A DNA stretch of 32,000 bases from Alkalilimnicola ehrlichii MLHE-1 (lineage in GTDB: Bacteria; Pseudomonadota; Gammaproteobacteria; Nitrococcales; Halorhodospiraceae), in the NCBI RefSeq assembly GCF_000014785.1, contig NC_008340.1:870001-902000 (forward strand), given 5' to 3'. Both the position numbers and the translations under genes were made by a program. How positions within the stretch are numbered: the stretch's first letter is position 1; each line of letters opens with the position of its first letter. This document shows positions 1 to 32,000 of this stretch, piece after piece. The notes beneath the pieces were generated by a model, which saw only the letters and a program-made list of their open reading frames with translations, did not search any database and was not told the DNA's origin.

Positions 1-677
1 TGTTTCAGATGGACCGGGACGACTTCATCCTCCGCCAGGCCGGGCAATACGCCACCACCGCCGAGGAACAGGAGGCCCGATACGAGAACATCGGCGGTGC
101 CCGCCACCGCGGTCTTGAACTGGCCCTGAGCGGCGAGGCGGGGCAGCGGGTGAGCTGGGGGGCGGCCTACACCCTGCTCGATGCCCGGTTCACCGATTAC
201 GACAATTTCAACCTGGCGCTGGGGAACGCCCGCGGGGAGTTCCTGGGCGAGTGCGACCAGGTCACCCTGGACGACCCGCGCAGCCAGTACTGCGTGGAAC
301 GCCACGACAACAGCGGCAACCGCATCCCGCGGGTACCGCGCCACACCCTCAACCTGCTGGTGGATTTCCACCTGACCCCGGCCTTCACCCTGACCACGGA
401 GAGCCACACGGTCTCCTCCTGGTTCGCAGATGAACTCAACGAGTTCGAACTCTCCGGTCACACCGTCTTCAACCTGGTGGGCAACTACCGCCAGCGCCTG
501 GGCCGGGTGGATCTGCGCGCGTTCCTGCGCGTGGACAACGTCTTCGACCAGTGGCACTACGAGCGCGCCTCGGCCTTCTACGACAACAACCAGGACGGCG
601 AGTACGACTGGGAGGACGTCACCTTCCTGGTGAACCCCGGGCGCACCTGGACCGCCGGTCTGGAGGCGCGCTTCTGA
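1..677 (+). CDS. TonB-dependent outer-membrane receptor, C-terminal portion (gene starts upstream of the window)
   Basis: The frame is open from the window edge (TTT CAG precede the first ATG at 9). Beta-strand periodicity with G/Y/N-rich turns. The C-terminus ...NPGRTWTAGLEARF ends in Phe, the classic barrel-closing strand of TBDRs. Stop TGA 675-677. Confidence 0.8.
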   Translation, partial: FQMDRDDFILRQAGQYATTAEEQEARYENIGGARHRGLELALSGEAGQRVSWGAAYTLLDARFTDYDNFNLALGNARGEFLGECDQVTLDDPRSQYCVERHDNSGNRIPRVPRHTLNLLVDFHLTPAFTLTTESHTVSSWFADELNEFELSGHTVFNLVGNYRQRLGRVDLRAFLRVDNVFDQWHYERASAFYDNNQDGEYDWEDVTFLVNPGRTWTAGLEARF

Positions 678-1354
678 TGGCAGGCGGGGTTGGCGGGCTG
701 GTGGCCGAGGGGCTCACCGGCATGACGCTGCCGGCTGCGCTGGCGCTCGGACTGGTCTACGGGGTCAGCGCCTGCGCCGTGGTCTGCCTGCCCTTTCTCG
801 GGCCGGTGCTGTTCGCCACCGGTGAGGGGCCGGGGCGCGCCTGGCGCCGGCTGCTGCCCTTCTCGCTGGGCCGGATCGCCGGTTACGCCGGGATGGCCGG
901 CCTCTCGGCACTGGTCGGGGCGGTGCTGCTGGAGGGGCTCGGCCGGTGGCCCGCCTGGCTGCTGGGCGGTGCCGCACTGGTGCTGGCCGGTTACCTGGCC
1001 TGGGGCGGGGGCGGCGCCAGTGATCGGGGTTGTGCCCGGCGCGGCGGTGCCGGCGCCGTACCGATGACCGGCGGGCTCTTCGTGCTGGGCCTGGGTATGG
1101 CCCTCAATCCGGCCTGCGCGTCCCTGCTGCTGGTGTTGCTCTCCGCCGCCGCCATGGGGTCGGTCAGCGAGGGGGTGTTATTGGGCCTGACTTTCGGGCT
1201 GGGCGTCTCGGTGGGGCCCTTTCTGGTCTTCGGTGTGGTCTTCGCCCAGCTCGGCGCGGCGGTTCATCAATGGCTCTGGCGCTGGCGCGTGGCGCTGCGT
1301 CGCGGTGCCGCGCTGCTCCTGGGGAGTTTCGGTGCGGCCACCGTCTGGTTATAG
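677..1354 (+). CDS. CcdA/DsbD_2-family polytopic membrane protein (thiol-disulfide transfer or UreH-like metal permease)
   Basis: ATG 677 overlaps the receptor stop (ATGA). About six hydrophobic helices. The first helix carries SACAVVCLPFLGP (Cx3C then LP), as in CcdA/DsbD membrane domains. The ORF-track start at 551 lies inside the upstream gene. Confidence 0.55.
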   Translation: MAGGVGGLVAEGLTGMTLPAALALGLVYGVSACAVVCLPFLGPVLFATGEGPGRAWRRLLPFSLGRIAGYAGMAGLSALVGAVLLEGLGRWPAWLLGGAALVLAGYLAWGGGGASDRGCARRGGAGAVPMTGGLFVLGLGMALNPACASLLLVLLSAAAMGSVSEGVLLGLTFGLGVSVGPFLVFGVVFAQLGAAVHQWLWRWRVALRRGAALLLGSFGAATVWL

Positions 1355-1411
1355 GGGCGTGGGGCTAGGCCCCATCACCCAACACACATTGAAATGGGGG
1401 GATTGCTTGCG

Positions 1412-2422
1412 ATGTCTGTCTCTTGGCCTACCCGTCTGTGGGGGGCGCTGGTGTTACTGGCGCTGTTGGGCCCGTGGGGCGCGGCCCAGCCGGTGGAGGA
1501 GGCCGGTCCACTCTGGTTGTCGGATGCCCCGCCCAATGAGGCCTATGCGCAGCGGCTGCGCCGCAGCCACGGCGGTGCGGTGGAGATGGGCCGGGGCGGC
1601 AGCACCGCCAAGCGGCTCTGGCTGCGCCATGGCGCGGTGCCGGAAACCGCCGGCTACACGGACGAGGCGGCCGCGGAGGGGTTCGATTTCCGGGTGACCA
1701 CCCCGGCGGGGGAGGCCGAGCGGCTGCGCCCCTTTGTCGACGAGGCCGGGGTGGGGCTGCACTTTCCGATACCGGAGGAGGGCTTCTATAACGTCTACGC
1801 CACCCGCCGACAGGTCCGGGACGGGGTGCTGGCGGTGGAGGTGGTCAAGCATGAGTTGCTGCGCCACCTTTGCTCCGAGGGCCACGACTATCCCATGACG
1901 CTGGTGGCGCCGCGCCACCTGCCGGAGCTCCCGCTGGAGATCATCCGGCTGCGCCAGCCGGATGAGGATTTCCATACCCGGCTCCACTCCGGTGACACCC
2001 TGCGCTTTCGGGTCCTGCGCCACGGGCAACCCCTCGCCGGGGCGACCGTCCGGCTGGTGAGCCAACGGGGCTGGCGCAACCGTGCGGTCACCGACGCGGA
2101 CGGGGAGGTGGCCTTTGAGCTGATCCGTGACTACTACCCCGACTGGCCGGAGTTCCGCCGTCGCCACCGTGACCGTTTCCTGGTCATCGCCGAGCACCAG
2201 GAGGCGCGCGAGGGCTCCCACGCCGGTGACGCCTACCAGGCCGCGCGCTACACCGTGACGCAGCCGGGCTTCTACACCCCGCCGTCCCGGGAGTACCGCA
2301 GTTATGCCTACGGGTTGAGCGTTGCCGGCACGGCGGCGCTGGTGGTGGCCGTGTTCACGTATGGCTATCGGCGCCGGCGCTGGAACCCACCCCGGGAGGA
2401 GGCCTTCGATGAACGCGATTAG
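1412..2422 (+). CDS. Exported, C-terminally membrane-anchored protein; DUF4198/transthyretin-like beta-sandwich suspected
   Basis: Signal peptide MSVSWPTRLWGALVLLALLGPWGAAQP. ATG 1412 is preceded by GGGGGGA; an alternative ATG lies at 1394. The segment GQPLAGATVRLVS...TDADGEVAFEL resembles DUF4198/CarboxypepD_reg-type domains. C-terminal TM helix GLSVAGTAALVVAVFTYGY is followed by RRRRW. Confidence 0.55.
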   Translation: MSVSWPTRLWGALVLLALLGPWGAAQPVEEAGPLWLSDAPPNEAYAQRLRRSHGGAVEMGRGGSTAKRLWLRHGAVPETAGYTDEAAAEGFDFRVTTPAGEAERLRPFVDEAGVGLHFPIPEEGFYNVYATRRQVRDGVLAVEVVKHELLRHLCSEGHDYPMTLVAPRHLPELPLEIIRLRQPDEDFHTRLHSGDTLRFRVLRHGQPLAGATVRLVSQRGWRNRAVTDADGEVAFELIRDYYPDWPEFRRRHRDRFLVIAEHQEAREGSHAGDAYQAARYTVTQPGFYTPPSREYRSYAYGLSVAGTAALVVAVFTYGYRRRRWNPPREEAFDERD

Positions 2423-3422
2423 GCACCGTATCCGGCGCTTTCTGGATGGGGCGGACATCCGCCGCTTTCGCTTCTGGGTGCAACTGGCCGCCTTTGTGCT
2501 GCTGACCTATGGCGGTTATCTTGCCATCGACTTCGGCAGCAGCCTGCCGACCTTCTCCTGCGTGTTCAATCAGGAGGGGCGGGCCGGCGTCTGCTACCTG
2601 TTCCCGCTGCAGCACCACACCCAGATCAGCTGGGATACCGTCTTCGGCTGGCGGGGCGTGATCCTGGTCACTGGCCTGGTCACCTTCGTCGCCTGGCTGA
2701 TCTTCCTGAACAAAGCCTGGTGTGGCTATGTCTGCCCCCTGGGCACGATCCAGGACTGGCTGACCCGGCTGCGCCAGGCCCTGGGCATCCGCTACACCGC
2801 GCTCAGCGAGACCACCCTGCGCCGGATCCGGCCGGTAAAGTTCGTCCTGCTGGCGCTGCTCATCGCGCTGCCGCTGTTCATCGTCAACCCGATCGTCGGG
2901 GCGACCCTGCCCGATGATGCCAGCGTGCCCTTCTGCAAGATCTGCCCGGCACGCATGGTGATGCCGCTGTTCACCGGCGATGTCTCGCAGCTCAGCGTGG
3001 ACTTCTCCACGGTCACCGCCATGGCCTTTACGGCGGTGGGCATGGCCATCACCGGTTTGTTTTTTGTCGGGGCCTTCATGCGGCCGCGTTTTTTCTGCCT
3101 CTTCTGCCCCATGAGCGCGCTGCACTATCTGTTCAAGCCCATCGGGCTGCTGCGCCTGCGCAAGACCGGTGACAAGTGCACCCGCTGCGGCAACTGCTAC
3201 CGGGTCTGCGATATGCAGATCAAGGCCATCGCCGACGACGTCGAGCGCCGGCACATCATGACCGACGACTGCATGATGTGCCTGAAGTGCGTCGCCGCCT
3301 GCCCGGAGCGCGATGCCCTGCAGGCCCGCTTCATGGGCATTCCCATCTACCGCTCCACGGAGGAGGGGTTCGAGCGGCGCTTTGCCCGCGCCACCCGCCA
3401 AGAGCACGAGGATCAGCGATGA
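2409..3422 (+). CDS. NapH/MauN/YccM-type membrane-bound 4Fe-4S polyferredoxin
   Basis: ATG 2409 overlaps the upstream gene by 14 nt. Several TM helices with CxxxCP motifs (CGYVCPLG, CLFCPMS). C-terminal double ferredoxin signature CTRCGNCYRVC ... CMMCLKCVAACPE. Confidence 0.75.
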   Translation: MNAIRHRIRRFLDGADIRRFRFWVQLAAFVLLTYGGYLAIDFGSSLPTFSCVFNQEGRAGVCYLFPLQHHTQISWDTVFGWRGVILVTGLVTFVAWLIFLNKAWCGYVCPLGTIQDWLTRLRQALGIRYTALSETTLRRIRPVKFVLLALLIALPLFIVNPIVGATLPDDASVPFCKICPARMVMPLFTGDVSQLSVDFSTVTAMAFTAVGMAITGLFFVGAFMRPRFFCLFCPMSALHYLFKPIGLLRLRKTGDKCTRCGNCYRVCDMQIKAIADDVERRHIMTDDCMMCLKCVAACPERDALQARFMGIPIYRSTEEGFERRFARATRQEHEDQR

Positions 3423-4681
3423 GCCGCACCCGCGAGATCATCCACAAACGCCACGGCATGGAGTCCAAGGAGACCTTGCGCAAGCTGGTGCACGAGTTCC
3501 CCGACAACCCCGCCGGGATGGACTACTTCTACGCCCTTTTCGAGCGGGCCTACTGCGATGGCGAACCGCTCCACGAGGGCAGGCCGGTGGTGGGTACCCT
3601 CTGCGTGCAGGCCCCGGATGAATTGGTCCGGGCCTGTGGGGGGGTGCCGGTCCGGCTGTGCAACGGGGCCTACGCCCTGGACCAGGTGGGGGCGGAGCAC
3701 CTGCCGGCGCGCAGTTGCCCGCTGGTGCGGGCCACCCTGGGGGCGTTCGAGAGCCGGGCGGTGGCGCCCATGGATCAGTTGAGCCTGGTGATCAACCCCA
3801 CCACCTGCGATCAGAAGAAAAAGGCCGCCGAGCACATCGCCAGCCTGGGGTATGAGGTGTACAGCCTGGAGTTCCCGCCGGTGAAGCACAGCGAGCAGGC
3901 CCGGGAATACTGGCGCAGTTCCGTGCGCCGGTTCGCCCACAGCCTGCCGCGCTACACCGGGCGCAAGCTCACCCGCCGCCGGCTTCGCCGTGCGCTGCAC
4001 GAGGTGGACCGGGCCCAGGCGGAGTACCGGCGGCTGCAGCGGCTGCGCCAGGCCCGGCCGACCCCGCTCTTCGGGAAGGATGCCTTCCTGGTGACGGGGG
4101 CGTACTTCTTCGATGACCTCGGGCGCTGGACCGAGGCCCTGCGGGCGCTCAACGACGAGCTGGAGCAGCGGGTGGCCGACGGCTTCGCCGCCGCCCAGTC
4201 GCGCGCCCCGCGCATCCTCTTTACCGGGTCCCCGCCGATCTTCCCCAACCTCAAGCTGCCCATGCTCATTGAGCAGTCGGGGGCCATCGTGGTGGCCGAC
4301 GAGGTCTGCTCCGCCAACCGGATGCTGCACGACCGGGTCGCGGTGGACGAGTGGTTTCTCTACGACATGGTGGATGCCATCGCCGACCGCTACCTCAAGC
4401 CCTGCACCTGTCCCATCTTCGACACCAGCGAGGACCGCCGCCGCCGGCTGCTGGAACTGGCCCGTAGCCACCATGTGGACGGCGTGGTCTACCAGGCCTT
4501 CGCCGGCTGCCAGGTCTACGAGATGGAGCACCGCGCCATCGCCCAGGCCCTGCAGGCGGAGCAACTGCCGGTGATGTACATCGAGACCGACTACAGCCCG
4601 GACGACATGGGGCAACTCTCCACCCGCGTGGAGGCATTCGTGGAATCACTCAAGGCGAAACGGAGGCGGCGAACGGCATGA
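3419..4681 (+). CDS. 2-hydroxyacyl-CoA dehydratase/benzoyl-CoA reductase family protein (HgdB/BcrB/BadD-like), single subunit; possibly double-cubane-cluster type
   Basis: ATG 3419 overlaps the upstream stop (ATGA). 420 aa with 10 Cys (e.g. TLCVQAP, RACGG, RSCPLVR, TTCDQKKK, EVCSANR, KPCTCP, AGCQVYE). The general layout is that of HGD-D family proteins. It sits directly upstream of, and is coupled to, an HgdC-type activase. Confidence 0.7.
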   Translation: MSRTREIIHKRHGMESKETLRKLVHEFPDNPAGMDYFYALFERAYCDGEPLHEGRPVVGTLCVQAPDELVRACGGVPVRLCNGAYALDQVGAEHLPARSCPLVRATLGAFESRAVAPMDQLSLVINPTTCDQKKKAAEHIASLGYEVYSLEFPPVKHSEQAREYWRSSVRRFAHSLPRYTGRKLTRRRLRRALHEVDRAQAEYRRLQRLRQARPTPLFGKDAFLVTGAYFFDDLGRWTEALRALNDELEQRVADGFAAAQSRAPRILFTGSPPIFPNLKLPMLIEQSGAIVVADEVCSANRMLHDRVAVDEWFLYDMVDAIADRYLKPCTCPIFDTSEDRRRRLLELARSHHVDGVVYQAFAGCQVYEMEHRAIAQALQAEQLPVMYIETDYSPDDMGQLSTRVEAFVESLKAKRRRRTA

Positions 4682-5502
4682 GCTTTTACATTGGCATTGA
4701 CATCGGGTCCACGGCCATCAAGGTGGCCCTGGCGGATGCGGACGGTGAGAAGGTGGCCAGCCGGGTGGACCCTACCGGGGCCGACTTCCGGGCCAATGCC
4801 GTGCGCAGCTTCGAGCGGTTGATGACGGACAACGGCGTCCGCCGCCGGGAGGTCCGTTACATCCTGGCCACCGGCTACGGCCGCCGGCTGTTCCGCGAGG
4901 CGGACGACTCCATGAGCGAGATCACCGCCAACGCCGTGGGCGCCCACCGGGTGGGGCAGGCCTACGGCGGGGTGGCCACCGTGATCAATATCGGCGGTCA
5001 GGACACCAAGGCCATCGGTCTGGATGACGACGGCCATGTGAACAAATTCGCCATGAACGACAAGTGCGCCGCCGGCACCGGACGCTTTCTGGATGTGGCC
5101 GCGCGCAACCTGGAGATCGGCCTGAAGGAACTGGGCGACTACCACCACCGGGTGCAGGGCATGCCCGCCACCCTGAACAGCACCTGTGCGGTCTTTGCCG
5201 AATCGGAGATCATCGGCCTGTTGGCCACCGGCCACGGCAAGCCGGAGATCGTCGCCGGCATCCACGCCGCCATCGCCAAGCGCACCGCACGCCTGGCCCG
5301 CCGGGTGGGTCTGGGCGAGCGGGTGCTCTTTGACGGCGGGCCGGCGCTGAACACCGGCCTGGTGGCCGCCTTGGAGGAGGCGCTGATGCGTGAGTTGATC
5401 ATCCCGCCCGAGCCGCAGACGGTGACCGCCTACGGTGCCGCGCTGCTGGGGCGCGATATCGACCGCTCCGAGCGGGCGCTGGCGGAGGAGGAGTTGCCCT
5501 GA
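4678..5502 (+). CDS. BcrA/BadF/HgdC-type ATPase, activase (electron-injecting 'archerase') for the dehydratase-family protein
   Basis: ASKHA-fold motifs IGIDIGSTAIKVAL, ATGYGR, INIGGQDTKAI, NDKCAAGTGRFLD and CAVFAESE. ATGA overlap with the upstream gene. Confidence 0.9.
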   Translation: MSFYIGIDIGSTAIKVALADADGEKVASRVDPTGADFRANAVRSFERLMTDNGVRRREVRYILATGYGRRLFREADDSMSEITANAVGAHRVGQAYGGVATVINIGGQDTKAIGLDDDGHVNKFAMNDKCAAGTGRFLDVAARNLEIGLKELGDYHHRVQGMPATLNSTCAVFAESEIIGLLATGHGKPEIVAGIHAAIAKRTARLARRVGLGERVLFDGGPALNTGLVAALEEALMRELIIPPEPQTVTAYGAALLGRDIDRSERALAEEELP

Positions 5503-5533
5503 CGCCACGGCAGGCCCACGCCCGCGCCCGGCA

Positions 5534-6547
5534 TCACGCCACCTGCCAGGCGGCCCCCGCCTCCAGCAGCCGCTGCACGTCGCCCGCGGGCACCGGGGGC
5601 GGTTCCGCGTGCGCCGCCGCCTGTGGCTCGGGGTCGCAATAGAGGACACCCAGCGCGACCGGGAACTCCGGCGGCTGCAGTTGCGCCAGCAGGCCCGCCA
5701 GCAGAGGGTTGCGCTCATCGTGCACCAGCAGCTCGTCCTCGGGCACGCCGTCGTCGGTGCCCACGCGGACCACCTCCAGGGTCAGGGTGCGCGGGTTGAG
5801 ACGAAGCCCCTTTTCACCGTCGCGGCCGTAGCGCATGGGCGCCCCGTGGACCAGCCGCAGGGTGTTGTCGGGGGCGCGGTCCTTATCGGTGATCTCGGCG
5901 AAAACCCGGTCGTTGTAGACAATGCAATTCTGATACAGCTCCACCAGTGAGGCACCACGATGCCGGTAAGCCCGCTCCAGCACCTCCGGCAGGGTCTTCT
6001 GGTCCGTGTCCACCGCCCGTGCGACGAACCGTGCGCCGGCCCCCAGGGCGAATCGGGCGGGCACCACCGGATCGTCGGTGGAACCCGCGGCACTGGTGGG
6101 CGAGCGGGTGCCGGGCCGTGACGTGGGCGATGACTGCCCCTTGGTCAGCCCGTAGATCTCATTGTTGAACAACAGGATCTGCAGGTCGGTATTGCGCCGC
6201 AGGGCATGCAGCAAGTGGTTGCCGCCAATGCTCAGGCCATCGCCGTCACCGGTGACCACCCAGACATCCAGCGTCGGGTTGCCCAGTTTCACCCCCGTCG
6301 CCACCGCCGGTGCGCGGCCGTGAATGGTATGGAAGCCGTAGGTCTCCAGGTAGTAGGGCAGGCGCGACGAGCAACCGATGCCCGATATGAACACCTGTTG
6401 CTCCCGCGGGGCGTCCAGCCCGGCCAGCGTTTTCTGGATGCCCTTGAGGATGGCGTAGTCCCCGCAGCCCGGGCACCAGCGCACCTGCTGATCCGATGCG
6501 AAGTCCGCGGGCTTGCGTTGCTGCAGGACTGAGACGGCCGTACTCAT
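5534..6547 (-). CDS. korB: 2-oxoacid (2-oxoglutarate):ferredoxin oxidoreductase, beta subunit (TPP-binding)
   Basis: N-terminal ...VRWCPGCGDYAILKG..., then GIGCSSRLPYY and GDGDGLSIGGNH (TPP motif). 4-nt overlap with the upstream alpha-subunit gene. Confidence 0.9.
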   Translation of the reverse strand: MSTAVSVLQQRKPADFASDQQVRWCPGCGDYAILKGIQKTLAGLDAPREQQVFISGIGCSSRLPYYLETYGFHTIHGRAPAVATGVKLGNPTLDVWVVTGDGDGLSIGGNHLLHALRRNTDLQILLFNNEIYGLTKGQSSPTSRPGTRSPTSAAGSTDDPVVPARFALGAGARFVARAVDTDQKTLPEVLERAYRHRGASLVELYQNCIVYNDRVFAEITDKDRAPDNTLRLVHGAPMRYGRDGEKGLRLNPRTLTLEVVRVGTDDGVPEDELLVHDERNPLLAGLLAQLQPPEFPVALGVLYCDPEPQAAAHAEPPPVPAGDVQRLLEAGAAWQVA

Positions 6548-8430
6548 GCGGTTGCCTCCAGGATCGATGTGATGGCGTCTTCGATTCGGCCCACCTTGAA
6601 GGGTTGGCCCGTGACCTGCCCCAGGCTGCGGGCGTCGATCCCGAAACGGGCCCGCAGGACGTTGACCAGTTGGCCATTGTTCAGCTCCGGGACCAGGACG
6701 TGGTCGTAGCGTCCGAGCAGTTCGCCGAGGTTGGCCGGGAAGGGGCTCAGGTAACGCAGGTGGATATGGTCCACTGCGCTGCCTTGCGCACGCGCGCGGT
6801 GAACGGCCTGGTTGAGCGCACCGTAGGTGGAGCCCCAGCCCACCACGGCGAGGCGACCGTCACCGTCGCCCGCGGCCACGGTCTGTGCCGGGATGTCCCG
6901 GGCGATGCCGGCGACCTTGGCCGCGCGGGCATCCGTCATGCGCTGGTGGTTTTCCGGTTCATAGGCGATGTGGCCACTGCCCTCCGCCTTCTCCAACCCG
7001 CCGATGCGGTGCTCGAGGTCGGGTGTTCCGGGCCGTACCCAGGGTCGGGCACCGGTGGCCGGGTCCCGTTGGTAGGGTTGGAAGCCTTCGGGGTCGTCGG
7101 TGCGGAAATGGACCGGAAAGTGCGCCAGGCCGTTCACATCGGGCACCCGCCAGGGCTCTGCGGCGTTGACCAGATAACCATCCGCCAGCACCATGACCGG
7201 GACCATATAGCGGGTCGCCAGGCGCACGGCCTCCACCGCCACCTCAAAGCAGTCCCCGGGGGTGGCGGCCGCCAGCACTGCGAGCGGGGCATCGCCGTGC
7301 CGCCCGTAAAGCGCCTGGTAGAGGTCGGACTGCTCGGTCTTGGTGGGCAGGCCGGTCGAGGGTCCGCCACGCTGGCAGTTGACCACGACCAGCGGCAGCT
7401 CGGCGCTGACCGCCAGCCCGAGGGCCTCGGTCTTCAGGGCGATGCCGGGGCCGGAGCTGGCCGTGACCCCCAGGGCACCGCTGTAGGAGGCACCGATCGC
7501 GGCACAGGCGGCGGCGATCTCATCTTCGGCCTGCAACGTCCGCAAGCCCTCGCATTCGATATCGGCCATCAAATGCAACAGGTTGGACGCGGGGGTGATG
7601 GGGTAGGAGGCGAAAACCATGGGCAGGTCCGCCCGGGCCGAGCCCGCCAGCAGCCCCCAGGTCAGCCCCTCGGCACCGGTCACGGTCCGGTAGAGACCGG
7701 GGGCGCGCTGCCGGGGTGCCACCGCTCGCCGGGGCAGCGTGGCGCCGAGTTCCGCCGTCTCGCCGTAGGCGTGGCCCGCCAGCAGCGCCGCGCGGTTGGC
7801 CTCGCGCAGGCGGTCACGGGCTGCGAACTTCTCGTCGATCCAGGTCAGCGTGGCCGCCGGGTCGTGGCCGTACATCCAATAGGTCAGGCCCAGTGCCCAG
7901 AGGTTCTTGCAACGCAGGGCCTCGGCCTGGGAGAGACCGAAGGGCTTGACCGCCTCCTTGGTCAACCGGGCGATATCCAGTTCAATCACCTGGAAGCCAT
8001 CGAGGGTGCCGTCATCCCGCGGGTCCTGTGCGTAGCCGGCCTTGGCCAGGTTGCGCTTGGAGAAGCCACCGCTGTTCAGAATGACCGTACCCGCCGCTGC
8101 CAAGTCCGGCAGATTGACTGCCAGTGCGGCCGGGTTCATGGCCACCAGGACCTCCGGGGCATCGCCCGGGGTGGCCACGCGATCAGCCCCAAACTGGATC
8201 TGAAAGGACGACACGCCGAAGGGGGTCCCCGCCGGTGCCCGGATCTCCGCTGGAAAACTGGGCAGGGTGGCGAGATCATGACCGGCCATGGCCGTGGTTC
8301 GGGTGAATTGGCTGCCGGTGAGCTGCATGCCATCGCCGGAGTCGCCGGCGAATCGCACCACCACCGCGCGGTCGGTGGACGCTGCGGTGGTGAGGGTGGC
8401 GCTGGTGTGGTCCTGCTCCTGCTGGGGCAT
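6544..8430 (-). CDS. korA: 2-oxoacid (2-oxoglutarate):ferredoxin oxidoreductase, alpha subunit
   Basis: 628 aa counted from the second Met (MPQQEQ...), which follows GGAGGA by 6 nt. Fused gamma/alpha-type domains (RFAGDSGDGMQLTG..., ASYPITPAS..., GGPSTGLPTKTEQSDL). Confidence 0.9.
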   Translation of the reverse strand: MPQQEQDHTSATLTTAASTDRAVVVRFAGDSGDGMQLTGSQFTRTTAMAGHDLATLPSFPAEIRAPAGTPFGVSSFQIQFGADRVATPGDAPEVLVAMNPAALAVNLPDLAAAGTVILNSGGFSKRNLAKAGYAQDPRDDGTLDGFQVIELDIARLTKEAVKPFGLSQAEALRCKNLWALGLTYWMYGHDPAATLTWIDEKFAARDRLREANRAALLAGHAYGETAELGATLPRRAVAPRQRAPGLYRTVTGAEGLTWGLLAGSARADLPMVFASYPITPASNLLHLMADIECEGLRTLQAEDEIAAACAAIGASYSGALGVTASSGPGIALKTEALGLAVSAELPLVVVNCQRGGPSTGLPTKTEQSDLYQALYGRHGDAPLAVLAAATPGDCFEVAVEAVRLATRYMVPVMVLADGYLVNAAEPWRVPDVNGLAHFPVHFRTDDPEGFQPYQRDPATGARPWVRPGTPDLEHRIGGLEKAEGSGHIAYEPENHQRMTDARAAKVAGIARDIPAQTVAAGDGDGRLAVVGWGSTYGALNQAVHRARAQGSAVDHIHLRYLSPFPANLGELLGRYDHVLVPELNNGQLVNVLRARFGIDARSLGQVTGQPFKVGRIEDAITSILEATA

Positions 8431-8701
8431 GACATCTCCTCCGGGCATAGTGACGACTCACTCGAATCCGATGCAGGCTCCCGGATTCGAGAAGGCCAGC
8501 CTACTCGGAGAGGCTTGCTCCGACAAAGACTATAAAGACGTATTTTTATCTCTCCGGGTTAGGATGGGCCCGGCGCAGGCTGGGGGCGGCCGCGGTGGTG
8601 CCCAGGCGGATGACCGACGGGACGGGTGACGGGGTGGTGGAGGTCCGGGCCTCCAGGGGTACGCCGACCAGCAACGATAGCCGAGCGCTGCGAGCGGGCG
8701 T

Positions 8702-8808
8702 CAGACAAGAAAAAAGCCGCCCCGGTAACCCCGTAAGCGGCTGTTTTTCTTTGCTTTGTCTGGTAGGCGCGAGTGGACCCGAACCACCGACCCCCACCAT
8801 GTCAAGGT
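8702..8808. repeat. attL: 107-bp direct repeat (copy A) of the tRNA-Val 3' half plus its terminator
   Basis: Identical to 17698-17804 except at two positions (8732 C vs 17728 G; 8779 C vs 17775 T). Confidence 0.9.
8761..8808 (-). pseudogene. Displaced 3' fragment (positions 30-77) of tRNA-Val(GAC)
   Basis: Copy of the anticodon loop through CCA of the intact gene at 17757-17833, with no 5' half. The T-loop reads TTCGGGT instead of TTCGAGT (conserved A58 changed to G). Confidence 0.85.
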
Positions 8809-8902
8809 TTCATAGAACCCCCGTGCCATGCGGGTCACAGTAATAAAAACAGAAAGATAGGCGTGTTACCAAGGAATGGTAGGGTTCTGTTGTGAAAGAT
8901 TG

Positions 8903-8932
8903 TGGTACCATGATGGTCACAGATTGGTCACA
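8903..8932 (+). promoter_or_regulatory. Putative arm-type recombinase/RDF binding sites, attL arm
   Basis: TGGTACCA(8903) tga TGGTCACA(8914) gat TGGTCACA(8925): three octamers phased at 11 bp between attL and the int start. The 23-nt string GATGGTCACAGATTGGTCACACG is repeated exactly at 17657-17679. Confidence 0.6.
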
Positions 8933-8947
8933 CGGGAGCCTGTCGCC

Positions 8948-10282
8948 ATGCCCGCCAAAACACTGGACACCAGCATTACTGATGCCGCCACCCGGCGCTT
9001 CCTGAAGAATGAGCCGGAGCGGGCAACCTTATGGTGTGAGCGGATTACCGGGTTTCACATACTCAAGGTAAAGACCGGGGGCAGTTGGCGGTATCGGTAT
9101 CAGACCGCAGACGGTAAGCGCCGCGTGGCCACCATCGGGCGCTATCCGGCCATGAAACCGCAGCAGGCCGCCGAGAAGGCACTAGCCTGGCGCAATGAGA
9201 ACGTGGACGCGCTGGCAGTAAAGGCCAAACGCACCCGCAATGCCTTGACCGAAGCGCAGAAGGCCGAGCAACGCACGCTGCGGGCCTATCTCGAAGGGCC
9301 GTACGCTAGGTACCAGGAGCGCAAGCGCAGCGGCGCGGAAACCCTGCGCCTCATTCGGCACAACTTCACCGACTGGCTAGACCGGGACATGGCCACGTTG
9401 GACAGCGCAGACGTGAAGGCGTGGCAGGCCAAGCGTGAAGCCGAGGGCCGGGCATACTCCACGCTGCAACGCGCCTATGGTGCGCTGAAAACGGCCCTGA
9501 ACCGCGCCGCGAAACATGACGACCTGCTAGACGCGAACCCCCTGCGAGATGTTCACCTTGAGGCCCCACGGTTTGACGAGGTGGACAAGCAGGTAAAAGC
9601 GGAGCAGACCGCCCGCCGCCTGCTGAGTGACGAGGAAGTGACCGGGCTGCATGAGGGCTTGCGAGCCTTTGCGGATGAGTTGCGCCGCCAGCGCCGTAAC
9701 AGCCGAGCGCATGGCAAGCCGGATCTGCCCGACCTGGACGCGGTGGACTACCCGCATTGGTTTATTCCTTTCTGCCACGTTGCCCTTTATACCGGACTGC
9801 GACCGGGTGACTTGTACGCGCTCACCTGGGCGGAGCTGAACCCCACGTTCGGGCGGCTGAACGTGATTCCTCAGAAAACCCGTCACCACCGCAACCCCGC
9901 CCGCGTGACAATGGATTTAGTGCCGGAGTTGCTGGAGGTGGTGCGGGCCTGGTGGGCGCAGCAGGGCAAGCCTGACACCGGGCTAGTGTTCCCCTCACCC
10001 GTTACCGGCTTGCGGATGGACAAGAAAGCCCACCTGAAAGCCTGGCGACGTGTGAAGCGCCTTGGTGGGCTGCCCGACGATCTGGACTTCTACACCTTGC
10101 GGCACAACTTTATTTCCAAGCTGGTGGCCGCTGGCGTGCCCCTGCTGACAGTGGCGCAACTGGTGGGCCACAAATCGGCGGGGATGATCGAACAACATTA
10201 CGGCGACCTGTGCCCCACCGTAGCGGCTGATGCGTTGGCCGTGTTTTCCAAGTCTGTGACACCGAAGCAGGAGGCGGTATGA
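8948..10282 (+). CDS. int: Tyrosine integrase, P4-type (N-terminal DUF4102 arm-binding domain)
   Basis: N-terminus ...ATRRFLKNEPERATLWCERITGFHILKVKTGGSWRYRYQTADGKRRVATIGRYPAMKPQQA matches the P4-integrase arm domain pattern. Catalytic signature TGLRPGDL ... YTLRHNFISKL ... LVGH ... EQHY. Start taken at ATG 8948; the ORF-track start at 8876 runs over the arm sites. Confidence 0.9.
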   Translation: MPAKTLDTSITDAATRRFLKNEPERATLWCERITGFHILKVKTGGSWRYRYQTADGKRRVATIGRYPAMKPQQAAEKALAWRNENVDALAVKAKRTRNALTEAQKAEQRTLRAYLEGPYARYQERKRSGAETLRLIRHNFTDWLDRDMATLDSADVKAWQAKREAEGRAYSTLQRAYGALKTALNRAAKHDDLLDANPLRDVHLEAPRFDEVDKQVKAEQTARRLLSDEEVTGLHEGLRAFADELRRQRRNSRAHGKPDLPDLDAVDYPHWFIPFCHVALYTGLRPGDLYALTWAELNPTFGRLNVIPQKTRHHRNPARVTMDLVPELLEVVRAWWAQQGKPDTGLVFPSPVTGLRMDKKAHLKAWRRVKRLGGLPDDLDFYTLRHNFISKLVAAGVPLLTVAQLVGHKSAGMIEQHYGDLCPTVAADALAVFSKSVTPKQEAV

Positions 10283-10797
10283 CGGCAGGATGGGCAACCC
10301 CGTTTAACTGGACGGATGAGCAGGCCCGCGAAGTGGTGGCGGAGGTTGGCGAGCGCACGGGCACGCAGGAGCAGCGGGAGCAGTTCGCCCGCGCAGTGGG
10401 AGCAGTGCTGAAGCGCGGCCAAACGCGGCTGTTTATGCCCGACCTGGCAGGCCAGGCCAAGGGCATGCACCAGGGGGCAGCCACGGTACTAGAATCGCTC
10501 AACGCCGAAGCGGCTGACCTTACCGACGAGGAAGCCGACCAGTTGCGTGCGCTGGTGGCTAAGGTGGCGGAGGCCACAGCCGAGGCGGGCACGATGGAGC
10601 GGCGGGGAGCCAGCAAGAAAGACCACCAGACCCTAGCCGAGCTGGCGCAGGTATGGCGCTTTGCGTTCGGGCGCTGGCCAAGTGCCAAGCCCACCGCCCC
10701 CTTCATGCGCGTGGTGCTGTGGATCAATGCACGAAATTACGCCGATCTGCCGACCGGAAACGGCGCTAAGGCTTATATCGGCCAGGGGACCAAATAA
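10279..10797 (+). CDS. Hypothetical protein, translationally coupled to int
   Basis: ATG 10279 overlaps the int stop (ATGA) and is preceded by AGGAGG (10269-10274). 172 aa, acidic and helical, no motif I recognise. Followed by an AT-rich stretch. Confidence 0.6.
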   Translation: MTAGWATPFNWTDEQAREVVAEVGERTGTQEQREQFARAVGAVLKRGQTRLFMPDLAGQAKGMHQGAATVLESLNAEAADLTDEEADQLRALVAKVAEATAEAGTMERRGASKKDHQTLAELAQVWRFAFGRWPSAKPTAPFMRVVLWINARNYADLPTGNGAKAYIGQGTK

Positions 10798-10875
10798 ATA
10801 ATTTTTTCCGGTGACGCCCGTTTTTCCGCCCCTTAGTTCAATGGCCCTACGTTCACAAACGCGAGGGCCATATTC

Positions 10876-11064
10876 ATGTCAGCACAACCCGCCTTTATGC
10901 GGCCACAACAGGCCGCCGATTACCTGGGCATTACGCGCCGCCACCTGTACAACATCGCGGAGCGTGACCCCGAGTTTCCCCGCAAGATTGTATTTTCTAC
11001 CCGCTGCGTAGGGTGGCGCCGGGAAGCCATCGACGAATGGCTAGCCGCCAAGGAGGCGGAATGA
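10876..11064 (+). CDS. alpA: AlpA-family helix-turn-helix regulator / excisionase-like protein
   Basis: 62 aa. RPQQAADYLGITRRHLYNIAERDPEFPRKIVFSTRCVGWRREAIDEWL is the typical Phage_AlpA pattern. Confidence 0.8.
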   Translation: MSAQPAFMRPQQAADYLGITRRHLYNIAERDPEFPRKIVFSTRCVGWRREAIDEWLAAKEAE

Positions 11065-11255
11065 CCTGGATCACCCCCCACGCTGCCGTGTCCGAATACG
11101 GCATCCCCTTGGAGCGTATCGAGGCCGCCATTCTGGCCGGTGAAATAGCCGTTCGGGTGGCGTGCGGTGCGCGGGTGATTGGCCGCGCCGAGGTGGAAGC
11201 GCTTCGATTGAAAATGATGAGCGAACGCCGGGAGGCGTGCGACGGATGCGACTAG
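11061..11255 (+). CDS. Second small excisionase/MerR-like HTH protein
   Basis: ATG 11061 overlaps the alpA stop and is preceded by AAGGAGG. 64 aa. ...AVSEYGIPLERIEAAILAGEI... resembles excisionase-type HTH proteins. Confidence 0.55.
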   Translation: MTWITPHAAVSEYGIPLERIEAAILAGEIAVRVACGARVIGRAEVEALRLKMMSERREACDGCD

Positions 11256-13249
11256 TAAATGAAAACGCCCCCGCCGGCGGGCAACCGGCGAAGGGCGCAA
11301 ATGTGAGCGGGCGGCTCAATGGGAATTATAGCAGCACCGACACCGCCGCGCATCTTGCCGAAAACGGTATTCCGGTATTCCCGGTAAACCTGTCCGAGCC
11401 GAATGCAGACGGGAAACGGGAAAAGACCCCGTTAACAAAGCATGGCCATCTCGACGCCACAACAGACGCCGAAACGGTGCGGCAATGGTGGCGGCGTTGG
11501 CCGAAAGCTATACCCGCTGTTCCGACTGGGAAGGCATCCGGCATTGATGCCCTGGACGTAGACCCCGACGGTTACGAATGGGCCGCCGAGCATTCCGATT
11601 CACTGATGATGGCCCAGCGCATTCACCACACTGAGCGCGGAAAGCATTACCTGTTTCGACACACCGATGGCGTGCGCAATTCCAACGGGAAGATTAGCGC
11701 CGGTATCGATGTGCGCGGGGAAGGCGGGTGGATCGTCTGGTGGCCTGCAAAGGGCCTAGAAGCGCATGGAGAGCTTGCAGACGTATCCGACGCACCCGAA
11801 GCCCTTGCCGATCTGATGCGTGGCGTGCGGAGCAGCACAGAGCGTGACAGCGCTCCTGTTGCTGCCGATGGGGCCGTGATTCCCGAGGGCCAACGGGATA
11901 GCACCTTGACACGGGAGGCCGGGCGACTGCGCCGGTATGGCTACAGCGAATCGGAAATGCTGGCCGCGTTGCACGCGATCAACTCCCACCGTTGCCAGCC
12001 GCCGCTAGACGCCGATCAAGTGGAGAAGATTGCCCGAAGCGTTGGCCGATACGATCCGGCGCATGAGTTCACGCCAGACAGCGATGAACCGGCCAGCCCT
12101 GAGCCGTTCGACCTTGTGGCGGCCAGTGTGGGCGATCTGATACGCACGCCACCGCCGCCCCGCCGTTGGCTGGTGCATGAGCGCCTGCCGCTGGACGTGG
12201 TGGCCCTGCTGGCGGCTGCTGGCGGTACGGGTAAGAGCATGGCCACCTTGCAGCTCGCGGTGAGCACCGCCACCGGCTGGCCTTGGTTCGATATGGAGAT
12301 CAGCGAGCCGGGGGCGGTGCTGATGGTGTCGGCAGAGGATGACCGCGACGAAATCCACCGCCGCCTGTCCGTGGTGCTGGAGCATTACGCCGACGATGCC
12401 GACCCGTTCGCCGTTGACGCGTTCAGCGAGTACCACGACCAGCTAGAGCGCCGCCTGTTCATTCTGGACAGGGTGGGCGAGGACAACCGCCTAACCGCCA
12501 AGATCGACCGGGAGACGTTGCGCACGGGGTTTGCCAATCGGGTGATTGCCACCGCCGAGGCGATGCCCGAGCCGCCCGTGATGATCGTGCTTGATCCCCT
12601 GAGCCGGTTCGATGGTGGCGACCCGAACGACAACAGCGACGGAACCCGCTTGATCGAGGCCGCCGAGCATATCCGCAAGGCCACGCGGGCAACCGTGCTG
12701 CTACCCCACCACGTCGCCAAGTCCAGCATGAAGGATTCCAGCGCCGGACAGGAGGCCGTGCGCGGTGCGTCGGGCCTGGTGGATGGTGCCCGGTGGGTGG
12801 GCCTGATGCGCGGGATGAATGACGAGGACGCGAAGGAGCACGGGATCAGCGAGGACGATGCCGGGCGCTATGTGCGCTTCAACACCCCGAAAGCCAACTA
12901 TTCCGCCCCGTGGCCCGGTCTGTGGCTGGAGCGGCGCAAGGGTGGGGTGTTGGCGGCCACGCACCTGAAGCCGCAAAAACTGGCCAACAAGGAGCGCAAG
13001 GCCGATGCGGAATATCAGGAGGTGGTGCGCCGTATCACCAAGCTGTTGCAGGACAAGGGGGCGATGCCCAAGCGCCGGATTGAGGACGAATGGGGCGGGA
13101 CAACCAACGTCTTGAAGGCCGGGCAAAAGCGCGTGCGCGACACCATCCACCGGGCGCTAGACGAGGGGCATCTCGTGGTGCAGACCACCGGCGAGGGCAA
13201 GGAGGTTATTGGTGTCCCCGACGCCTGGTTAGAGAGGGCCGGGCAATGA
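11246..13249 (+). CDS. Bifunctional primase-polymerase / PriCT / AAA_25 (RepA-like) replicase
   Basis: Start taken at ATG 11246 (MRLVNEN...). PrimPol N-domain: GIPVFPVN...KTPLTKHG..DAT...WW...VPTG..SGIDALDVD. PriCT-1-like: IPEGQRDSTLTREAGRLRRYGY...CQPPLDADQVEKIARSV. Walker A: AAAGGTGKS. Confidence 0.85.
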   Translation: MRLVNENAPAGGQPAKGANVSGRLNGNYSSTDTAAHLAENGIPVFPVNLSEPNADGKREKTPLTKHGHLDATTDAETVRQWWRRWPKAIPAVPTGKASGIDALDVDPDGYEWAAEHSDSLMMAQRIHHTERGKHYLFRHTDGVRNSNGKISAGIDVRGEGGWIVWWPAKGLEAHGELADVSDAPEALADLMRGVRSSTERDSAPVAADGAVIPEGQRDSTLTREAGRLRRYGYSESEMLAALHAINSHRCQPPLDADQVEKIARSVGRYDPAHEFTPDSDEPASPEPFDLVAASVGDLIRTPPPPRRWLVHERLPLDVVALLAAAGGTGKSMATLQLAVSTATGWPWFDMEISEPGAVLMVSAEDDRDEIHRRLSVVLEHYADDADPFAVDAFSEYHDQLERRLFILDRVGEDNRLTAKIDRETLRTGFANRVIATAEAMPEPPVMIVLDPLSRFDGGDPNDNSDGTRLIEAAEHIRKATRATVLLPHHVAKSSMKDSSAGQEAVRGASGLVDGARWVGLMRGMNDEDAKEHGISEDDAGRYVRFNTPKANYSAPWPGLWLERRKGGVLAATHLKPQKLANKERKADAEYQEVVRRITKLLQDKGAMPKRRIEDEWGGTTNVLKAGQKRVRDTIHRALDEGHLVVQTTGEGKEVIGVPDAWLERAGQ

Positions 13250-13458
13250 GCGGGCAGCGGGCAAGCAACGGGCAACGGGCAAGCGGGCAAATTGCCCGCC
13301 GGAAGTGCCTGCCCGCCTTAGAGCGCACAACCACGCGGGTTTCCAGCGGGCAACGGGCAAAACCCTACTTTGCCCGCGCCTATCGGGAAACCCGCGCCAC
13401 ACAAGGGCGGGCAGCGGGCAACGGGCAACCCCCTACGGGGGCGGGGCAGTAATTGCCC
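13241..13458. repeat. Iteron cluster, putative origin of replication
   Basis: At least 17 copies of GGGCA(A/G) / its complement TTGCCC / CTGCCC, mostly as (A/G)CGGGCAA. Sites seen at 13241, 13252, 13259, 13270, 13277, 13285, 13292(rc), 13309(rc), 13348, 13355, 13370(rc), 13409, 13416, 13423, 13444, 13453(rc). Two palindromes: GCGGGCAAATTGCCCGC and GGGGCAGTAATTGCCC. The cluster starts at the replicase stop codon. Confidence 0.65.
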
Positions 13459-13532
13459 GCCCCAACGGGTTGCGGCCTGAAAGCGCCGCAATACCCCCGG
13501 TGGTTCATGGATCAACTGATGAGGAACACCCC

Positions 13533-13727
13533 ATGCGAAACGACGAAGGCACCACCCTGGCCGCGCAGATCCTTGTGCAGATCGAGCAGGCGCAGTTAGC
13601 AGGCGTTCACCCCCATGACGTGACGCGGGCACTGTCCGCCACGCTGATGGAGACAACGGCGAAGGGAGACGAGGACCGGGTGGCATCGGTGCTGCGGGCA
13701 ACGGCGGATGCACTGGTGAGGCGGTGA
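13533..13727 (+). CDS. Hypothetical small protein (64 aa)
   Basis: ATG 13533 lies 6 nt after GAGGAA. Helical sequence with no recognisable motif. Confidence 0.4.
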   Translation: MRNDEGTTLAAQILVQIEQAQLAGVHPHDVTRALSATLMETTAKGDEDRVASVLRATADALVRR

Positions 13728-13884
13728 AGGTGTTACGAAAGGTAACGCTTGCGCTCGAATCAGCCGCCGGTGGCGGGGCAGGGAGGCCCTAGACCCCCAC
13801 AGAACGAAAGACCCGTACCCTAATGGGGTAGGGTTAGGGAATTGTAAGTACCTGTTTGTGAATGCAATAATGCCGCCACCGTGG

Positions 13885-13908
13885 TATGCTGTGACCAATA
13901 TGTGACCA
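13885..13908 (+). promoter_or_regulatory. Possible extended -10 promoter (TGGTATGCT) overlapped by an operator made of two phased TGTGACCA octamers
   Basis: TGnTATGCT at 13882-13890. TGTGACCA at 13890-13897 and 13901-13908 is the reverse complement of the arm-site octamer, with the same 11-bp phasing. Located about 20 nt upstream of the ATG at 13930. Confidence 0.4.
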
Positions 13909-13929
13909 CCAGCGGAAACTATCACGGCA

Positions 13930-14301
13930 ATGGGCACCACCACACAAGGCAAACCGCGCCAGATACCCCGGCAATACTCCAACGATTGGTTGGAGCGCCT
14001 GGACGGGCGCACGGCGATTGCCAAGGCGGTGAATGATCGCCTTCATCATTTGGTGCGTGACCTTGGAGGCCCCGACGCCCTCAGCTACCAGGAGCAAAGT
14101 ATCTGCCGCCGCATTGTCTGGCTGGAGGCGCAGATAGAAAGCCGGGAGGTGGCGCTAGCGAAGGGTGAGGATGTAGACGAGGCCCGCCACGTTGCCAACA
14201 TCAACACGCTTACCGGGTTGCTGAAGGCGGTGGGCCTGGAGCGCCGCTCGAAAGATGTGCCCGACCTTGCGCAATACCTGGCCAGCAAGGAGGCGGGCTA
14301 A
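13930..14301 (+). CDS. Hypothetical protein; terminase small subunit suspected from position only
   Basis: 123 aa, helical (LDGRTAIAKAVNDRLHHLVRDLGG...LSYQEQSICRR...). Lies two genes upstream of TerL. No diagnostic motif. Confidence 0.35.
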   Translation: MGTTTQGKPRQIPRQYSNDWLERLDGRTAIAKAVNDRLHHLVRDLGGPDALSYQEQSICRRIVWLEAQIESREVALAKGEDVDEARHVANINTLTGLLKAVGLERRSKDVPDLAQYLASKEAG

Positions 14302-14537
14302 TGGTCATGTGCGCTGCCTGTAAGCACTTCCCCGGCAACGGCCAACTGTGTCCGAAGGCCAAGCGCCACGCCACGCACCACCCGCGCAAGTGTGACAAAT
14401 TCACCGGCCACCGCCTGAGCTTCGCGGTGCTGCAAGCCCGTTCCCTCGCCACGTTCGCCCGCCGCCACCTGACCCCGGCCAGTTACCAGCGGGTATTGCG
14501 CGATGCCCACCGTCTGGCGGAAGAGGTGAGGCGATGA
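14301..14537 (+). CDS. Small Cys/His-rich protein (putative zinc-binding)
   Basis: 78 aa. C4-x2-C7-x9-C17-x13-C31 with a His-rich stretch (RHATHHPRKC). Start overlaps the upstream stop and the stop overlaps the TerL start. Confidence 0.45.
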   Translation: MVMCAACKHFPGNGQLCPKAKRHATHHPRKCDKFTGHRLSFAVLQARSLATFARRHLTPASYQRVLRDAHRLAEEVRR

Positions 14538-16063
14538 CCAACATTGTCGAAGCCTTCACCGACCCGCAGTTGCTAGGCCAGTCGTTTGGCGAGGATACCC
14601 GCGAGGCTTGGCGTGCTGTCCTGTCAGGCGCGTTCGCCCTGCCGATGGATGATGACCGCCTTGCCCTGTTTAAGCGGCTGTCAGGCGACCGTGAGCCGCC
14701 TCAGCGGCAGGCGCGGGAGCTATGGGCAATCGCGGGTAGGCGGAGCGATAAGACCCATACCGCAGCCGGTATTGCCGTATACCTGGCGACCATCGGGGCG
14801 GAGCTGGACGGCACCCTGGCCCGCCTGACCGCTGGCGAGCGTGGTGTGGTTCAGTTGCTTGCGGTGGATCGCCAACAGGCCAAGGTTGCGCTTGGGTACG
14901 TTCGCGGCCTGTTCGCTGATAGCCCGGTCATGTCCAGCCTGGTGGAGAAGGAGAACACCGAGGGCGTTTTGCTCCGCAACGGCGTATCTATTGAGGTGGC
15001 CACCAACAGTCACCGGGCCGTGCGTGGGCGCACTCTGTTGGCGGCCATTCTGGACGAATGCGCCTTCTTCAAGGATGAGGCGACCGCAACCCCCGATGTA
15101 GAGGTTTACCGCGCCCTGGTGCCTTCTCTGGCGACCACCGGGGGCATGCTTGTCGGTATCTCCAGCCCCTACGCCCGCCGGGGGCTGCTCTACAGCAAGT
15201 GGCGCAAGCACTACGGCAAGCCCGGTGATGTGCTGGTGGTGCAGGGCGGAACACTGGACTTCAACCCCACCCTTGATCCCCGCGTTATCGCGGAGGCGGA
15301 GCAGGATGATCCCGAGGCGGCCAAAGCCGAATGGCATGGGCAATTCCGTGCTGATGTTGAGGGTTTTGTAACACGCGAGGCCGTAGACGCCTGCACCGCA
15401 CCGGGCCGCATTGAGCTACCGCCGGTGGCTGGCGAGCGGTACACGGCCTTCGTGGACCCGTCTGGTGGCTCCAAGGATGCGTTCACGCTGGCGATCGCCC
15501 ACCAGTCTGATGGGCTGACCGTGGTGGACGCTATCCGCGCTCAGAAACCGCCGTTCAGCCCGGAGGCGGTGGTTAAAGAGTTCGCCGGTCTGCTGAAGGA
15601 ATACAAGATCAGCAAGGTGGTGGGCGATCGTTACGGCGGTGAGTTTCCTCGCGAGCTGTTCCGAAAACAGGGCATTGCCTACAAGCTATCTGATCGGCCT
15701 AAGTCTGACCTGTATCGCGACATGCTCCCGTTGCTCAATTCTGGGCGCGTGGAGTTGCCGGACAATGGCCGATTGCAAAACGAATTGACGAGCCTGGAGC
15801 GGCGCACCAGCCGCGCCGGGAAAGACTCAATAGACCACCCGCCAAATGGCACCGACGATGTGGTTAACGCGGTGGCCGGGTGTATAATTGAGGCAGCAAA
15901 ACCCAAAGCCGTTCCCCGCGTGCGGCGGATGGGTGATTCGATCAGTTCCGGTTCCAATTCTGGTTCCAGCGTTCTGGATCGAATCGCGCAAGGTCAGAAA
16001 GCCAGCGGGAGGTTGGCGAGTACGCGCCGAAGTTTTCTGCGAGATGCAGACGGTTTCGGTTGA
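14534..16063 (+). CDS. terL: Phage terminase, large subunit
   Basis: Walker A-like AGRRSDKT, Walker B LAAILDECAF. C-terminal RNaseH-like nuclease motifs FVDPSGGSKDAFTLAIAH and DDVVNAVAG. GAGGTGAGG RBS precedes ATG 14534. Confidence 0.85.
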   Translation: MTNIVEAFTDPQLLGQSFGEDTREAWRAVLSGAFALPMDDDRLALFKRLSGDREPPQRQARELWAIAGRRSDKTHTAAGIAVYLATIGAELDGTLARLTAGERGVVQLLAVDRQQAKVALGYVRGLFADSPVMSSLVEKENTEGVLLRNGVSIEVATNSHRAVRGRTLLAAILDECAFFKDEATATPDVEVYRALVPSLATTGGMLVGISSPYARRGLLYSKWRKHYGKPGDVLVVQGGTLDFNPTLDPRVIAEAEQDDPEAAKAEWHGQFRADVEGFVTREAVDACTAPGRIELPPVAGERYTAFVDPSGGSKDAFTLAIAHQSDGLTVVDAIRAQKPPFSPEAVVKEFAGLLKEYKISKVVGDRYGGEFPRELFRKQGIAYKLSDRPKSDLYRDMLPLLNSGRVELPDNGRLQNELTSLERRTSRAGKDSIDHPPNGTDDVVNAVAGCIIEAAKPKAVPRVRRMGDSISSGSNSGSSVLDRIAQGQKASGRLASTRRSFLRDADGFG

Positions 16064-16104
16064 TTGATGAAAGCGGGTTTTCACTTCAACCGAGGTAACG
16101 AGTT

Positions 16105-17244
16105 ATGACGCATCAAGTGAAGGAAATGGTCGAGGGCGTGGCCCGAGACTTCGAGGGGTTTAAGTCCCGCCAGGATCAAGCCCTGTCCGACCTGGACGAG
16201 CGCGTGAAGCGTGCCGAGACCCTGGCCGCCCGCAAGGTGGGCATGACCGTGGACAGCGGCGCAGGCATGGGGCCGGAGACCAAGGCGGTACGCGAGTGGC
16301 TGCGTGGTGGCGACTTCGACCGCAAGGCCCTGAGCATCGAGGATGACGGCCAAGGCGTGACCGTGCGCAGCGATTGGGCGGATCAAATCTTTAAGAAGAT
16401 TCGCGAATCCAGCCCCGTCCGCCAGGTGGCTAATAACCTGTCCACCAATTCCAACGAATTGGAGGTTCTGGTTGACCGTGGTGAACCGGACTCAGCGTGG
16501 GTGGCTGAAAAGGGCGACCGCGATCCGACTGCCGCTAGTTTCATGTCTCGGCATAAGATCGCCGTGCATGAGCACTACTCGTATCCGAGCGTAACCCAGC
16601 AATTCCTGGAGGATAGCCGGCTCGACCTGGAGCAGTGGTTGCAGGATAAAATCGGCACCCGTTTCGGTCGGCAGGAAGCCGAATCCTTTATCAAGGGTGA
16701 CGGCAACGGCAAGCCTCGCGGCATTCTGGATTACGACACCGTGCCGGATGGTGATTTCGAGTGGGGCGCTGATCCTGCCGATTACACCATCGGGGCGATC
16801 TATACCGGCGAATCGGGTGACTTCCCGAGCAACAATCCCGATAACGTGCTCTACGATGTTGTGGACGCGCTCAAGTCGGATTACCTGGGCAATGCACGGT
16901 TCATGATGAGCCGCGCCACGATGAACAAAATTCGGAAGCTGCGGGATGGTGACGACCGTGCCTTGCTCCAGATGAGCCTGGCGGAAGGTCGGCCCAATAC
17001 CCTGCTGGGGTTCCCGGTGGTGATTGCCGAGGATATGCCGGACCCGGCGGCGGATTCCGAGTCGATCCTGTTCGGTGACTTCGGCCAGGCGTACACCATC
17101 GTTGACCGGATCGGGGTAAGCGTGCTGCGTGATCCCTACACCCTGCCCGGCTGGGTCCGCTGGTACGTCCGCAAGCGTATCGGCGGGGCGCTGACCAACC
17201 CCGAAGCCCTGAAGGCCGTGGTGTTCGGCAGCGAGCCGAGCTGA
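16105..17244 (+). CDS. Major capsid protein, HK97 family, with N-terminal coiled-coil (delta/scaffold-like) segment
   Basis: 379 aa. N-terminal helical region (KEMVEGVARDFEGFKSRQDQALSDLDERVKRAE), then the typical HK97-family core (...IFKKIRESSPVRQVANNLSTNSNELEVLV..., ...GKPRGIL..., ...MSRATMNKIRKLRD...). Confidence 0.85.
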   Translation: MTHQVKEMVEGVARDFEGFKSRQDQALSDLDERVKRAETLAARKVGMTVDSGAGMGPETKAVREWLRGGDFDRKALSIEDDGQGVTVRSDWADQIFKKIRESSPVRQVANNLSTNSNELEVLVDRGEPDSAWVAEKGDRDPTAASFMSRHKIAVHEHYSYPSVTQQFLEDSRLDLEQWLQDKIGTRFGRQEAESFIKGDGNGKPRGILDYDTVPDGDFEWGADPADYTIGAIYTGESGDFPSNNPDNVLYDVVDALKSDYLGNARFMMSRATMNKIRKLRDGDDRALLQMSLAEGRPNTLLGFPVVIAEDMPDPAADSESILFGDFGQAYTIVDRIGVSVLRDPYTLPGWVRWYVRKRIGGALTNPEALKAVVFGSEPS

Positions 17245-17400
17245 TGAACACCGCCCGCTCCCGAGGCGGCAATATCGGGAGAGTTCCCCGCAGCCACCGC
17301 GGCGGCGCAAGCCGACAGGGTGGACGCGGCAACGCCCTGGCCGTGTCTCAGAACAAGGGCGGGCGGTATGGTTCCACCGCTGCGAAGAGACGGACCCACG

Positions 17401-17433
17401 CCCCCGAGCGAGAGGCTGCGGGGGCATCTTTTT
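17401..17433 (+). terminator. Intrinsic terminator after the capsid gene
   Basis: CCCCCG(17401-06)...CGGGGG(17419-24) stem followed by CATCTTTTTG. Confidence 0.5.
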
Positions 17434-17449
17434 GTATGGAGGTGCAACC

Positions 17450-17697
17450 ATGCTGACAGCCGAGGAACGTCTATGGGTGGCCGCACTGGCCCGGTATGTA
17501 CAGGACGCCCGTGCGCCCAGTGCCTACGGTGACGAGGGCGAGGCGCTGGCGGACCTGGAGGGCGATGCCGTGATACTGCGCCGCCTGGCGGAGCTGGCGG
17601 GCTATGACCCCGAGGCCACGGTGGTGGCGGTGAGGCGGGAGGTGTTGTGTTACCCCGATGGTCACAGATTGGTCACACGAAGCCCTGAGCGTGTGAC
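17450..17697 (+). CDS. Hypothetical protein (possible head-completion/adaptor); the 3' end is undefined because the frame has no stop before attR
   Basis: ATG 17450 lies 6 nt after GGAGGT. The frame stays open through the arm sites, attR and the tRNA until 18217. The end coordinate given is the element boundary, not a stop codon. Confidence 0.35.
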
Positions 17698-17699
17698 CA
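17648..17699 (+). promoter_or_regulatory. Putative arm-type binding sites, attR arm
   Basis: TGTTACCC(17648) cga TGGTCACA(17659) gat TGGTCACA(17670), with the same 11-bp phasing as at attL. One inverted octamer TGTGACCA (17692-17699) abuts the identity block. Confidence 0.6.
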
Positions 17700-17804
17700 G
17701 ACAAGAAAAAAGCCGCCCCGGTAACCCGGTAAGCGGCTGTTTTTCTTTGCTTTGTCTGGTAGGCGCGAGTGGACTCGAACCACCGACCCCCACCATGTCA
17801 AGGT
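17698..17804. repeat. attR: 107-bp direct repeat (copy B), forming the 3' half and terminator of the functional tRNA-Val
   Basis: See attL. The block ends 2 nt 5' of the anticodon loop (tRNA position 30). Confidence 0.9.
17705..17745 (-). terminator. Intrinsic (bidirectional-looking) terminator of tRNA-Val
   Basis: AAAAAA-AGCCGC-CCCGGTAACCCGGTA-AGCGGCT-GTTTTT. The stem is AGCCGC/GCGGCT with an inner CCGG/CCGG pair. A-run and T-run flank it, and the minus strand reads the stem followed by TTTTTT. Confidence 0.75.
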
Positions 17805-17833
17805 GGTGCTCTAACCAGCTGAGCTACGCGCCT
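17757..17833 (-). tRNA. tRNA-Val (anticodon GAC)
   Basis: The reverse complement reads AGGCGCGTAGCTCAGCTGGTTAGAGCACCACCTTGACATGGTGGGGGTCGGTGGTTCGAGTCCACTCGCGCCTACCA. Acceptor AGGCGCG/CGCGCCT, D arm GCTC/GAGC, anticodon stem CCACC/GGTGG with loop TTGACAT, T arm GGTGG-TTCGAGT-CCACT, encoded CCA. 77 nt. Confidence 0.95.
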
Positions 17834-17852
17834 GTCGTGTTCGACGAGCGGT

Positions 17853-17880
17853 ATTGTACCGTGTTGTCGGTGGTTGTCAA
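17853..17880 (-). promoter_or_regulatory. Sigma70 promoter of tRNA-Val
   Basis: The minus strand reads TTGACA (17880-17875), a 16-nt spacer, then TACAAT (17858-17853), about 20 nt upstream of the tRNA 5' end. Confidence 0.75.
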
Positions 17881-17989
17881 AGGACGCGGGATTGGGCTGG
17901 GGCTGGCCGGGAGGGGACGAACGCGGTCGAACTGCGAGGGGTGGGTCGGTGCTGTGGTTTTCAGCGCGGCCAGGCGCCTGACCCGTTCT

Positions 17990-18023
17990 GAAAACCCGTT
18001 TGCGGAGGCGGGCCCCCGCAAAC
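17990..18023 (-). terminator. Candidate intrinsic terminator of the small peptide gene
   Basis: Stem GTTTGCGG (17998-18005) / CCGCAAAC (18016-18023). On the minus strand it is followed by GGGTTTTC. Confidence 0.45.
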
Positions 18024-18040
18024 GAATGCTTCACCTGCCC

Positions 18041-18151
18041 TTAGAGCAGGCCGCCCAGCAGGCCGGTGCTGCCCAGCAGGCCGTTCACCAGTTCCAAGAC
18101 CGGGTTCAGGATCCCCAGCAGCACTCCAAGCAGATCATTGACCAATTCCAT
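18041..18151 (-). CDS. 36-aa Leu/Gly-rich hydrophobic peptide (not in the ORF track because it is under 60 aa)
   Basis: The minus strand has AAGGAG, 7 nt, then ATG GAA TTG ... CTC TAA = MELVNDLLGVLLGILNPVLELVNGLLGSTGLLGGLL. A hairpin terminator lies downstream and an AT-rich promoter region upstream. Confidence 0.5.
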   Translation of the reverse strand: MELVNDLLGVLLGILNPVLELVNGLLGSTGLLGGLL

Positions 18152-18465
18152 GACGTTACTCCTTGTTTCCCGTATGGGTGGAAAAGGCCCGCACATCTAT
18201 TATTATGCAGGCACTGAAAGCGTACGGTATGTTGTTTCGTTGCGGAATATTGTTTTAGTGCTAGTCGGTGTTAGTGGTTTGTTTGTAGGCATTATCATAA
18301 TAATTTAATGATTATCGGGCGGCGTTTGAGTTGAATAAAATGCCCATCTTTTATGGGTTCCGGTTGGTCCGTAACGCATTGGCTCATCTCCGTTGCGGCG
18401 AGTCATGCTCGGGGCCAGAGGGGCGCTCACCGGGGCCGGAGCAGGGTGGGACCGCACGCCGTTTG

Positions 18466-18477
18466 TGCGGTAGACTG
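18466..18477 (+). promoter_or_regulatory. ops/JUMPstart-like element in the leader of the polysaccharide operon
   Basis: TGCGGTAGACTG compared with the E. coli ops GGCGGTAGnnTG (11 of the 12 positions including the nn wildcards, 7/8 in the core). Sense orientation, about 85 nt upstream of the first ATG, embedded in hairpin GTGCGG-TAGACTG-CCGCAC. Confidence 0.35.
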
Positions 18478-18560
18478 CCGCACCCGTGGTGCGGCCGCGC
18501 GCCGGGGCACCAACACGAAACATCCGGGGGTTTCCCGGTATGAGGAAGGCGAACAACAGG

Positions 18561-19859
<1,299 letters not shown>

Positions 19860-19898
19860 GCGGCGTGTGACCCTGGTGCGGACAGTGGGTGTGGTGCG

Positions 19899-21380
19899 AT
19901 GACGGCGGCGTCCCGGACAATCCGGGGCCTCCTGTTGTTGCTTGCCGGCTTCGGCCTGCTGCCGGCGACTACGTCGGCGCACTGGCTCCCGCAGAATGAC
20001 GCCCACCTGCGCCACGATATCCAAATCCTGGCGGATGCCGGGGTGATCACCGGTGCGATGGGCACATGGCCCGTGCCGCGCGAAGCCCTGCTCCCCATCC
20101 TCCACCGGCCGTTGCCGGTCGAATCGCTGGATGCGCGTGAGGTTGCGGCCTGGTTCCGCGTGCGGCGGTTGTTGCGTGCAGAGCGGGGCTGGTACGGCAA
20201 CCTGCGGGTGAAGGGCGTTGCCGGCGAGGCCGAGCCCCCCGCCGGGTTGGCTTGGTTCGGCAATGCCAATCCGGAGGGCAGTGAGACCAGTGCGAGTGCC
20301 GCCTACCAAGGCGAAGGCCTGAGTTTCCGCCTGACCGGCAGTTGGGTGGACGACCCGGCGGATGGCCGCGAGTTCCGCGCCGACGGCAGCTACCTGGCGG
20401 CGCAGCTGGGCAACTGGATTGTGTCGGCGGGTGCGGTGCCCACCTATTGGGGGCCGGGTTGGTCTGGCAGCCTGATTCTGGGTAACGCCGCCCGCCCGGT
20501 GCCGGGTCTCACGGTGCAGCGGGCGGAACCGAAGGCGTTCCGGTTGCCGGTGCTCGAGCGCTTGGGCCCCTGGACCCTGCATGCCTTCTGGGGGCAGCTG
20601 GGGTCGGATCGGGCAGTGCCCAGGCCCCACTTCCTGGGCGCACGGTTCGCATTCCAGCCGAGCCCCCGGTTGGAGCTGGGGTTGAGTCGCACCGCTATCT
20701 GGGACTCGCCCCACACTGCCCGCGGGCTTCTGGACCTGGCCATCGCAGATCGGGACAGGGCCCAGCGCCGCACCACCGCCGAACAGATGGCCGGTCTTGA
20801 TCTGCGTCTGGCCTTTCCTGAGCATCTGTGGCCGTGGGCCGCGTATCTGCAGCACATCGGCGACAGTGAGTCCGGCCGGTTGCCCACCCAGCATATCGGT
20901 CTGTTCGGCCTGGAGAGTTGGGGGACGCTGGCCAATGATGCCAGCTACCGGGTGTTCCTGGAGTACGCCGATACCACGGCCCGCTTCTATTCCAGCCGCA
21001 AGCTGTTCAACTCGGCCTACGAGAGCGGTGGGCTGCCCAGCGGGCACCGGCACCGGGACCGGCCATTGGGCTACGCCACCGACAACGACAGCCGCCTGTT
21101 GACCCTGGGCGCGCTGTATCGGGCAGCGAACGATCACGCCGCCACGGTGAAGCTCCAGGTGGGCACTTTGAACCGCGATGACAGTCAGCGGGCCGGTGCC
21201 GGAGGCAACGTGATTGCGCCGCACAAACTCCGACTGGTGGATTTGGAGGGGGGCTACCGCTGGCCGTTGCGTCACGGCGAGGCGGGCCTGGGCGCGGGGA
21301 TGGCCCGGATCGACGAAGCCCGTGAGGGTGGGGCGGACTGGGAGGGGCGTGCCTGGCTGAAGTATGAGTACCAATTCTAG
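19899..21380 (+). CDS. wzi: Capsule assembly outer-membrane protein Wzi family
   Basis: Signal peptide, then LRHDIQILADAGVITGAMGTWPV (Wzi N-terminal helical motif), a beta-barrel-like remainder, and a C-terminal aromatic residue (...KYEYQF). Confidence 0.75.
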   Translation: MTAASRTIRGLLLLLAGFGLLPATTSAHWLPQNDAHLRHDIQILADAGVITGAMGTWPVPREALLPILHRPLPVESLDAREVAAWFRVRRLLRAERGWYGNLRVKGVAGEAEPPAGLAWFGNANPEGSETSASAAYQGEGLSFRLTGSWVDDPADGREFRADGSYLAAQLGNWIVSAGAVPTYWGPGWSGSLILGNAARPVPGLTVQRAEPKAFRLPVLERLGPWTLHAFWGQLGSDRAVPRPHFLGARFAFQPSPRLELGLSRTAIWDSPHTARGLLDLAIADRDRAQRRTTAEQMAGLDLRLAFPEHLWPWAAYLQHIGDSESGRLPTQHIGLFGLESWGTLANDASYRVFLEYADTTARFYSSRKLFNSAYESGGLPSGHRHRDRPLGYATDNDSRLLTLGALYRAANDHAATVKLQVGTLNRDDSQRAGAGGNVIAPHKLRLVDLEGGYRWPLRHGEAGLGAGMARIDEAREGGADWEGRAWLKYEYQF

Positions 21381-21449
21381 GGGGTGGGACCGGTTTAATT
21401 GCCACCGGTTACTGGGTATCCTTCCCCGCTTGCGACAGGATGGTGGACG

Positions 21450-21902
21450 ATGAGGTTGCCTTTTACCCGCTTCTTGGTGGTCTGTACCGGCAATATCTGC
21501 CGCAGTCCCATGGGCGAGGCTTACCTGCGCGATCGGCTGGGCGCGGGCGGGGAGTTTCTGATCGGCTCCGCCGGCACGGGTGCCCTGGTGGGTTATCCGG
21601 CCGACGACCACGCCATCACCGCCATGCAGGAGAAGGGCCTGGATATCAGCGCGCACCGGGCGCAACAGCTCACCCTAGCGTTGGCGCGTAACTACGATTT
21701 GCTCCTGGTCATGGACGATGGCCACCGGGAGTGGATAGAAAAGAACCATCCGGTCCTTCGGGGTCGGCTCTATCGTTTCGGGCACTGGCTGGATGCCGAG
21801 GTGGTGGACCCGGTCGGCCAGCCCCTGGAGGCCTTCAGGGAGGCCCGGGACCTGATCGAGCGGTCGGCGGACGCCTGGGCGCAACGTCTGCTGTCACATT
21901 GA
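21450..21902 (+). CDS. wzb: Low-molecular-weight protein-tyrosine phosphatase
   Basis: The active-site P-loop VCTGNICRSPMGE lies near the N-terminus, with a downstream DP motif (VVDPVG). 150 aa counted from ATG 21450. Confidence 0.9.
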   Translation: MRLPFTRFLVVCTGNICRSPMGEAYLRDRLGAGGEFLIGSAGTGALVGYPADDHAITAMQEKGLDISAHRAQQLTLALARNYDLLLVMDDGHREWIEKNHPVLRGRLYRFGHWLDAEVVDPVGQPLEAFREARDLIERSADAWAQRLLSH

Positions 21903-21976
21903 TTGCCTGACGCCAACAACCGATAAAGCAAGCGATCGCTTCCCCATCTGGGTGATCAAAGGAAGGAGAAGACCTC

Positions 21977-23158
21977 GTGTCACTGGCCCAAGCAAAAGTC
22001 CTTGAACCCCAGGCCCCGGTGCGCGGCCCGGTGCGTGTGTTCCTTGCGTTGTTGGCGACAGCGGCGCTGGCCGGATGCACCATCGCACCCGGTATCGATA
22101 TGGACACCGATCCCGACCCGGCGGTGTGGACGCCCAGCGGCGAGGATGAGGCGGATTTTCTCCCCGAGATCAAGGCCATCAACGCCGACGTGCTGGTGGC
22201 ACAGCGCCAAGCCCGGCGCGAGGCGAGGGCGGCGGTGGAGCACGCCGCGCGGACCGAGCTGGTGGCGGATTACGAGTACCGCATCGGTGCCTCGGATGTG
22301 ATCAATATCGTGGTCTGGGGGCACCCCGAACTCAGCAACCCCCTTGGGCTCACCCAGGACATCGAGCAGCAGGCGCGGCTGGTCAGCCGTAACGGCACCA
22401 TCTTCTACCCCCACGTGGGGCTGCTGCCGGTGGCCGGAAAGACGGTGGACGAGATCCGCGAGCAGTTGGCCGAACTGCTGGAGCCCTACGTCACCGACCC
22501 GCAGGTGGACGTGCGGGTGGTGGAGTACCGCAGCCAGAAGGTGTACGTCACCGGCGAGGTCACCCAGCCCGGGACGCTGACGCTCACCGACGAGCCCATG
22601 ACCCTGCTGGACGCCATCAACCAGGCCGGTGGCTTTAACGAACTGGCGGACCGGCGCCGGGCGGTACTGACCCGCGACGGCGAGCAGCGCAGCATCGACC
22701 TGCAGACCCTCTACTCCAGCGGCAAGGGCGATCTGCTGCTCCGGGACCGCGATGTGGTCCACGTGCCGGACAATCAATTCAACCGGGTGTTCGTCATGGG
22801 TGAGATCACCCGGCAGACGGCCCTTCCCATGCGGGAGAATGGCCGGATGACCCTGGCCGAGGCCATTAGCGAGGCCGAAGGGCTCGACCTGAACACCGCC
22901 GACACCAGCAATATCTTCGTGCTGCGGGGCCAGCCTGTCTTTGACGACGAGGGTGAGATCCGCGGCGTGCGCCCGGAGGCCTACCATCTGGATGCGCGCT
23001 CCGGCCTGGCACTGGTGCTGGCCGAGGGCTTCGAGTTGCAACCGCGCGACATCGTCTACGCCGCCAGCTCCGGCGTGGTGCGCTTTAACCGCGTCATCAG
23101 CCAAATCCTGCCCACGGTACAGACCGTCTGGCAGACCCAACGGATCATCACTGACTAA
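21977..23158 (+). CDS. wza: Polysaccharide export outer-membrane lipoprotein Wza (OPX family)
   Basis: GTG start after GGAAGGAG. Lipobox LALAGC. Poly_export motif YRIGASDVINIVVWGHPEL followed by SLBB-type repeats. Confidence 0.85.
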   Translation: MSLAQAKVLEPQAPVRGPVRVFLALLATAALAGCTIAPGIDMDTDPDPAVWTPSGEDEADFLPEIKAINADVLVAQRQARREARAAVEHAARTELVADYEYRIGASDVINIVVWGHPELSNPLGLTQDIEQQARLVSRNGTIFYPHVGLLPVAGKTVDEIREQLAELLEPYVTDPQVDVRVVEYRSQKVYVTGEVTQPGTLTLTDEPMTLLDAINQAGGFNELADRRRAVLTRDGEQRSIDLQTLYSSGKGDLLLRDRDVVHVPDNQFNRVFVMGEITRQTALPMRENGRMTLAEAISEAEGLDLNTADTSNIFVLRGQPVFDDEGEIRGVRPEAYHLDARSGLALVLAEGFELQPRDIVYAASSGVVRFNRVISQILPTVQTVWQTQRIITD

Positions 23159-23185
23159 AGCCTGAGCCCGGATAAGCCAATAGCC

Positions 23186-25351
23186 ATGTCCCAATACGAA
23201 CACCGCCCGACGTCTTCGGACCGTGATGACGAGATCGAGATCGGCCGTCTGGTCGAGATCCTGCTGAACGGCAAATGGATCATTGCCGGTCTCAGTGCAT
23301 TGGGGCTGGCCCTGGGCGGGTTCTATGCCTACACCAGCACACCGGTCTACAGCGGCGACATGCTGCTGCAGGTGGAGAGTAAGCAGGCGACGCTACCGGG
23401 GCTGTCGGAGATGCTGGGCGGCGAACAGCAGGTGCCCACCAGTGCGGAGGTGGAGCTGCTGCGATCGCGCATGGTGGTGGGTTCGGTGGTGGACCAACTG
23501 GACCTGGCCGTGCAGGCTCGGCCCTTGCCGACGGACTGGCGCGAGGCGGTGCTGGGTGTGAGCAACCCCCGGCGCCACATTGAGGTGGGCCGCTTCGAGG
23601 TCTCGCCGGCCCTGGAGGGCCAGACGTTCATCGTCCGTGTGCTGGGCGAGGGGCAGTTCGCCCTGCTTGAGGACGACGGCGGGGCGGAACTGGCGCGCGG
23701 GCGGGTGGACGAGACCCTGGTGCTGGACAACCCGGACGGCAGCTCGCTTCAGCTCTTTGTCCACGTGCTCACCGGCGAGCCGGGCGACACCTTCGAGCTG
23801 GTGCGCCAGCCGCGGCTGCGCGCCATTCAGAACCTGCGCAACGGCTTGAACGTCAGTCAGCGCGGTGAGTCGGGGATCCTGGAGGTCACTTACGAGCACC
23901 CGGACCGCCAGCTTATCGAGGAGGTCCTCAACACCCTGGGTATGGTCTACGTGCGCCAGAACGTGGAGCGTCGGACCGAGGAGGCGGCCCGCAGCCTGGA
24001 GTTCCTGGAGGAGCAGCTGCCACAGTTGCAGGACCGACTGCAGCAGGCCGAGGATGCCTTCAACGCCTTCCGCCGCGAGCACCAGGCGGTGGATATGGAT
24101 GAGAACACCCGGGTGATGCTCAGCCAGTTGGTCGAGGTGGAGAGCGAACTCCAGGCCTTGCGCCTGGAGGAGAGCGAGAAGAGCCTGCGCTTTGGTCGCG
24201 AGCACCCGCAAATGCAGTCGCTGCGCCAACGGCGCCAATCGCTGGAGACCCTGCGTGCCGAGCTGGAGGAGGAGCTGGGGGAACTGCCGGAGCGCCAGCA
24301 GCAGTTGGTGCGCCTGCGCCGCGAGGTGGAGGTGAACACCCAGCTCTACACCAACCTGCTCAACACCGCCCAGGAGTTGCGGATCTCCCAGGCCGGCACG
24401 GTTGGCAATGCCCGCGTGGTGGATGACGCGGCCGTGGGCTTCAATCCAGTGGCGCCGCAGACCACCCTGATTATGGCGCTGAGCCTGCTCCTGGGCGGCA
24501 TGCTGGGGGTGGGCACCGTGTTCGGCCGCGAGATGCTCCGTCGCGGGGTCGAAGACCCGGACGCCCTGGAACTGGAGGTGGGCATCCCGGTCTACGCCGT
24601 GGCGCCCCACAGCCCGGCGGCCCTGCAGCTCGAGAAGAAGGGCCGTCGACAGCGGACCCAGGTGCCGCTGCTGGCGGAGAAAAACAGCCAGGACCCGCTG
24701 GTGGAGAGCCTGCGCAGTCTGCGCACCAGCCTGAACTTCGCTCTGCTTAACAACGCCCGTAACGTCCTGGCCCTGACCAGTACCGGCCCGGGGGAGGGCA
24801 AGACCACCCTGTCCGTCAACTTGGCGGCGGTCCTGGCCCAGAGCGGCCAGCGGGTGCTGCTCATCGATACCGACATGCGCCGGGGCCATCTGCATATCTT
24901 TCTGCAGAACCGGCGGCGCGAGCCGGGCCTGTCCGGGGTGCTGGCCGGGCAGGCCACACTGGAGGAGGCGGTCTCACGCATCAGGGAGAATCTCGACGTG
25001 CTGCCCGCCGGCACCTTCCCGCCGAACCCCTCGGAGCTGCTGATGCAGGAGGGATTCGGCCGGCTGATCGAGGAGCAGCGCCAGCGCTATGACCTGGTGA
25101 TCCTGGACACCGCGCCAGTGATGCCGGTCACCGACGGCGTCCTGGCGGCCGCCCACGCCGGGCCGGTGTTCCTGGTGGCCCGGGCGGGCTATGTGACCAC
25201 CCGCGCGGTGCAAAGCACCATCTGGCGGCTGGAGAAGAACCAGATCGACACCACCGGGCTCGTGGTCAACGACCTCAACCCGAAACGGAGTGGGCGCTCG
25301 AGCGATTACTACTATTATCAGTACCAGTACAAGGCGCGGGCCAAGGACTGA
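23186..25351 (+). CDS. wzc: Tyrosine autokinase / polysaccharide co-polymerase (PCP-2a)
   Basis: N-terminal TM and Wzz domain, a long coiled coil, a second TM. BY-kinase Walker A TSTGPGEGKTT, A' LLIDTDMRR, Walker B LVILDTAP. C-terminal Tyr cluster SSDYYYYQYQYK. Confidence 0.9.
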   Translation: MSQYEHRPTSSDRDDEIEIGRLVEILLNGKWIIAGLSALGLALGGFYAYTSTPVYSGDMLLQVESKQATLPGLSEMLGGEQQVPTSAEVELLRSRMVVGSVVDQLDLAVQARPLPTDWREAVLGVSNPRRHIEVGRFEVSPALEGQTFIVRVLGEGQFALLEDDGGAELARGRVDETLVLDNPDGSSLQLFVHVLTGEPGDTFELVRQPRLRAIQNLRNGLNVSQRGESGILEVTYEHPDRQLIEEVLNTLGMVYVRQNVERRTEEAARSLEFLEEQLPQLQDRLQQAEDAFNAFRREHQAVDMDENTRVMLSQLVEVESELQALRLEESEKSLRFGREHPQMQSLRQRRQSLETLRAELEEELGELPERQQQLVRLRREVEVNTQLYTNLLNTAQELRISQAGTVGNARVVDDAAVGFNPVAPQTTLIMALSLLLGGMLGVGTVFGREMLRRGVEDPDALELEVGIPVYAVAPHSPAALQLEKKGRRQRTQVPLLAEKNSQDPLVESLRSLRTSLNFALLNNARNVLALTSTGPGEGKTTLSVNLAAVLAQSGQRVLLIDTDMRRGHLHIFLQNRRREPGLSGVLAGQATLEEAVSRIRENLDVLPAGTFPPNPSELLMQEGFGRLIEEQRQRYDLVILDTAPVMPVTDGVLAAAHAGPVFLVARAGYVTTRAVQSTIWRLEKNQIDTTGLVVNDLNPKRSGRSSDYYYYQYQYKARAKD

Positions 25352-27281
25352 TCGCCGGCGACGGCTTGGCCGCCGCCACTGCCAATCGCCGGCCCAGCAC
25401 GTCGTTGCACGGGCCGGGGGCCTCATAGCCCTCCACCGCCCCGGCCAGCAACTGGCGGGCGGCCTCACAATCGAACCGGGCTGCGGCCCGGCGCAGATCC
25501 TCCAGCAGGCGCTGCAGGCCATCCGCGGGTAGCCGCGCCTCGCTGGCCCGGCAGATCATGGGGTGGTCGGTGCCGGTCACCGCCTCGCCCAGCAGCAATT
25601 CCTCATAGAGCTTCTCGCCCGGGCGCAGGCCGGTGTAACGGATCTCGATATCGCCCGCCGGGCGCGCCTCGTCGCGCACCGTCAGCCCGGACAGCCGGAT
25701 CATCCGCCGGGCGAGGTCGTCGATCCGGACCGGCTCGCCCATGTCCAGCACAAACACCTCGCCGCCCCGCGCCATGGCGCCGGCCTGGATCACCAGGGAG
25801 GCGGCCTCGGGGATGGTCATGAAGTAGCGGGTGACCTCGGGATGGGTGACCGTGACCGGACCGCCCTTGCGAATCTGTTCGCGGAACAGCGGCACGACTG
25901 AGCCGGACGAGCCGAGGACATTGCCGAAGCGGACCATGGAGAACACCGTGGGGACACCTTGCCGGCGGGCCAGGTCCTGAACCACCTGTTCCGCCATCCG
26001 CTTGCTCGCGCCCATGACATTGGTGGGGCGCACCGCCTTGTCGGTACTGATCAGCACGAAGTGGGGGACGCCGGCGGCGGCCGCGGCCTCCGCCGTGCGC
26101 AGGGTGCCGAAGACGTTGTTATGGATGCCCTGCAGGCTGTTCGCCTCGACCAGTGGTACGTGCTTGTAGGCGGCGGCGTGGTAGACGCTGTGGATGGCGA
26201 AGGCGCTCATCAGCGCCTGCATGCGCTCGCCGTCGGTCACATCCCCGAGCACCGGGTGCAGCTCCGGTTGGTGCGCCTGACCCTCCATCTGGTAGCGGAG
26301 CTCCTTCTCAATGGCGTAGAGCGCGAACTCACTGCGCTCCACCAGGACCAGTCGCCGTGGCCGCAGGCGGAGGATCTGCCGGCAGAGCTCAGAGCCAATG
26401 GAGCCGCCGGCCCCGGTCACCATGACTGCATGACCGGCGATACAGCGCCGCAGCAGTTCCGGCCGCGGGGCCACCGCATCCCGGCCCAGCAGGTCCTCCA
26501 CCTCCACCTCGCGCACGTCCTCCATGCCGGCGCGTCGGGTGACCAGATCGGACAGCGGCGGGATGGTGAGGATGTGCACGTTGAGGGGCTCCAGCCGCTC
26601 GACGATGCGGCGTCGCTCCGGCCGGGCCAGTCGGGCCATGGCCAGCAGCACGTAGGCAACCCGCTCACGGTCGATCAATGCCGGCAGGCGTTGCGGAGGA
26701 TGCACGCTGACTCCCTGGATGATGGTGCCCTGCTTGCGCGGGTCATCGTCGACAAAGGCCACCGGGCGGTAATGGGTATTGCCGATCAGGCTGCTCGCCA
26801 GCTCGATGCCGCAGTTGCCGGCCCCGTAGATCACCACCGGCTGCCGGTGGCGATCTCCCTCTCCGTTGGCCGCGCGCCGGAACCAGCCTCGCACCACGAT
26901 GCGCAGGCCGCCAACGGCACACAGGCTGAGCAGGGCGAAATTGAGGACAACCGGAAGGCTGAGTGTCCATTGCGGCATTACCGAAATGATTACGGTCAGG
27001 GCGAGGGTGGAGGCCATCACCCCCTTGGTGATGGTGGCCAGGGCGTGGGCACCCATCCATCGGACCACGGCGCGATAAAGACCGAAGAGTGCGAACAGGG
27101 GGATGGCCACGATGGGCACCAGCGCATACAACGCCCACAGGGTGGGATCAAAACTGGCCGGGCCGACCCCCGCGTGAAGGACCAGAGCGGCCCAAAGGGC
27201 CAGGACCACTACAGCAGCGTCGGCCAGGACCATCAGCCCCTGCTTTACGGGGCGCGGAAGACCTGCAAGATAATGGTGCAT
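25275..27281 (-). CDS. CapD/WbpM/PglF-family membrane-anchored nucleotide-sugar 4,6-dehydratase, paralog 1
   Basis: 4-5 N-terminal TM helices, then Rossmann motifs VIYGAGNCG and VMVTGAGGSIGSEL, and the SDR catalytic region (STDKAV...YKHV upstream). The first ATG (27281, MHHYLAGLPRPVK) aligns with the start of paralog 2. The ORF-track start at 27314 is a TTG. Confidence 0.85.
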   Translation of the reverse strand: MHHYLAGLPRPVKQGLMVLADAAVVVLALWAALVLHAGVGPASFDPTLWALYALVPIVAIPLFALFGLYRAVVRWMGAHALATITKGVMASTLALTVIISVMPQWTLSLPVVLNFALLSLCAVGGLRIVVRGWFRRAANGEGDRHRQPVVIYGAGNCGIELASSLIGNTHYRPVAFVDDDPRKQGTIIQGVSVHPPQRLPALIDRERVAYVLLAMARLARPERRRIVERLEPLNVHILTIPPLSDLVTRRAGMEDVREVEVEDLLGRDAVAPRPELLRRCIAGHAVMVTGAGGSIGSELCRQILRLRPRRLVLVERSEFALYAIEKELRYQMEGQAHQPELHPVLGDVTDGERMQALMSAFAIHSVYHAAAYKHVPLVEANSLQGIHNNVFGTLRTAEAAAAAGVPHFVLISTDKAVRPTNVMGASKRMAEQVVQDLARRQGVPTVFSMVRFGNVLGSSGSVVPLFREQIRKGGPVTVTHPEVTRYFMTIPEAASLVIQAGAMARGGEVFVLDMGEPVRIDDLARRMIRLSGLTVRDEARPAGDIEIRYTGLRPGEKLYEELLLGEAVTGTDHPMICRASEARLPADGLQRLLEDLRRAAARFDCEAARQLLAGAVEGYEAPGPCNDVLGRRLAVAAAKPSPAISPWPAPCTGTDNSSNRSSAHSVSG

Positions 27282-27531
27282 AATAGCCTGAAAAATCCAT
27301 TTTATATTTTTCAATCAGGCCGGTAATTCGGGCCTGGGCGGGCGCTATTATGTAGTCAAGCTGACAGCTTGCCGCACCGCAATAGTTAAATAGGTCTATT
27401 CGGTTATCAGTAATGGGAAGCCTTAAGGAAAGGGTGAGCCGCTTTTATTATGACGGCCGAACGCTTTCCCCGTCAGCGCCAGAGCTGAAACCTTCCTCTG
27501 TAATCACGAGGGCCGCCAACCCTCTCCCCCC

Positions 27532-27636
27532 TCATCGCGAGGGCCGCAGGCCCGTGGCGATCCAGGGCGGTAGACTGCCACGTCGGCTTCGCCTCCTCGC
27601 AGTGACGGTGGGGGCGGGGCCGCGCTCGCAGTGAGG
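27532..27636. repeat. REP/MITE-like structured repeat, copy 1
   Basis: About 105 bp. TCATCGCGAGGGCCGCAGGCCCGTGGCGATCCAGGGCGGTAGACTGCCACGTCGGCTTCGCCTCCTCGCAGTGACGGTGGGGGCGGGG... Internal inverted repeats: CATCGCGAGG/CCTCGCAGTGACG, GCCGnAGGC, CGTGGC/GCCACG. Confidence 0.8.
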
Positions 27637-27696
27637 GTAGGGGGCGCCCGCAGCGTCTGGCCATGTTCATCAAGAGGGCCGAAGGCCACCCCACCG

Positions 27697-27800
27697 TCAT
27701 CGCGAGGGCCGAAGGCCCGTGGCGATCCAGGGCGGTAGACTGCCACGTCGCTTCGCTCCTCGCAGTGACGGTGGGGGCGGGTCCACGCTCGCAGTGATGG
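27697..27800. repeat. REP/MITE-like structured repeat, copy 2
   Basis: Same unit as 27532-27636 with a few substitutions and indels. Half-units occur at 27501-27521 and 27668-27690. Tail sub-repeats GCGCTGGCA(A/G)T(A/G)AGGGTGGGGG lie at 27808-27860. Confidence 0.8.
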
Positions 27801-27884
27801 TGGGGGGCTGCGCTGGCAATAAGGGTGGGGGGCTGCGCTGGCAGTGAGGGTGGGGGCAGGCCTGCGTCCGCCGTGACGGGGGAG

Positions 27885-29915
27885 TCAGCGTTTAGCCAAT
27901 GGGGCTTCTGATTGGGGGGCGCTTATTGGCGTGGTGCCACGCTGGTAGGCCCGGCGGATGGGGCAGGGGCCTTCGCCGTCCCTGAACAGGCCTCGGGCGA
28001 CGGCGTCGGCCGACTCGTTCAGCTGCCGCCCGAGCACGTCGCAGTTGGGTCCGGCGGCCTCGTAACCCTCCACCACCTGGGCCATCAGCTTGCGGGCGTC
28101 CTGGGTGTTGTAGCGCCGGCAGGCCGCGCGCAGCTCGCTTAGCAGGCTTTGCAGGGTATCGGTGGGCAAGTGCCCCTCGCGGGCGCGCATGATCATGGGG
28201 TGGCTGGTCTCGGTGACCGCCTCACCCAGCAGCAGCTCCTCATACAACTTCTCGCCGGGGCGCAGGCCGGTGAAATGGATCTCGATGTCGCCATCGGGGT
28301 GTTCCGCGTTTCGCTCCTCGAGACCGGACAGACGGATCATGCGCCGGGCCAGGTCGACGATGCGCACCGGCTCGCCCATGTCCAGCACGAAGACCTCGCC
28401 GCCGTGGGCCATGGATCCCGCCTGCAGGACCAGCGAGGCGGCCTCGGGGATGGTCATGAAATAGCGGGTGACCTCGGGGTGGGTGACCGTGATCGGGCCG
28501 CCGTTGCGGATCTGCTCGCGGAACAGCGGCACCACCGAGCCGGAGGAGCCGAGCACATTACCGAAGCGGACCATGGAGAAGCGGGTGCGGATATCGGGCT
28601 GACGGGCCAACCCCTGCAGCACCAGTTCGGCCAGGCGCTTGCTCGCCCCCATGACATTGGTGGGGCGGACGGCCTTGTCGGTGCTCACTAGCACGAAGTA
28701 CCGGACCCCGGCCTCCACCGCCGCCAGGGCCGTGTGCAGGGTGCCGAAGACGTTGTTATCGATGCCCTCCAGCACGTTGGTCTCCACCAGCGGGACGTGC
28801 TTGTAGGCAGCGGCGTGATAGACCGTGTCGACGCGGAAGGCGTGCATCAGCATTTCCATGCGCGCCAGGTCGGTGACATTGGCCAGGACGGCCTGGACGG
28901 CGGGGCGCCGGGCCTCCCCCTGCAACTGAGCCTGGAGCTCGCGCTCGATGGCGTAGAGGGCGAACTCGGAGCGCTCGACCAACACCAGCTGAGTGGGCTG
29001 CTCGCGCAGGATCTGCCGGCAAAGCTCGGAGCCGATGGAGCCCCCGGCGCCGGTGACCATGACCGTCTTACCGCGGATGCAGCGGGCGAGCAGCTCCCGC
29101 CGCGGGCCCACGGCATCACGCCCGAGCAGGTCCTCCACCTCCACCTCCCGCACCTCGTCGGGACTGGCCCGGTTGGCCACGATGTCCGCCAGGCTGGGGA
29201 TGGTGAGGATGTGGGCGGGCAGCGGCTCCAACTGGGCGACGATCTCCCGGCGGCGGGTCCGCGACAGCCGCGGCATGGCCAGCAGGATATACTCCAGCCG
29301 GTTGCGGTCGATCAGTTCTGCCAGCTCGGCCGGTTTGCGCACGGGCAGCCCGGCGATCACCGTGCCCTGTTTTGCCGGGTTGTCATCCACGAAGGCCACC
29401 GGGCGGTACTGCCGGCCATTGAACAGGCTGGTGGCCAGGCCAATCCCCCCGGTCCCCGCGCCGTAGATGACCACCGGCTTCTCGGTCCCCCGGCGTTTGA
29501 TCGCCGCCTGGAACCAAGCGCGCACCACCAGGCGCGACCCGCCCACCATGAACAGCGCCAGCAGCCAGTAGATCAGCAGAGCGGAGCGGGGAATACCCTC
29601 CAGCCGGCCCAGCATAACCAGGGCGCCGAAGACCAGTGCGGACAGGGTCACCCCCTGCACCACCGCAATGATCGCCTGCAGCCCCATGTAACGGACCACC
29701 GCGCGGTAAAGGCCGAACAGGGCGAAAACCGGCAGGCTGACCGCCGGCACGAGCAGCAGCAGCCACCCGTAGTCCAGCAGCACACCGGGGACGGGGGTCC
29801 CCAGGCGCAGGCTGAAGGCCGCCCACAGGGCCACGGGCAGCATGAGCGTGTCCGCCATGATCATGACGAACCGCTTCACCGGGCGTGGCAGATCGATGAG
29901 GAACGCTTTATTCAT
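27885..29915 (-). CDS. CapD/WbpM/PglF-family membrane-anchored nucleotide-sugar 4,6-dehydratase, paralog 2
   Basis: 676 aa, collinear with paralog 1. Long identical blocks, e.g. EVREVEVEDLLGRDAV, VMVTGAGGSIGSELCRQIL, LVLVERSEFALYAIE, FSMVRFGNVLGSSGSVVPLFREQIR, VTHPEVTRYFMTIPEAASLV. Confidence 0.9.
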   Translation of the reverse strand: MNKAFLIDLPRPVKRFVMIMADTLMLPVALWAAFSLRLGTPVPGVLLDYGWLLLLVPAVSLPVFALFGLYRAVVRYMGLQAIIAVVQGVTLSALVFGALVMLGRLEGIPRSALLIYWLLALFMVGGSRLVVRAWFQAAIKRRGTEKPVVIYGAGTGGIGLATSLFNGRQYRPVAFVDDNPAKQGTVIAGLPVRKPAELAELIDRNRLEYILLAMPRLSRTRRREIVAQLEPLPAHILTIPSLADIVANRASPDEVREVEVEDLLGRDAVGPRRELLARCIRGKTVMVTGAGGSIGSELCRQILREQPTQLVLVERSEFALYAIERELQAQLQGEARRPAVQAVLANVTDLARMEMLMHAFRVDTVYHAAAYKHVPLVETNVLEGIDNNVFGTLHTALAAVEAGVRYFVLVSTDKAVRPTNVMGASKRLAELVLQGLARQPDIRTRFSMVRFGNVLGSSGSVVPLFREQIRNGGPITVTHPEVTRYFMTIPEAASLVLQAGSMAHGGEVFVLDMGEPVRIVDLARRMIRLSGLEERNAEHPDGDIEIHFTGLRPGEKLYEELLLGEAVTETSHPMIMRAREGHLPTDTLQSLLSELRAACRRYNTQDARKLMAQVVEGYEAAGPNCDVLGRQLNESADAVARGLFRDGEGPCPIRRAYQRGTTPISAPQSEAPLAKR

Positions 29916-30164
29916 TATTAATAAAAAGACGGAATGATGCTGCGATTCGTGCAGTGCAGCAGAATACCGCCATCTTAGGCCGATTGCCGGCGTTTGCCTA
30001 GACGCGACAACCCCTGTCCGGCAGAAAGGCAGGGGTGGCGGGGTCCGGGCGCGGGGGCGTGGCGGATGTGGTGTCGCGACAACACGACACTACCTGTCGC
30101 ATGGTGGCGTGTATCCTGCTATCTGATCCATTATTTGACGTTATTGTTGCCTTAGGAGGGTGAA

Positions 30165-32000
30165 TTGGCGACCCCAGCGCTGCAGCCCGGTTTCATGGTG
30201 GTCCACGGCAACCGCCTGGAGGACCTCCGCGCTCTGATCGTGGAGTGGATGCAGGCCTATCCACCGGCACCGTTGGAGACCGAAACCGTCTTGGTGCAGA
30301 GCAACGGCATGGCCCAGTGGCTCAGCCATGCCCTCGCGGCTCACCCGGAGTCGGAGGAGCCGGGTTGCGGGATCGCCGCCGGTCTGTCCATGCAGCTCCC
30401 GGCCCGTTTCACCTGGACCGCCTACCGCGAGGTGCTGGGGCACGAGGCGGTGCCCCCGGAGTCTCCCTTCGACAAGCGGCCGCTCACCTGGCGGCTGATG
30501 CGCCTGCTGCCGGAGCTCATCGATGAGCCCGGGTTCGAGCCGCTGCGGGGCTTCCTGGCCCGGGACGATGACCGGCGTAAGCGCCACCAACTGGCCGAGC
30601 GCCTGGCCGACCTGCTGGACCAGTACCAGGTCTACCGGGCCGACTGGCTGGTGGACTGGGCGCAGGGGCACGATCAATGCGCCGGCCCGGGCCGGGCGCC
30701 GCGCCCCCTGGATGCGCGCGAGCGATGGCAACCCCGGCTCTGGCGCGCCCTGCTGGCGGACATGGACGAGGCGGAGCGGGGGTTGAGCCGGGCCGCCATC
30801 CACGCCCGCTACCGGGAGGCGGTGCGCGAACTGGACCGGCGGCCGGCGGGACTCCCGCGCCGGCTCATCGTCTTCGGCATCTCTTCATTGCCCCACCAGG
30901 TGCTTGAGGCGCTGGAGGCCCTGGCCGACTTCACCCAGATCCTGGTCTGCGTTCACAACCCCTGCGAGCACTACTGGGCGGACATCGTTGCCGACAAGGA
31001 CCTGCTGCGCGCCCGTCGCCGCCGGCAGTCGCCCAAGCCGGGCATGCCCGAACGGCTGGACGATAGCGAGCTGCACAATCACGCTCAACCGCTGCTGGCG
31101 GCCTGGGGCAAGCAGGGCCGGGACTACATCCGCCTGCTGGACGAACATGATGATCCGGCGCACTATCGCCACCTGATTGAATCCCTCTCCTGGCAGCGCA
31201 TCGACCTCTTCCGACCCCACGGGGGCGACTGCCTGCTGCACCAACTGCAGGACGATATCCGCGAGCTCCGCCCGCTGGCCGAGACCCGGGCCGCCTGGCC
31301 GCCGGTGGCCGCCGATGACGCCTCGATCCAGTTCCACATCGCCCACAGCCCCCAGCGCGAGGTGGAGATCCTCCACGACCGGCTGCTGGGGCGGTTCAAT
31401 GACGCCTCACGCCCCACCCTCCGGCCGCGCGATGTCATCGTGATGGTCCCGGACATCGACCGCTACGCCCCCCACATTCAGGCGGTCTTCGGCCAGACCG
31501 AGCCGGGCGACCCGCGCCATATCCCCTATACCCTCTCCGACCAGGGCCGACGCGGTCGCGACACCGTTCTTATCGCCCTGGAGCAACTGCTGCATCTGCC
31601 GGAGAGCCGCTGCGCGGTCAGCGAGCTGCTGGACCTGCTGGACGTACCCGCCCTTCGGCGCCGCTTTGGTCTGGAGGAGGGAGACCTGCAGCGGCTCCAC
31701 CGCTGGGCCGAAGGGGCCGGAGTGCGCTGGGGCCTGGATGCCGAGCAGCGGGCGCACCTGGACCTGCCCGCCGGGCTTACGCTGCATACCTGGCGCTTTG
31801 GCCTGCGCCGGATGCTGCTCGGCTACGCCGTCGGCAGCGGCGAGGCCTGGCACGGGGTGGAGCCCTACGACGAGGTGGGCGGCCTGGACGCCGCCCTGCT
31901 GGGACCGCTGGAGCAGTTGCTCGCCACTCTGGAGGCCGCCTGGGCGCGGCTGCGTGAAGCGCATGCCCCGGCGGTCTGGGGCGAGCATCTGCGTTGGCTG
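30165..32000 (+). CDS. recC: Exodeoxyribonuclease V gamma subunit RecC, N-terminal ~610 aa (continues past the window end)
   Basis: Absent from the ORF track because there is no stop in the window. Hand translation of frame 3 gives (L/M)ATPALQPGFMVVHGNRLEDLRALIVEWM...ETVLVQSNGMAQWL...FDKRPLTWRLMRLLPEL...RKRHQLAERLADLLDQYQVYRADWL, collinear with the RecC N-terminus. TTG 30165 lies 5 nt after AGGAGGG; an alternative ATG is at 30195. Confidence 0.85.
   Translation, partial: MATPALQPGFMVVHGNRLEDLRALIVEWMQAYPPAPLETETVLVQSNGMAQWLSHALAAHPESEEPGCGIAAGLSMQLPARFTWTAYREVLGHEAVPPESPFDKRPLTWRLMRLLPELIDEPGFEPLRGFLARDDDRRKRHQLAERLADLLDQYQVYRADWLVDWAQGHDQCAGPGRAPRPLDARERWQPRLWRALLADMDEAERGLSRAAIHARYREAVRELDRRPAGLPRRLIVFGISSLPHQVLEALEALADFTQILVCVHNPCEHYWADIVADKDLLRARRRRQSPKPGMPERLDDSELHNHAQPLLAAWGKQGRDYIRLLDEHDDPAHYRHLIESLSWQRIDLFRPHGGDCLLHQLQDDIRELRPLAETRAAWPPVAADDASIQFHIAHSPQREVEILHDRLLGRFNDASRPTLRPRDVIVMVPDIDRYAPHIQAVFGQTEPGDPRHIPYTLSDQGRRGRDTVLIALEQLLHLPESRCAVSELLDLLDVPALRRRFGLEEGDLQRLHRWAEGAGVRWGLDAEQRAHLDLPAGLTLHTWRFGLRRMLLGYAVGSGEAWHGVEPYDEVGGLDAALLGPLEQLLATLEAAWARLREAHAPAVWGEHLRWL

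Follow-up and report, generated by a model that had tools for sequence, protein, structure and literature searches.

The first 5,502 positions of the window, the whole 32,000-nucleotide stretch of Alkalilimnicola ehrlichii MLHE-1 DNA that was analysed, carry six tightly spaced genes, all of them co-directional on the + strand, as a preliminary description had reported. They begin with the 3' end of a gene for a TonB-dependent outer-membrane receptor (1-677; 224 codons of a 757-aa protein) and continue with genes encoding a DsbD_2/CcdA-like membrane protein of six segments (677-1354), an exported beta-sandwich protein of the predicted DUF4198 fold with a C-terminal transmembrane (TM) anchor (1412-2422), a NapH-like polyferredoxin with four TM segments (2409-3422), a class-I double-cubane-cluster protein (DCCP) that is the predicted [8Fe-9S] reductase component (3419-4681), and an ATP-dependent electron-transfer ATPase of the HgdC/BcrAD type, the DCCP reductase or 'archerase' (4678-5502). 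The DUF4198-like and polyferredoxin genes overlap by 14 nt (2409-2422; ATG at 2409, TAG at 2420-2422), and the DCCP gene is joined to both its neighbours by ATGA, at 3419-3422 and 4678-4681. These three junctions are as first described; the one at 675-679, given as ATGA, reads TGATG, the stop codon (675-677) and the start codon (677-679) having one base in common. For the DUF4198-like gene, a start at 1412 is more likely than the alternative at 1394, because the gene call uses 1412 and GGGGGGA lies 12-18 nt upstream of it. This start leaves a 57-nt gap behind the DsbD_2 gene.

The product of the fifth gene scores above the cutoff of the double-cubane reductase model NF040772 (371.8 bits, cutoff 350), matches PF06050 and stays far below the cutoffs of the BzdN, BcrC and HadC models. 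It aligns with PDB entries 7YYL and 6ENO (E 9e-68; residues 21-412 on chain residues 30-422). The seven-Cys motif of DCCPs, CX19CX18-19CX29CX166-170CX32-34CX32C, appears as C62-X18-C81-X18-C100-X29-C130-X166-C297-X33-C331-X32-C364, with a first spacing of 18 instead of 19; all seven residues align with Cys of 7YYL/6ENO and are 100% conserved in 78 sequences. With 420 aa, as compared with 421-422 aa for the solved class-I proteins, it belongs to class I as defined in PMC7317905. Compared with 6ENO it is full length, so that the N-terminal extension, by which the substrate channel is narrowed, is present, and it retains the non-ligand Cys at the channel mouth. A full-length protein with all seven Cys, including the one at the channel mouth, argues for catalysis on a small species at the cluster, and by sequence the gene product is of the small-molecule reductase type. 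It had been described as a dehydratase-family Fe-S protein; the family holds (PF06050), but the member is a class-I DCCP and not a CoA-ester dehydratase. The stretches TTCDQKKK and LKPCTCPI are conserved in the clade to which it belongs and served as scan patterns for relatives; those retrieved are 55-87% identical to it, and in this clade C329 is also invariant and C46 94% conserved. The adjacent ATPase, the activase of the preliminary description, scores above cutoff with PF01869 (181.8 bits) and TIGR00241 (229.7 bits, cutoff 125.4). C130 and C170, its only Cys, are 100% conserved in 59 sequences, so that the profiles, the two Cys for a bridging [4Fe-4S] cluster and the neighbouring partner gene of HgdC/BcrAD-type activases are all present.

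The third gene product matches PF10670 at 35.5 bits against a gathering cutoff of 34, a partial match over profile positions 129-195 of 209, and has no sequence-level match in the PDB. Its AF2 model (pLDDT 85.8) comprises a signal-peptide helix, a beta-sandwich and a helix at residues 293-323, in keeping with the exported, TM-anchored beta-sandwich protein first described. The best Foldseek matches of the model are metal-bound proteins, Neisseria Zcp with Zn, Cu or Co (9mhl, 9mhm and 9mhn; E 6e-12 to 5e-11, target-normalised TM-score 0.68-0.71) and Ni-bound IsDUF4198 of Ideonella (9gcb; E 2e-7). The 15 closest homologues all have H53, H152, C154, H158 and H188, which are 67-88% conserved among 60 homologues. 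Judged by the modelled fold, the protein is a true DUF4198-fold, putative metal binder. It shares conserved His with Zcp and IsDUF4198, and a TonB-receptor neighbourhood with the family, whose published neighbours are TonB receptors and NikR (PMC12537917). In contrast, 79% of the DUF4198 family have an N-terminal His after signal-peptide cleavage (PMC12537917), whereas the operon protein has none near the predicted cleavage site. Unlike the soluble periplasmic members it continues into a C-terminal TM helix followed by a cytoplasmic tail that is conserved, and it has a conserved Cys. It represents a separate small family, 254 clusters among 1.84 billion representatives, that is always found beside a polyferredoxin and a DCCP.

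Upstream, the receptor gene extends ~1.6 kb beyond the window. The C-terminal 224 aa within the window match the PF00593 barrel (2.2e-18), and the full gene, at 4986-7259 of locus L005, encodes a PF07715 Plug and a PF00593 barrel. None of five receptors tested reached the equivalog or subfamily cutoff of a substrate-specific model (siderophore, heme, B12, Cu, Zn, Ni). For the receptor of the operon, the nearest NCBIfam model is that of the TonB-siderophore subfamily (203.7 bits, cutoff 223.5), and receptors across loci are heterogeneous, with 14-46% identity and several subfamilies. This receptor partly resembles models of heme and B12 receptors (165 and 95 bits, both below cutoff), hemCDXY genes adjoin the cluster at locus L004, and the DCCP family is akin to benzoyl-CoA reductase subunits. 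These observations would be in line with uptake of an organic cofactor, a tetrapyrrole (heme, corrinoid), a CoA ester or an aromatic compound followed by its reductive processing, in parallel to benzoyl-CoA reductases or corrinoid reductive activators. We consider this very improbable. The hem neighbourhood is that of one locus and is not conserved across loci. CoA esters are opposed by the profile scores given above and by the channels of class-I DCCPs, which are too narrow for them (PMC7317905). A tetrapyrrole or corrinoid is disfavoured because no riboswitch, cobalamin or other, was found in the 8 loci searched, because the DCCP belongs to the narrow-channel class, and because the fold of the periplasmic partner is that of proteins which bind metal ions.

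Had the linkage between these genes been absent from other genomes, the preliminary description would have lost its ground. The neighbourhood survey shows that the linkage is kept. The order DUF4198-like protein, polyferredoxin, DCCP, activase is found in 80 of 80 genome loci retrieved, from Gamma- and Betaproteobacteria, Campylobacterota, Desulfobacterota and Nitrospirota, and in total the cluster is present in well more than a hundred genomes and contigs from metagenomes. Because the same gene order is kept across phyla, the arrangement is far beyond chance. Among the 51 loci with full flanks, 44 carry the DsbD_2 gene, 44 a TonB receptor and 25 ExbB, ExbB/ExbD adjoining the cluster in about half; ~14% have no TonB receptor nearby. 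The receptor is thus a frequent, not an obligatory, member, and in most loci its gene ends within ~170 nt of the next. A reverse search with the DUF4198-like protein found a neighbouring polyferredoxin in all 24 testable metagenome loci and a DCCP in all 23 of sufficient extent. Start/stop overlaps are seen again in loci L001, L003, L004 and L112. In Campylobacterota a second polyferredoxin is fused to the DUF4198-like protein, once with NosL, a copper-chaperone domain, between the two. Synteny, gene overlaps and domain fusions strongly support the view that the ATP-driven low-potential reductase and the uptake genes of the envelope belong to a single conserved unit. We agree that this is not a textbook arrangement, and our literature search found no publication on it.

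The same survey bears on a looser relationship, in which the substrate of the reductase pair is a small molecule of the cytoplasm that has nothing to do with transport, and the pair is merely co-regulated with metal uptake, for example if the [8Fe-9S] enzyme needs the imported metal. Alternatively, the envelope proteins might just give electrons, drawn from periplasmic lithotrophic oxidation. DCCPs elsewhere are soluble two-component systems that have no envelope partners (PMC7317905), some loci lack a TonB receptor, and among the hosts are many lithotrophs whose electron donors are oxidised outside the cytoplasm. Yet in testable loci the DUF4198-like protein was never seen apart from the polyferredoxin and the DCCP, stop/start codon overlaps tie the envelope genes to the cytoplasmic ones, and the anchored periplasmic protein has a conserved tail in the cytoplasm that suggests physical contact. 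We regard such a loose association as decidedly unlikely.

The fourth gene product, the polyferredoxin, had been called NapH-type. Its Fer4_5 and Fer4_10 matches and four-TM architecture agree with this name, but it does not reach the cutoffs of NapH/MauN models (TIGR02163, 74.9 against 213 bits; NF007013, 69.6 against 234), and NapG, NapA and NapB partners are absent from the recurring neighbour families obtained by clustering 84 loci. All of its 16 Cys are 100% conserved in 81 sequences. Hydropathy gives four hydrophobic segments, with the N-terminus, middle loop and C-terminus rich in K+R, and four of the invariant Cys lie within the two K/R-poor loops. The predicted topology places a 2x[4Fe-4S] domain and two Cys pairs at the membrane face on the cytoplasmic side, and two further Cys pairs in periplasmic loops. 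The DsbD_2 protein, described at first as CcdA/DsbD_2-type, matches PF13386 (69.9 bits, cutoff 24.9) and no NCBIfam model. Across 66 orthologues C33, C37 and C147 are 100% and C119 97% conserved; C33/C37 and C147 are within hydrophobic segments, and conserved Cys occupy the first and fourth core TM segments, as in DsbD_2/CcdA-like proteins. A Sulfurovum homologue bears the PGAP name 'sulfite exporter TauE/SafE family', and no thioredoxin-like partner is found among the conserved neighbour families of the cluster. The protein could be a thiol-disulfide carrier of electrons or a permease for soft metals, and may be a metal permease instead of an electron conduit.

Given these membrane proteins, electrons might flow outward. 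The ATPase and DCCP would then be an ATP-boosted source, from which electrons pass via the polyferredoxin to the predicted periplasmic Cys sites and a substrate bound by the DUF4198-like protein. A very stable metal complex or mineral would be reduced in the periplasm, the freed ion entering through DsbD_2, or DsbD_2 would supply a thiol reductant. NapH-like modules have been described as transmembrane electron-transfer units for periplasmic reductases, as in NosR and PceC (10.1101/2021.01.07.425746). The four invariant Cys in the K/R-poor loops would suit this direction, the Campylobacterota fusions mirror the NosR layout, DsbD-family proteins move reducing power outward, and PepSY-like putative ferric reductases are found in 8 loci. 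We nevertheless think electron export possible but rather unlikely. If an ATP-charged cluster handed its electrons on to ordinary clusters of the ferredoxin type, the ATP spent would be wasted. No DCCP is known as a relay, and the present one has features of a catalyst, including the channel-mouth Cys. The topology of the polyferredoxin is predicted, and it would be unusual for a Sec-inserted protein to have an Fe-S site assembled on its periplasmic side.

We propose instead, with a confidence somewhat short of even, that the products of the six genes make up a single system spanning the envelope, in which uptake of a scarce thiophilic species, a trace metal or metalloid, is coupled to its reduction; Cu, Ni, Co, Zn or Se are candidates. 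Of the hypotheses in the preliminary description, the best fit is that an imported metal species is processed reductively, and delivery of quinone-pool electrons to the activase is possible. The TonB receptor would deliver the species to the periplasm, where the anchored DUF4198-like protein would bind it through its His/Cys site. The Cys-lined DsbD_2 protein, the polyferredoxin with thiol pairs on its two faces, or the two together might then carry it across the inner membrane, in a relay analogous to MerP > MerT > MerA. In the cytoplasm it would be reduced at the double-cubane cluster, to which the ATPase would deliver single electrons at the expense of ATP. The cytoplasmic 2x[4Fe-4S] domain of the polyferredoxin may dock the DCCP/ATPase pair onto the membrane and supply the ATPase with electrons from the quinone pool or ferredoxin. 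That DCCP and ATPase are docked on the polyferredoxin and the anchored metallochaperone, coupling TonB import to ATP-driven reduction at very low potential, we advance as a quite tentative picture, clearly less than an even bet. Against uptake-coupled reduction, ordinary nutrient metals do not require such low potentials, and to our knowledge a quinol-level donor for an archerase is without precedent. NapH-like proteins usually deliver electrons toward periplasmic acceptors, which speaks for electron export. No box for Fur, Zur or NikR is found repeatedly upstream of the clusters and no riboswitch was found, so that neither points to a particular element. The heterogeneity of the receptors, the ~14% of full-flank loci that have no TonB receptor nearby and the conservation of the His/Cys site in the DUF4198-like protein, only 67-88% among the 60 homologues, also count against the proposal. 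Should it prove true, the operon would stand for a class of envelope-spanning machine not recognised before. Double-cubane cluster proteins would gain their first physiological role, and an archerase-type ATPase would for the first time be connected to the cell envelope. The conserved cluster is a concrete lead to the natural job of the DCCP enzyme.

How does this operon compare with known systems? Its polyferredoxin has in common with NapH, NosR, PceC (RdhC) and CcoG the four TM helices, the CxxxCP/CxxCP motifs by the membrane and the cytoplasmic 2x[4Fe-4S] domain. Like NosR, with its FMN domain, it is paired with a periplasmic domain, to which it is fused in Campylobacterota; in CcoG the counterpart of that pairing is an Ig-like periplasmic domain. 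The likeness to the CcoG/FixG cupric reductase is one of architecture only, and genes 3 and 4 have no Pfam match to Fer4_18 or FixG_C at E <= 0.01. The polyferredoxin scores well below the NosR model, has no NapG, Nos or Rdh partner, and possesses two additional invariant Cys pairs in predicted periplasmic loops. We know of no NapH/NosR/PceC/CcoG family member that has an ATP-driven reductase as cytoplasmic partner.

The DCCP of Carboxydothermus hydrogenoformans and its reductase DCCP-R (6ENO, 7YYL) are the closest match to the cytoplasmic pair: the alignment is end to end with all seven Cys, and an HgdC-type ATPase with two cluster-bridging Cys comes next. That system is soluble, with neither envelope partners nor a known physiological substrate, whereas the pair described here lies inside a conserved operon with a polyferredoxin, an anchored DUF4198-like protein, DsbD_2 and usually a TonB receptor. 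A preprint ties DCCPs in anaerobes to a soft-metal import system, SAO (10.1101/2022.07.06.499078), which we count as an independent precedent for uptake-coupled reduction. There too, DCCP and activase are linked in the genome to an importer with many Cys (or Sec) motifs, whose cargo is interpreted as a soft metal or an organometallic compound (10.1101/2022.07.06.499078). SAO, in strict anaerobes, has an ABC importer, a MerB-like lyase and selenoproteins, and DCCP and activase are the sole components in common; no Sec codon was found at the conserved Cys positions of the present operon. The Mer system is a functional analogue without homology, in that it too combines a metal binder in the periplasm, putative in the operon, with a membrane protein bearing thiol pairs at each face and a reductase in the cytoplasm. 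Mer serves detoxification, uses NADPH and has no TonB receptor, whereas the reductase of the operon is ATP-driven and has an Fe-S active site, and the uptake side looks like a system for nutrient scavenging.

We show that the gene set forms one conserved, translationally coupled unit, in which an outer-membrane TonB importer, an anchored periplasmic protein with a metal-binder fold and two cysteine-rich inner-membrane proteins are joined to a predicted cytoplasmic, ATP-driven double-cubane reductase. In A. ehrlichii six genes are packed on the + strand in window 1-5502, which confirms at the sequence level the arrangement given in the preliminary description. Gene 1 encodes a TonB-dependent receptor, of which the window contains the final 224 codons (1-677, ending at 677), and is followed by genes for a DsbD_2 membrane protein (gene 2, 677-1354), a DUF4198-like protein (gene 3, 1412-2422, with a possible start at 1394), a NapH-like polyferredoxin (gene 4, 2409-3422), a PF06050 protein (gene 5, 3419-4681) and a BcrAD/HgdC-type ATPase (gene 6, 4678-5502). 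The gene junctions quoted in that description are all real, although the first reads TGATG, a one-base overlap, instead of ATGA. Gene overlaps are also seen in other lineages, and no convincing internal terminator was found in the locus. In L005, a longer copy of the A. ehrlichii locus, the complete receptor has 757 aa and comprises Plug and barrel, and a promoter region of 430 nt separates its gene from a divergent chaperone-usher fimbrial cluster.

Directly past the activase gene lies a convergent KorB/KorA-type 2-oxoacid:ferredoxin oxidoreductase (5534-8448, - strand). KorAB could supply reduced ferredoxin in A. ehrlichii; as a dedicated supplier it was rejected, because it adjoins the cluster only in this organism and in 0 of 80 other loci. 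Further along, a small integrated element of lower G+C (0.59-0.66) spans window ~8876-17833 and carries a tyrosine integrase (8876-10282), a Prim-Pol/AAA_25 primase-helicase (11162-13249) and a phage capsid-family protein (16105-17244), with a tRNA-Val on the - strand at its end (17757-17833); it looks like a satellite-type or phage-related island. The region at ~18486-29915 is a capsule or exopolysaccharide cluster with UDP-glucose dehydrogenase, Wzi, Wza, a Wzc-type tyrosine kinase and a Polysacc_synt_2 dehydratase.

The linkage is kept in other genomes: a gene-neighbourhood check found striking conservation across phyla. Three double-cubane-cluster proteins (DCCPs) of ~60% identity, from Thiohalomonas denitrificans, Candidatus Nitricoxidivorans and Candidatus Thiodiazotropha, are encoded within the same core together with DsbD_2; TonB receptors accompany two of these three loci and TonB-ExbBD with FecR one. 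When one genome per species was scanned, 284 stretches were found to encode relatives, and in the best 80 loci among them the order gene 3, gene 4, gene 5, gene 6 is maintained, its few gaps lying at contig ends. The hosts include Thiohalomonadaceae, Sedimenticolaceae, Methylococcales, Gallionellaceae, Sulfuricella, Thiobacillus and Rhodocyclaceae, and further Campylobacterota, Desulfurivibrio, Desulfuromonadaceae and Nitrospirota. Where the flanks are complete (51 loci), DsbD_2 is present in 44, mostly directly after the ATPase, with a few more copies hidden in merged ORFs; at least one TonB receptor is likewise present in 44, its end mostly within ~170 nt of gene 3, and ExbB in 25. The A. 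ehrlichii order, with receptor and DsbD_2 first, is a minority one shared with Sulfurovum mangrovi, whose locus has a wholly generic RefSeq annotation. The association also holds in reverse. A metagenome scan with gene 3 patterns returned 25 loci, in which the polyferredoxin adjoins the gene 3 homologue in all 24 that could be tested and a DCCP occurs in all 23 that extend far enough. The gene 3 family itself is small, 254 clusters among 1.84 billion representatives. A 408-aa membrane protein without an NCBIfam match follows the cluster in eight loci (12805-14031 in L032, and seven others) and, judged by eye, resembles putative ferric reductases of the PepSY type. Among the further recurrent neighbours, RND, MacAB and two-component systems were uninformative.

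The last two genes had been described as a dehydratase-family Fe-S protein and its activase. The family pair stands, but gene 5 encodes a DCCP and no generic dehydratase subunit: it scores 371.8 bits against NCBIfam NF040772, 'double-cubane-cluster-containing anaerobic reductase' (cutoff 350), whereas its scores with the models for benzoyl-CoA reductase and hydroxyacyl-CoA dehydratase are far under the cutoffs. It aligns near full length to the crystallised DCCP of Carboxydothermus hydrogenoformans (E 9e-68), and its seven motif cysteines all match that protein and are invariant in 78 orthologues. By its length, gene 5 is a predicted class I DCCP; the narrow channels of this class point to small molecules as substrates (PMC7317905). 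The matching ATPase is encoded by gene 6 and has two cysteines only, both invariant. The structure and chemistry of DCCPs are well described, as nitrogenase-like, ATP-driven and acetylene-reducing, and their physiological substrates are explicitly stated to be unknown (PMC7317905; 10.1101/2022.07.06.499078). Selenocysteine at the conserved cysteine positions was rejected: the sole in-frame TGA, at the cluster-ligand position Cys62 of the DCCP in locus L102 (~2276-2992), is followed by a frameshift ~45 codons further on, and most likely reflects a poor-quality contig or a pseudogene.

From hydropathy and positive-inside counts, the gene 4 protein is predicted to have four TM segments and both termini in the cytoplasm, and all 16 of its cysteines are 100% conserved in 81 sequences. 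Eight of them make up the two ferredoxin motifs of the cytoplasmic tail, C105/C109 and C230/C233 are placed at the predicted cytoplasmic membrane face, and C51/C62 and C176/C179 fall in two K/R-poor, presumably periplasmic, loops. The architecture is NapH-like, yet the protein does not pass the NapH/MauN models. Gene 3 passes Pfam DUF4198, barely; its AF2 model (pLDDT 85.8) comprises a signal peptide, a beta-sandwich and a C-terminal TM helix, and the structures that it matches best are those of two metal-bound DUF4198 proteins, Zcp of Neisseria (Zn, Cu, Co) and IsDUF4198 of Ideonella (Ni). The first characterisations of both, as metal binders of the periplasm, date from 2025 (PMC12663993, PMC12537917), and the IsDUF4198 study lists genes for TonB receptors and for NikR regulators as neighbours of DUF4198 genes (PMC12537917). 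In the gene 3 alignment His/Cys residues are conserved, at 67-88% when the set is wider and noisier, and so is a cytoplasmic tail, YRRRRW..PxREExFDE. Gene 2 keeps cysteines inside its first and fourth core hydrophobic segments, the same segments as in CcdA/DsbD proteins. The DsbD_2 family and superfamily also include Ni/Co and other metal-ion permeases, which leaves the role of gene 2 ambiguous. No PDB structural relatives were found for the membrane parts of the polyferredoxin and DsbD_2. The linked TonB receptors belong to several subfamilies (14-46% identity), and hold no conserved Cys, His or Met that we could find; the five receptors tested score under every substrate-specific model tried.

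Conservation supports the earlier claim that envelope uptake and a low-potential reductase are linked as one system. Our favoured model for the mechanism, put forward tentatively, is that the imported species is a thiophilic metal or metalloid in short supply and that its reduction takes place at the double-cubane cluster. The gene 3 protein would capture this species, which would pass the inner membrane by way of DsbD_2, of the polyferredoxin's thiol pairs, or of both, and the polyferredoxin would tether the soluble DCCP/ATPase pair and feed electrons to it. Catalysis at the double-cubane cluster is suggested because the class I features and all seven cysteines are retained, and because spending ATP pays only if difficult chemistry occurs there. 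The main rival, to which we give a rather low probability, has electrons flowing outward: they would leave through the polyferredoxin and reach a substrate that gene 3 holds in the periplasm, which matches the use of NapH-like modules in NosR and PceC-type systems. Such a layout is also resembled in Campylobacterota, where the DUF4198-like protein bears, fused at its N-terminus, an additional module of polyferredoxin and multi-TM type (L112 8001-10730; L113 1255-3609; L115 7696-9864; also L060, L073 and L086). In one of these genomes (L112) a NosL copper-chaperone domain and a Met/His-rich loop lie between the polyferredoxin and DUF4198-like parts.

If a metal or metalloid is indeed imported and reduced, as we favour, which element is it? 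The NosL fusion and Met/His-rich loop hint at copper, whereas the DUF4198 precedents, together with a 5' ureB sRNA match near the Azovibrio locus, hint at nickel, cobalt or zinc. That match (130.6 bits, L069 17306-17595) lies ~5 kb downstream of the Azovibrio restrictus cluster, so genes for urease, a nickel enzyme, are probably nearby; this could be coincidence. A further lead is selenium, whose Se(0)/selenide couple is very negative. According to Haft, high-scoring DCCPs occur almost only in SelD-positive genomes; gene 5, however, scores under his 400-bit set (10.1101/2022.07.06.499078).

Regulation appears lineage-specific at the level of operators. Rfam searches for riboswitches or RNA leaders (B12, NiCo, Moco) were negative upstream of the A. 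ehrlichii cluster at E <= 1 and, at the gathering score, in seven other loci. Consensus scans for Fur, Zur and NikR over all loci gave only scattered weak matches, and no box recurs ahead of the clusters. In A. ehrlichii the promoter region of the receptor gene contains a perfect AT-rich palindrome, CTATATAAAAC-N5-GTTTTATATAG (L005 4855-4881, ~1.7 kb upstream of window position 1), in a genome of 68% G+C. It is unique among 114 loci, save for a duplicate copy of the same locus (L006), and is a likely operator. Other lineage-specific palindromes lie upstream of the operon, ~2.2 kb before the DCCP gene in L028, L030, L034 and L074 and ~4.6-5.5 kb before it in L031, L047 and L058; ATTTCACACAC-N4-GTGTGTGAAAT marks one locus group, mostly Sedimenticolaceae, and GACAAATTGTCGCGCGACAATTTGTC a second, of Gallionellaceae and a Nitrosomonadales MAG.

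The fixed partners of this DCCP clade point to a defined setting, scarce metal or metalloid uptake through the envelope, and the clade occurs in cultivated bacteria (A. ehrlichii MLHE-1, Thiohalomonas denitrificans, Azovibrio restrictus, Azonexus caeni and Sulfurovum mangrovi), so that DCCP function becomes directly testable. The fixed association would surprise specialists in Fe-S enzymology or metal homeostasis, and makes a long-open question experimentally tractable. It would extend the known roles of NapH-like polyferredoxins and of DUF4198 proteins, and the means of trace-element acquisition known for bacteria of oxic-anoxic interfaces. Each component belongs to a known family or comes close to one; the six-gene assembly is undescribed in any paper found, and our literature search found none in which TonB receptors are linked to genes for DCCPs, HgdB-like proteins or activases. 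As a DCCP system that is integrated in the membrane and linked to uptake, the locus has a realistic chance of being a new functional class. Closest to it among published proposals is the Haft preprint, in which DCCPs are tied to SAO, a soft-metal import locus found in strict anaerobes (10.1101/2022.07.06.499078); that locus and the present system have only the DCCP and activase pair in common.

Follow-up and report, generated by a model that had tools for sequence, protein, structure and literature searches.

An element of 8,996 bp in Alkalilimnicola ehrlichii MLHE-1 is delimited by 107-nt direct repeats at positions 8702-8808 and 17698-17804 of the window, the whole 32,000-nt stretch of DNA that was analysed. 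The two copies are 98% identical by repeat search. An intact tRNA-Val(GAC) was called at 17757-17833 on the minus strand, so the repeat spans the 3' 48 nt of the tRNA gene and 59 nt downstream, a terminator-like hairpin included. The left copy (attL) is the displaced 3' part of the tRNA with this hairpin, and the right copy (attR) overlaps the intact gene, which is the integration target. The element inserted at tRNA-Val by means of a P4-type integrase, and its ends are native. Having an integrase and att sites of its own, it is integrative, as is generally asked of phage satellites. The genes are co-directional, in the order integrase, 172-aa ORF, AlpA, small ORF, PrimPol-PriCT-AAA_25 replicase, iterons, 64-aa ORF, TerS-like ORF, Cys4 ORF, TerL, major capsid protein (MCP) and last ORF. 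The repeats and the co-directional set at tRNA-Val are thus as described in the original prediction, which was made from the sequence alone, and its integrase, AlpA, replicase, TerL and MCP calls all have profile matches.

Integration, regulation and replication genes

The P4-type tyrosine integrase (8948-10282, plus strand, as are all ORFs below) matches PF00589 (9e-19), PF13356 (Arm-DNA-bind_3, 6e-8) and PHROG_1 (1e-48). Its ORF opens at 8876, but the ATG at 8948 is the likelier start. A 172-aa ORF (10279-10797), the start of which overlaps the integrase stop, has no family match in Pfam, PHROGs, NCBIfam or PADLOC, and its structure model is all-helical with low confidence (pLDDT 58). The post-integrase slot is occupied in relatives too, but it is variable: 12 proteins compared belong to unrelated families, and BLAST found no similarity between the 172-aa ORF and its counterparts after the integrase in the elements compared. 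An AlpA-family HTH regulator, a candidate excisionase, follows at 10876-11064 (PF05930, 6e-9; PHROG_66, 5e-9). The next, 80-aa ORF (11013-11255) is 90% identical to a 63-aa ORF of the sibling element L001; it had been called a second HTH protein, a call behind which no family match was found in Pfam, PHROGs or NCBIfam.

The replicase (11246-13249) combines PrimPol (PF09250, 7e-22), PriCT_1 (PF08708, 2e-22) and an AAA_25 helicase-like ATPase (PF13481, 1e-50). Its ORF opens at 11162, with a likely start at ATG 11246. Adjoining it at 13239-13460 is the predicted iteron cluster, a candidate replication origin with 16 copies of the octamer GCGGGCAA on both strands, counted with at most one mismatch. 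A replication module of its own with a candidate origin, another general property of phage satellites, is therefore present. The 64-aa ORF beyond it (13533-13727) has no match in NCBIfam, PHROGs or PADLOC.

Another octamer, TGGTCACA, is present 8 times in the window, where 0.86 copies would be expected; none of 100 shuffles contained as many. As originally noted, it lies just inside both ends in pairs with a spacing of 11 nt. One such pair, of candidate arm-type or regulator sites, is found just 5' of the likely integrase start (8914-8932, plus strand), and three copies, two direct and one inverted, are found just inside attR (17659-17699). A third pair with the same spacing, inverted, at 13890-13908 on the minus strand, was absent from the original description; by octamer count and sequence reading it is a candidate operator between a promoter-like site and the TerS-like gene. 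The promoter-like site is a sigma-70-like match (TTGTAA-18-AATAAT with TG, 13842-13871, plus strand); promoter-type matches across the region are no more numerous than chance, and it is taken as a candidate late promoter solely for its position, in the one part of the element that is rich in AT.

Packaging and capsid genes

The 123-aa TerS-like ORF (13930-14301) is a small terminase candidate by its position beside TerL in relatives and its helical model. In 102 of 154 loci a homolog precedes a TerL of the same lineage, and the gap between the two genes has a median of -3 nt. The model is all-helical (pLDDT 74.5). HK97 TerS is among its fold matches, as are many entries named "terminase small subunit", every match having E>0.3. 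No sequence-profile match was found, apart from a sub-threshold PADLOC match to Cas4 (E 0.003). The predicted fold is thus probably compatible with TerS, at a level where fold and sequence matches are statistically not significant. The following 78-aa ORF (14301-14537) overlaps both neighbours and has four cysteines (CxxC...C...C) by sequence reading, which also found no HNH motif. It has a dN/dS of 0.09 against the sibling element L002, and an ORF of 46-103 aa stands at this position in some relatives, indicating an optional gene.

TerL (14534-16063), with ATPase and RNase H-like nuclease parts, matches PHROG_2 (6e-23) and, as a profile, PDB TerL nuclease domains (E 0.006), with nothing above threshold in Pfam. 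The acidic nuclease residues and those of Walker A and Walker B that are invariant in 25 homologs are all retained (K73, D174-E175, D308, D365, D441-D442). At E<=1e-30 the lineage comprises 4,294 clusters (50% identity), and 397 loci of it were counted in species genomes. It is nearly missing from phages, with 8 remote matches of at most 29% identity among 50,697 phage genomes, and appears from these comparisons to be satellite-specific.

The MCP (16105-17244) is of the HK97 family, with an N-terminal delta (scaffold)-like region (PF05065, 1e-84; TIGR01554, 2e-91, model positions 37-385). It is full length, it retains all conserved HK97-family positions in the alignment, and its dN/dS of 0.20-0.21 indicates purifying selection. 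Several MCP paralogs are found in each A. ehrlichii genome. The best 120 relatives are all at least 48% identical, and the phage MCP matches listed are at about 40% or less; the MCP appears to form its own clade, separate from phage MCPs, much like cf-PICI capsids.

A terminator-like hairpin followed by a T run lies 3' of the MCP gene (17400-17434, plus strand, -21.3 kcal/mol, z = -1.9). An ORF at 17244-17456 crosses this hairpin and is therefore probably not a gene. The last small ORF (17450-17697) has an N-terminal stretch of about 67 aa that is 93% identical to its L001 homolog. As originally given, it begins at 17450 and has no stop within the element before attR; in a circular form it would end at 8843-8848.

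The element does not carry a full set of virion genes. Searches of Pfam, PHROGs, NCBIfam and PADLOC gave no significant match to portal, protease, tail or defence families for any ORF lacking an assignment, and no connector, head-tail adaptor or lysis family was found in any ORF of the element with Pfam, PHROGs and NCBIfam. The absence of portal, protease, connector and tail that had been predicted is thus upheld by profile searches. The longest ORF without assignment has 172 aa, which leaves no room for a portal, and the non-coding gaps (283, 202 and 205 nt) are within the limit of about 285 nt from which the same had been argued. With this incomplete set the element would be unable to form particles alone, and no prophage genes were found elsewhere in the window.

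Distribution of the module and comparison with known satellites

The portal-less module of TerS-like ORF, TerL and MCP recurs in 29 loci. Gene context is available for 11 of these (the window, L001, L003, L009, L013, L166-168 and L172-174), in which nothing lies between TerL and MCP, and the other 18 are further metagenome loci. No portal was detected in the 29, and an HMM for portals, based on L154, L085 and L120, found none in any MCP-type locus. The loci come from Alkalilimnicola, Thioalkalivibrio, Thiomicrospira, Aliidiomarina, Halomonas, Roseinatronobacter and metagenomes; MCP-type members were identified mostly from saline or alkaline Proteobacteria. Integrases, tRNA or other target sites and replicase types (PrimPol-AAA_25, AAA_25, DUF3987) differ among loci. 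Delimited elements measure 8,996, 9,294 and 9,485 bp, and delimited, circular or near-complete copies about 8-9.5 kb. Circular contigs of 8.1-9.7 kb are found in IMG/VR among other sources, one of MCP type from Halomonas isolate reads; these are assemblies of unknown fraction, not proven virions, and bear only indirectly on induction and packaging by a helper. L166, from an isolate, is circular and has no integrase gene. Recombination between co-resident elements has been recent, one breakpoint falling within TerL. The sibling L002 has decayed: an IS has inserted and its MCP is broken. Related elements thus do not all bear a longer head or tail module; this and the other outcomes set beforehand as refuting the original prediction were all examined, and none overturned the finding.

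Among 171 loci of the TerL lineage, an MCP is found in about 16, and 141 are without one and have unrelated genes at its position, for example 230-300-aa helical proteins, DUF2213 protease, tape-measure, hub or neck genes. In TerL similarity, MCP-bearing elements are interspersed among MCP-less ones, at 64-70% identity. By these comparisons, what the wider family conserves is the TerS-like/TerL pair, the MCP being one structural add-on among several that are interchangeable. The original picture of a satellite with its own TerL and MCP therefore stands as to gene content, but its emphasis on the capsid does not carry over to the family. In viral contig L154, this TerL lineage occurs in the canonical order TerL, portal, gp7-like, protease, MCP, adaptor, and L083 has an intermediate order of TerL, protease, MCP. 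Among relatives, a protease is found only in the larger ones (L083, L087, L090). The gene orders of L154 and L083 likely point to the source of the module and the type of helper.

In SatelliteFinder, a PICI is defined by an integrase, a regulator of the AlpA, Stl or MerR type, a primase-replicase, a capsid-morphogenesis gene and TerS, with tail, holin, portal and head-tail connector or attachment genes forbidden (PMC10085698). Integrase, AlpA regulator and primase-replicase are present here in the required order and the forbidden components are absent. With the HK97 MCP (by PF05065) as the likely capsid-morphogenesis gene, four of the five components appear to be present, and the fifth, TerS, probably is. 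The element resembles the PICIs of Gram-negatives (for example EcCICFT073) in its size of about 9 kb, against a PICI median of 9.5 kb (PMC10085698), in the co-directional order of integrase, accessory slot, alpA, primase-replicase and packaging/capsid genes, and in having a capsid-related and probably a TerS-type gene with no portal, connector, tail or holin. It differs in having a full HK97 MCP (TIGR01554, 2e-91) for a capsid gene, in that its TerL and MCP are of separate lineages, and in its complete TerL, as a result of which, unlike in PICIs, a helper TerL is not required. The cf-PICIs (EcCIEDL933), of about 15 kb, encode their own portal, maturation protease, head-tail adaptor/connectors and HNH nuclease, and with this full head set borrow tails only (10.1101/2022.09.08.507074). 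The element is like them in having its own MCP, TerL and probably TerS, in lacking tail genes, and in that TerL and capsid fall in satellite-specific clades far from phage homologs. However, it is without portal, maturation protease, adaptor/connectors and HNH nuclease, so the portal vertex and maturation must be helper-derived.

Like the P4-like satellites, it integrates at a tRNA gene, has a P4-type arm-binding integrase, AlpA and a replicase of the primase-helicase kind, and falls in the size class of about 9-11 kb. P4 itself encodes neither terminase nor MCP and uses an external scaffold to remodel the capsid of P2; no homologs of sid, psu, delta or ash/epsilon were found in any ORF of the present element with Pfam and PHROGs. 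The phiRv1 and phiRv2 elements of M. tuberculosis are integrated elements of about 10 kb with integrase, primase, terminase, prohead protease and HK97-type capsid. To our knowledge they have no portal or tail genes, and we know of no demonstration of their mobilisation. The phiRv1 integrase is described in its source as of the serine type. Together with related mycobacterial "candidate PICIs", these elements have been classed as PICI-like in two papers, PMC10085698 among them. Compared by gene content, they would be the nearest precedent for terminase and capsid without portal, being integrated elements of the 10-kb class with primase, terminase and HK97 capsid; the present element differs in having no prohead protease beside the capsid gene and in its host, as phiRv1 and phiRv2 are from Actinobacteria. 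PICI-like tycheposons, some with an MCP, carry either terS or MCP (10.1101/2020.12.28.424599). They are alike in their small tRNA-integrated form, tyrosine recombinase, primase/helicase and phage packaging gene, but they are not described as having a set of TerS, TerL and MCP together, and their integrases are of a different family. The original statement that the element fits none of the described types and represents an undescribed strategy was thus overstated, given that most PICI components are present and that phiRv1/phiRv2 and the MCP-bearing tycheposons offer precedents. The element's group is widespread and apparently unnamed.

Mode of transfer

The explanation that we consider the probable one, with some reserve, is that of an intact, PICI-like, helper-dependent satellite of a distinct and widespread lineage, whose own terminase would package its DNA into shells that its own MCP forms on the portal of a helper. 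Its closest competitor, which we regard as rather unlikely, has the MCP co-assembling with or poisoning the helper MCP, so that capsid size is redirected or the helper is interfered with, and transfer taking place mainly through the private terminase and helper capsids, possibly as concatemers. The many MCP-less loci and the interleaving of their TerLs with those of MCP-bearing elements favour it, as does the concatemer packaging without capsid remodelling of other marine satellites (PMC9618062). Against it, the MCP keeps its full length, its delta region and the conserved family positions, is under purifying selection and groups apart from phage MCPs in the manner of cf-PICI capsids, and a self-sufficient shell protein therefore fits better than a modifier.

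A decayed prophage from which portal, protease and tail genes were deleted is scarcely credible, although the genes are ordered much as in an HK97-like head module (Bcep176, L154) minus portal and protease, and L002 is plainly decayed. Both att copies, the tRNA and every ORF are intact, with tight coupling, replication is of satellite or plasmid type and not of phage type, circular copies exist, and dN/dS is about 0.2. The identical compact architecture in 29 loci of different genera bears out the original view of native ends and a satellite, not a deletion remnant. A single deletion inherited vertically is excluded by the differing integrases, replicases and insertion sites, and the remnant reading is largely refuted. 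We give little more weight to a minimal virus of HK97 fold, or a capsid-forming element, that would be autonomous, need no helper and have neither tail nor portal, as proposed for the "twilight" mini genomes. Complete-looking HK97-MCP genomes below 11.6 kb without portal or tail are reported to be frequent, and non-marine saline biomes gave more of them than the size-control group (10.1101/2025.06.18.659913); like the present family, with its circular IMG/VR contigs, they include circular/DTR forms of about 9 kb with integrase, replicase and HK97-fold MCP. Their main clade, from human gut, has encapsulin-like MCPs and no terminase (Aguilar et al. 2025 preprint, 10.1101/2025.06.18.659913), whereas the present family has PF05065-type MCPs and TerL, and it is thus a different kind of entity. 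Genes for lysis, adsorption and ejection are also absent here. In tailed phages, a TerL-type motor acts through a portal vertex, which likewise speaks against autonomy. Equally improbable is an integrative plasmid-like or defence island whose TerL and MCP would not serve its own transfer but act against phages, as decoys or by interference. Helper interference is common among satellites and the integrase-less circle L166 would suit such an island, but eight proteins of the element gave no PADLOC match apart from the sub-threshold Cas4 one, the catalytic residues of both TerL domains are invariant, and TerS-like ORF and TerL are translationally coupled family-wide, as expected of a working packaging enzyme.

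For a helper-dependent satellite with its own terminase and shell, the following course is proposed. During helper phage growth, the element would excise and replicate from the iterons. The late operon (TerS-like, Cys4, TerL, MCP) would be transcribed from the candidate promoter at about 13842-13871, guarded by the same octamers as those flanking the att sites. The MCP, with its shortened delta region, would assemble on the helper portal to form shells with room for about 9 kb, which the helper protease would mature. The TerS-like/TerL holoenzyme would recognise satellite DNA only and package it via the helper portal, and head-completion proteins, tail and lysis would be supplied by the helper. 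The satellite TerL would have to dock on a foreign portal, and the delta-bearing MCP would have to be processed by a foreign protease, both of which are plausible. In this reading the capsid would be chimeric. As the majority of relatives in the TerL lineage are without an MCP, the MCP may be dispensable for transfer. If this explanation is true, the element would be a satellite with a private terminase and shell protein that borrows the missing parts from its helper phage.

Structure of the element and the search for missing head genes

The element in Alkalilimnicola ehrlichii MLHE-1 lies between two copies of a 107-nt direct repeat with 98% identity (attL, 8702-8808; attR, 17698-17804). An intact tRNA-Val(GAC) gene on the minus strand (17757-17833) shares its 3' 48 nt with attR, which continues for 59 nt downstream, including a terminator-like hairpin. 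Host genes make up both flanks, encoding 2-oxoacid:ferredoxin oxidoreductase on the left and UDP-glucose dehydrogenase and Wzi/Wza/Wzc capsule export on the right, and G+C content is 0.59-0.66 inside the element versus about 0.68-0.70 in the flanks. The plus strand carries all credible genes between the repeats: an integrase (PF00589 and Arm-DNA-bind_3; PHROG_1, 1e-48), a 172-aa ORF overlapping the integrase stop codon (orf172, 10279-10797), AlpA (PF05930), an 80-aa ORF (orf80, 11013-11255), a Prim-Pol/PriCT_1/AAA_25 replicase, ORFs of 64 aa, 123 aa (orf123, 13930-14301) and 78 aa (a Cys4 ORF, orf78, 14301-14537), TerL (PHROG_2, 6e-23) and an HK97 major capsid protein (MCP; PF05065, 1e-84; TIGR01554, 2e-91). 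Sixteen GCGGGCAA-like octamers (iterons) are found within 220 nt, 3' of the replicase gene. The repeats and profile matches confirm the original prediction of a co-directional, repeat-bounded gene set with TerL and an HK97 capsid protein.

A hairpin followed by a T run (17400-17434) is probably the end of the late operon. Lacking a stop within the element, the last ORF (17450-18217) continues across octamer sites, attR and the antisense of tRNA-Val; once the element is circular, its stop would lie at 8843-8848. Its conservation with L001, a sibling element in another A. ehrlichii strain, is limited to the first ~67 codons. The MCP and orf123 of the window match MLHE-1 proteins with 100% identity, and a second copy in MLHE-1 is protein record P0131.

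The octamer TGGTCACA occurs eight times in the window versus 0.86 expected, and pairs with 11-nt spacing lie just inside both att sites. A promoter-like site (13842-13871) sits in the only AT-rich stretch of the element; a third, inverted pair with the same 11-nt spacing (within 13842-13908) directly follows this site, 22 nt before the start of orf123. The presence of the octamer at both ends and before the late operon suggests that a single DNA-binding protein probably couples recombination, that is integration and excision, to late-operon control. In locus L042, a different motif, GATAGGTA, is found in the same three places (left end, right end and upstream of TerS).

The unknown ORFs of the element have no family matches in Pfam, PHROGs, NCBIfam or PADLOC. 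As the longest unassigned ORF is 172 aa and non-coding gaps do not exceed 283 nt, a hidden portal is impossible. A hidden protease is very unlikely, the single-sequence AF2 model of orf172 being all helical, with low confidence (pLDDT 58). The predicted lack of portal, protease and tail genes was borne out. Post-integrase ORFs from 12 elements belong to unrelated families. The portal, protease and adaptor proteins of phage Bcep176 and of the viral contig L154 were used as phmmer queries against all ORFs of all loci. A portal adjoins a TerL of this lineage only in L154, L120 and L160; a further one is present in L085, which the MCP query had retrieved. Protease was found only in L083, L084, L087, L090, L131 and L154. 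An HMM from related viral contigs found no portal in the MCP-type loci (TerS-like gene, TerL and MCP), including 18 further metagenome loci.

In 102 of 154 loci, TerL is preceded by a homolog of orf123 (median gap, -3 nt), the place and coupling expected of a small terminase. Its AF2 model has moderate confidence (pLDDT 74.5) and is all-helical with a long helical hairpin. Foldseek searches of PDB and BFVD returned the HK97 TerS and many 'terminase small subunit' entries, all with E>0.3 and none significant. A 69-sequence profile of orf123 found nothing relevant among PDB sequences, and hhalign against the Bcep176 TerS gave a probability of 0.1. With no significant fold match and no sequence-profile match, the assignment comes from synteny and fold type, and orf123 is called TerS-like, the label TerS being withheld.

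Recurrence of the compact module

L001 is located at tRNA-Glu and has 9,485 bp between 45-nt repeats. Its integrase differs from that of the window and its replicase is of the DUF3987 type; the late module is as in the window, with a 119-aa TerS-like ORF, a 78-aa ORF, TerL, MCP (91% identical) and a small ORF. L002 is a decayed, IS-disrupted copy in the same strain as L001. The IS of L002 (DDE_Tnp_1) lies between the replicase and TerS-like genes, with two toxin-antitoxin pairs just downstream (PhdYeFM/YoeB and ParE/RHH; 7400-9088, 13820-14832). DNA identity of the window is 91% with L001 across 15353-17650 (the TerL nuclease half, MCP and last ORF) and 97% with L002 across 14289-15391 (orf78 and the TerL ATPase half). 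This switch places a breakpoint inside TerL, between its two domains. On this comparison, the sibling elements are mosaics, and co-resident elements have recombined recently. Outside these regions, alignment to the window is limited to a single 67-nt stretch of L002 and, in L001, to 223 nt in the region of orf80 and 69 nt where the TerS-like gene ends.

TerL is directly followed by MCP in Thiomicrospira sp. ALE5 (L009; 9,294 bp, tRNA-Leu), Aliidiomarina iranensis (L013), Thioalkalivibrio sp. AKL12 (L172), Roseinatronobacter bogoriensis (L173), Halomonas isolate reads (L166) and four metagenome contigs (L003, L167, L168 and L174). The TerL-MCP module is also present in the 18 further metagenome loci, which were retrieved with MCP peptide patterns. 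Thus homologs do not all carry a longer head/tail module, the compact form being found in L001, L009, L013 and others. MCP is under purifying selection (dN/dS 0.20-0.21), and TerL has kept all residues that are invariant across 25 homologs, among them the Walker A lysine, the Walker B DE pair and the nuclease aspartates.

Six contigs are circular as judged from terminal direct overlaps: four IMG/VR contigs of 8.1-9.7 kb (L101, L103, L131 and L151), L021 (15,468 bp) and the MCP-type L166 (8,978 bp; Logan ERR12049894, from the Halomonas isolate reads). The overlaps of L021 and the four IMG/VR contigs are 60-141 nt long, and these molecules are circular or terminally redundant. L101 and L103 have both integrase and TerL, as excised forms should. 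L166 encodes the TerS-like protein, TerL, MCP and a PriCT_2-DUF3987 replicase, with no integrase, and may be an episomal or plasmid-like variant. The recurrence of the compact TerL-MCP module, purifying selection on MCP, the invariant TerL residues and the circular copies effectively exclude a deletion remnant; recurrence, selection and circles likewise uphold the original prediction of a compact, native, satellite-like element.

The MCP is ~32-40% identical to those of ordinary phage relatives such as Bcep176. Its best 120 relatives, all with at least 48% identity, form a separate group, in which every member with a readable neighbourhood adjoins a TerL of this lineage. In HK97-type assembly, the delta region acts as scaffold and is removed by the prohead protease. 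A delta-like N-terminal region is retained in the window MCP, shorter than in L154 and Bcep176. This region is also shorter in the protease-less ~9-kb elements than in the MCPs of L083, L087, L090 and L154. An insertion of ~20-25 residues (DGDFEWGADPADYTIGA...; alignment A5 columns about 301-340, window MCP residues about 215-250) is common to MCPs of the protease-less ~9-kb elements, and absent from those of the protease carriers L083, L087 and L090 and of the phage-like contig L154.

The wider TerL lineage

A profile search of 1.84 billion representatives found 4,294 clusters of this TerL lineage at 50% identity (E<=1e-30). It is present at 397 loci in species genomes, mostly Alpha- and Gammaproteobacteria, and at 104 in IMG/VR; 50,697 GenBank phage genomes gave only 8 hits, all with at most 29% identity. 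Close relatives cluster in haloalkaliphilic or saline taxa (Alkalilimnicola, Thioalkalivibrio, Thiomicrospira ALE5, Halomonas, Salinisphaera, Spiribacter, Aliidiomarina and Roseinatronobacter). Some TerL homologs (protein records P0008, P0010 and others) have a weak precomputed match to Pfam PF27249 (MJ0330_N), a family that was unmatched in our Pfam scans and unmentioned in the literature searched.

Among 171 loci of the lineage, the genes downstream of TerL include MCP in ~16, portal in 3 and other genes in 141. The TerLs of MCP-bearing and MCP-less elements are intermixed at 64-70% identity, and MCP is not part of the family core. L004 (9,485 bp, tRNA-Leu), with a TerL 66% identical to that of the window, has six small ORFs of 78-198 aa at the MCP slot. 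The element is bordered in L030 and L035 by tRNA-Leu, beyond which come queA, tgt and secD of the host; L004 has the same order of tRNA-Leu, tgt and secD, its queA having gone unrecognised. The post-TerL genes of these three loci differ, being the six small ORFs in L004, ORFs of 126, 186 and 328 aa in L030 and a 261-aa helical protein in L035.

Repeat-delimited elements at tRNA sites fall into rough size groups of 9.0-9.7, 10.4-12.3 and 13-20 kb. The larger relatives (12-20 kb), mainly alphaproteobacterial, carry odd partial structural sets after TerL, with no portal detected. These comprise TerL, head protease, MCP, a 124-aa ORF and a tape-measure protein in L083 (11748-17293); TerL, baseplate hub, tape-measure protein and Neck1 with no MCP in L012 (11444-16405); a DUF2213 protease in L055 (6170-7015); and a tail-fibre protein in L008 (12754-14721). 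Tape-measure or hub proteins would be unusual for a satellite to encode. The 54-kb viral contig L154, with a TerL 41% identical to that of the window, has the canonical phage order of TerL, portal, gp7-like, endonuclease-like, protease, MCP, adaptor and Neck1, and genuine phages therefore belong to the lineage. The loci can be ordered as a series of reduction, from phage through TerL-protease-MCP elements to TerL-MCP elements.

Relation to known satellites and a possible life cycle

Under the SatelliteFinder definition of PICIs (PMC10085698), integrase, AlpA and primase-replicase are clearly present in the element, the capsid gene is present as judged outside SatelliteFinder's own profiles, orf123 is a candidate TerS (TerS-like by synteny and fold type, with no significant match), and there are no forbidden components. 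Identity with cf-PICIs was rejected: the element lacks portal, protease, adaptor/connector and HNH and so has no more than 6 of the 11 core components, against 9 in the loosest cf-PICI class reported. VEIMEs, which encode no MCP, were also ruled out on that ground (PMC9618062). PICI-like tycheposons carry terS or MCP (10.1101/2020.12.28.424599), and the 'twilight' mini genomes described in 2025 have neither portal nor tail, their main clade also being without terminase (10.1101/2025.06.18.659913). The hijacking genes set the element apart from P4, and gene content ruled out PICMI and PLE. The nearest known case of terminase and capsid genes with no portal is phiRv1/phiRv2 of Mycobacterium tuberculosis; these also carry a protease and are not known to move. 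They are already treated as PICI-like (PMC10085698). With this precedent and the PICI core features, the earlier claim that the element fits no known class was overstated. We class the element in a lineage of PICI-like satellites whose defining feature is a private terminase; in this case the capsid module consists of MCP only. Neither the TerS-like/TerL(+MCP) family nor satellites with TerL and capsid but no portal were found described in the literature searched, coverage of which was partial, so a prior description is possible.

Modules for integration, regulation, replication and packaging/capsid functions are present in the element, which has no portal, protease, connector, tail or lysis genes. 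We consider it fairly probable that it is a helper-dependent satellite that combines a helper portal with its own terminase and MCP. When a helper phage grows, the integrase would excise the element, AlpA being the likely directionality factor or activator, a role it has in Gram-negative PICIs; the PrimPol-helicase would replicate the element from the iterons, and the late operon would then be expressed. The element having no protease, that of the helper would be used, and, since TerL needs a portal and none is encoded, so would the helper's portal. Satellite DNA alone would be recognised by the private TerS-like/TerL pair. The 9.0-kb genome is under 11.6 kb, the upper limit of the 'twilight' size range, which is below known HK97-fold viral genomes (10.1101/2025.06.18.659913), and we infer from this that a small shell is plausible. 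The literature searched reports no helper prophage. Alternatively, the MCP merely modifies or interferes with helper capsids, by co-assembling with or poisoning the helper MCP, which we regard as unlikely.

More tentatively, the element may be one of a large, unnamed group of 'terminase-carrying' phage satellites with chimeric virions. This group would span thousands of TerL clusters and hundreds of proteobacterial genomes, with elements of 9-20 kb. The private TerS/TerL holoenzyme would be the invariant hijacking device, and the accessory modules swapped would be MCP alone, protease with MCP, or tape-measure, hub, neck or tail-fibre genes; such swapping would give virions built partly from satellite and partly from helper components. 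The window element would be of the MCP-only subtype, in which the satellite MCP would assemble on the helper portal into capsids sized for ~9 kb. For this small size class, an earlier study reports that no tailed-phage capsids are known (PMC7762592).

P4, SaPIs and PLE reshape the capsid protein of the helper, and cf-PICIs bring a whole head. If the helper-portal model is true, the head-assembly pathway would be split unlike that of every studied satellite, with shell protein and motor its own and portal vertex and protease borrowed. It would be a natural system for the specificity of MCP-portal, TerL-portal and protease-scaffold contacts, for what sets capsid size, and for whether HK97-fold proteins build very small DNA-filled capsids. 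The size of the TerL lineage, together with its near absence from sequenced phages, suggests that satellites own many of the genes annotated as 'phage terminase' or 'capsid' in genomes and viromes. The same may hold for some 9-kb 'complete viral genomes', and prophage and virome annotation would be affected. If so, a probably abundant gene-transfer vehicle would be added for soda-lake, marine and soil Proteobacteria. The lineage, which sequenced phage genomes scarcely reveal, offers a well-defined and testable problem in chimeric head assembly.

Follow-up and report, generated by a model that had tools for sequence, protein, structure and literature searches.

The Element and Its Genes

The window (the whole stretch of 32,000 nt from Alkalilimnicola ehrlichii MLHE-1 that was analysed) contains an integrated element of 9.1 kb (8702-17804), bounded by a direct repeat of 107 nt, the two copies of which are 98% identical according to a repeat finder. 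The repeat includes part of a tRNA-Val(GAC) gene, which is intact at the right-hand end of the element and displaced at the left-hand end (Table 1). With one end at tRNA position 30, the identity block covers the tRNA from the anticodon loop to its 3′ terminus; from this extent, the site of crossover is probably the tRNA anticodon loop. About 59 nt of the block lie beyond the tRNA and include a terminator-like hairpin, whereas the blocks of related elements (see below) are just 45-66 nt long; the element seems to hold a copy of the region downstream of the host tRNA. The GC content of the element is 62.8%, compared with 67-69% in the flanks. The host flanks matched none of the retrieved loci, and an empty attB was not found among them. 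In the right-hand host flank there are repeats of two further kinds: a GC-rich cluster at 27521-27887, with families of 53 nt and 65 nt in copies 25-165 nt apart, which resembles intergenic repetitive elements; and three pairs (25485-25784/28122-28421, 26718/29355, and 26568/29205) with a common offset of 2637 nt and 77-78% identity, which indicates tandem paralogous genes.

All genes of the element are on the plus strand. The first, int, encodes a tyrosine integrase with a Pfam Arm-DNA-bind_3 domain (PF13356, residues 11-84, 33.2 bits vs a cut-off of 27) and a Pfam Phage_integrase domain, and is assigned to PHROG 1 (integrase). An 80-aa open reading frame (ORF) that looks like a helix-turn-helix (HTH) protein from its sequence, and which matches no Pfam or PHROG family, is a candidate excisionase or regulator. 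Directly after the primase-helicase gene, at 13239-13428, a GC-rich 26-nt repeat (...AGCGGGCAACGGGCAA) occurs four times, with spacings of 18, 78, and 68 nt, and these are candidate iterons of a replication origin. The packaging genes begin with p123, which has no family match in Pfam or PHROG, and include a large terminase (TerL) and an HK97-type major capsid protein (MCP). Homologues of TerL with 44-54% identity gave 392 matches in metagenomes, often with the gene order p123-TerL-MCP, and scans of viral contigs with Int and TerL found no relatives. Genes for a portal, a protease or a head-tail adaptor were not detected in the element with Pfam or PHROG. By its gene content, the element looks like a reduced, capsid-encoding phage satellite.

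The last small ORF (17432-18217, plus strand), homologues of which are present in L101 and L184, has no stop codon before attR; it takes in the octamer pair of the right arm and continues across the core and the tRNA. After excision and circularization, this frame would reach a stop codon at ~8838-8843, so that the product may differ between the integrated and excised forms.

Table 1. Positions of the features of the element, its borders and the proposed binding sites in the window.
Feature	Position	Strand	Remark
attL identity block	8702..8808	.	displaced 3′ part of tRNA-Val (~8761-8808) and downstream terminator-like stretch
P′ arm	8809..8947	+	core to int start codon; same length (134-141 bp) in ten relatives
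GGGTCACA, 7/8 copy	8832..8839	+	possible extra arm site close to the core
TGGTAACA, 7/8 inverted copy	8864..8871	-	possible extra arm site
TGGTACCA, palindromic 6/8 copy	8903..8910	.	overlaps -10-like TACCAT
P′ arm pair TGGTCACAgatTGGTCACA	8914..8932	+	ends 15 bp before int ATG; proposed tandem arm-type Int sites
int	8948..10282	+	tyrosine integrase with N-terminal arm DNA-binding domain (Pfam, PHROG)
172-aa ORF		+	overlaps int stop; from the ORF list
80-aa ORF, HTH-like	11013..11255	+	HTH character judged from sequence alone; true start probably internal
Prim-Pol/PriCT/AAA_25 replicase (primase-helicase)		+	between the 80-aa and 140-aa ORFs (Pfam, PHROG)
140-aa ORF		+	followed by a 202-bp gap ahead of p123
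Promoter-like TTGTAA-18-AATAAT	13842..13871	+	TG before -10; consensus match only
Internal pair TGGTCACAtatTGGTCACA	13890..13908	-	22 bp before p123 ATG; inverted relative to arm pairs; proposed operator
Packaging/capsid operon	13930..17244	+	p123, 78-aa ORF, large terminase, MCP
p123		+	first gene of the operon; small-terminase-like by position only
Large terminase	14534-16063	+	PHROG 2, terminase large subunit
HK97-type major capsid protein	16105-17244	+	Pfam Phage_capsid, 1.4e-84
P arm pair TGGTCACAgatTGGTCACA	17659..17677	+	ends 80 nt from the tRNA 3′ end
Inverted perfect octamer	17692..17699	-	14 nt past the P arm pair; abuts the identity block
attR identity block	17698..17804	.	tRNA anticodon loop to 3′ end and downstream stretch
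tRNA-Val(GAC)	17757..17833	-	intact; integration target (ARAGORN)

Octamer Pairs in the Element

Each arm of the element carries two perfect TGGTCACA octamers 11 bp apart on the plus strand, with starts at 8914 and 8925 in the P′ arm and at 17659 and 17670 in the P arm. They lie within a string of 23 nt, GATGGTCACAGATTGGTCACACG, which the initial annotation had placed at 8912-8934 and 17657-17679 correctly to the letter; the inverted perfect octamer of attR and the 7/8 copy GGGTCACA of attL are likewise where it had described them. According to the repeat finder, the similarity of the arms extends to 35 nt with 91% identity (8900-8934 vs 17645-17679). The initial annotation had also described a third, degenerate direct copy one turn upstream of each pair, and the sequence makes no firm case for it as a site: a 6/8 match is present at attL, but it is a palindrome (TGGTACCA), and the string at attR, TGTTACCC, matches at 4/8 positions and fits better when inverted (GGGTAACA, 6/8), so that as a direct repeat it is weak. 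The palindrome at attL may serve as a weak site, belong to the int promoter, or do both. With regard to the 7/8 inverted copy at 8864-8871, GTGTTACC is found in the P arm too, at 17647-17654. The distance from the anticodon-side end of the identity block to the start of the pair is 106 bp in the P′ arm and 145 bp in the P arm.

There are eight perfect octamers in the 32-kb window, compared with 0.86 expected, and none of 100 shuffles reached eight. Seven of them are inside the element, the sole outside copy (at 25192) being single and at chance level. The dimer TGGTCACA-N3-TGGTCACA, for which hand arithmetic on a 16-base pattern gives a chance expectation of ~1e-5 per window, occurs three times, and all three dimers of the window are within the element, in agreement with the enrichment there that the initial annotation had anticipated. 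Single octamers with one mismatch are not enriched in the window (27 vs 20.8 expected); thus, the signal resides in the perfect and paired copies only. The third dimer, overlooked in the initial annotation, is a perfect pair on the minus strand (13890-13897 and 13901-13908), ahead of the packaging operon.

Arm Pairs in Related Elements

A scan for Int homologues, limited to one genome per species, gave 18 loci with 38-66% identity, in Thioalkalivibrio, Marinobacter, Pseudohongiella, Pseudoalteromonas, Halieaceae, and other gammaproteobacterial MAGs. The related elements share the architecture of the window, i.e., a 3′ fragment of a tRNA gene beside int and an intact tRNA gene 5.6-10.4 kb downstream. 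Shortly before the int ATG, 17 of the 18 loci have a clear octamer pair in an 11-bp register (the equivalent in L102 is degenerate and doubtful), and the sequence of the pair is clade-specific (Table 2). All ten relatives for which both ends were available (Int 41-66%) have the same clade-specific pair, in the same orientation, in the far arm. The phased dimer is therefore found at the same position, on both arms, and co-varying in 10/10 relatives, which bears out the conservation of sites in homologous elements that the initial annotation had proposed as a check. At up to four mismatches, the arm pair is otherwise absent from each of these ten loci of 17-21 kb, the exceptions being L101, with a weak copy in its interior as well as one non-phased chance match, and L110, with a non-phased chance match.

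The geometry is also conserved. Measured from the end of the identity block on its anticodon side, the distance to the start of the pair is 102-107 bp in the P′ arm and 124-145 bp in the P arm, across the window and its relatives; the two pairs would lie 227-251 bp apart in the excised circle. In 11 elements, 10-21 bp separate the end of the P′ pair from the start codon of int. Int is the only protein that tblastn detects in all of these elements. The other cargo differs, the terminase module of the window being common only to L113 and its last small ORF only to L101. No motif other than the pairs was consistently common to both arms in a 7-mer search. Beside the P′ pair, GTGTTAC(C) is conserved in those relatives with an Int identity of at least 52%, where it coincides with a -10-like hexamer, and inverted near-copies follow the P-arm pair in L099 (TGTGACC), L100 (TGTGGCCA), and L101 (TGTAACC).

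Table 2. Octamer pairs of the window and of other elements.
Element	Int identity	Pair before int	Arm motifs set beside the internal pair	Internal pair
Window		TGGTCACA x2
L099	66%	TGGTCACC / TGGTGACA
L100, L101, L116	~60% (L116: 66% over an 80-residue fragment)	AGGTCACA / TGGTGACA	L101: P′ AGGTCACAgatTGGTGACA, P TGGTCACAgatTGGTAACA	L101: GGGTCACAtatTGATAACA, 50 bp before a non-homologous terminase module
L103, L104	52%	TGGTTACA / TGGTCGCA
L105	46%	TAGTCACT x2
L106	43%	TGGTGACA / CGGTGACA
L107-L110, L115	~41%	TGGCTACA x2
L111, L112, L114	~41%	TGGCTAGT x2
L113	38%	TGGCGACA / TGGTCACA	TGGCGACAaatTGGTCACA	TGGCAACAtttTGGCGACA, ~60 bp before the p123 homologue
L184/185			TGGCCACAgatTGGCTACA and TGGCTACAttcTGGCCACA	CGGCCACAgacTGGCTAAT
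L126			P′ TGATACGT/TGGAGCGT, P TGGTACGC/TGGTACGT	three phased minus-strand copies
L173			GTTACCCC x2 on both arms	GTTACCCCcgtcGTTAACTT

A Third Pair Ahead of the Packaging Operon

The internal pair of the window is situated in the gap of 202 bp ahead of p123. Equivalent internal pairs are present in L101, L113, L184, L126, L173, L166, L152, and L176; they carry each element's own arm motif and are inverted relative to the arms (Table 2). The layout of a plus-strand pair in the P′ arm, a minus-strand pair before the small-terminase-like gene (terS), and a plus-strand pair in the P arm is complete in five independent elements, namely the window, L101, L184/185, L126, and L173, and partial in four more, L113, L166 (with an integrase of a different family), L152/156, and L176 (with a different geometry). 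The elements with this layout span several integrase lineages; the Int of L173, judged by its N-terminal sequence, is of the classical P4 type. A survey of the 250-bp regions upstream of p123 homologues covered 30 loci, drawn both from metagenomes and from genomes; 9 of the 30 regions contain a perfect phased octamer pair, compared with 37 of 1050 control windows. At about 13 of the 30 loci, nothing upstream of p123 amounts to a phased pair of 7/8 or better; L128 has no phased pair in its arm; and L099, L100, and L111, which are without a large terminase, have no clear internal pair.

Promoter scans predicted nothing in L184 or L113, and their predictions in the window and L101 were weak. In the window the internal pair is downstream of the predicted -10, whereas in L101 the pair overlaps the predicted -35, and because the predicted geometry differs in this way, the position of the pair argues for neither repression nor activation.

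In nearly all loci with p123 and TerL, whatever their arm motif, a (G/C)TACCC(T) box is located upstream of the pre-terS pair (window 13814-13832, L184, L121-L126, L128, L101, and L113), at a distance of ~60-110 bp as judged by eye at four loci. In the window, the box is within a dyad, ACCCTA..TAGGGT, centred ~57 bp before the predicted start of transcription. As the box is invariant between elements, it may be the site of a shared factor, e.g., a late activator of a helper phage.

The Probable Binding Protein of the Pairs

The pairs are likely to be arm-type sites, as the initial annotation had read them, bound by the N-terminal domain of the element's own Int. This reading is supported by the conservation and co-variation of the arms, by the Arm-DNA-bind_3 domain of Int, and by a core of the octamer in common with phage lambda. 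In the window and in ten relatives, the repeats are on both arms, away from the core, and unlike the core in sequence. They co-vary with the integrase, and with neither the cargo nor the host. Sites for a host factor were rejected, since the motifs differ among elements within the one genus Pseudoalteromonas. In attP of lambda (NC_001416), the arm sites are aGGTCACtaat (P1), an inverted AGTCACTAT (P2), and aGGTCACtat (P′1), and the GGTCAC core of P1 and P′1 is identical to that in the octamer of the window.

The same design appears outside this family of integrases. A scan of viral contigs for the exact pattern gave 98 matches, none in a contig that encodes a close homologue of Int; most of these are probably due to chance or unrelated, and only the four contigs with a double match are informative. 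Those four unrelated contigs each have two exact TGGTCACA pairs, 163-259 bp apart, with a core resembling a tRNA fragment between the pairs in at least three of the four (L003 being the doubtful one) and, adjoining on either side, a gene for a tyrosine integrase of another family. They look as would be expected of attP in its excised form. A pair per arm thus appears to be a recurrent design of attP, independent of any overlap with an int promoter. On another viral contig (L019, IMGVR_UViG_3300010350_000694), TGGTCACAATT occurs seven times in tandem with a period of 11 bp at 9103-9180, preceded by three copies of TTGTTCACACT; this array is located downstream of large genes.

Within the N-terminal domain of Int, an alignment revealed conserved basic and aromatic positions (W47, R48, R50, Y51, K57, and R58), with no simple correspondence between residues and the bases that change in the motif. 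A stand-alone paralogue of this domain, which would be an alternative binder, was not found in the element. In the excised circle, there would be two pairs in the same orientation ~250 bp apart, flanking the core, and, by analogy with lambda, Int held at the arm pairs by its N-terminal domain would reach across to the core sites and assemble the recombination complex.

Taking into consideration that Int alone is common to the elements, that it has an arm-binding domain, that the octamer shares its core with lambda, and that viral attP sites have the same design, Int is favoured over an excisionase as the protein that binds the arm pairs. The pairs would otherwise be sites for a recombination directionality factor (RDF) of the Xis/Cox/Apl/Vis/AlpA type, for which the 80-aa HTH-like ORF would be the candidate in the window; such a protein would polymerise head-to-tail on repeats phased by one helical turn, promote excision at att, and regulate transcription from the promoters of int and of the packaging genes. 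Binding of phased repeats both at att and at promoters is known for the dual-purpose RDFs (P2 Cox, 186 Apl, P4 Vis, and RdfS) and for the MerR-like BldC (PMC11963761), and the RDFs TorI and Vis also down-regulate int (PMC2951348). Most of the elements encode a small HTH or AlpA-type protein (AlpA/HTH_17 in L106, L107, L111, and L113), and a copy outside att at a promoter, to which the internal pair of the window would correspond, is known for Cox and Apl. Despite this, an RDF is rather unlikely to be the binder: the pairs are on both arms, nearly symmetric at ~120-130 bp from the crossover, with no one-arm cluster beside the core; no tblastn-detectable homologue of the 80-aa ORF is present in L099, L100, and L101, although their motif is nearly the same; GGTCAC is the core of the Int arm sites of lambda and not of its Xis sites; and, because no other motif is common to the arms, the arm-binding domain of Int would be left without arm sites.

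It is far less probable that the small terminase (at pac- or cos-type sites) or a replication initiator (at iterons) recognises the pairs. Pac sites and iterons are both often phased direct repeats, and one pair is just upstream of the small-terminase-like gene. However, relatives without a homologue of p123 or TerL, and with other replicases, keep both arm pairs at identical positions, and L101 has a non-homologous terminase module, yet its internal pair is in its own arm motif; the GC-rich repeats beside the primase gene are, moreover, better candidates for iterons. This explanation was rejected on the persistence of the arm pairs in the absence of those genes. Next to no credence can be given to the idea that the repeats are without function, the identity of the arm copies over 23 nt being left over from a duplication or a past end-to-end recombination, as it is effectively refuted by the conserved position and the co-varying arms in ten relatives with Int identities down to 41%, by the lack of flanking similarity, and by the existence of an independent third copy.

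Proposed Control of int and of the Packaging Genes

The P′ pair ends so close to the int ATG that Int bound there would probably shut down its own gene, by analogy with the KplE1 prophage and P4. In KplE1, the int promoter is overlapped by P′ arm sites and int is repressed by its own product; the same is stated for P4, and autorepression has been predicted for most tRNA-associated int genes in such an orientation (PMC2951348); similarly, IntS bound at attP of ICEMlSymR7A has been proposed to shut off intS (PMC11963761). In the relatives, -10-like hexamers (TATACT, TATAAT or TATAGT) abut the first octamer, and a promoter scan of the GC-rich sequence upstream of int in the window predicted none.

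The conserved and co-varying layout of arm, pre-packaging and arm pairs is most simply read as the arm-binding protein also occupying the promoter region of the packaging genes, and suggests that one protein governs both recombination and the expression of these genes. Bound at the internal pair, it would repress or gate the terminase and capsid genes, the expression of which would thereby be tied to the state of the recombination machinery. That Int itself, via its arm-binding domain, should be the transcriptional gatekeeper of the packaging operon throughout a widespread family of satellite-like elements is a tentative proposal, possible but somewhat short of probable.

The arm sites themselves would be a textbook feature, and their int-proximal arrangement appears to fit the paradigm of KplE1 and P4; what seems less ordinary is the inverted third pair before the packaging genes. 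The arm pairs define attP for poorly studied satellite-like elements of marine, alkaline-lake, and soil habitats, and provide a sequence signature for them, i.e., two matching phased pairs that flank a tRNA fragment at a spacing of ~230-250 bp. The third pair is a lead on how such elements silence or switch on their terminase and capsid genes. If the proposal is true, a recombination protein that doubles as a regulator would be a compact solution for a genome of 9 kb, and arm-type sites would have a new use: in a limited literature search, no published case was found of integrase arm sites acting at a promoter other than that of int, or of a regulatory role for them outside att.

Comparison with Known Systems

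In its gene order (int, regulator, primase, terS, terL, capsid) and as a small, tRNA-integrated island, the element resembles the capsid-forming members (cfPICI) of the PICI elements, which comprise 9-11 core components and have a median length of 14 kb (PMC10085698). The element of the window, at 9.1 kb and with the head genes named above undetected, is smaller and sparser than a cfPICI.

The organization of the sites is reminiscent of attP of lambda, which likewise has short repeats, distinct from the core, on both arms, with those of the P′ arm in tandem at about one helical turn and one copy in the P arm inverted. In lambda, it is the N-terminal domain of the heterobivalent tyrosine integrase that binds these sites, as is proposed from the sequence for the window. 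Unlike lambda, the window has a perfect tandem pair on each arm, the two being placed almost symmetrically about the core; its Int has an N-terminal domain of the P4-type family, Arm-DNA-bind_3; transcription of int runs away from att, the gene beginning 15 bp beyond the P′ pair; and the element has a further copy outside att.

The elements of KplE1 IntS and P4 Int (PMC2951348) are also integrated in tRNA genes, with int read outward from attL. Their P′ sites lie over the promoter and 5′ region of int, with negative autoregulation, which for the window is proposed from position only. The P′ sites of KplE1 share TAAA, whereas the motif of the window differs, and no set of TorI-like sites was identified in the window. 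IntS of ICEMlSymR7A (PMC11963761) also has several arm motifs (TGKTGGTATC x5) distributed over both arms; however, ICEMlSymR7A is a conjugative element, and its regulation outside att is via the RDF RdfS and not via copies of the arm sites.

A parallel to the proposed coupling is found in P2 Cox, 186 Apl, and P4 Vis, where one protein binds phased repeats at att and at a promoter, and recombination is thereby coupled to a transcription switch. These three proteins are small winged-helix RDFs, whereas the motif of the window resembles integrase arm sites in both position and sequence. The att sites of Cox, Apl, and Vis lie on one arm. A further difference is the promoter that is putatively controlled, which in the window is that of the packaging operon.

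Follow-up and report, generated by a model that had tools for sequence, protein, structure and literature searches.

Attachment-arm repeats as a candidate operator of the packaging genes in a family of proteobacterial satellites

In the 32,000-nt stretch of DNA from Alkalilimnicola ehrlichii MLHE-1 analyzed here (the window; contig NC_008340.1, positions 870,001 to 902,000), a pair of phased octamers is found on both arms of the attachment site of a phage satellite and again, inverted, ahead of its packaging and capsid genes. Why should sites of this kind lie over the predicted start of a late operon, and which protein would recognize them? Comparison with related elements demonstrates, at the level of sequence, a conserved and covarying arm/promoter arrangement across a large satellite family. 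One DNA-binding protein of the int module appears to recognize both the arms and the packaging promoter, linking recombination state to late-gene expression, and the packaging genes are probably switched by the recombination machinery, with the integrase as the likeliest agent.

Gene content and sites of the satellite

The element measures 9.1 kb between its att repeats, is seated in tRNA-Val and has the order int-alpA-primase-terS-terL-capsid, with PrimPol/PriCT/AAA_25 and iterons among its further contents. Its features, in window coordinates, are as follows.

8702-8808, plus strand: attL copy of a 107-nt direct repeat, with the displaced tRNA-Val 3' end and the tRNA terminator
8832-8871, strand not assigned: two degenerate P'-arm octamer copies, GGGTCACA (8832-8839) and inverted TGTTACCA (8864-8871), in blocks kept in the relatives L382 and L383
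8914-8932, plus strand: P' (int-proximal) arm dimer TGGTCACA-GAT-TGGTCACA
8948-10282, plus strand: tyrosine integrase (Int) with an N-terminal arm-type DNA-binding domain (PF13356, PF00589, phrog_1)
10279-10797, plus strand: 172-aa ORF (orf172), translationally coupled to int and conserved next to it in relatives; a minor candidate binder
10876-11064, plus strand: AlpA/Vis-family winged-helix protein, excisionase/regulator (PF05930 at 5.9e-9, phrog_66); the main rival candidate binder
11061-11255, strand not given: second HTH protein, 90.5% identical to orf63 of L082/L083
13842-13871, plus strand: alternative sigma-70-like promoter TTGTAA-18-AATAAT with TG before the -10, from a consensus scan (9/12 matches only)
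13881-13889, plus strand: putative extended -10-like TGGTATGCT (TGnTATGCT), a sequence match directly abutting the dimer
13890-13908, plus strand: inverted pair of arm-type octamers TGTGACCA-ATA-TGTGACCA, the proposed operator of the packaging operon from sequence, enrichment and relatives
13930-14301, plus strand: 123-aa protein in the TerS position, first gene of the packaging operon, upstream of the TerL clade
14534-16063, plus strand: large terminase subunit (TerL; phrog_2 at 6e-23)
16105-17244, plus strand: HK97-type major capsid protein (PF05065 at 1.4e-84), the last large gene of the operon
17659-17677, plus strand: P (far) arm dimer TGGTCACA-GAT-TGGTCACA, in the orientation of the P' dimer
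17692-17699, minus strand: single inverted exact octamer, abutting the att repeat
17698-17804, plus strand: attR copy of the direct repeat, overlapping the functional tRNA-Val(gac) gene (17757-17833, minus strand)

The two copies of the 107-nt repeat bracket the element and are 98% identical. The arms were confirmed as genuine att arms, the right repeat copy being part of tRNA-Val(gac); an Rfam scan of the element returned tRNA only.

Int (100% identical to protein P0121 of A. ehrlichii) matches Arm-DNA-bind_3 (PF13356) at 5.8e-8 over residues 11-84 and PF00589 at 8.3e-19, with no match in the PDB, so that the cognate integrase has an arm-binding domain; PF13356 is present also in the Int proteins of relatives L015, L088, and L382-L388. 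An excisionase-family protein is encoded as well: AlpA is homologous to P4 Vis (25% identity, E = 3e-8) and matches the TIGR01764 excisionase domain at 3.7e-5, below the cut-off of that model. Family and PDB searches gave no match for orf172, for the 78-aa product of orf78, or for the TerS-position protein. The packaging operon has the order terS-orf78-terL-capsid. The initial annotation had placed TerS-like, TerL, and capsid genes here; the latter two are borne out by family matches, whereas the terS label derives from conserved position and from homologues upstream of the same TerL clade. TerL has 7062 homologues at E <= 1e-20, many of them on 8-10-kb contigs, and the clade is almost missing from cultured phages (best match <=27% identity).

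Like the Gram-negative PICIs and cfPICIs EcCICFT073 and EcCIMP1, the element follows the int-alpA-primase/rep-packaging order, is about 9 kb long, integrates into a tRNA gene, and has no cI/Stl-type repressor (PMC6092414, PMC11773190). It is a phage satellite of PICI gene content, being small and tRNA-integrated, with int, alpA, its own replicon, packaging genes, and an incomplete virion set. It encodes its own TerL and major capsid protein, but the ORF list and family profile searches revealed no recognizable portal, protease, tail, or connector gene. Classical PICIs and cfPICIs are thus both unsuitable as a class for it, its late module comprising only the TerS-position gene, the 78-aa ORF, TerL, capsid, and two small ORFs. 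An assignment to the VEIMEs was rejected because these are reported without capsid genes (PMC9618062).

The P' dimer ends 16 bp ahead of the int ATG, adjoins the Shine-Dalgarno sequence GGGAG, and is preceded by a conserved TACCAT. An identical 23-nt sequence, GATGGTCACAGATTGGTCACACG, is found at 8912-8934 and 17657-17679, and beyond it no other strong motif common to both arms was found. The dimers are thus a repeated non-core motif lying on both sides of the crossover within about 150 bp, as arm sites do. Together with the far-arm dimer, the single octamer at 17692-17699 forms TGGTCACACG-N10-CGTGTGACCA, a layout repeated in L387.

Between the dimer at 13890-13908 and the operon's first ATG (13930) there are 21 bp. 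Initially described as the exact reverse complement of the arm dimer, it matches at 18 of 19 positions: both octamers and the 11-bp phasing are exact, and the single difference falls in the 3-nt spacer (ATA versus ATC). With its flanks, the inverted match to 8911-8932 extends to 22 nt at 91%. All three clusters have 11-bp phasing, that is, direct repeats one helical turn apart (PMC7498355). The exact octamer TGTGACCA has eight copies in the 32 kb, of which seven lie within the three clusters and the eighth (25192) is single, inside a host ORF; in 100 dinucleotide shuffles the mean was 0.72 and the maximum 4, none reaching 8. For the 16-base pattern, about 4e-6 matches are expected per 9-kb element. 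The recurrence of the octamer is not due to chance.

As first noted, the dimer directly follows TGGTATGCT in a 202-nt AT-richer gap (13728-13929), and the GC content agrees with this (0.48-0.52 at 13800-13949 versus 0.58-0.72 around). Measured from TGGTATGCT, which aligns with GGTATCAT of L081 and with a perfect TGTATAAT of L082, the dimer would span about -6 to +13 relative to the predicted start. The upstream alternative TTGTAA-18-AATAAT would put the dimer at about +12 to +30; it is a match to the consensus, of a kind as numerous in the element as in shuffles. Since the dimer lies downstream of the -10, across the predicted start, repression is favored over activation; relative to this putative promoter, its position is that of a repressor-type operator. 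A leaderless terS was considered as well, with TATCAC (13917-13922) as its -10 element and an AlpA/Q-like loading site lying between this and the -35 (PMC7969949). It was rejected because relatives have no -10 there and the L081/L082 alignment places the -10 upstream.

Covariation of arm and promoter motifs in related elements

The comparative set comprised 52 related elements, 51 loci of which entered a test based on ungapped local matches (HSPs). Simple counts of 8-mers in the loci were dominated by GC-rich codon words, and the HSP and phased-dimer tests were used instead. In a strict form of the latter, the int-proximal phased dimer of each element was searched again in both orientations 200-800 bp upstream of terL. 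Such a dimer is present in 37 of the 52 elements; 13 repeat their own dimer inverted upstream of terL and none (0/52) repeats it there in direct orientation, against a chance expectation of about 0.07 loci by our own estimate from the match criteria of this test. A direct-orientation copy occurs on the far arm of 15 of the 52. A relaxed count gives about 20 of 52 with their own int-proximal dimer upstream of terS, and the share of such relatives is put at about a quarter to a third. The HSP test points the same way: inverted matches reach p <= 0.05 in 14 of the 51 loci and p <= 0.01 in 8 (binomial probabilities 1.4e-7 and 4e-8), direct ones in 2 and 0, respectively.

The dimer motifs differ from element to element. 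In the relatives, the promoter motif ends 12-46 bp before the terS ATG, after a -10-like hexamer that abuts it in most cases. L388 has a degenerate inverted dimer, TGTCACCA-ATA-TGTAACCA, upstream of terS, and the two copies of L015 share a perfect 18-nt complement. About 60% of the relatives have no detectable promoter copy, among them L082 and L083 (from the same genome) and L386 and L387, which carry a protease-capsid late module. Upstream of alpA, the arm motif is not enriched (2/26 and 0/26).

The motif follows the integrase lineage and changes with the int module, with the caveat that alpA and the coupled ORF change along with int. Relatives whose Int is 60-84% identical retain TGGTCACA dimers (for L382-L385, whose contigs end just past int, the comparison was restricted to the P' arm), and in L081, L082, and L083 both the integrase and the arm motif are different ones. 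The homology shared with L083, a mosaic relative, ends at 17650, just ahead of the P-arm dimer. When L081 and L082 are aligned, their -10 elements coincide and only L081 has an operator following.

In a scan of metagenome and viral contigs, the exact dimer adjoins many unrelated integrases, whose N-termini are not homologous to that of the element's Int; this result shows only that the phased octamers are typical of int-att regions, and not which protein reads them. Across the 218 contigs with the identical dimer, tyrosine integrase is the sole recurrent neighbor family (52 loci, versus 7 for the next).

The 13-20 of 52 relatives with their own inverted motif upstream of terS support two proposals made on first inspection, that recombination state is coupled to capsid-module expression and that one protein serves both the arms and the late promoter. 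Of the three binders then named, the Int arm domain and AlpA are not split by sequence, and the second HTH protein has been dropped.

The protein that reads the dimers

Mosaic relatives exclude two candidates as binders. The second HTH protein is 90.5% identical in L082/L083, which contain no TGTGACCA, and TerS is 97.5% identical in L081 and L082/L083, of which only L081 has the operator. In all of the relatives examined, int, alpA, and the coupled ORF form one inherited unit, and covariation therefore cannot separate them; no informative discordant Int/AlpA pair was found among the relatives.

We infer that Int rather than AlpA is the binder, and judge its arm-binding domain somewhat better than an even bet in this role. 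The dimers lie on both arms and are accompanied by extra inverted copies, the layout equals that of the annotated P4 attP arm repeats, no other strong motif is common to the arms, and the units are of high sequence specificity, whereas recombination directionality factors (RDFs, excisionases) bind with low specificity (PMC7498355) or without a consensus (PMC11963761). Two observations of the opposite tendency concern the form of the sites, which are direct repeats of the RDF type, and precedent. To our knowledge, the published proteins that bind both att and a distant promoter are all excisionases (Apl, Cox, Vis, RdfS, and TorI) and not integrases.

In the proposed mechanism, the dimer at 13890-13908 would be a third, inverted copy of the integrase arm-type sites, serving as an operator over the start of the terS-orf78-terL-capsid operon. 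The N-terminal domain of Int would bind the tandem dimers on both att arms, helping to assemble the recombination complex, and the P' dimer would let Int autoregulate its gene, as suggested by its location 16 bp upstream of the int ATG. The same domain would bind the packaging-promoter copy (about -6 to +13) and, as we infer, repress, blocking RNA polymerase; packaging and capsid genes would consequently be off as long as free Int is present, either in the integrated element or while it establishes itself in a new cell. After excision and replication, Int would be drawn away or shut off, through competition among the many attP copies and repression of Pint, and the genes would switch on. Since the level of free Int would be buffered by negative autoregulation of its gene, it is not obvious that titration alone would suffice for derepression. 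To this explanation as a whole we assign a probability of roughly 0.55. More tentatively, and at somewhat less than even odds, Int may be the maintenance repressor of the late operon throughout a very large undescribed proteobacterial family of satellites without a cI/Stl-type repressor, reading the dimer at attP, Pint, and PterS, with packaging licensed once excision and replication remove Int.

AlpA, the main rival to Int, is in our judgment rather unlikely to be the binder. It would act as an RDF on the phased repeats of the att arms and as a regulator on those of the packaging promoter, timing terminase and capsid expression relative to excision, on the pattern of 186 Apl, P2/HP1 Cox, and P4 Vis. 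It is a Vis homologue present in all relatives checked, including L088 and, as an uncalled gene, L386, and the covariation data fit it no worse than Int. RDFs act on direct repeats spaced by one helical turn, and Apl has both att and pR-pL as targets (PMC7498355); RdfS binds attP and its own promoter (PMC11963761), and TorI represses PintS from attL (PMC2951348). However, RDFs usually occupy a head-to-tail array on one arm, and Apl needs three adjacent operators of low specificity (PMC7498355); instead of an excisionase filament on at least three such sites, each cluster here has just two highly specific, near-exact units, identical dimers lie on both arms, and inverted copies are found at 17692 and 8864. 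The layout equals the P4 Int arm repeats, and assigning the sites to AlpA would leave an Int with an arm-binding domain without arm sites. PICI AlpA proteins autoactivate their own promoter (PMC6092414, PMC11773190), yet the motif is not enriched upstream of alpA. A motif placed past the -10 points to repression; PICI AlpA, by contrast, activates, and the AlpA of EcCICFT073 does not control int (PMC6092414).

The remaining alternatives are much less plausible than a reading by Int or AlpA. The product of orf172, or another uncharacterized product of the int module, is an improbable binder of all three clusters: orf172 directly follows int with overlapping stop and start codons in the window, L082, L083, L015, and L382-L388, and is inherited along with the arm motif in just the way that Int and AlpA are, but it has no DNA-binding or other family match and no precedent, and would again deprive the arm-binding domain of Int of its sites. 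Very improbable is an interaction at the RNA level, by which complementary 19-27-nt stretches of the int and terS leaders, upstream of the ribosome-binding sites, would pair in trans and silence each other as a toggle between integration and packaging. Both copies do lie 12-46 nt upstream of start codons, the promoter copy is inverted relative to the int-proximal one (13 versus 0 in the strict test, 14 versus 2 in the HSP test), and the complement in L015 is perfect over 18 nt. Pairing nevertheless leaves the identical far-arm copy unexplained; the mismatches fall at positions that also vary between units and are not G:U-compatible, L003 has 4 mismatches in 25, leaving runs of only 4-6 bp, much of the motif may stay untranscribed given the abutting -10, and an Rfam match is lacking. 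Small terminases bind repeats near their own gene, and the dimer, 21 bp upstream of the TerS-position gene, might accordingly be a pac/cos-type packaging site with a secondary likeness to the arms. This has very little probability left and is largely refuted, since L081 has nearly the same TerS as L082/L083 and yet differs from them past the aligned -10, where it carries its own arm motif and they carry unrelated sequence, and since the motif tracks the int module, tyrosine integrase being the only recurrent neighbor in the 218 dimer contigs. A chance match or functionless recombination scar, to which the absence of a detectable promoter copy in about 60% of relatives might point, retains next to none: it is refuted by the octamer shuffles, by the expectation for the 16-base pattern, and by the HSP and strict dimer tests, in which different motifs recur independently with fixed orientation and position in 13-20 of 52 relatives (versus about 0.07 loci expected; binomial p about 1e-7).

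Comparison with known systems and implications

The closest likeness in layout is to P4, a tRNA-integrating satellite with a Vis/AlpA homologue, a primase, and an integrase with an arm-type DNA-binding domain. In its attP (NC_001609 annotation), a crisp 8-12-bp unit is repeated in tandem at a spacing of one helical turn, and the resulting dimers flank the core on either side in one orientation; one of them lies 16-39 bp ahead of the int ATG, and a further, single copy is inverted. P4 differs in that its late promoters Psid and PLL have no arm-repeat copy, sequence comparison revealing no crisp motif that links attP to the late promoters, in that its Int and that of the present element are not detectably similar in pairwise comparison, and in that it encodes neither terminase nor capsid protein. 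Piazzolla et al. in 2006 are said to have found that P4 Int represses Pint, and Vis reportedly regulates the P4 late promoters (attributed to Polo et al. 1996, J Mol Biol). The initial statement that no such wiring is described in satellites was overstated, as P4 Vis, an AlpA homologue, is required for P4 excision (PMC6092414, PMC11963761).

Repression by Int through arm sites that overlap the -10 and the start of the int promoter is established for KplE1 IntS, studied with TorI (PMC2951348), and for IntS of ICEMlSym R7A, studied with RdfS (PMC11963761), and the int-proximal dimer described here has the corresponding location. The five arm sites of R7A IntS have the experimentally defined consensus TGKTGGTATC (PMC11963761), which shares a TGGT core with GATGGTCACA / ATTGGTCACA. 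The regulation by Int demonstrated in both systems is confined to the int gene, whereas the present element adds an arm-type dimer at a second promoter about 5 kb off, that of the packaging and capsid genes. In 186 Apl, P2/HP1/WPhi Cox, and the satellite example P4 Vis, an AlpA homologue, one small protein has sites at att and at a key promoter, couples excision with transcription, and uses direct repeats one helical turn apart (PMC7498355). The parallel with Cox was drawn initially; in their arrangement, however, the sites match P4-type Int arm repeats and not the filament of a Cox-type excisionase. Apl, Cox, and Vis occupy arrays of at least three low-specificity sites, typically on one arm, and target early/lysogenic or their own promoters, whereas in the present element each cluster has two near-perfect units, both arms carry a dimer, there are additional inverted copies, and a terminase/capsid operon is targeted. 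For PICIs, no description of a link between arm sites and a late promoter was found in the searchable papers.

Gram-negative PICI-like satellites have no recognized master repressor, the existence of one being called 'unclear' in PMC6092414, and a conserved arm-site operator on the packaging promoter offers a concrete, testable answer on silencing for one large family. The finding also suggests an annotation rule, by which an element's own arm dimer, found inverted 12-46 bp upstream of terS, predicts a late promoter and its operator. If AlpA proved to be the binder, this would still be the first family-wide map, backed by covariation, of dual sites of the Vis/Apl type in satellites. If the proposed reading by Int is true, the role of arm sites would be widened from recombination and int autoregulation to a distant structural operon, and integration state, copy number, and terminase expression would become linked; this link would have an obvious protective purpose, since an integrated element that expressed its terminase without control would do harm. 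With Int as the repressor of the late operon, the recombinase would double as the lysis-lysogeny switch, which would explain the silence of Gram-negative PICI-like elements (the question raised in PMC6092414).

Element organization and octamer pairs

A stretch of 9.1 kb is enclosed by a 107-nt direct repeat (8702-8808 and 17698-17804, 98% identical), the right copy of which belongs to a tRNA-Val(gac) gene. The att repeat runs about 55 nt past the tRNA-Val 3' end (8702-8756 and 17698-17752) and covers the terminator hairpin and T-run, so the element duplicates the terminator along with the tRNA end. Every gene inside lies on the plus strand.

Features of the element
8948-10282, +, tyrosine integrase (Int) with arm-type DNA-binding domain (PF13356 and PF00589)
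10279-10797, +, 172-aa ORF translationally coupled to int, no family match
10876-11064, +, AlpA (PF05930)
11061-11255, +, 64-aa ORF, no family match
11162-13249, +, primase-helicase (Prim-Pol / PriCT_1 / AAA_25)
13239-13436, iterons, at least four copies, GCGGGCAACGGGCAA-type, directly 3' of the primase-helicase gene
13728-13929, gap upstream of the packaging genes
13930-14301, +, 123-aa gene in the TerS position, no family match
14301-14537, +, 78-aa ORF, no family match
14534-16063, +, TerL (phrog_2)
16105-17244, +, HK97-type capsid protein (PF05065)

The name terS reflects position only, and family searches gave no matches to portal, protease or tail genes within the element. An inverted repeat (13334-13396) accompanies the iterons, and together they (13239-13436) probably form the replication origin. 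A protein 100% identical to Int is encoded on the 3.19-Mb A. ehrlichii contig CP184336.1. That genome holds four mosaic satellites, the window element and L081, L082 and L083, hosted by tRNA-Val (window element), -Ala, -Glu and -Leu genes; their int/alpA, replication (PrimPol versus DUF3987) and packaging modules are swapped blockwise, and L081 carries an IS (DDE_Tnp_1) insertion and has lost the capsid gene.

Read directly, the plus strand at 13881-13908 is TGGTATGCT TGTGACCA ATA TGTGACCA, and the first ATG past this dimer is at 13930. The pair of opposite orientation, TGGTCACA GAT TGGTCACA, occupies 8914-8932 in the int-proximal P' arm and 17659-17677 in the far P arm, with an extra single inverted octamer at 17692-17699. 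Exact TGTGACCA occurs eight times in the 32-kb window (mean 0.72, maximum 4 in dinucleotide shuffles). The initial annotation had described an exact inverted arm dimer before the packaging genes; the octamer pair is confirmed, and the reverse complement extends to 18 of 19 positions, one spacer base being off. With its flanks, the promoter copy matches the arm over 22 nt at 91%. The AT-richer 202-nt gap (13728-13929) is also as annotated, its 3' half having a GC content of 0.48-0.52, versus 0.58-0.72 in the surroundings.

The annotated arm repeats of P4 attP (TTGGGGGCATNN) have the layout of the window element, namely tandem dimers on both arms, one of them 16-39 bp upstream of the int ATG, and one inverted single copy. 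ICEMlSym R7A IntS has an arm consensus, TGKTGGTATC, whose TGGT core also occurs in the window octamer (PMC11963761). The arm dimers of the window appear to be ordinary P4-type arm sites. A conserved TACCAT precedes the int-proximal dimer, which stops 16 bp short of the int ATG, beside the Shine-Dalgarno sequence; this placement corresponds to that of the promoter copy.

Several further repeats were observed. Together with the extra inverted octamer, the last arm unit forms a 10-bp inverted repeat, TGGTCACACG-N10-CGTGTGACCA (17670-17699), that abuts the att repeat, an arrangement also present in L387. A second block, ATGG(GG)TAGGGTT then TTGTGAA, lies in direct orientation in the P' arm (8876-8896, kept in the Int relatives L382-L385) and upstream of the packaging -10 (13822-13872); by itself not statistically significant, it may be bound by a second factor, e.g. 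AlpA or IHF. Outside the element, a direct repeat CTGGTCAC-N4-CTGGTCAC in a host ORF (2664-2684, coding repeat Leu-Val-Thr) and a lone exact TGTGACCA (25192-25199, within ORF 23186-25351) were treated as chance.

Recurrence of the arm motif upstream of terS

At E <= 1e-20, TerL has 7062 homologues, and many of them sit on contigs of 8-10 kb. The best match in a set of 50,697 deposited phage records is only 27% identical, and the clade seems to be a line of terminases found mostly in small integrated elements. From genomes and viral contigs we took 160 TerL loci. In 52, terL is preceded at 1.5-9 kb by a tyrosine integrase gene in the same orientation, usually with alpA and primase behind it. 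These 52 loci are one large int-alpA-rep-terS-terL family of Gamma- and Alphaproteobacteria; since they were chosen through TerL, the prevalence figures are valid for the TerL clade.

In many loci, comparing ~370 bp at each int start with the entire locus put three kinds of match on top. One was the att core repeat; the other two were copies of a short phased repeat, in direct orientation close to the distant att end and inverted 270-500 bp upstream of terL, just before terS. The motif sequence varies between elements.

Int-proximal motifs found again, inverted, upstream of terS
L003, TTTATGATACGTAGGATGGAACGTA
L015, TGCTACCTATTTGCTACA
L037, TGTTGCCCCGCCGTTGCCC
L052, GCTACCCTGGCGCTACCC
L067, GCGGACACGGCGCGGACA
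L081, TTTTGGTGTGATA
L088, TGCTGCCCCGATGCTGCCC

In an empirical-null test of the best match in the zone terL-800 to terL-250 (51 loci), inverted matches reached p <= 0.05 in 14 loci and p <= 0.01 in eight (binomial probabilities 1.4e-7 and 4e-8), whereas direct matches stayed at chance level (2/51 and 0/51). A stricter test took the int-proximal 8-mer pair (at most one mismatch, spacing 10-12), present in 37 of 52 loci, and sought the same pair elsewhere. It recurred inverted in the terS-upstream zone in 13 loci (estimated chance expectation ~0.07), direct there in none, and as a direct far-arm copy in 15. Looser matches (L003, L004, L005, L011, L019, L078, L081) bring the total to ~20/52. As integrase ORF starts are approximate, these tests are conservative. 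In the control, the region upstream of alpA showed no enrichment of the arm motif (p <= 0.05 in 2/26 and 0/26). On these tests and this control, the coupling of arm motif to terS promoter is a conserved, covarying family trait, though not a universal one. It is missing from L082 and L083, in the genome of the window element, and no promoter copy was found in the Int relatives L386 and L387, whose late module comprises protease and capsid genes without terS/terL.

Two relatives, L015 (12960-13160, 4110-4170) and L083 (12098-12300, 2809-2890), bring a complete tRNA-Leu with them. Their far-arm dimer is located between this tRNA and a core within the host tRNA-Leu anticodon loop, which means that the host gene is split and that the element copy replaces it functionally. 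A 4-kb metagenome contig of a high-GC organism, L247, has the TGTGACCA dimer upstream of a same-clade terS/terL pair (dimer regions 743-761 and 892-910), with a degenerate inverted dimer GGGTCACA-GCG-TGGTCACG ~130 bp further on; its arms lie off the contig.

Position relative to the predicted promoter

Where the promoter copy is present, 12-46 bp separate its end from the terS ATG, a start codon backed by the conserved N-terminus YxxDWL after it. Most Gammaproteobacterial members have a -10-like hexamer directly 5' of the motif (TATGCT in the window, TAATCT in L003, TAAACT in L015, TATCAT in L081). L081 and L082, with alignable terS upstream regions and TerS proteins 97.5% identical, are a natural experiment: GGTATCAT of L081 aligns to TGTATAAT of L082 (perfect extended -10), and the arm motif stands right behind the aligned -10 in L081 only.

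If the abutting -10 of this predicted promoter is used, the window dimer would lie at about -6 to +13, and with the alternative TTGTAA-18-AATAAT (13842-13871) at about +12 to +30, these promoter calls being consensus matches as numerous in the element as in shuffles. Under both candidate promoters the position, as judged from sequence, would be of the repressor type. A leaderless terS with -10 TATCAC (13917-13922), placing the dimer between -35 and -10, was rejected, as relatives do not reproduce it. The AlpA binding element of P. aeruginosa lies between -35 and -10 (PMC7969949).

Candidate binding proteins and proposed regulation

The dimer motif belongs to the int module. Int relatives 84, 77 and 67% identical keep the entire P'-arm architecture, those 60-66% identical have TGGTCACA dimers on both arms, and the Int relative L388 has TGTCACCA-ATA-TGTAACCA 46 bp upstream of terS, behind a homologous -10 region. 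Homology between the window and L083 (14289-17650) ends just short of the far-arm dimer. The covarying link favors the earlier proposal of one protein for arms and late promoter; int, the coupled ORF and alpA are one unit, split in none of the data, so the binder is not separable among them. The 64-aa protein, the proposed second HTH candidate, is excluded, being 90.5% identical to orf63 of L082/L083, where TGTGACCA occurs nowhere, as is TerS, given its near identity in L081 and L082 and a putative operator in L081 only.

We favor Int as the candidate binder, with a probability of about 0.55: it has an arm-binding domain and the arms share no other motif, identical dimers stand on both arms with additional inverted copies, and the arm units are long and nearly invariant. 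The P4-like layout and the TGGT core shared with the R7A IntS consensus point the same way. AlpA is the main rival, though less probable. To our knowledge, all regulators known to bind both att and a promoter are excisionases (Apl, Cox, Vis, RdfS, TorI), and P4 Vis, an AlpA homologue, binds both attP and PLL. Such dual binding is documented for Apl, RdfS and TorI (PMC7498355, PMC11963761, PMC2951348), and excisionase sites are likewise direct repeats one helical turn apart. However, RdfS of R7A has no consensus site (PMC11963761), Apl has low specificity and requires three adjacent operators (PMC7498355), and the same sequence comparison applied to P4 attP and PLL found no crisp shared motif. 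The remaining probability is spread over the coupled ORF, an RNA-RNA interaction, TerS and chance. The initial statement that such wiring was undescribed in satellites overlooks P4 Vis, yet the architecture of the window sites lacks the defining features of excisionase filaments.

Repression of the int promoter (Pint) through attL by Int or excisionase is known (PMC2951348, PMC11963761). With Int as the binder, we infer dimer binding, the sign of regulation and its relief as follows. Int on the P' dimer would autoregulate int, as is well established for integrases associated with tRNA genes (PMC2951348). On the inverted dimer at the putative packaging promoter (PterS) it would block initiation or clearance, so that terS, terL and the capsid gene would not be expressed as long as the element is integrated. 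Once a helper had triggered excision and replication, Int would be contested by numerous attP copies, each offering at least four arm sites plus core sites; Pint would be repressed in the attP form, as has been proposed for IntS of R7A (PMC11963761), and PterS would then be released. A weak point of this titration model is that autoregulation buffers free Int, so additional input, e.g. from AlpA, may be needed. In the literature searched we found no description of an arm-type dimer on a distant structural-operon promoter that is conserved and covaries across a satellite family.
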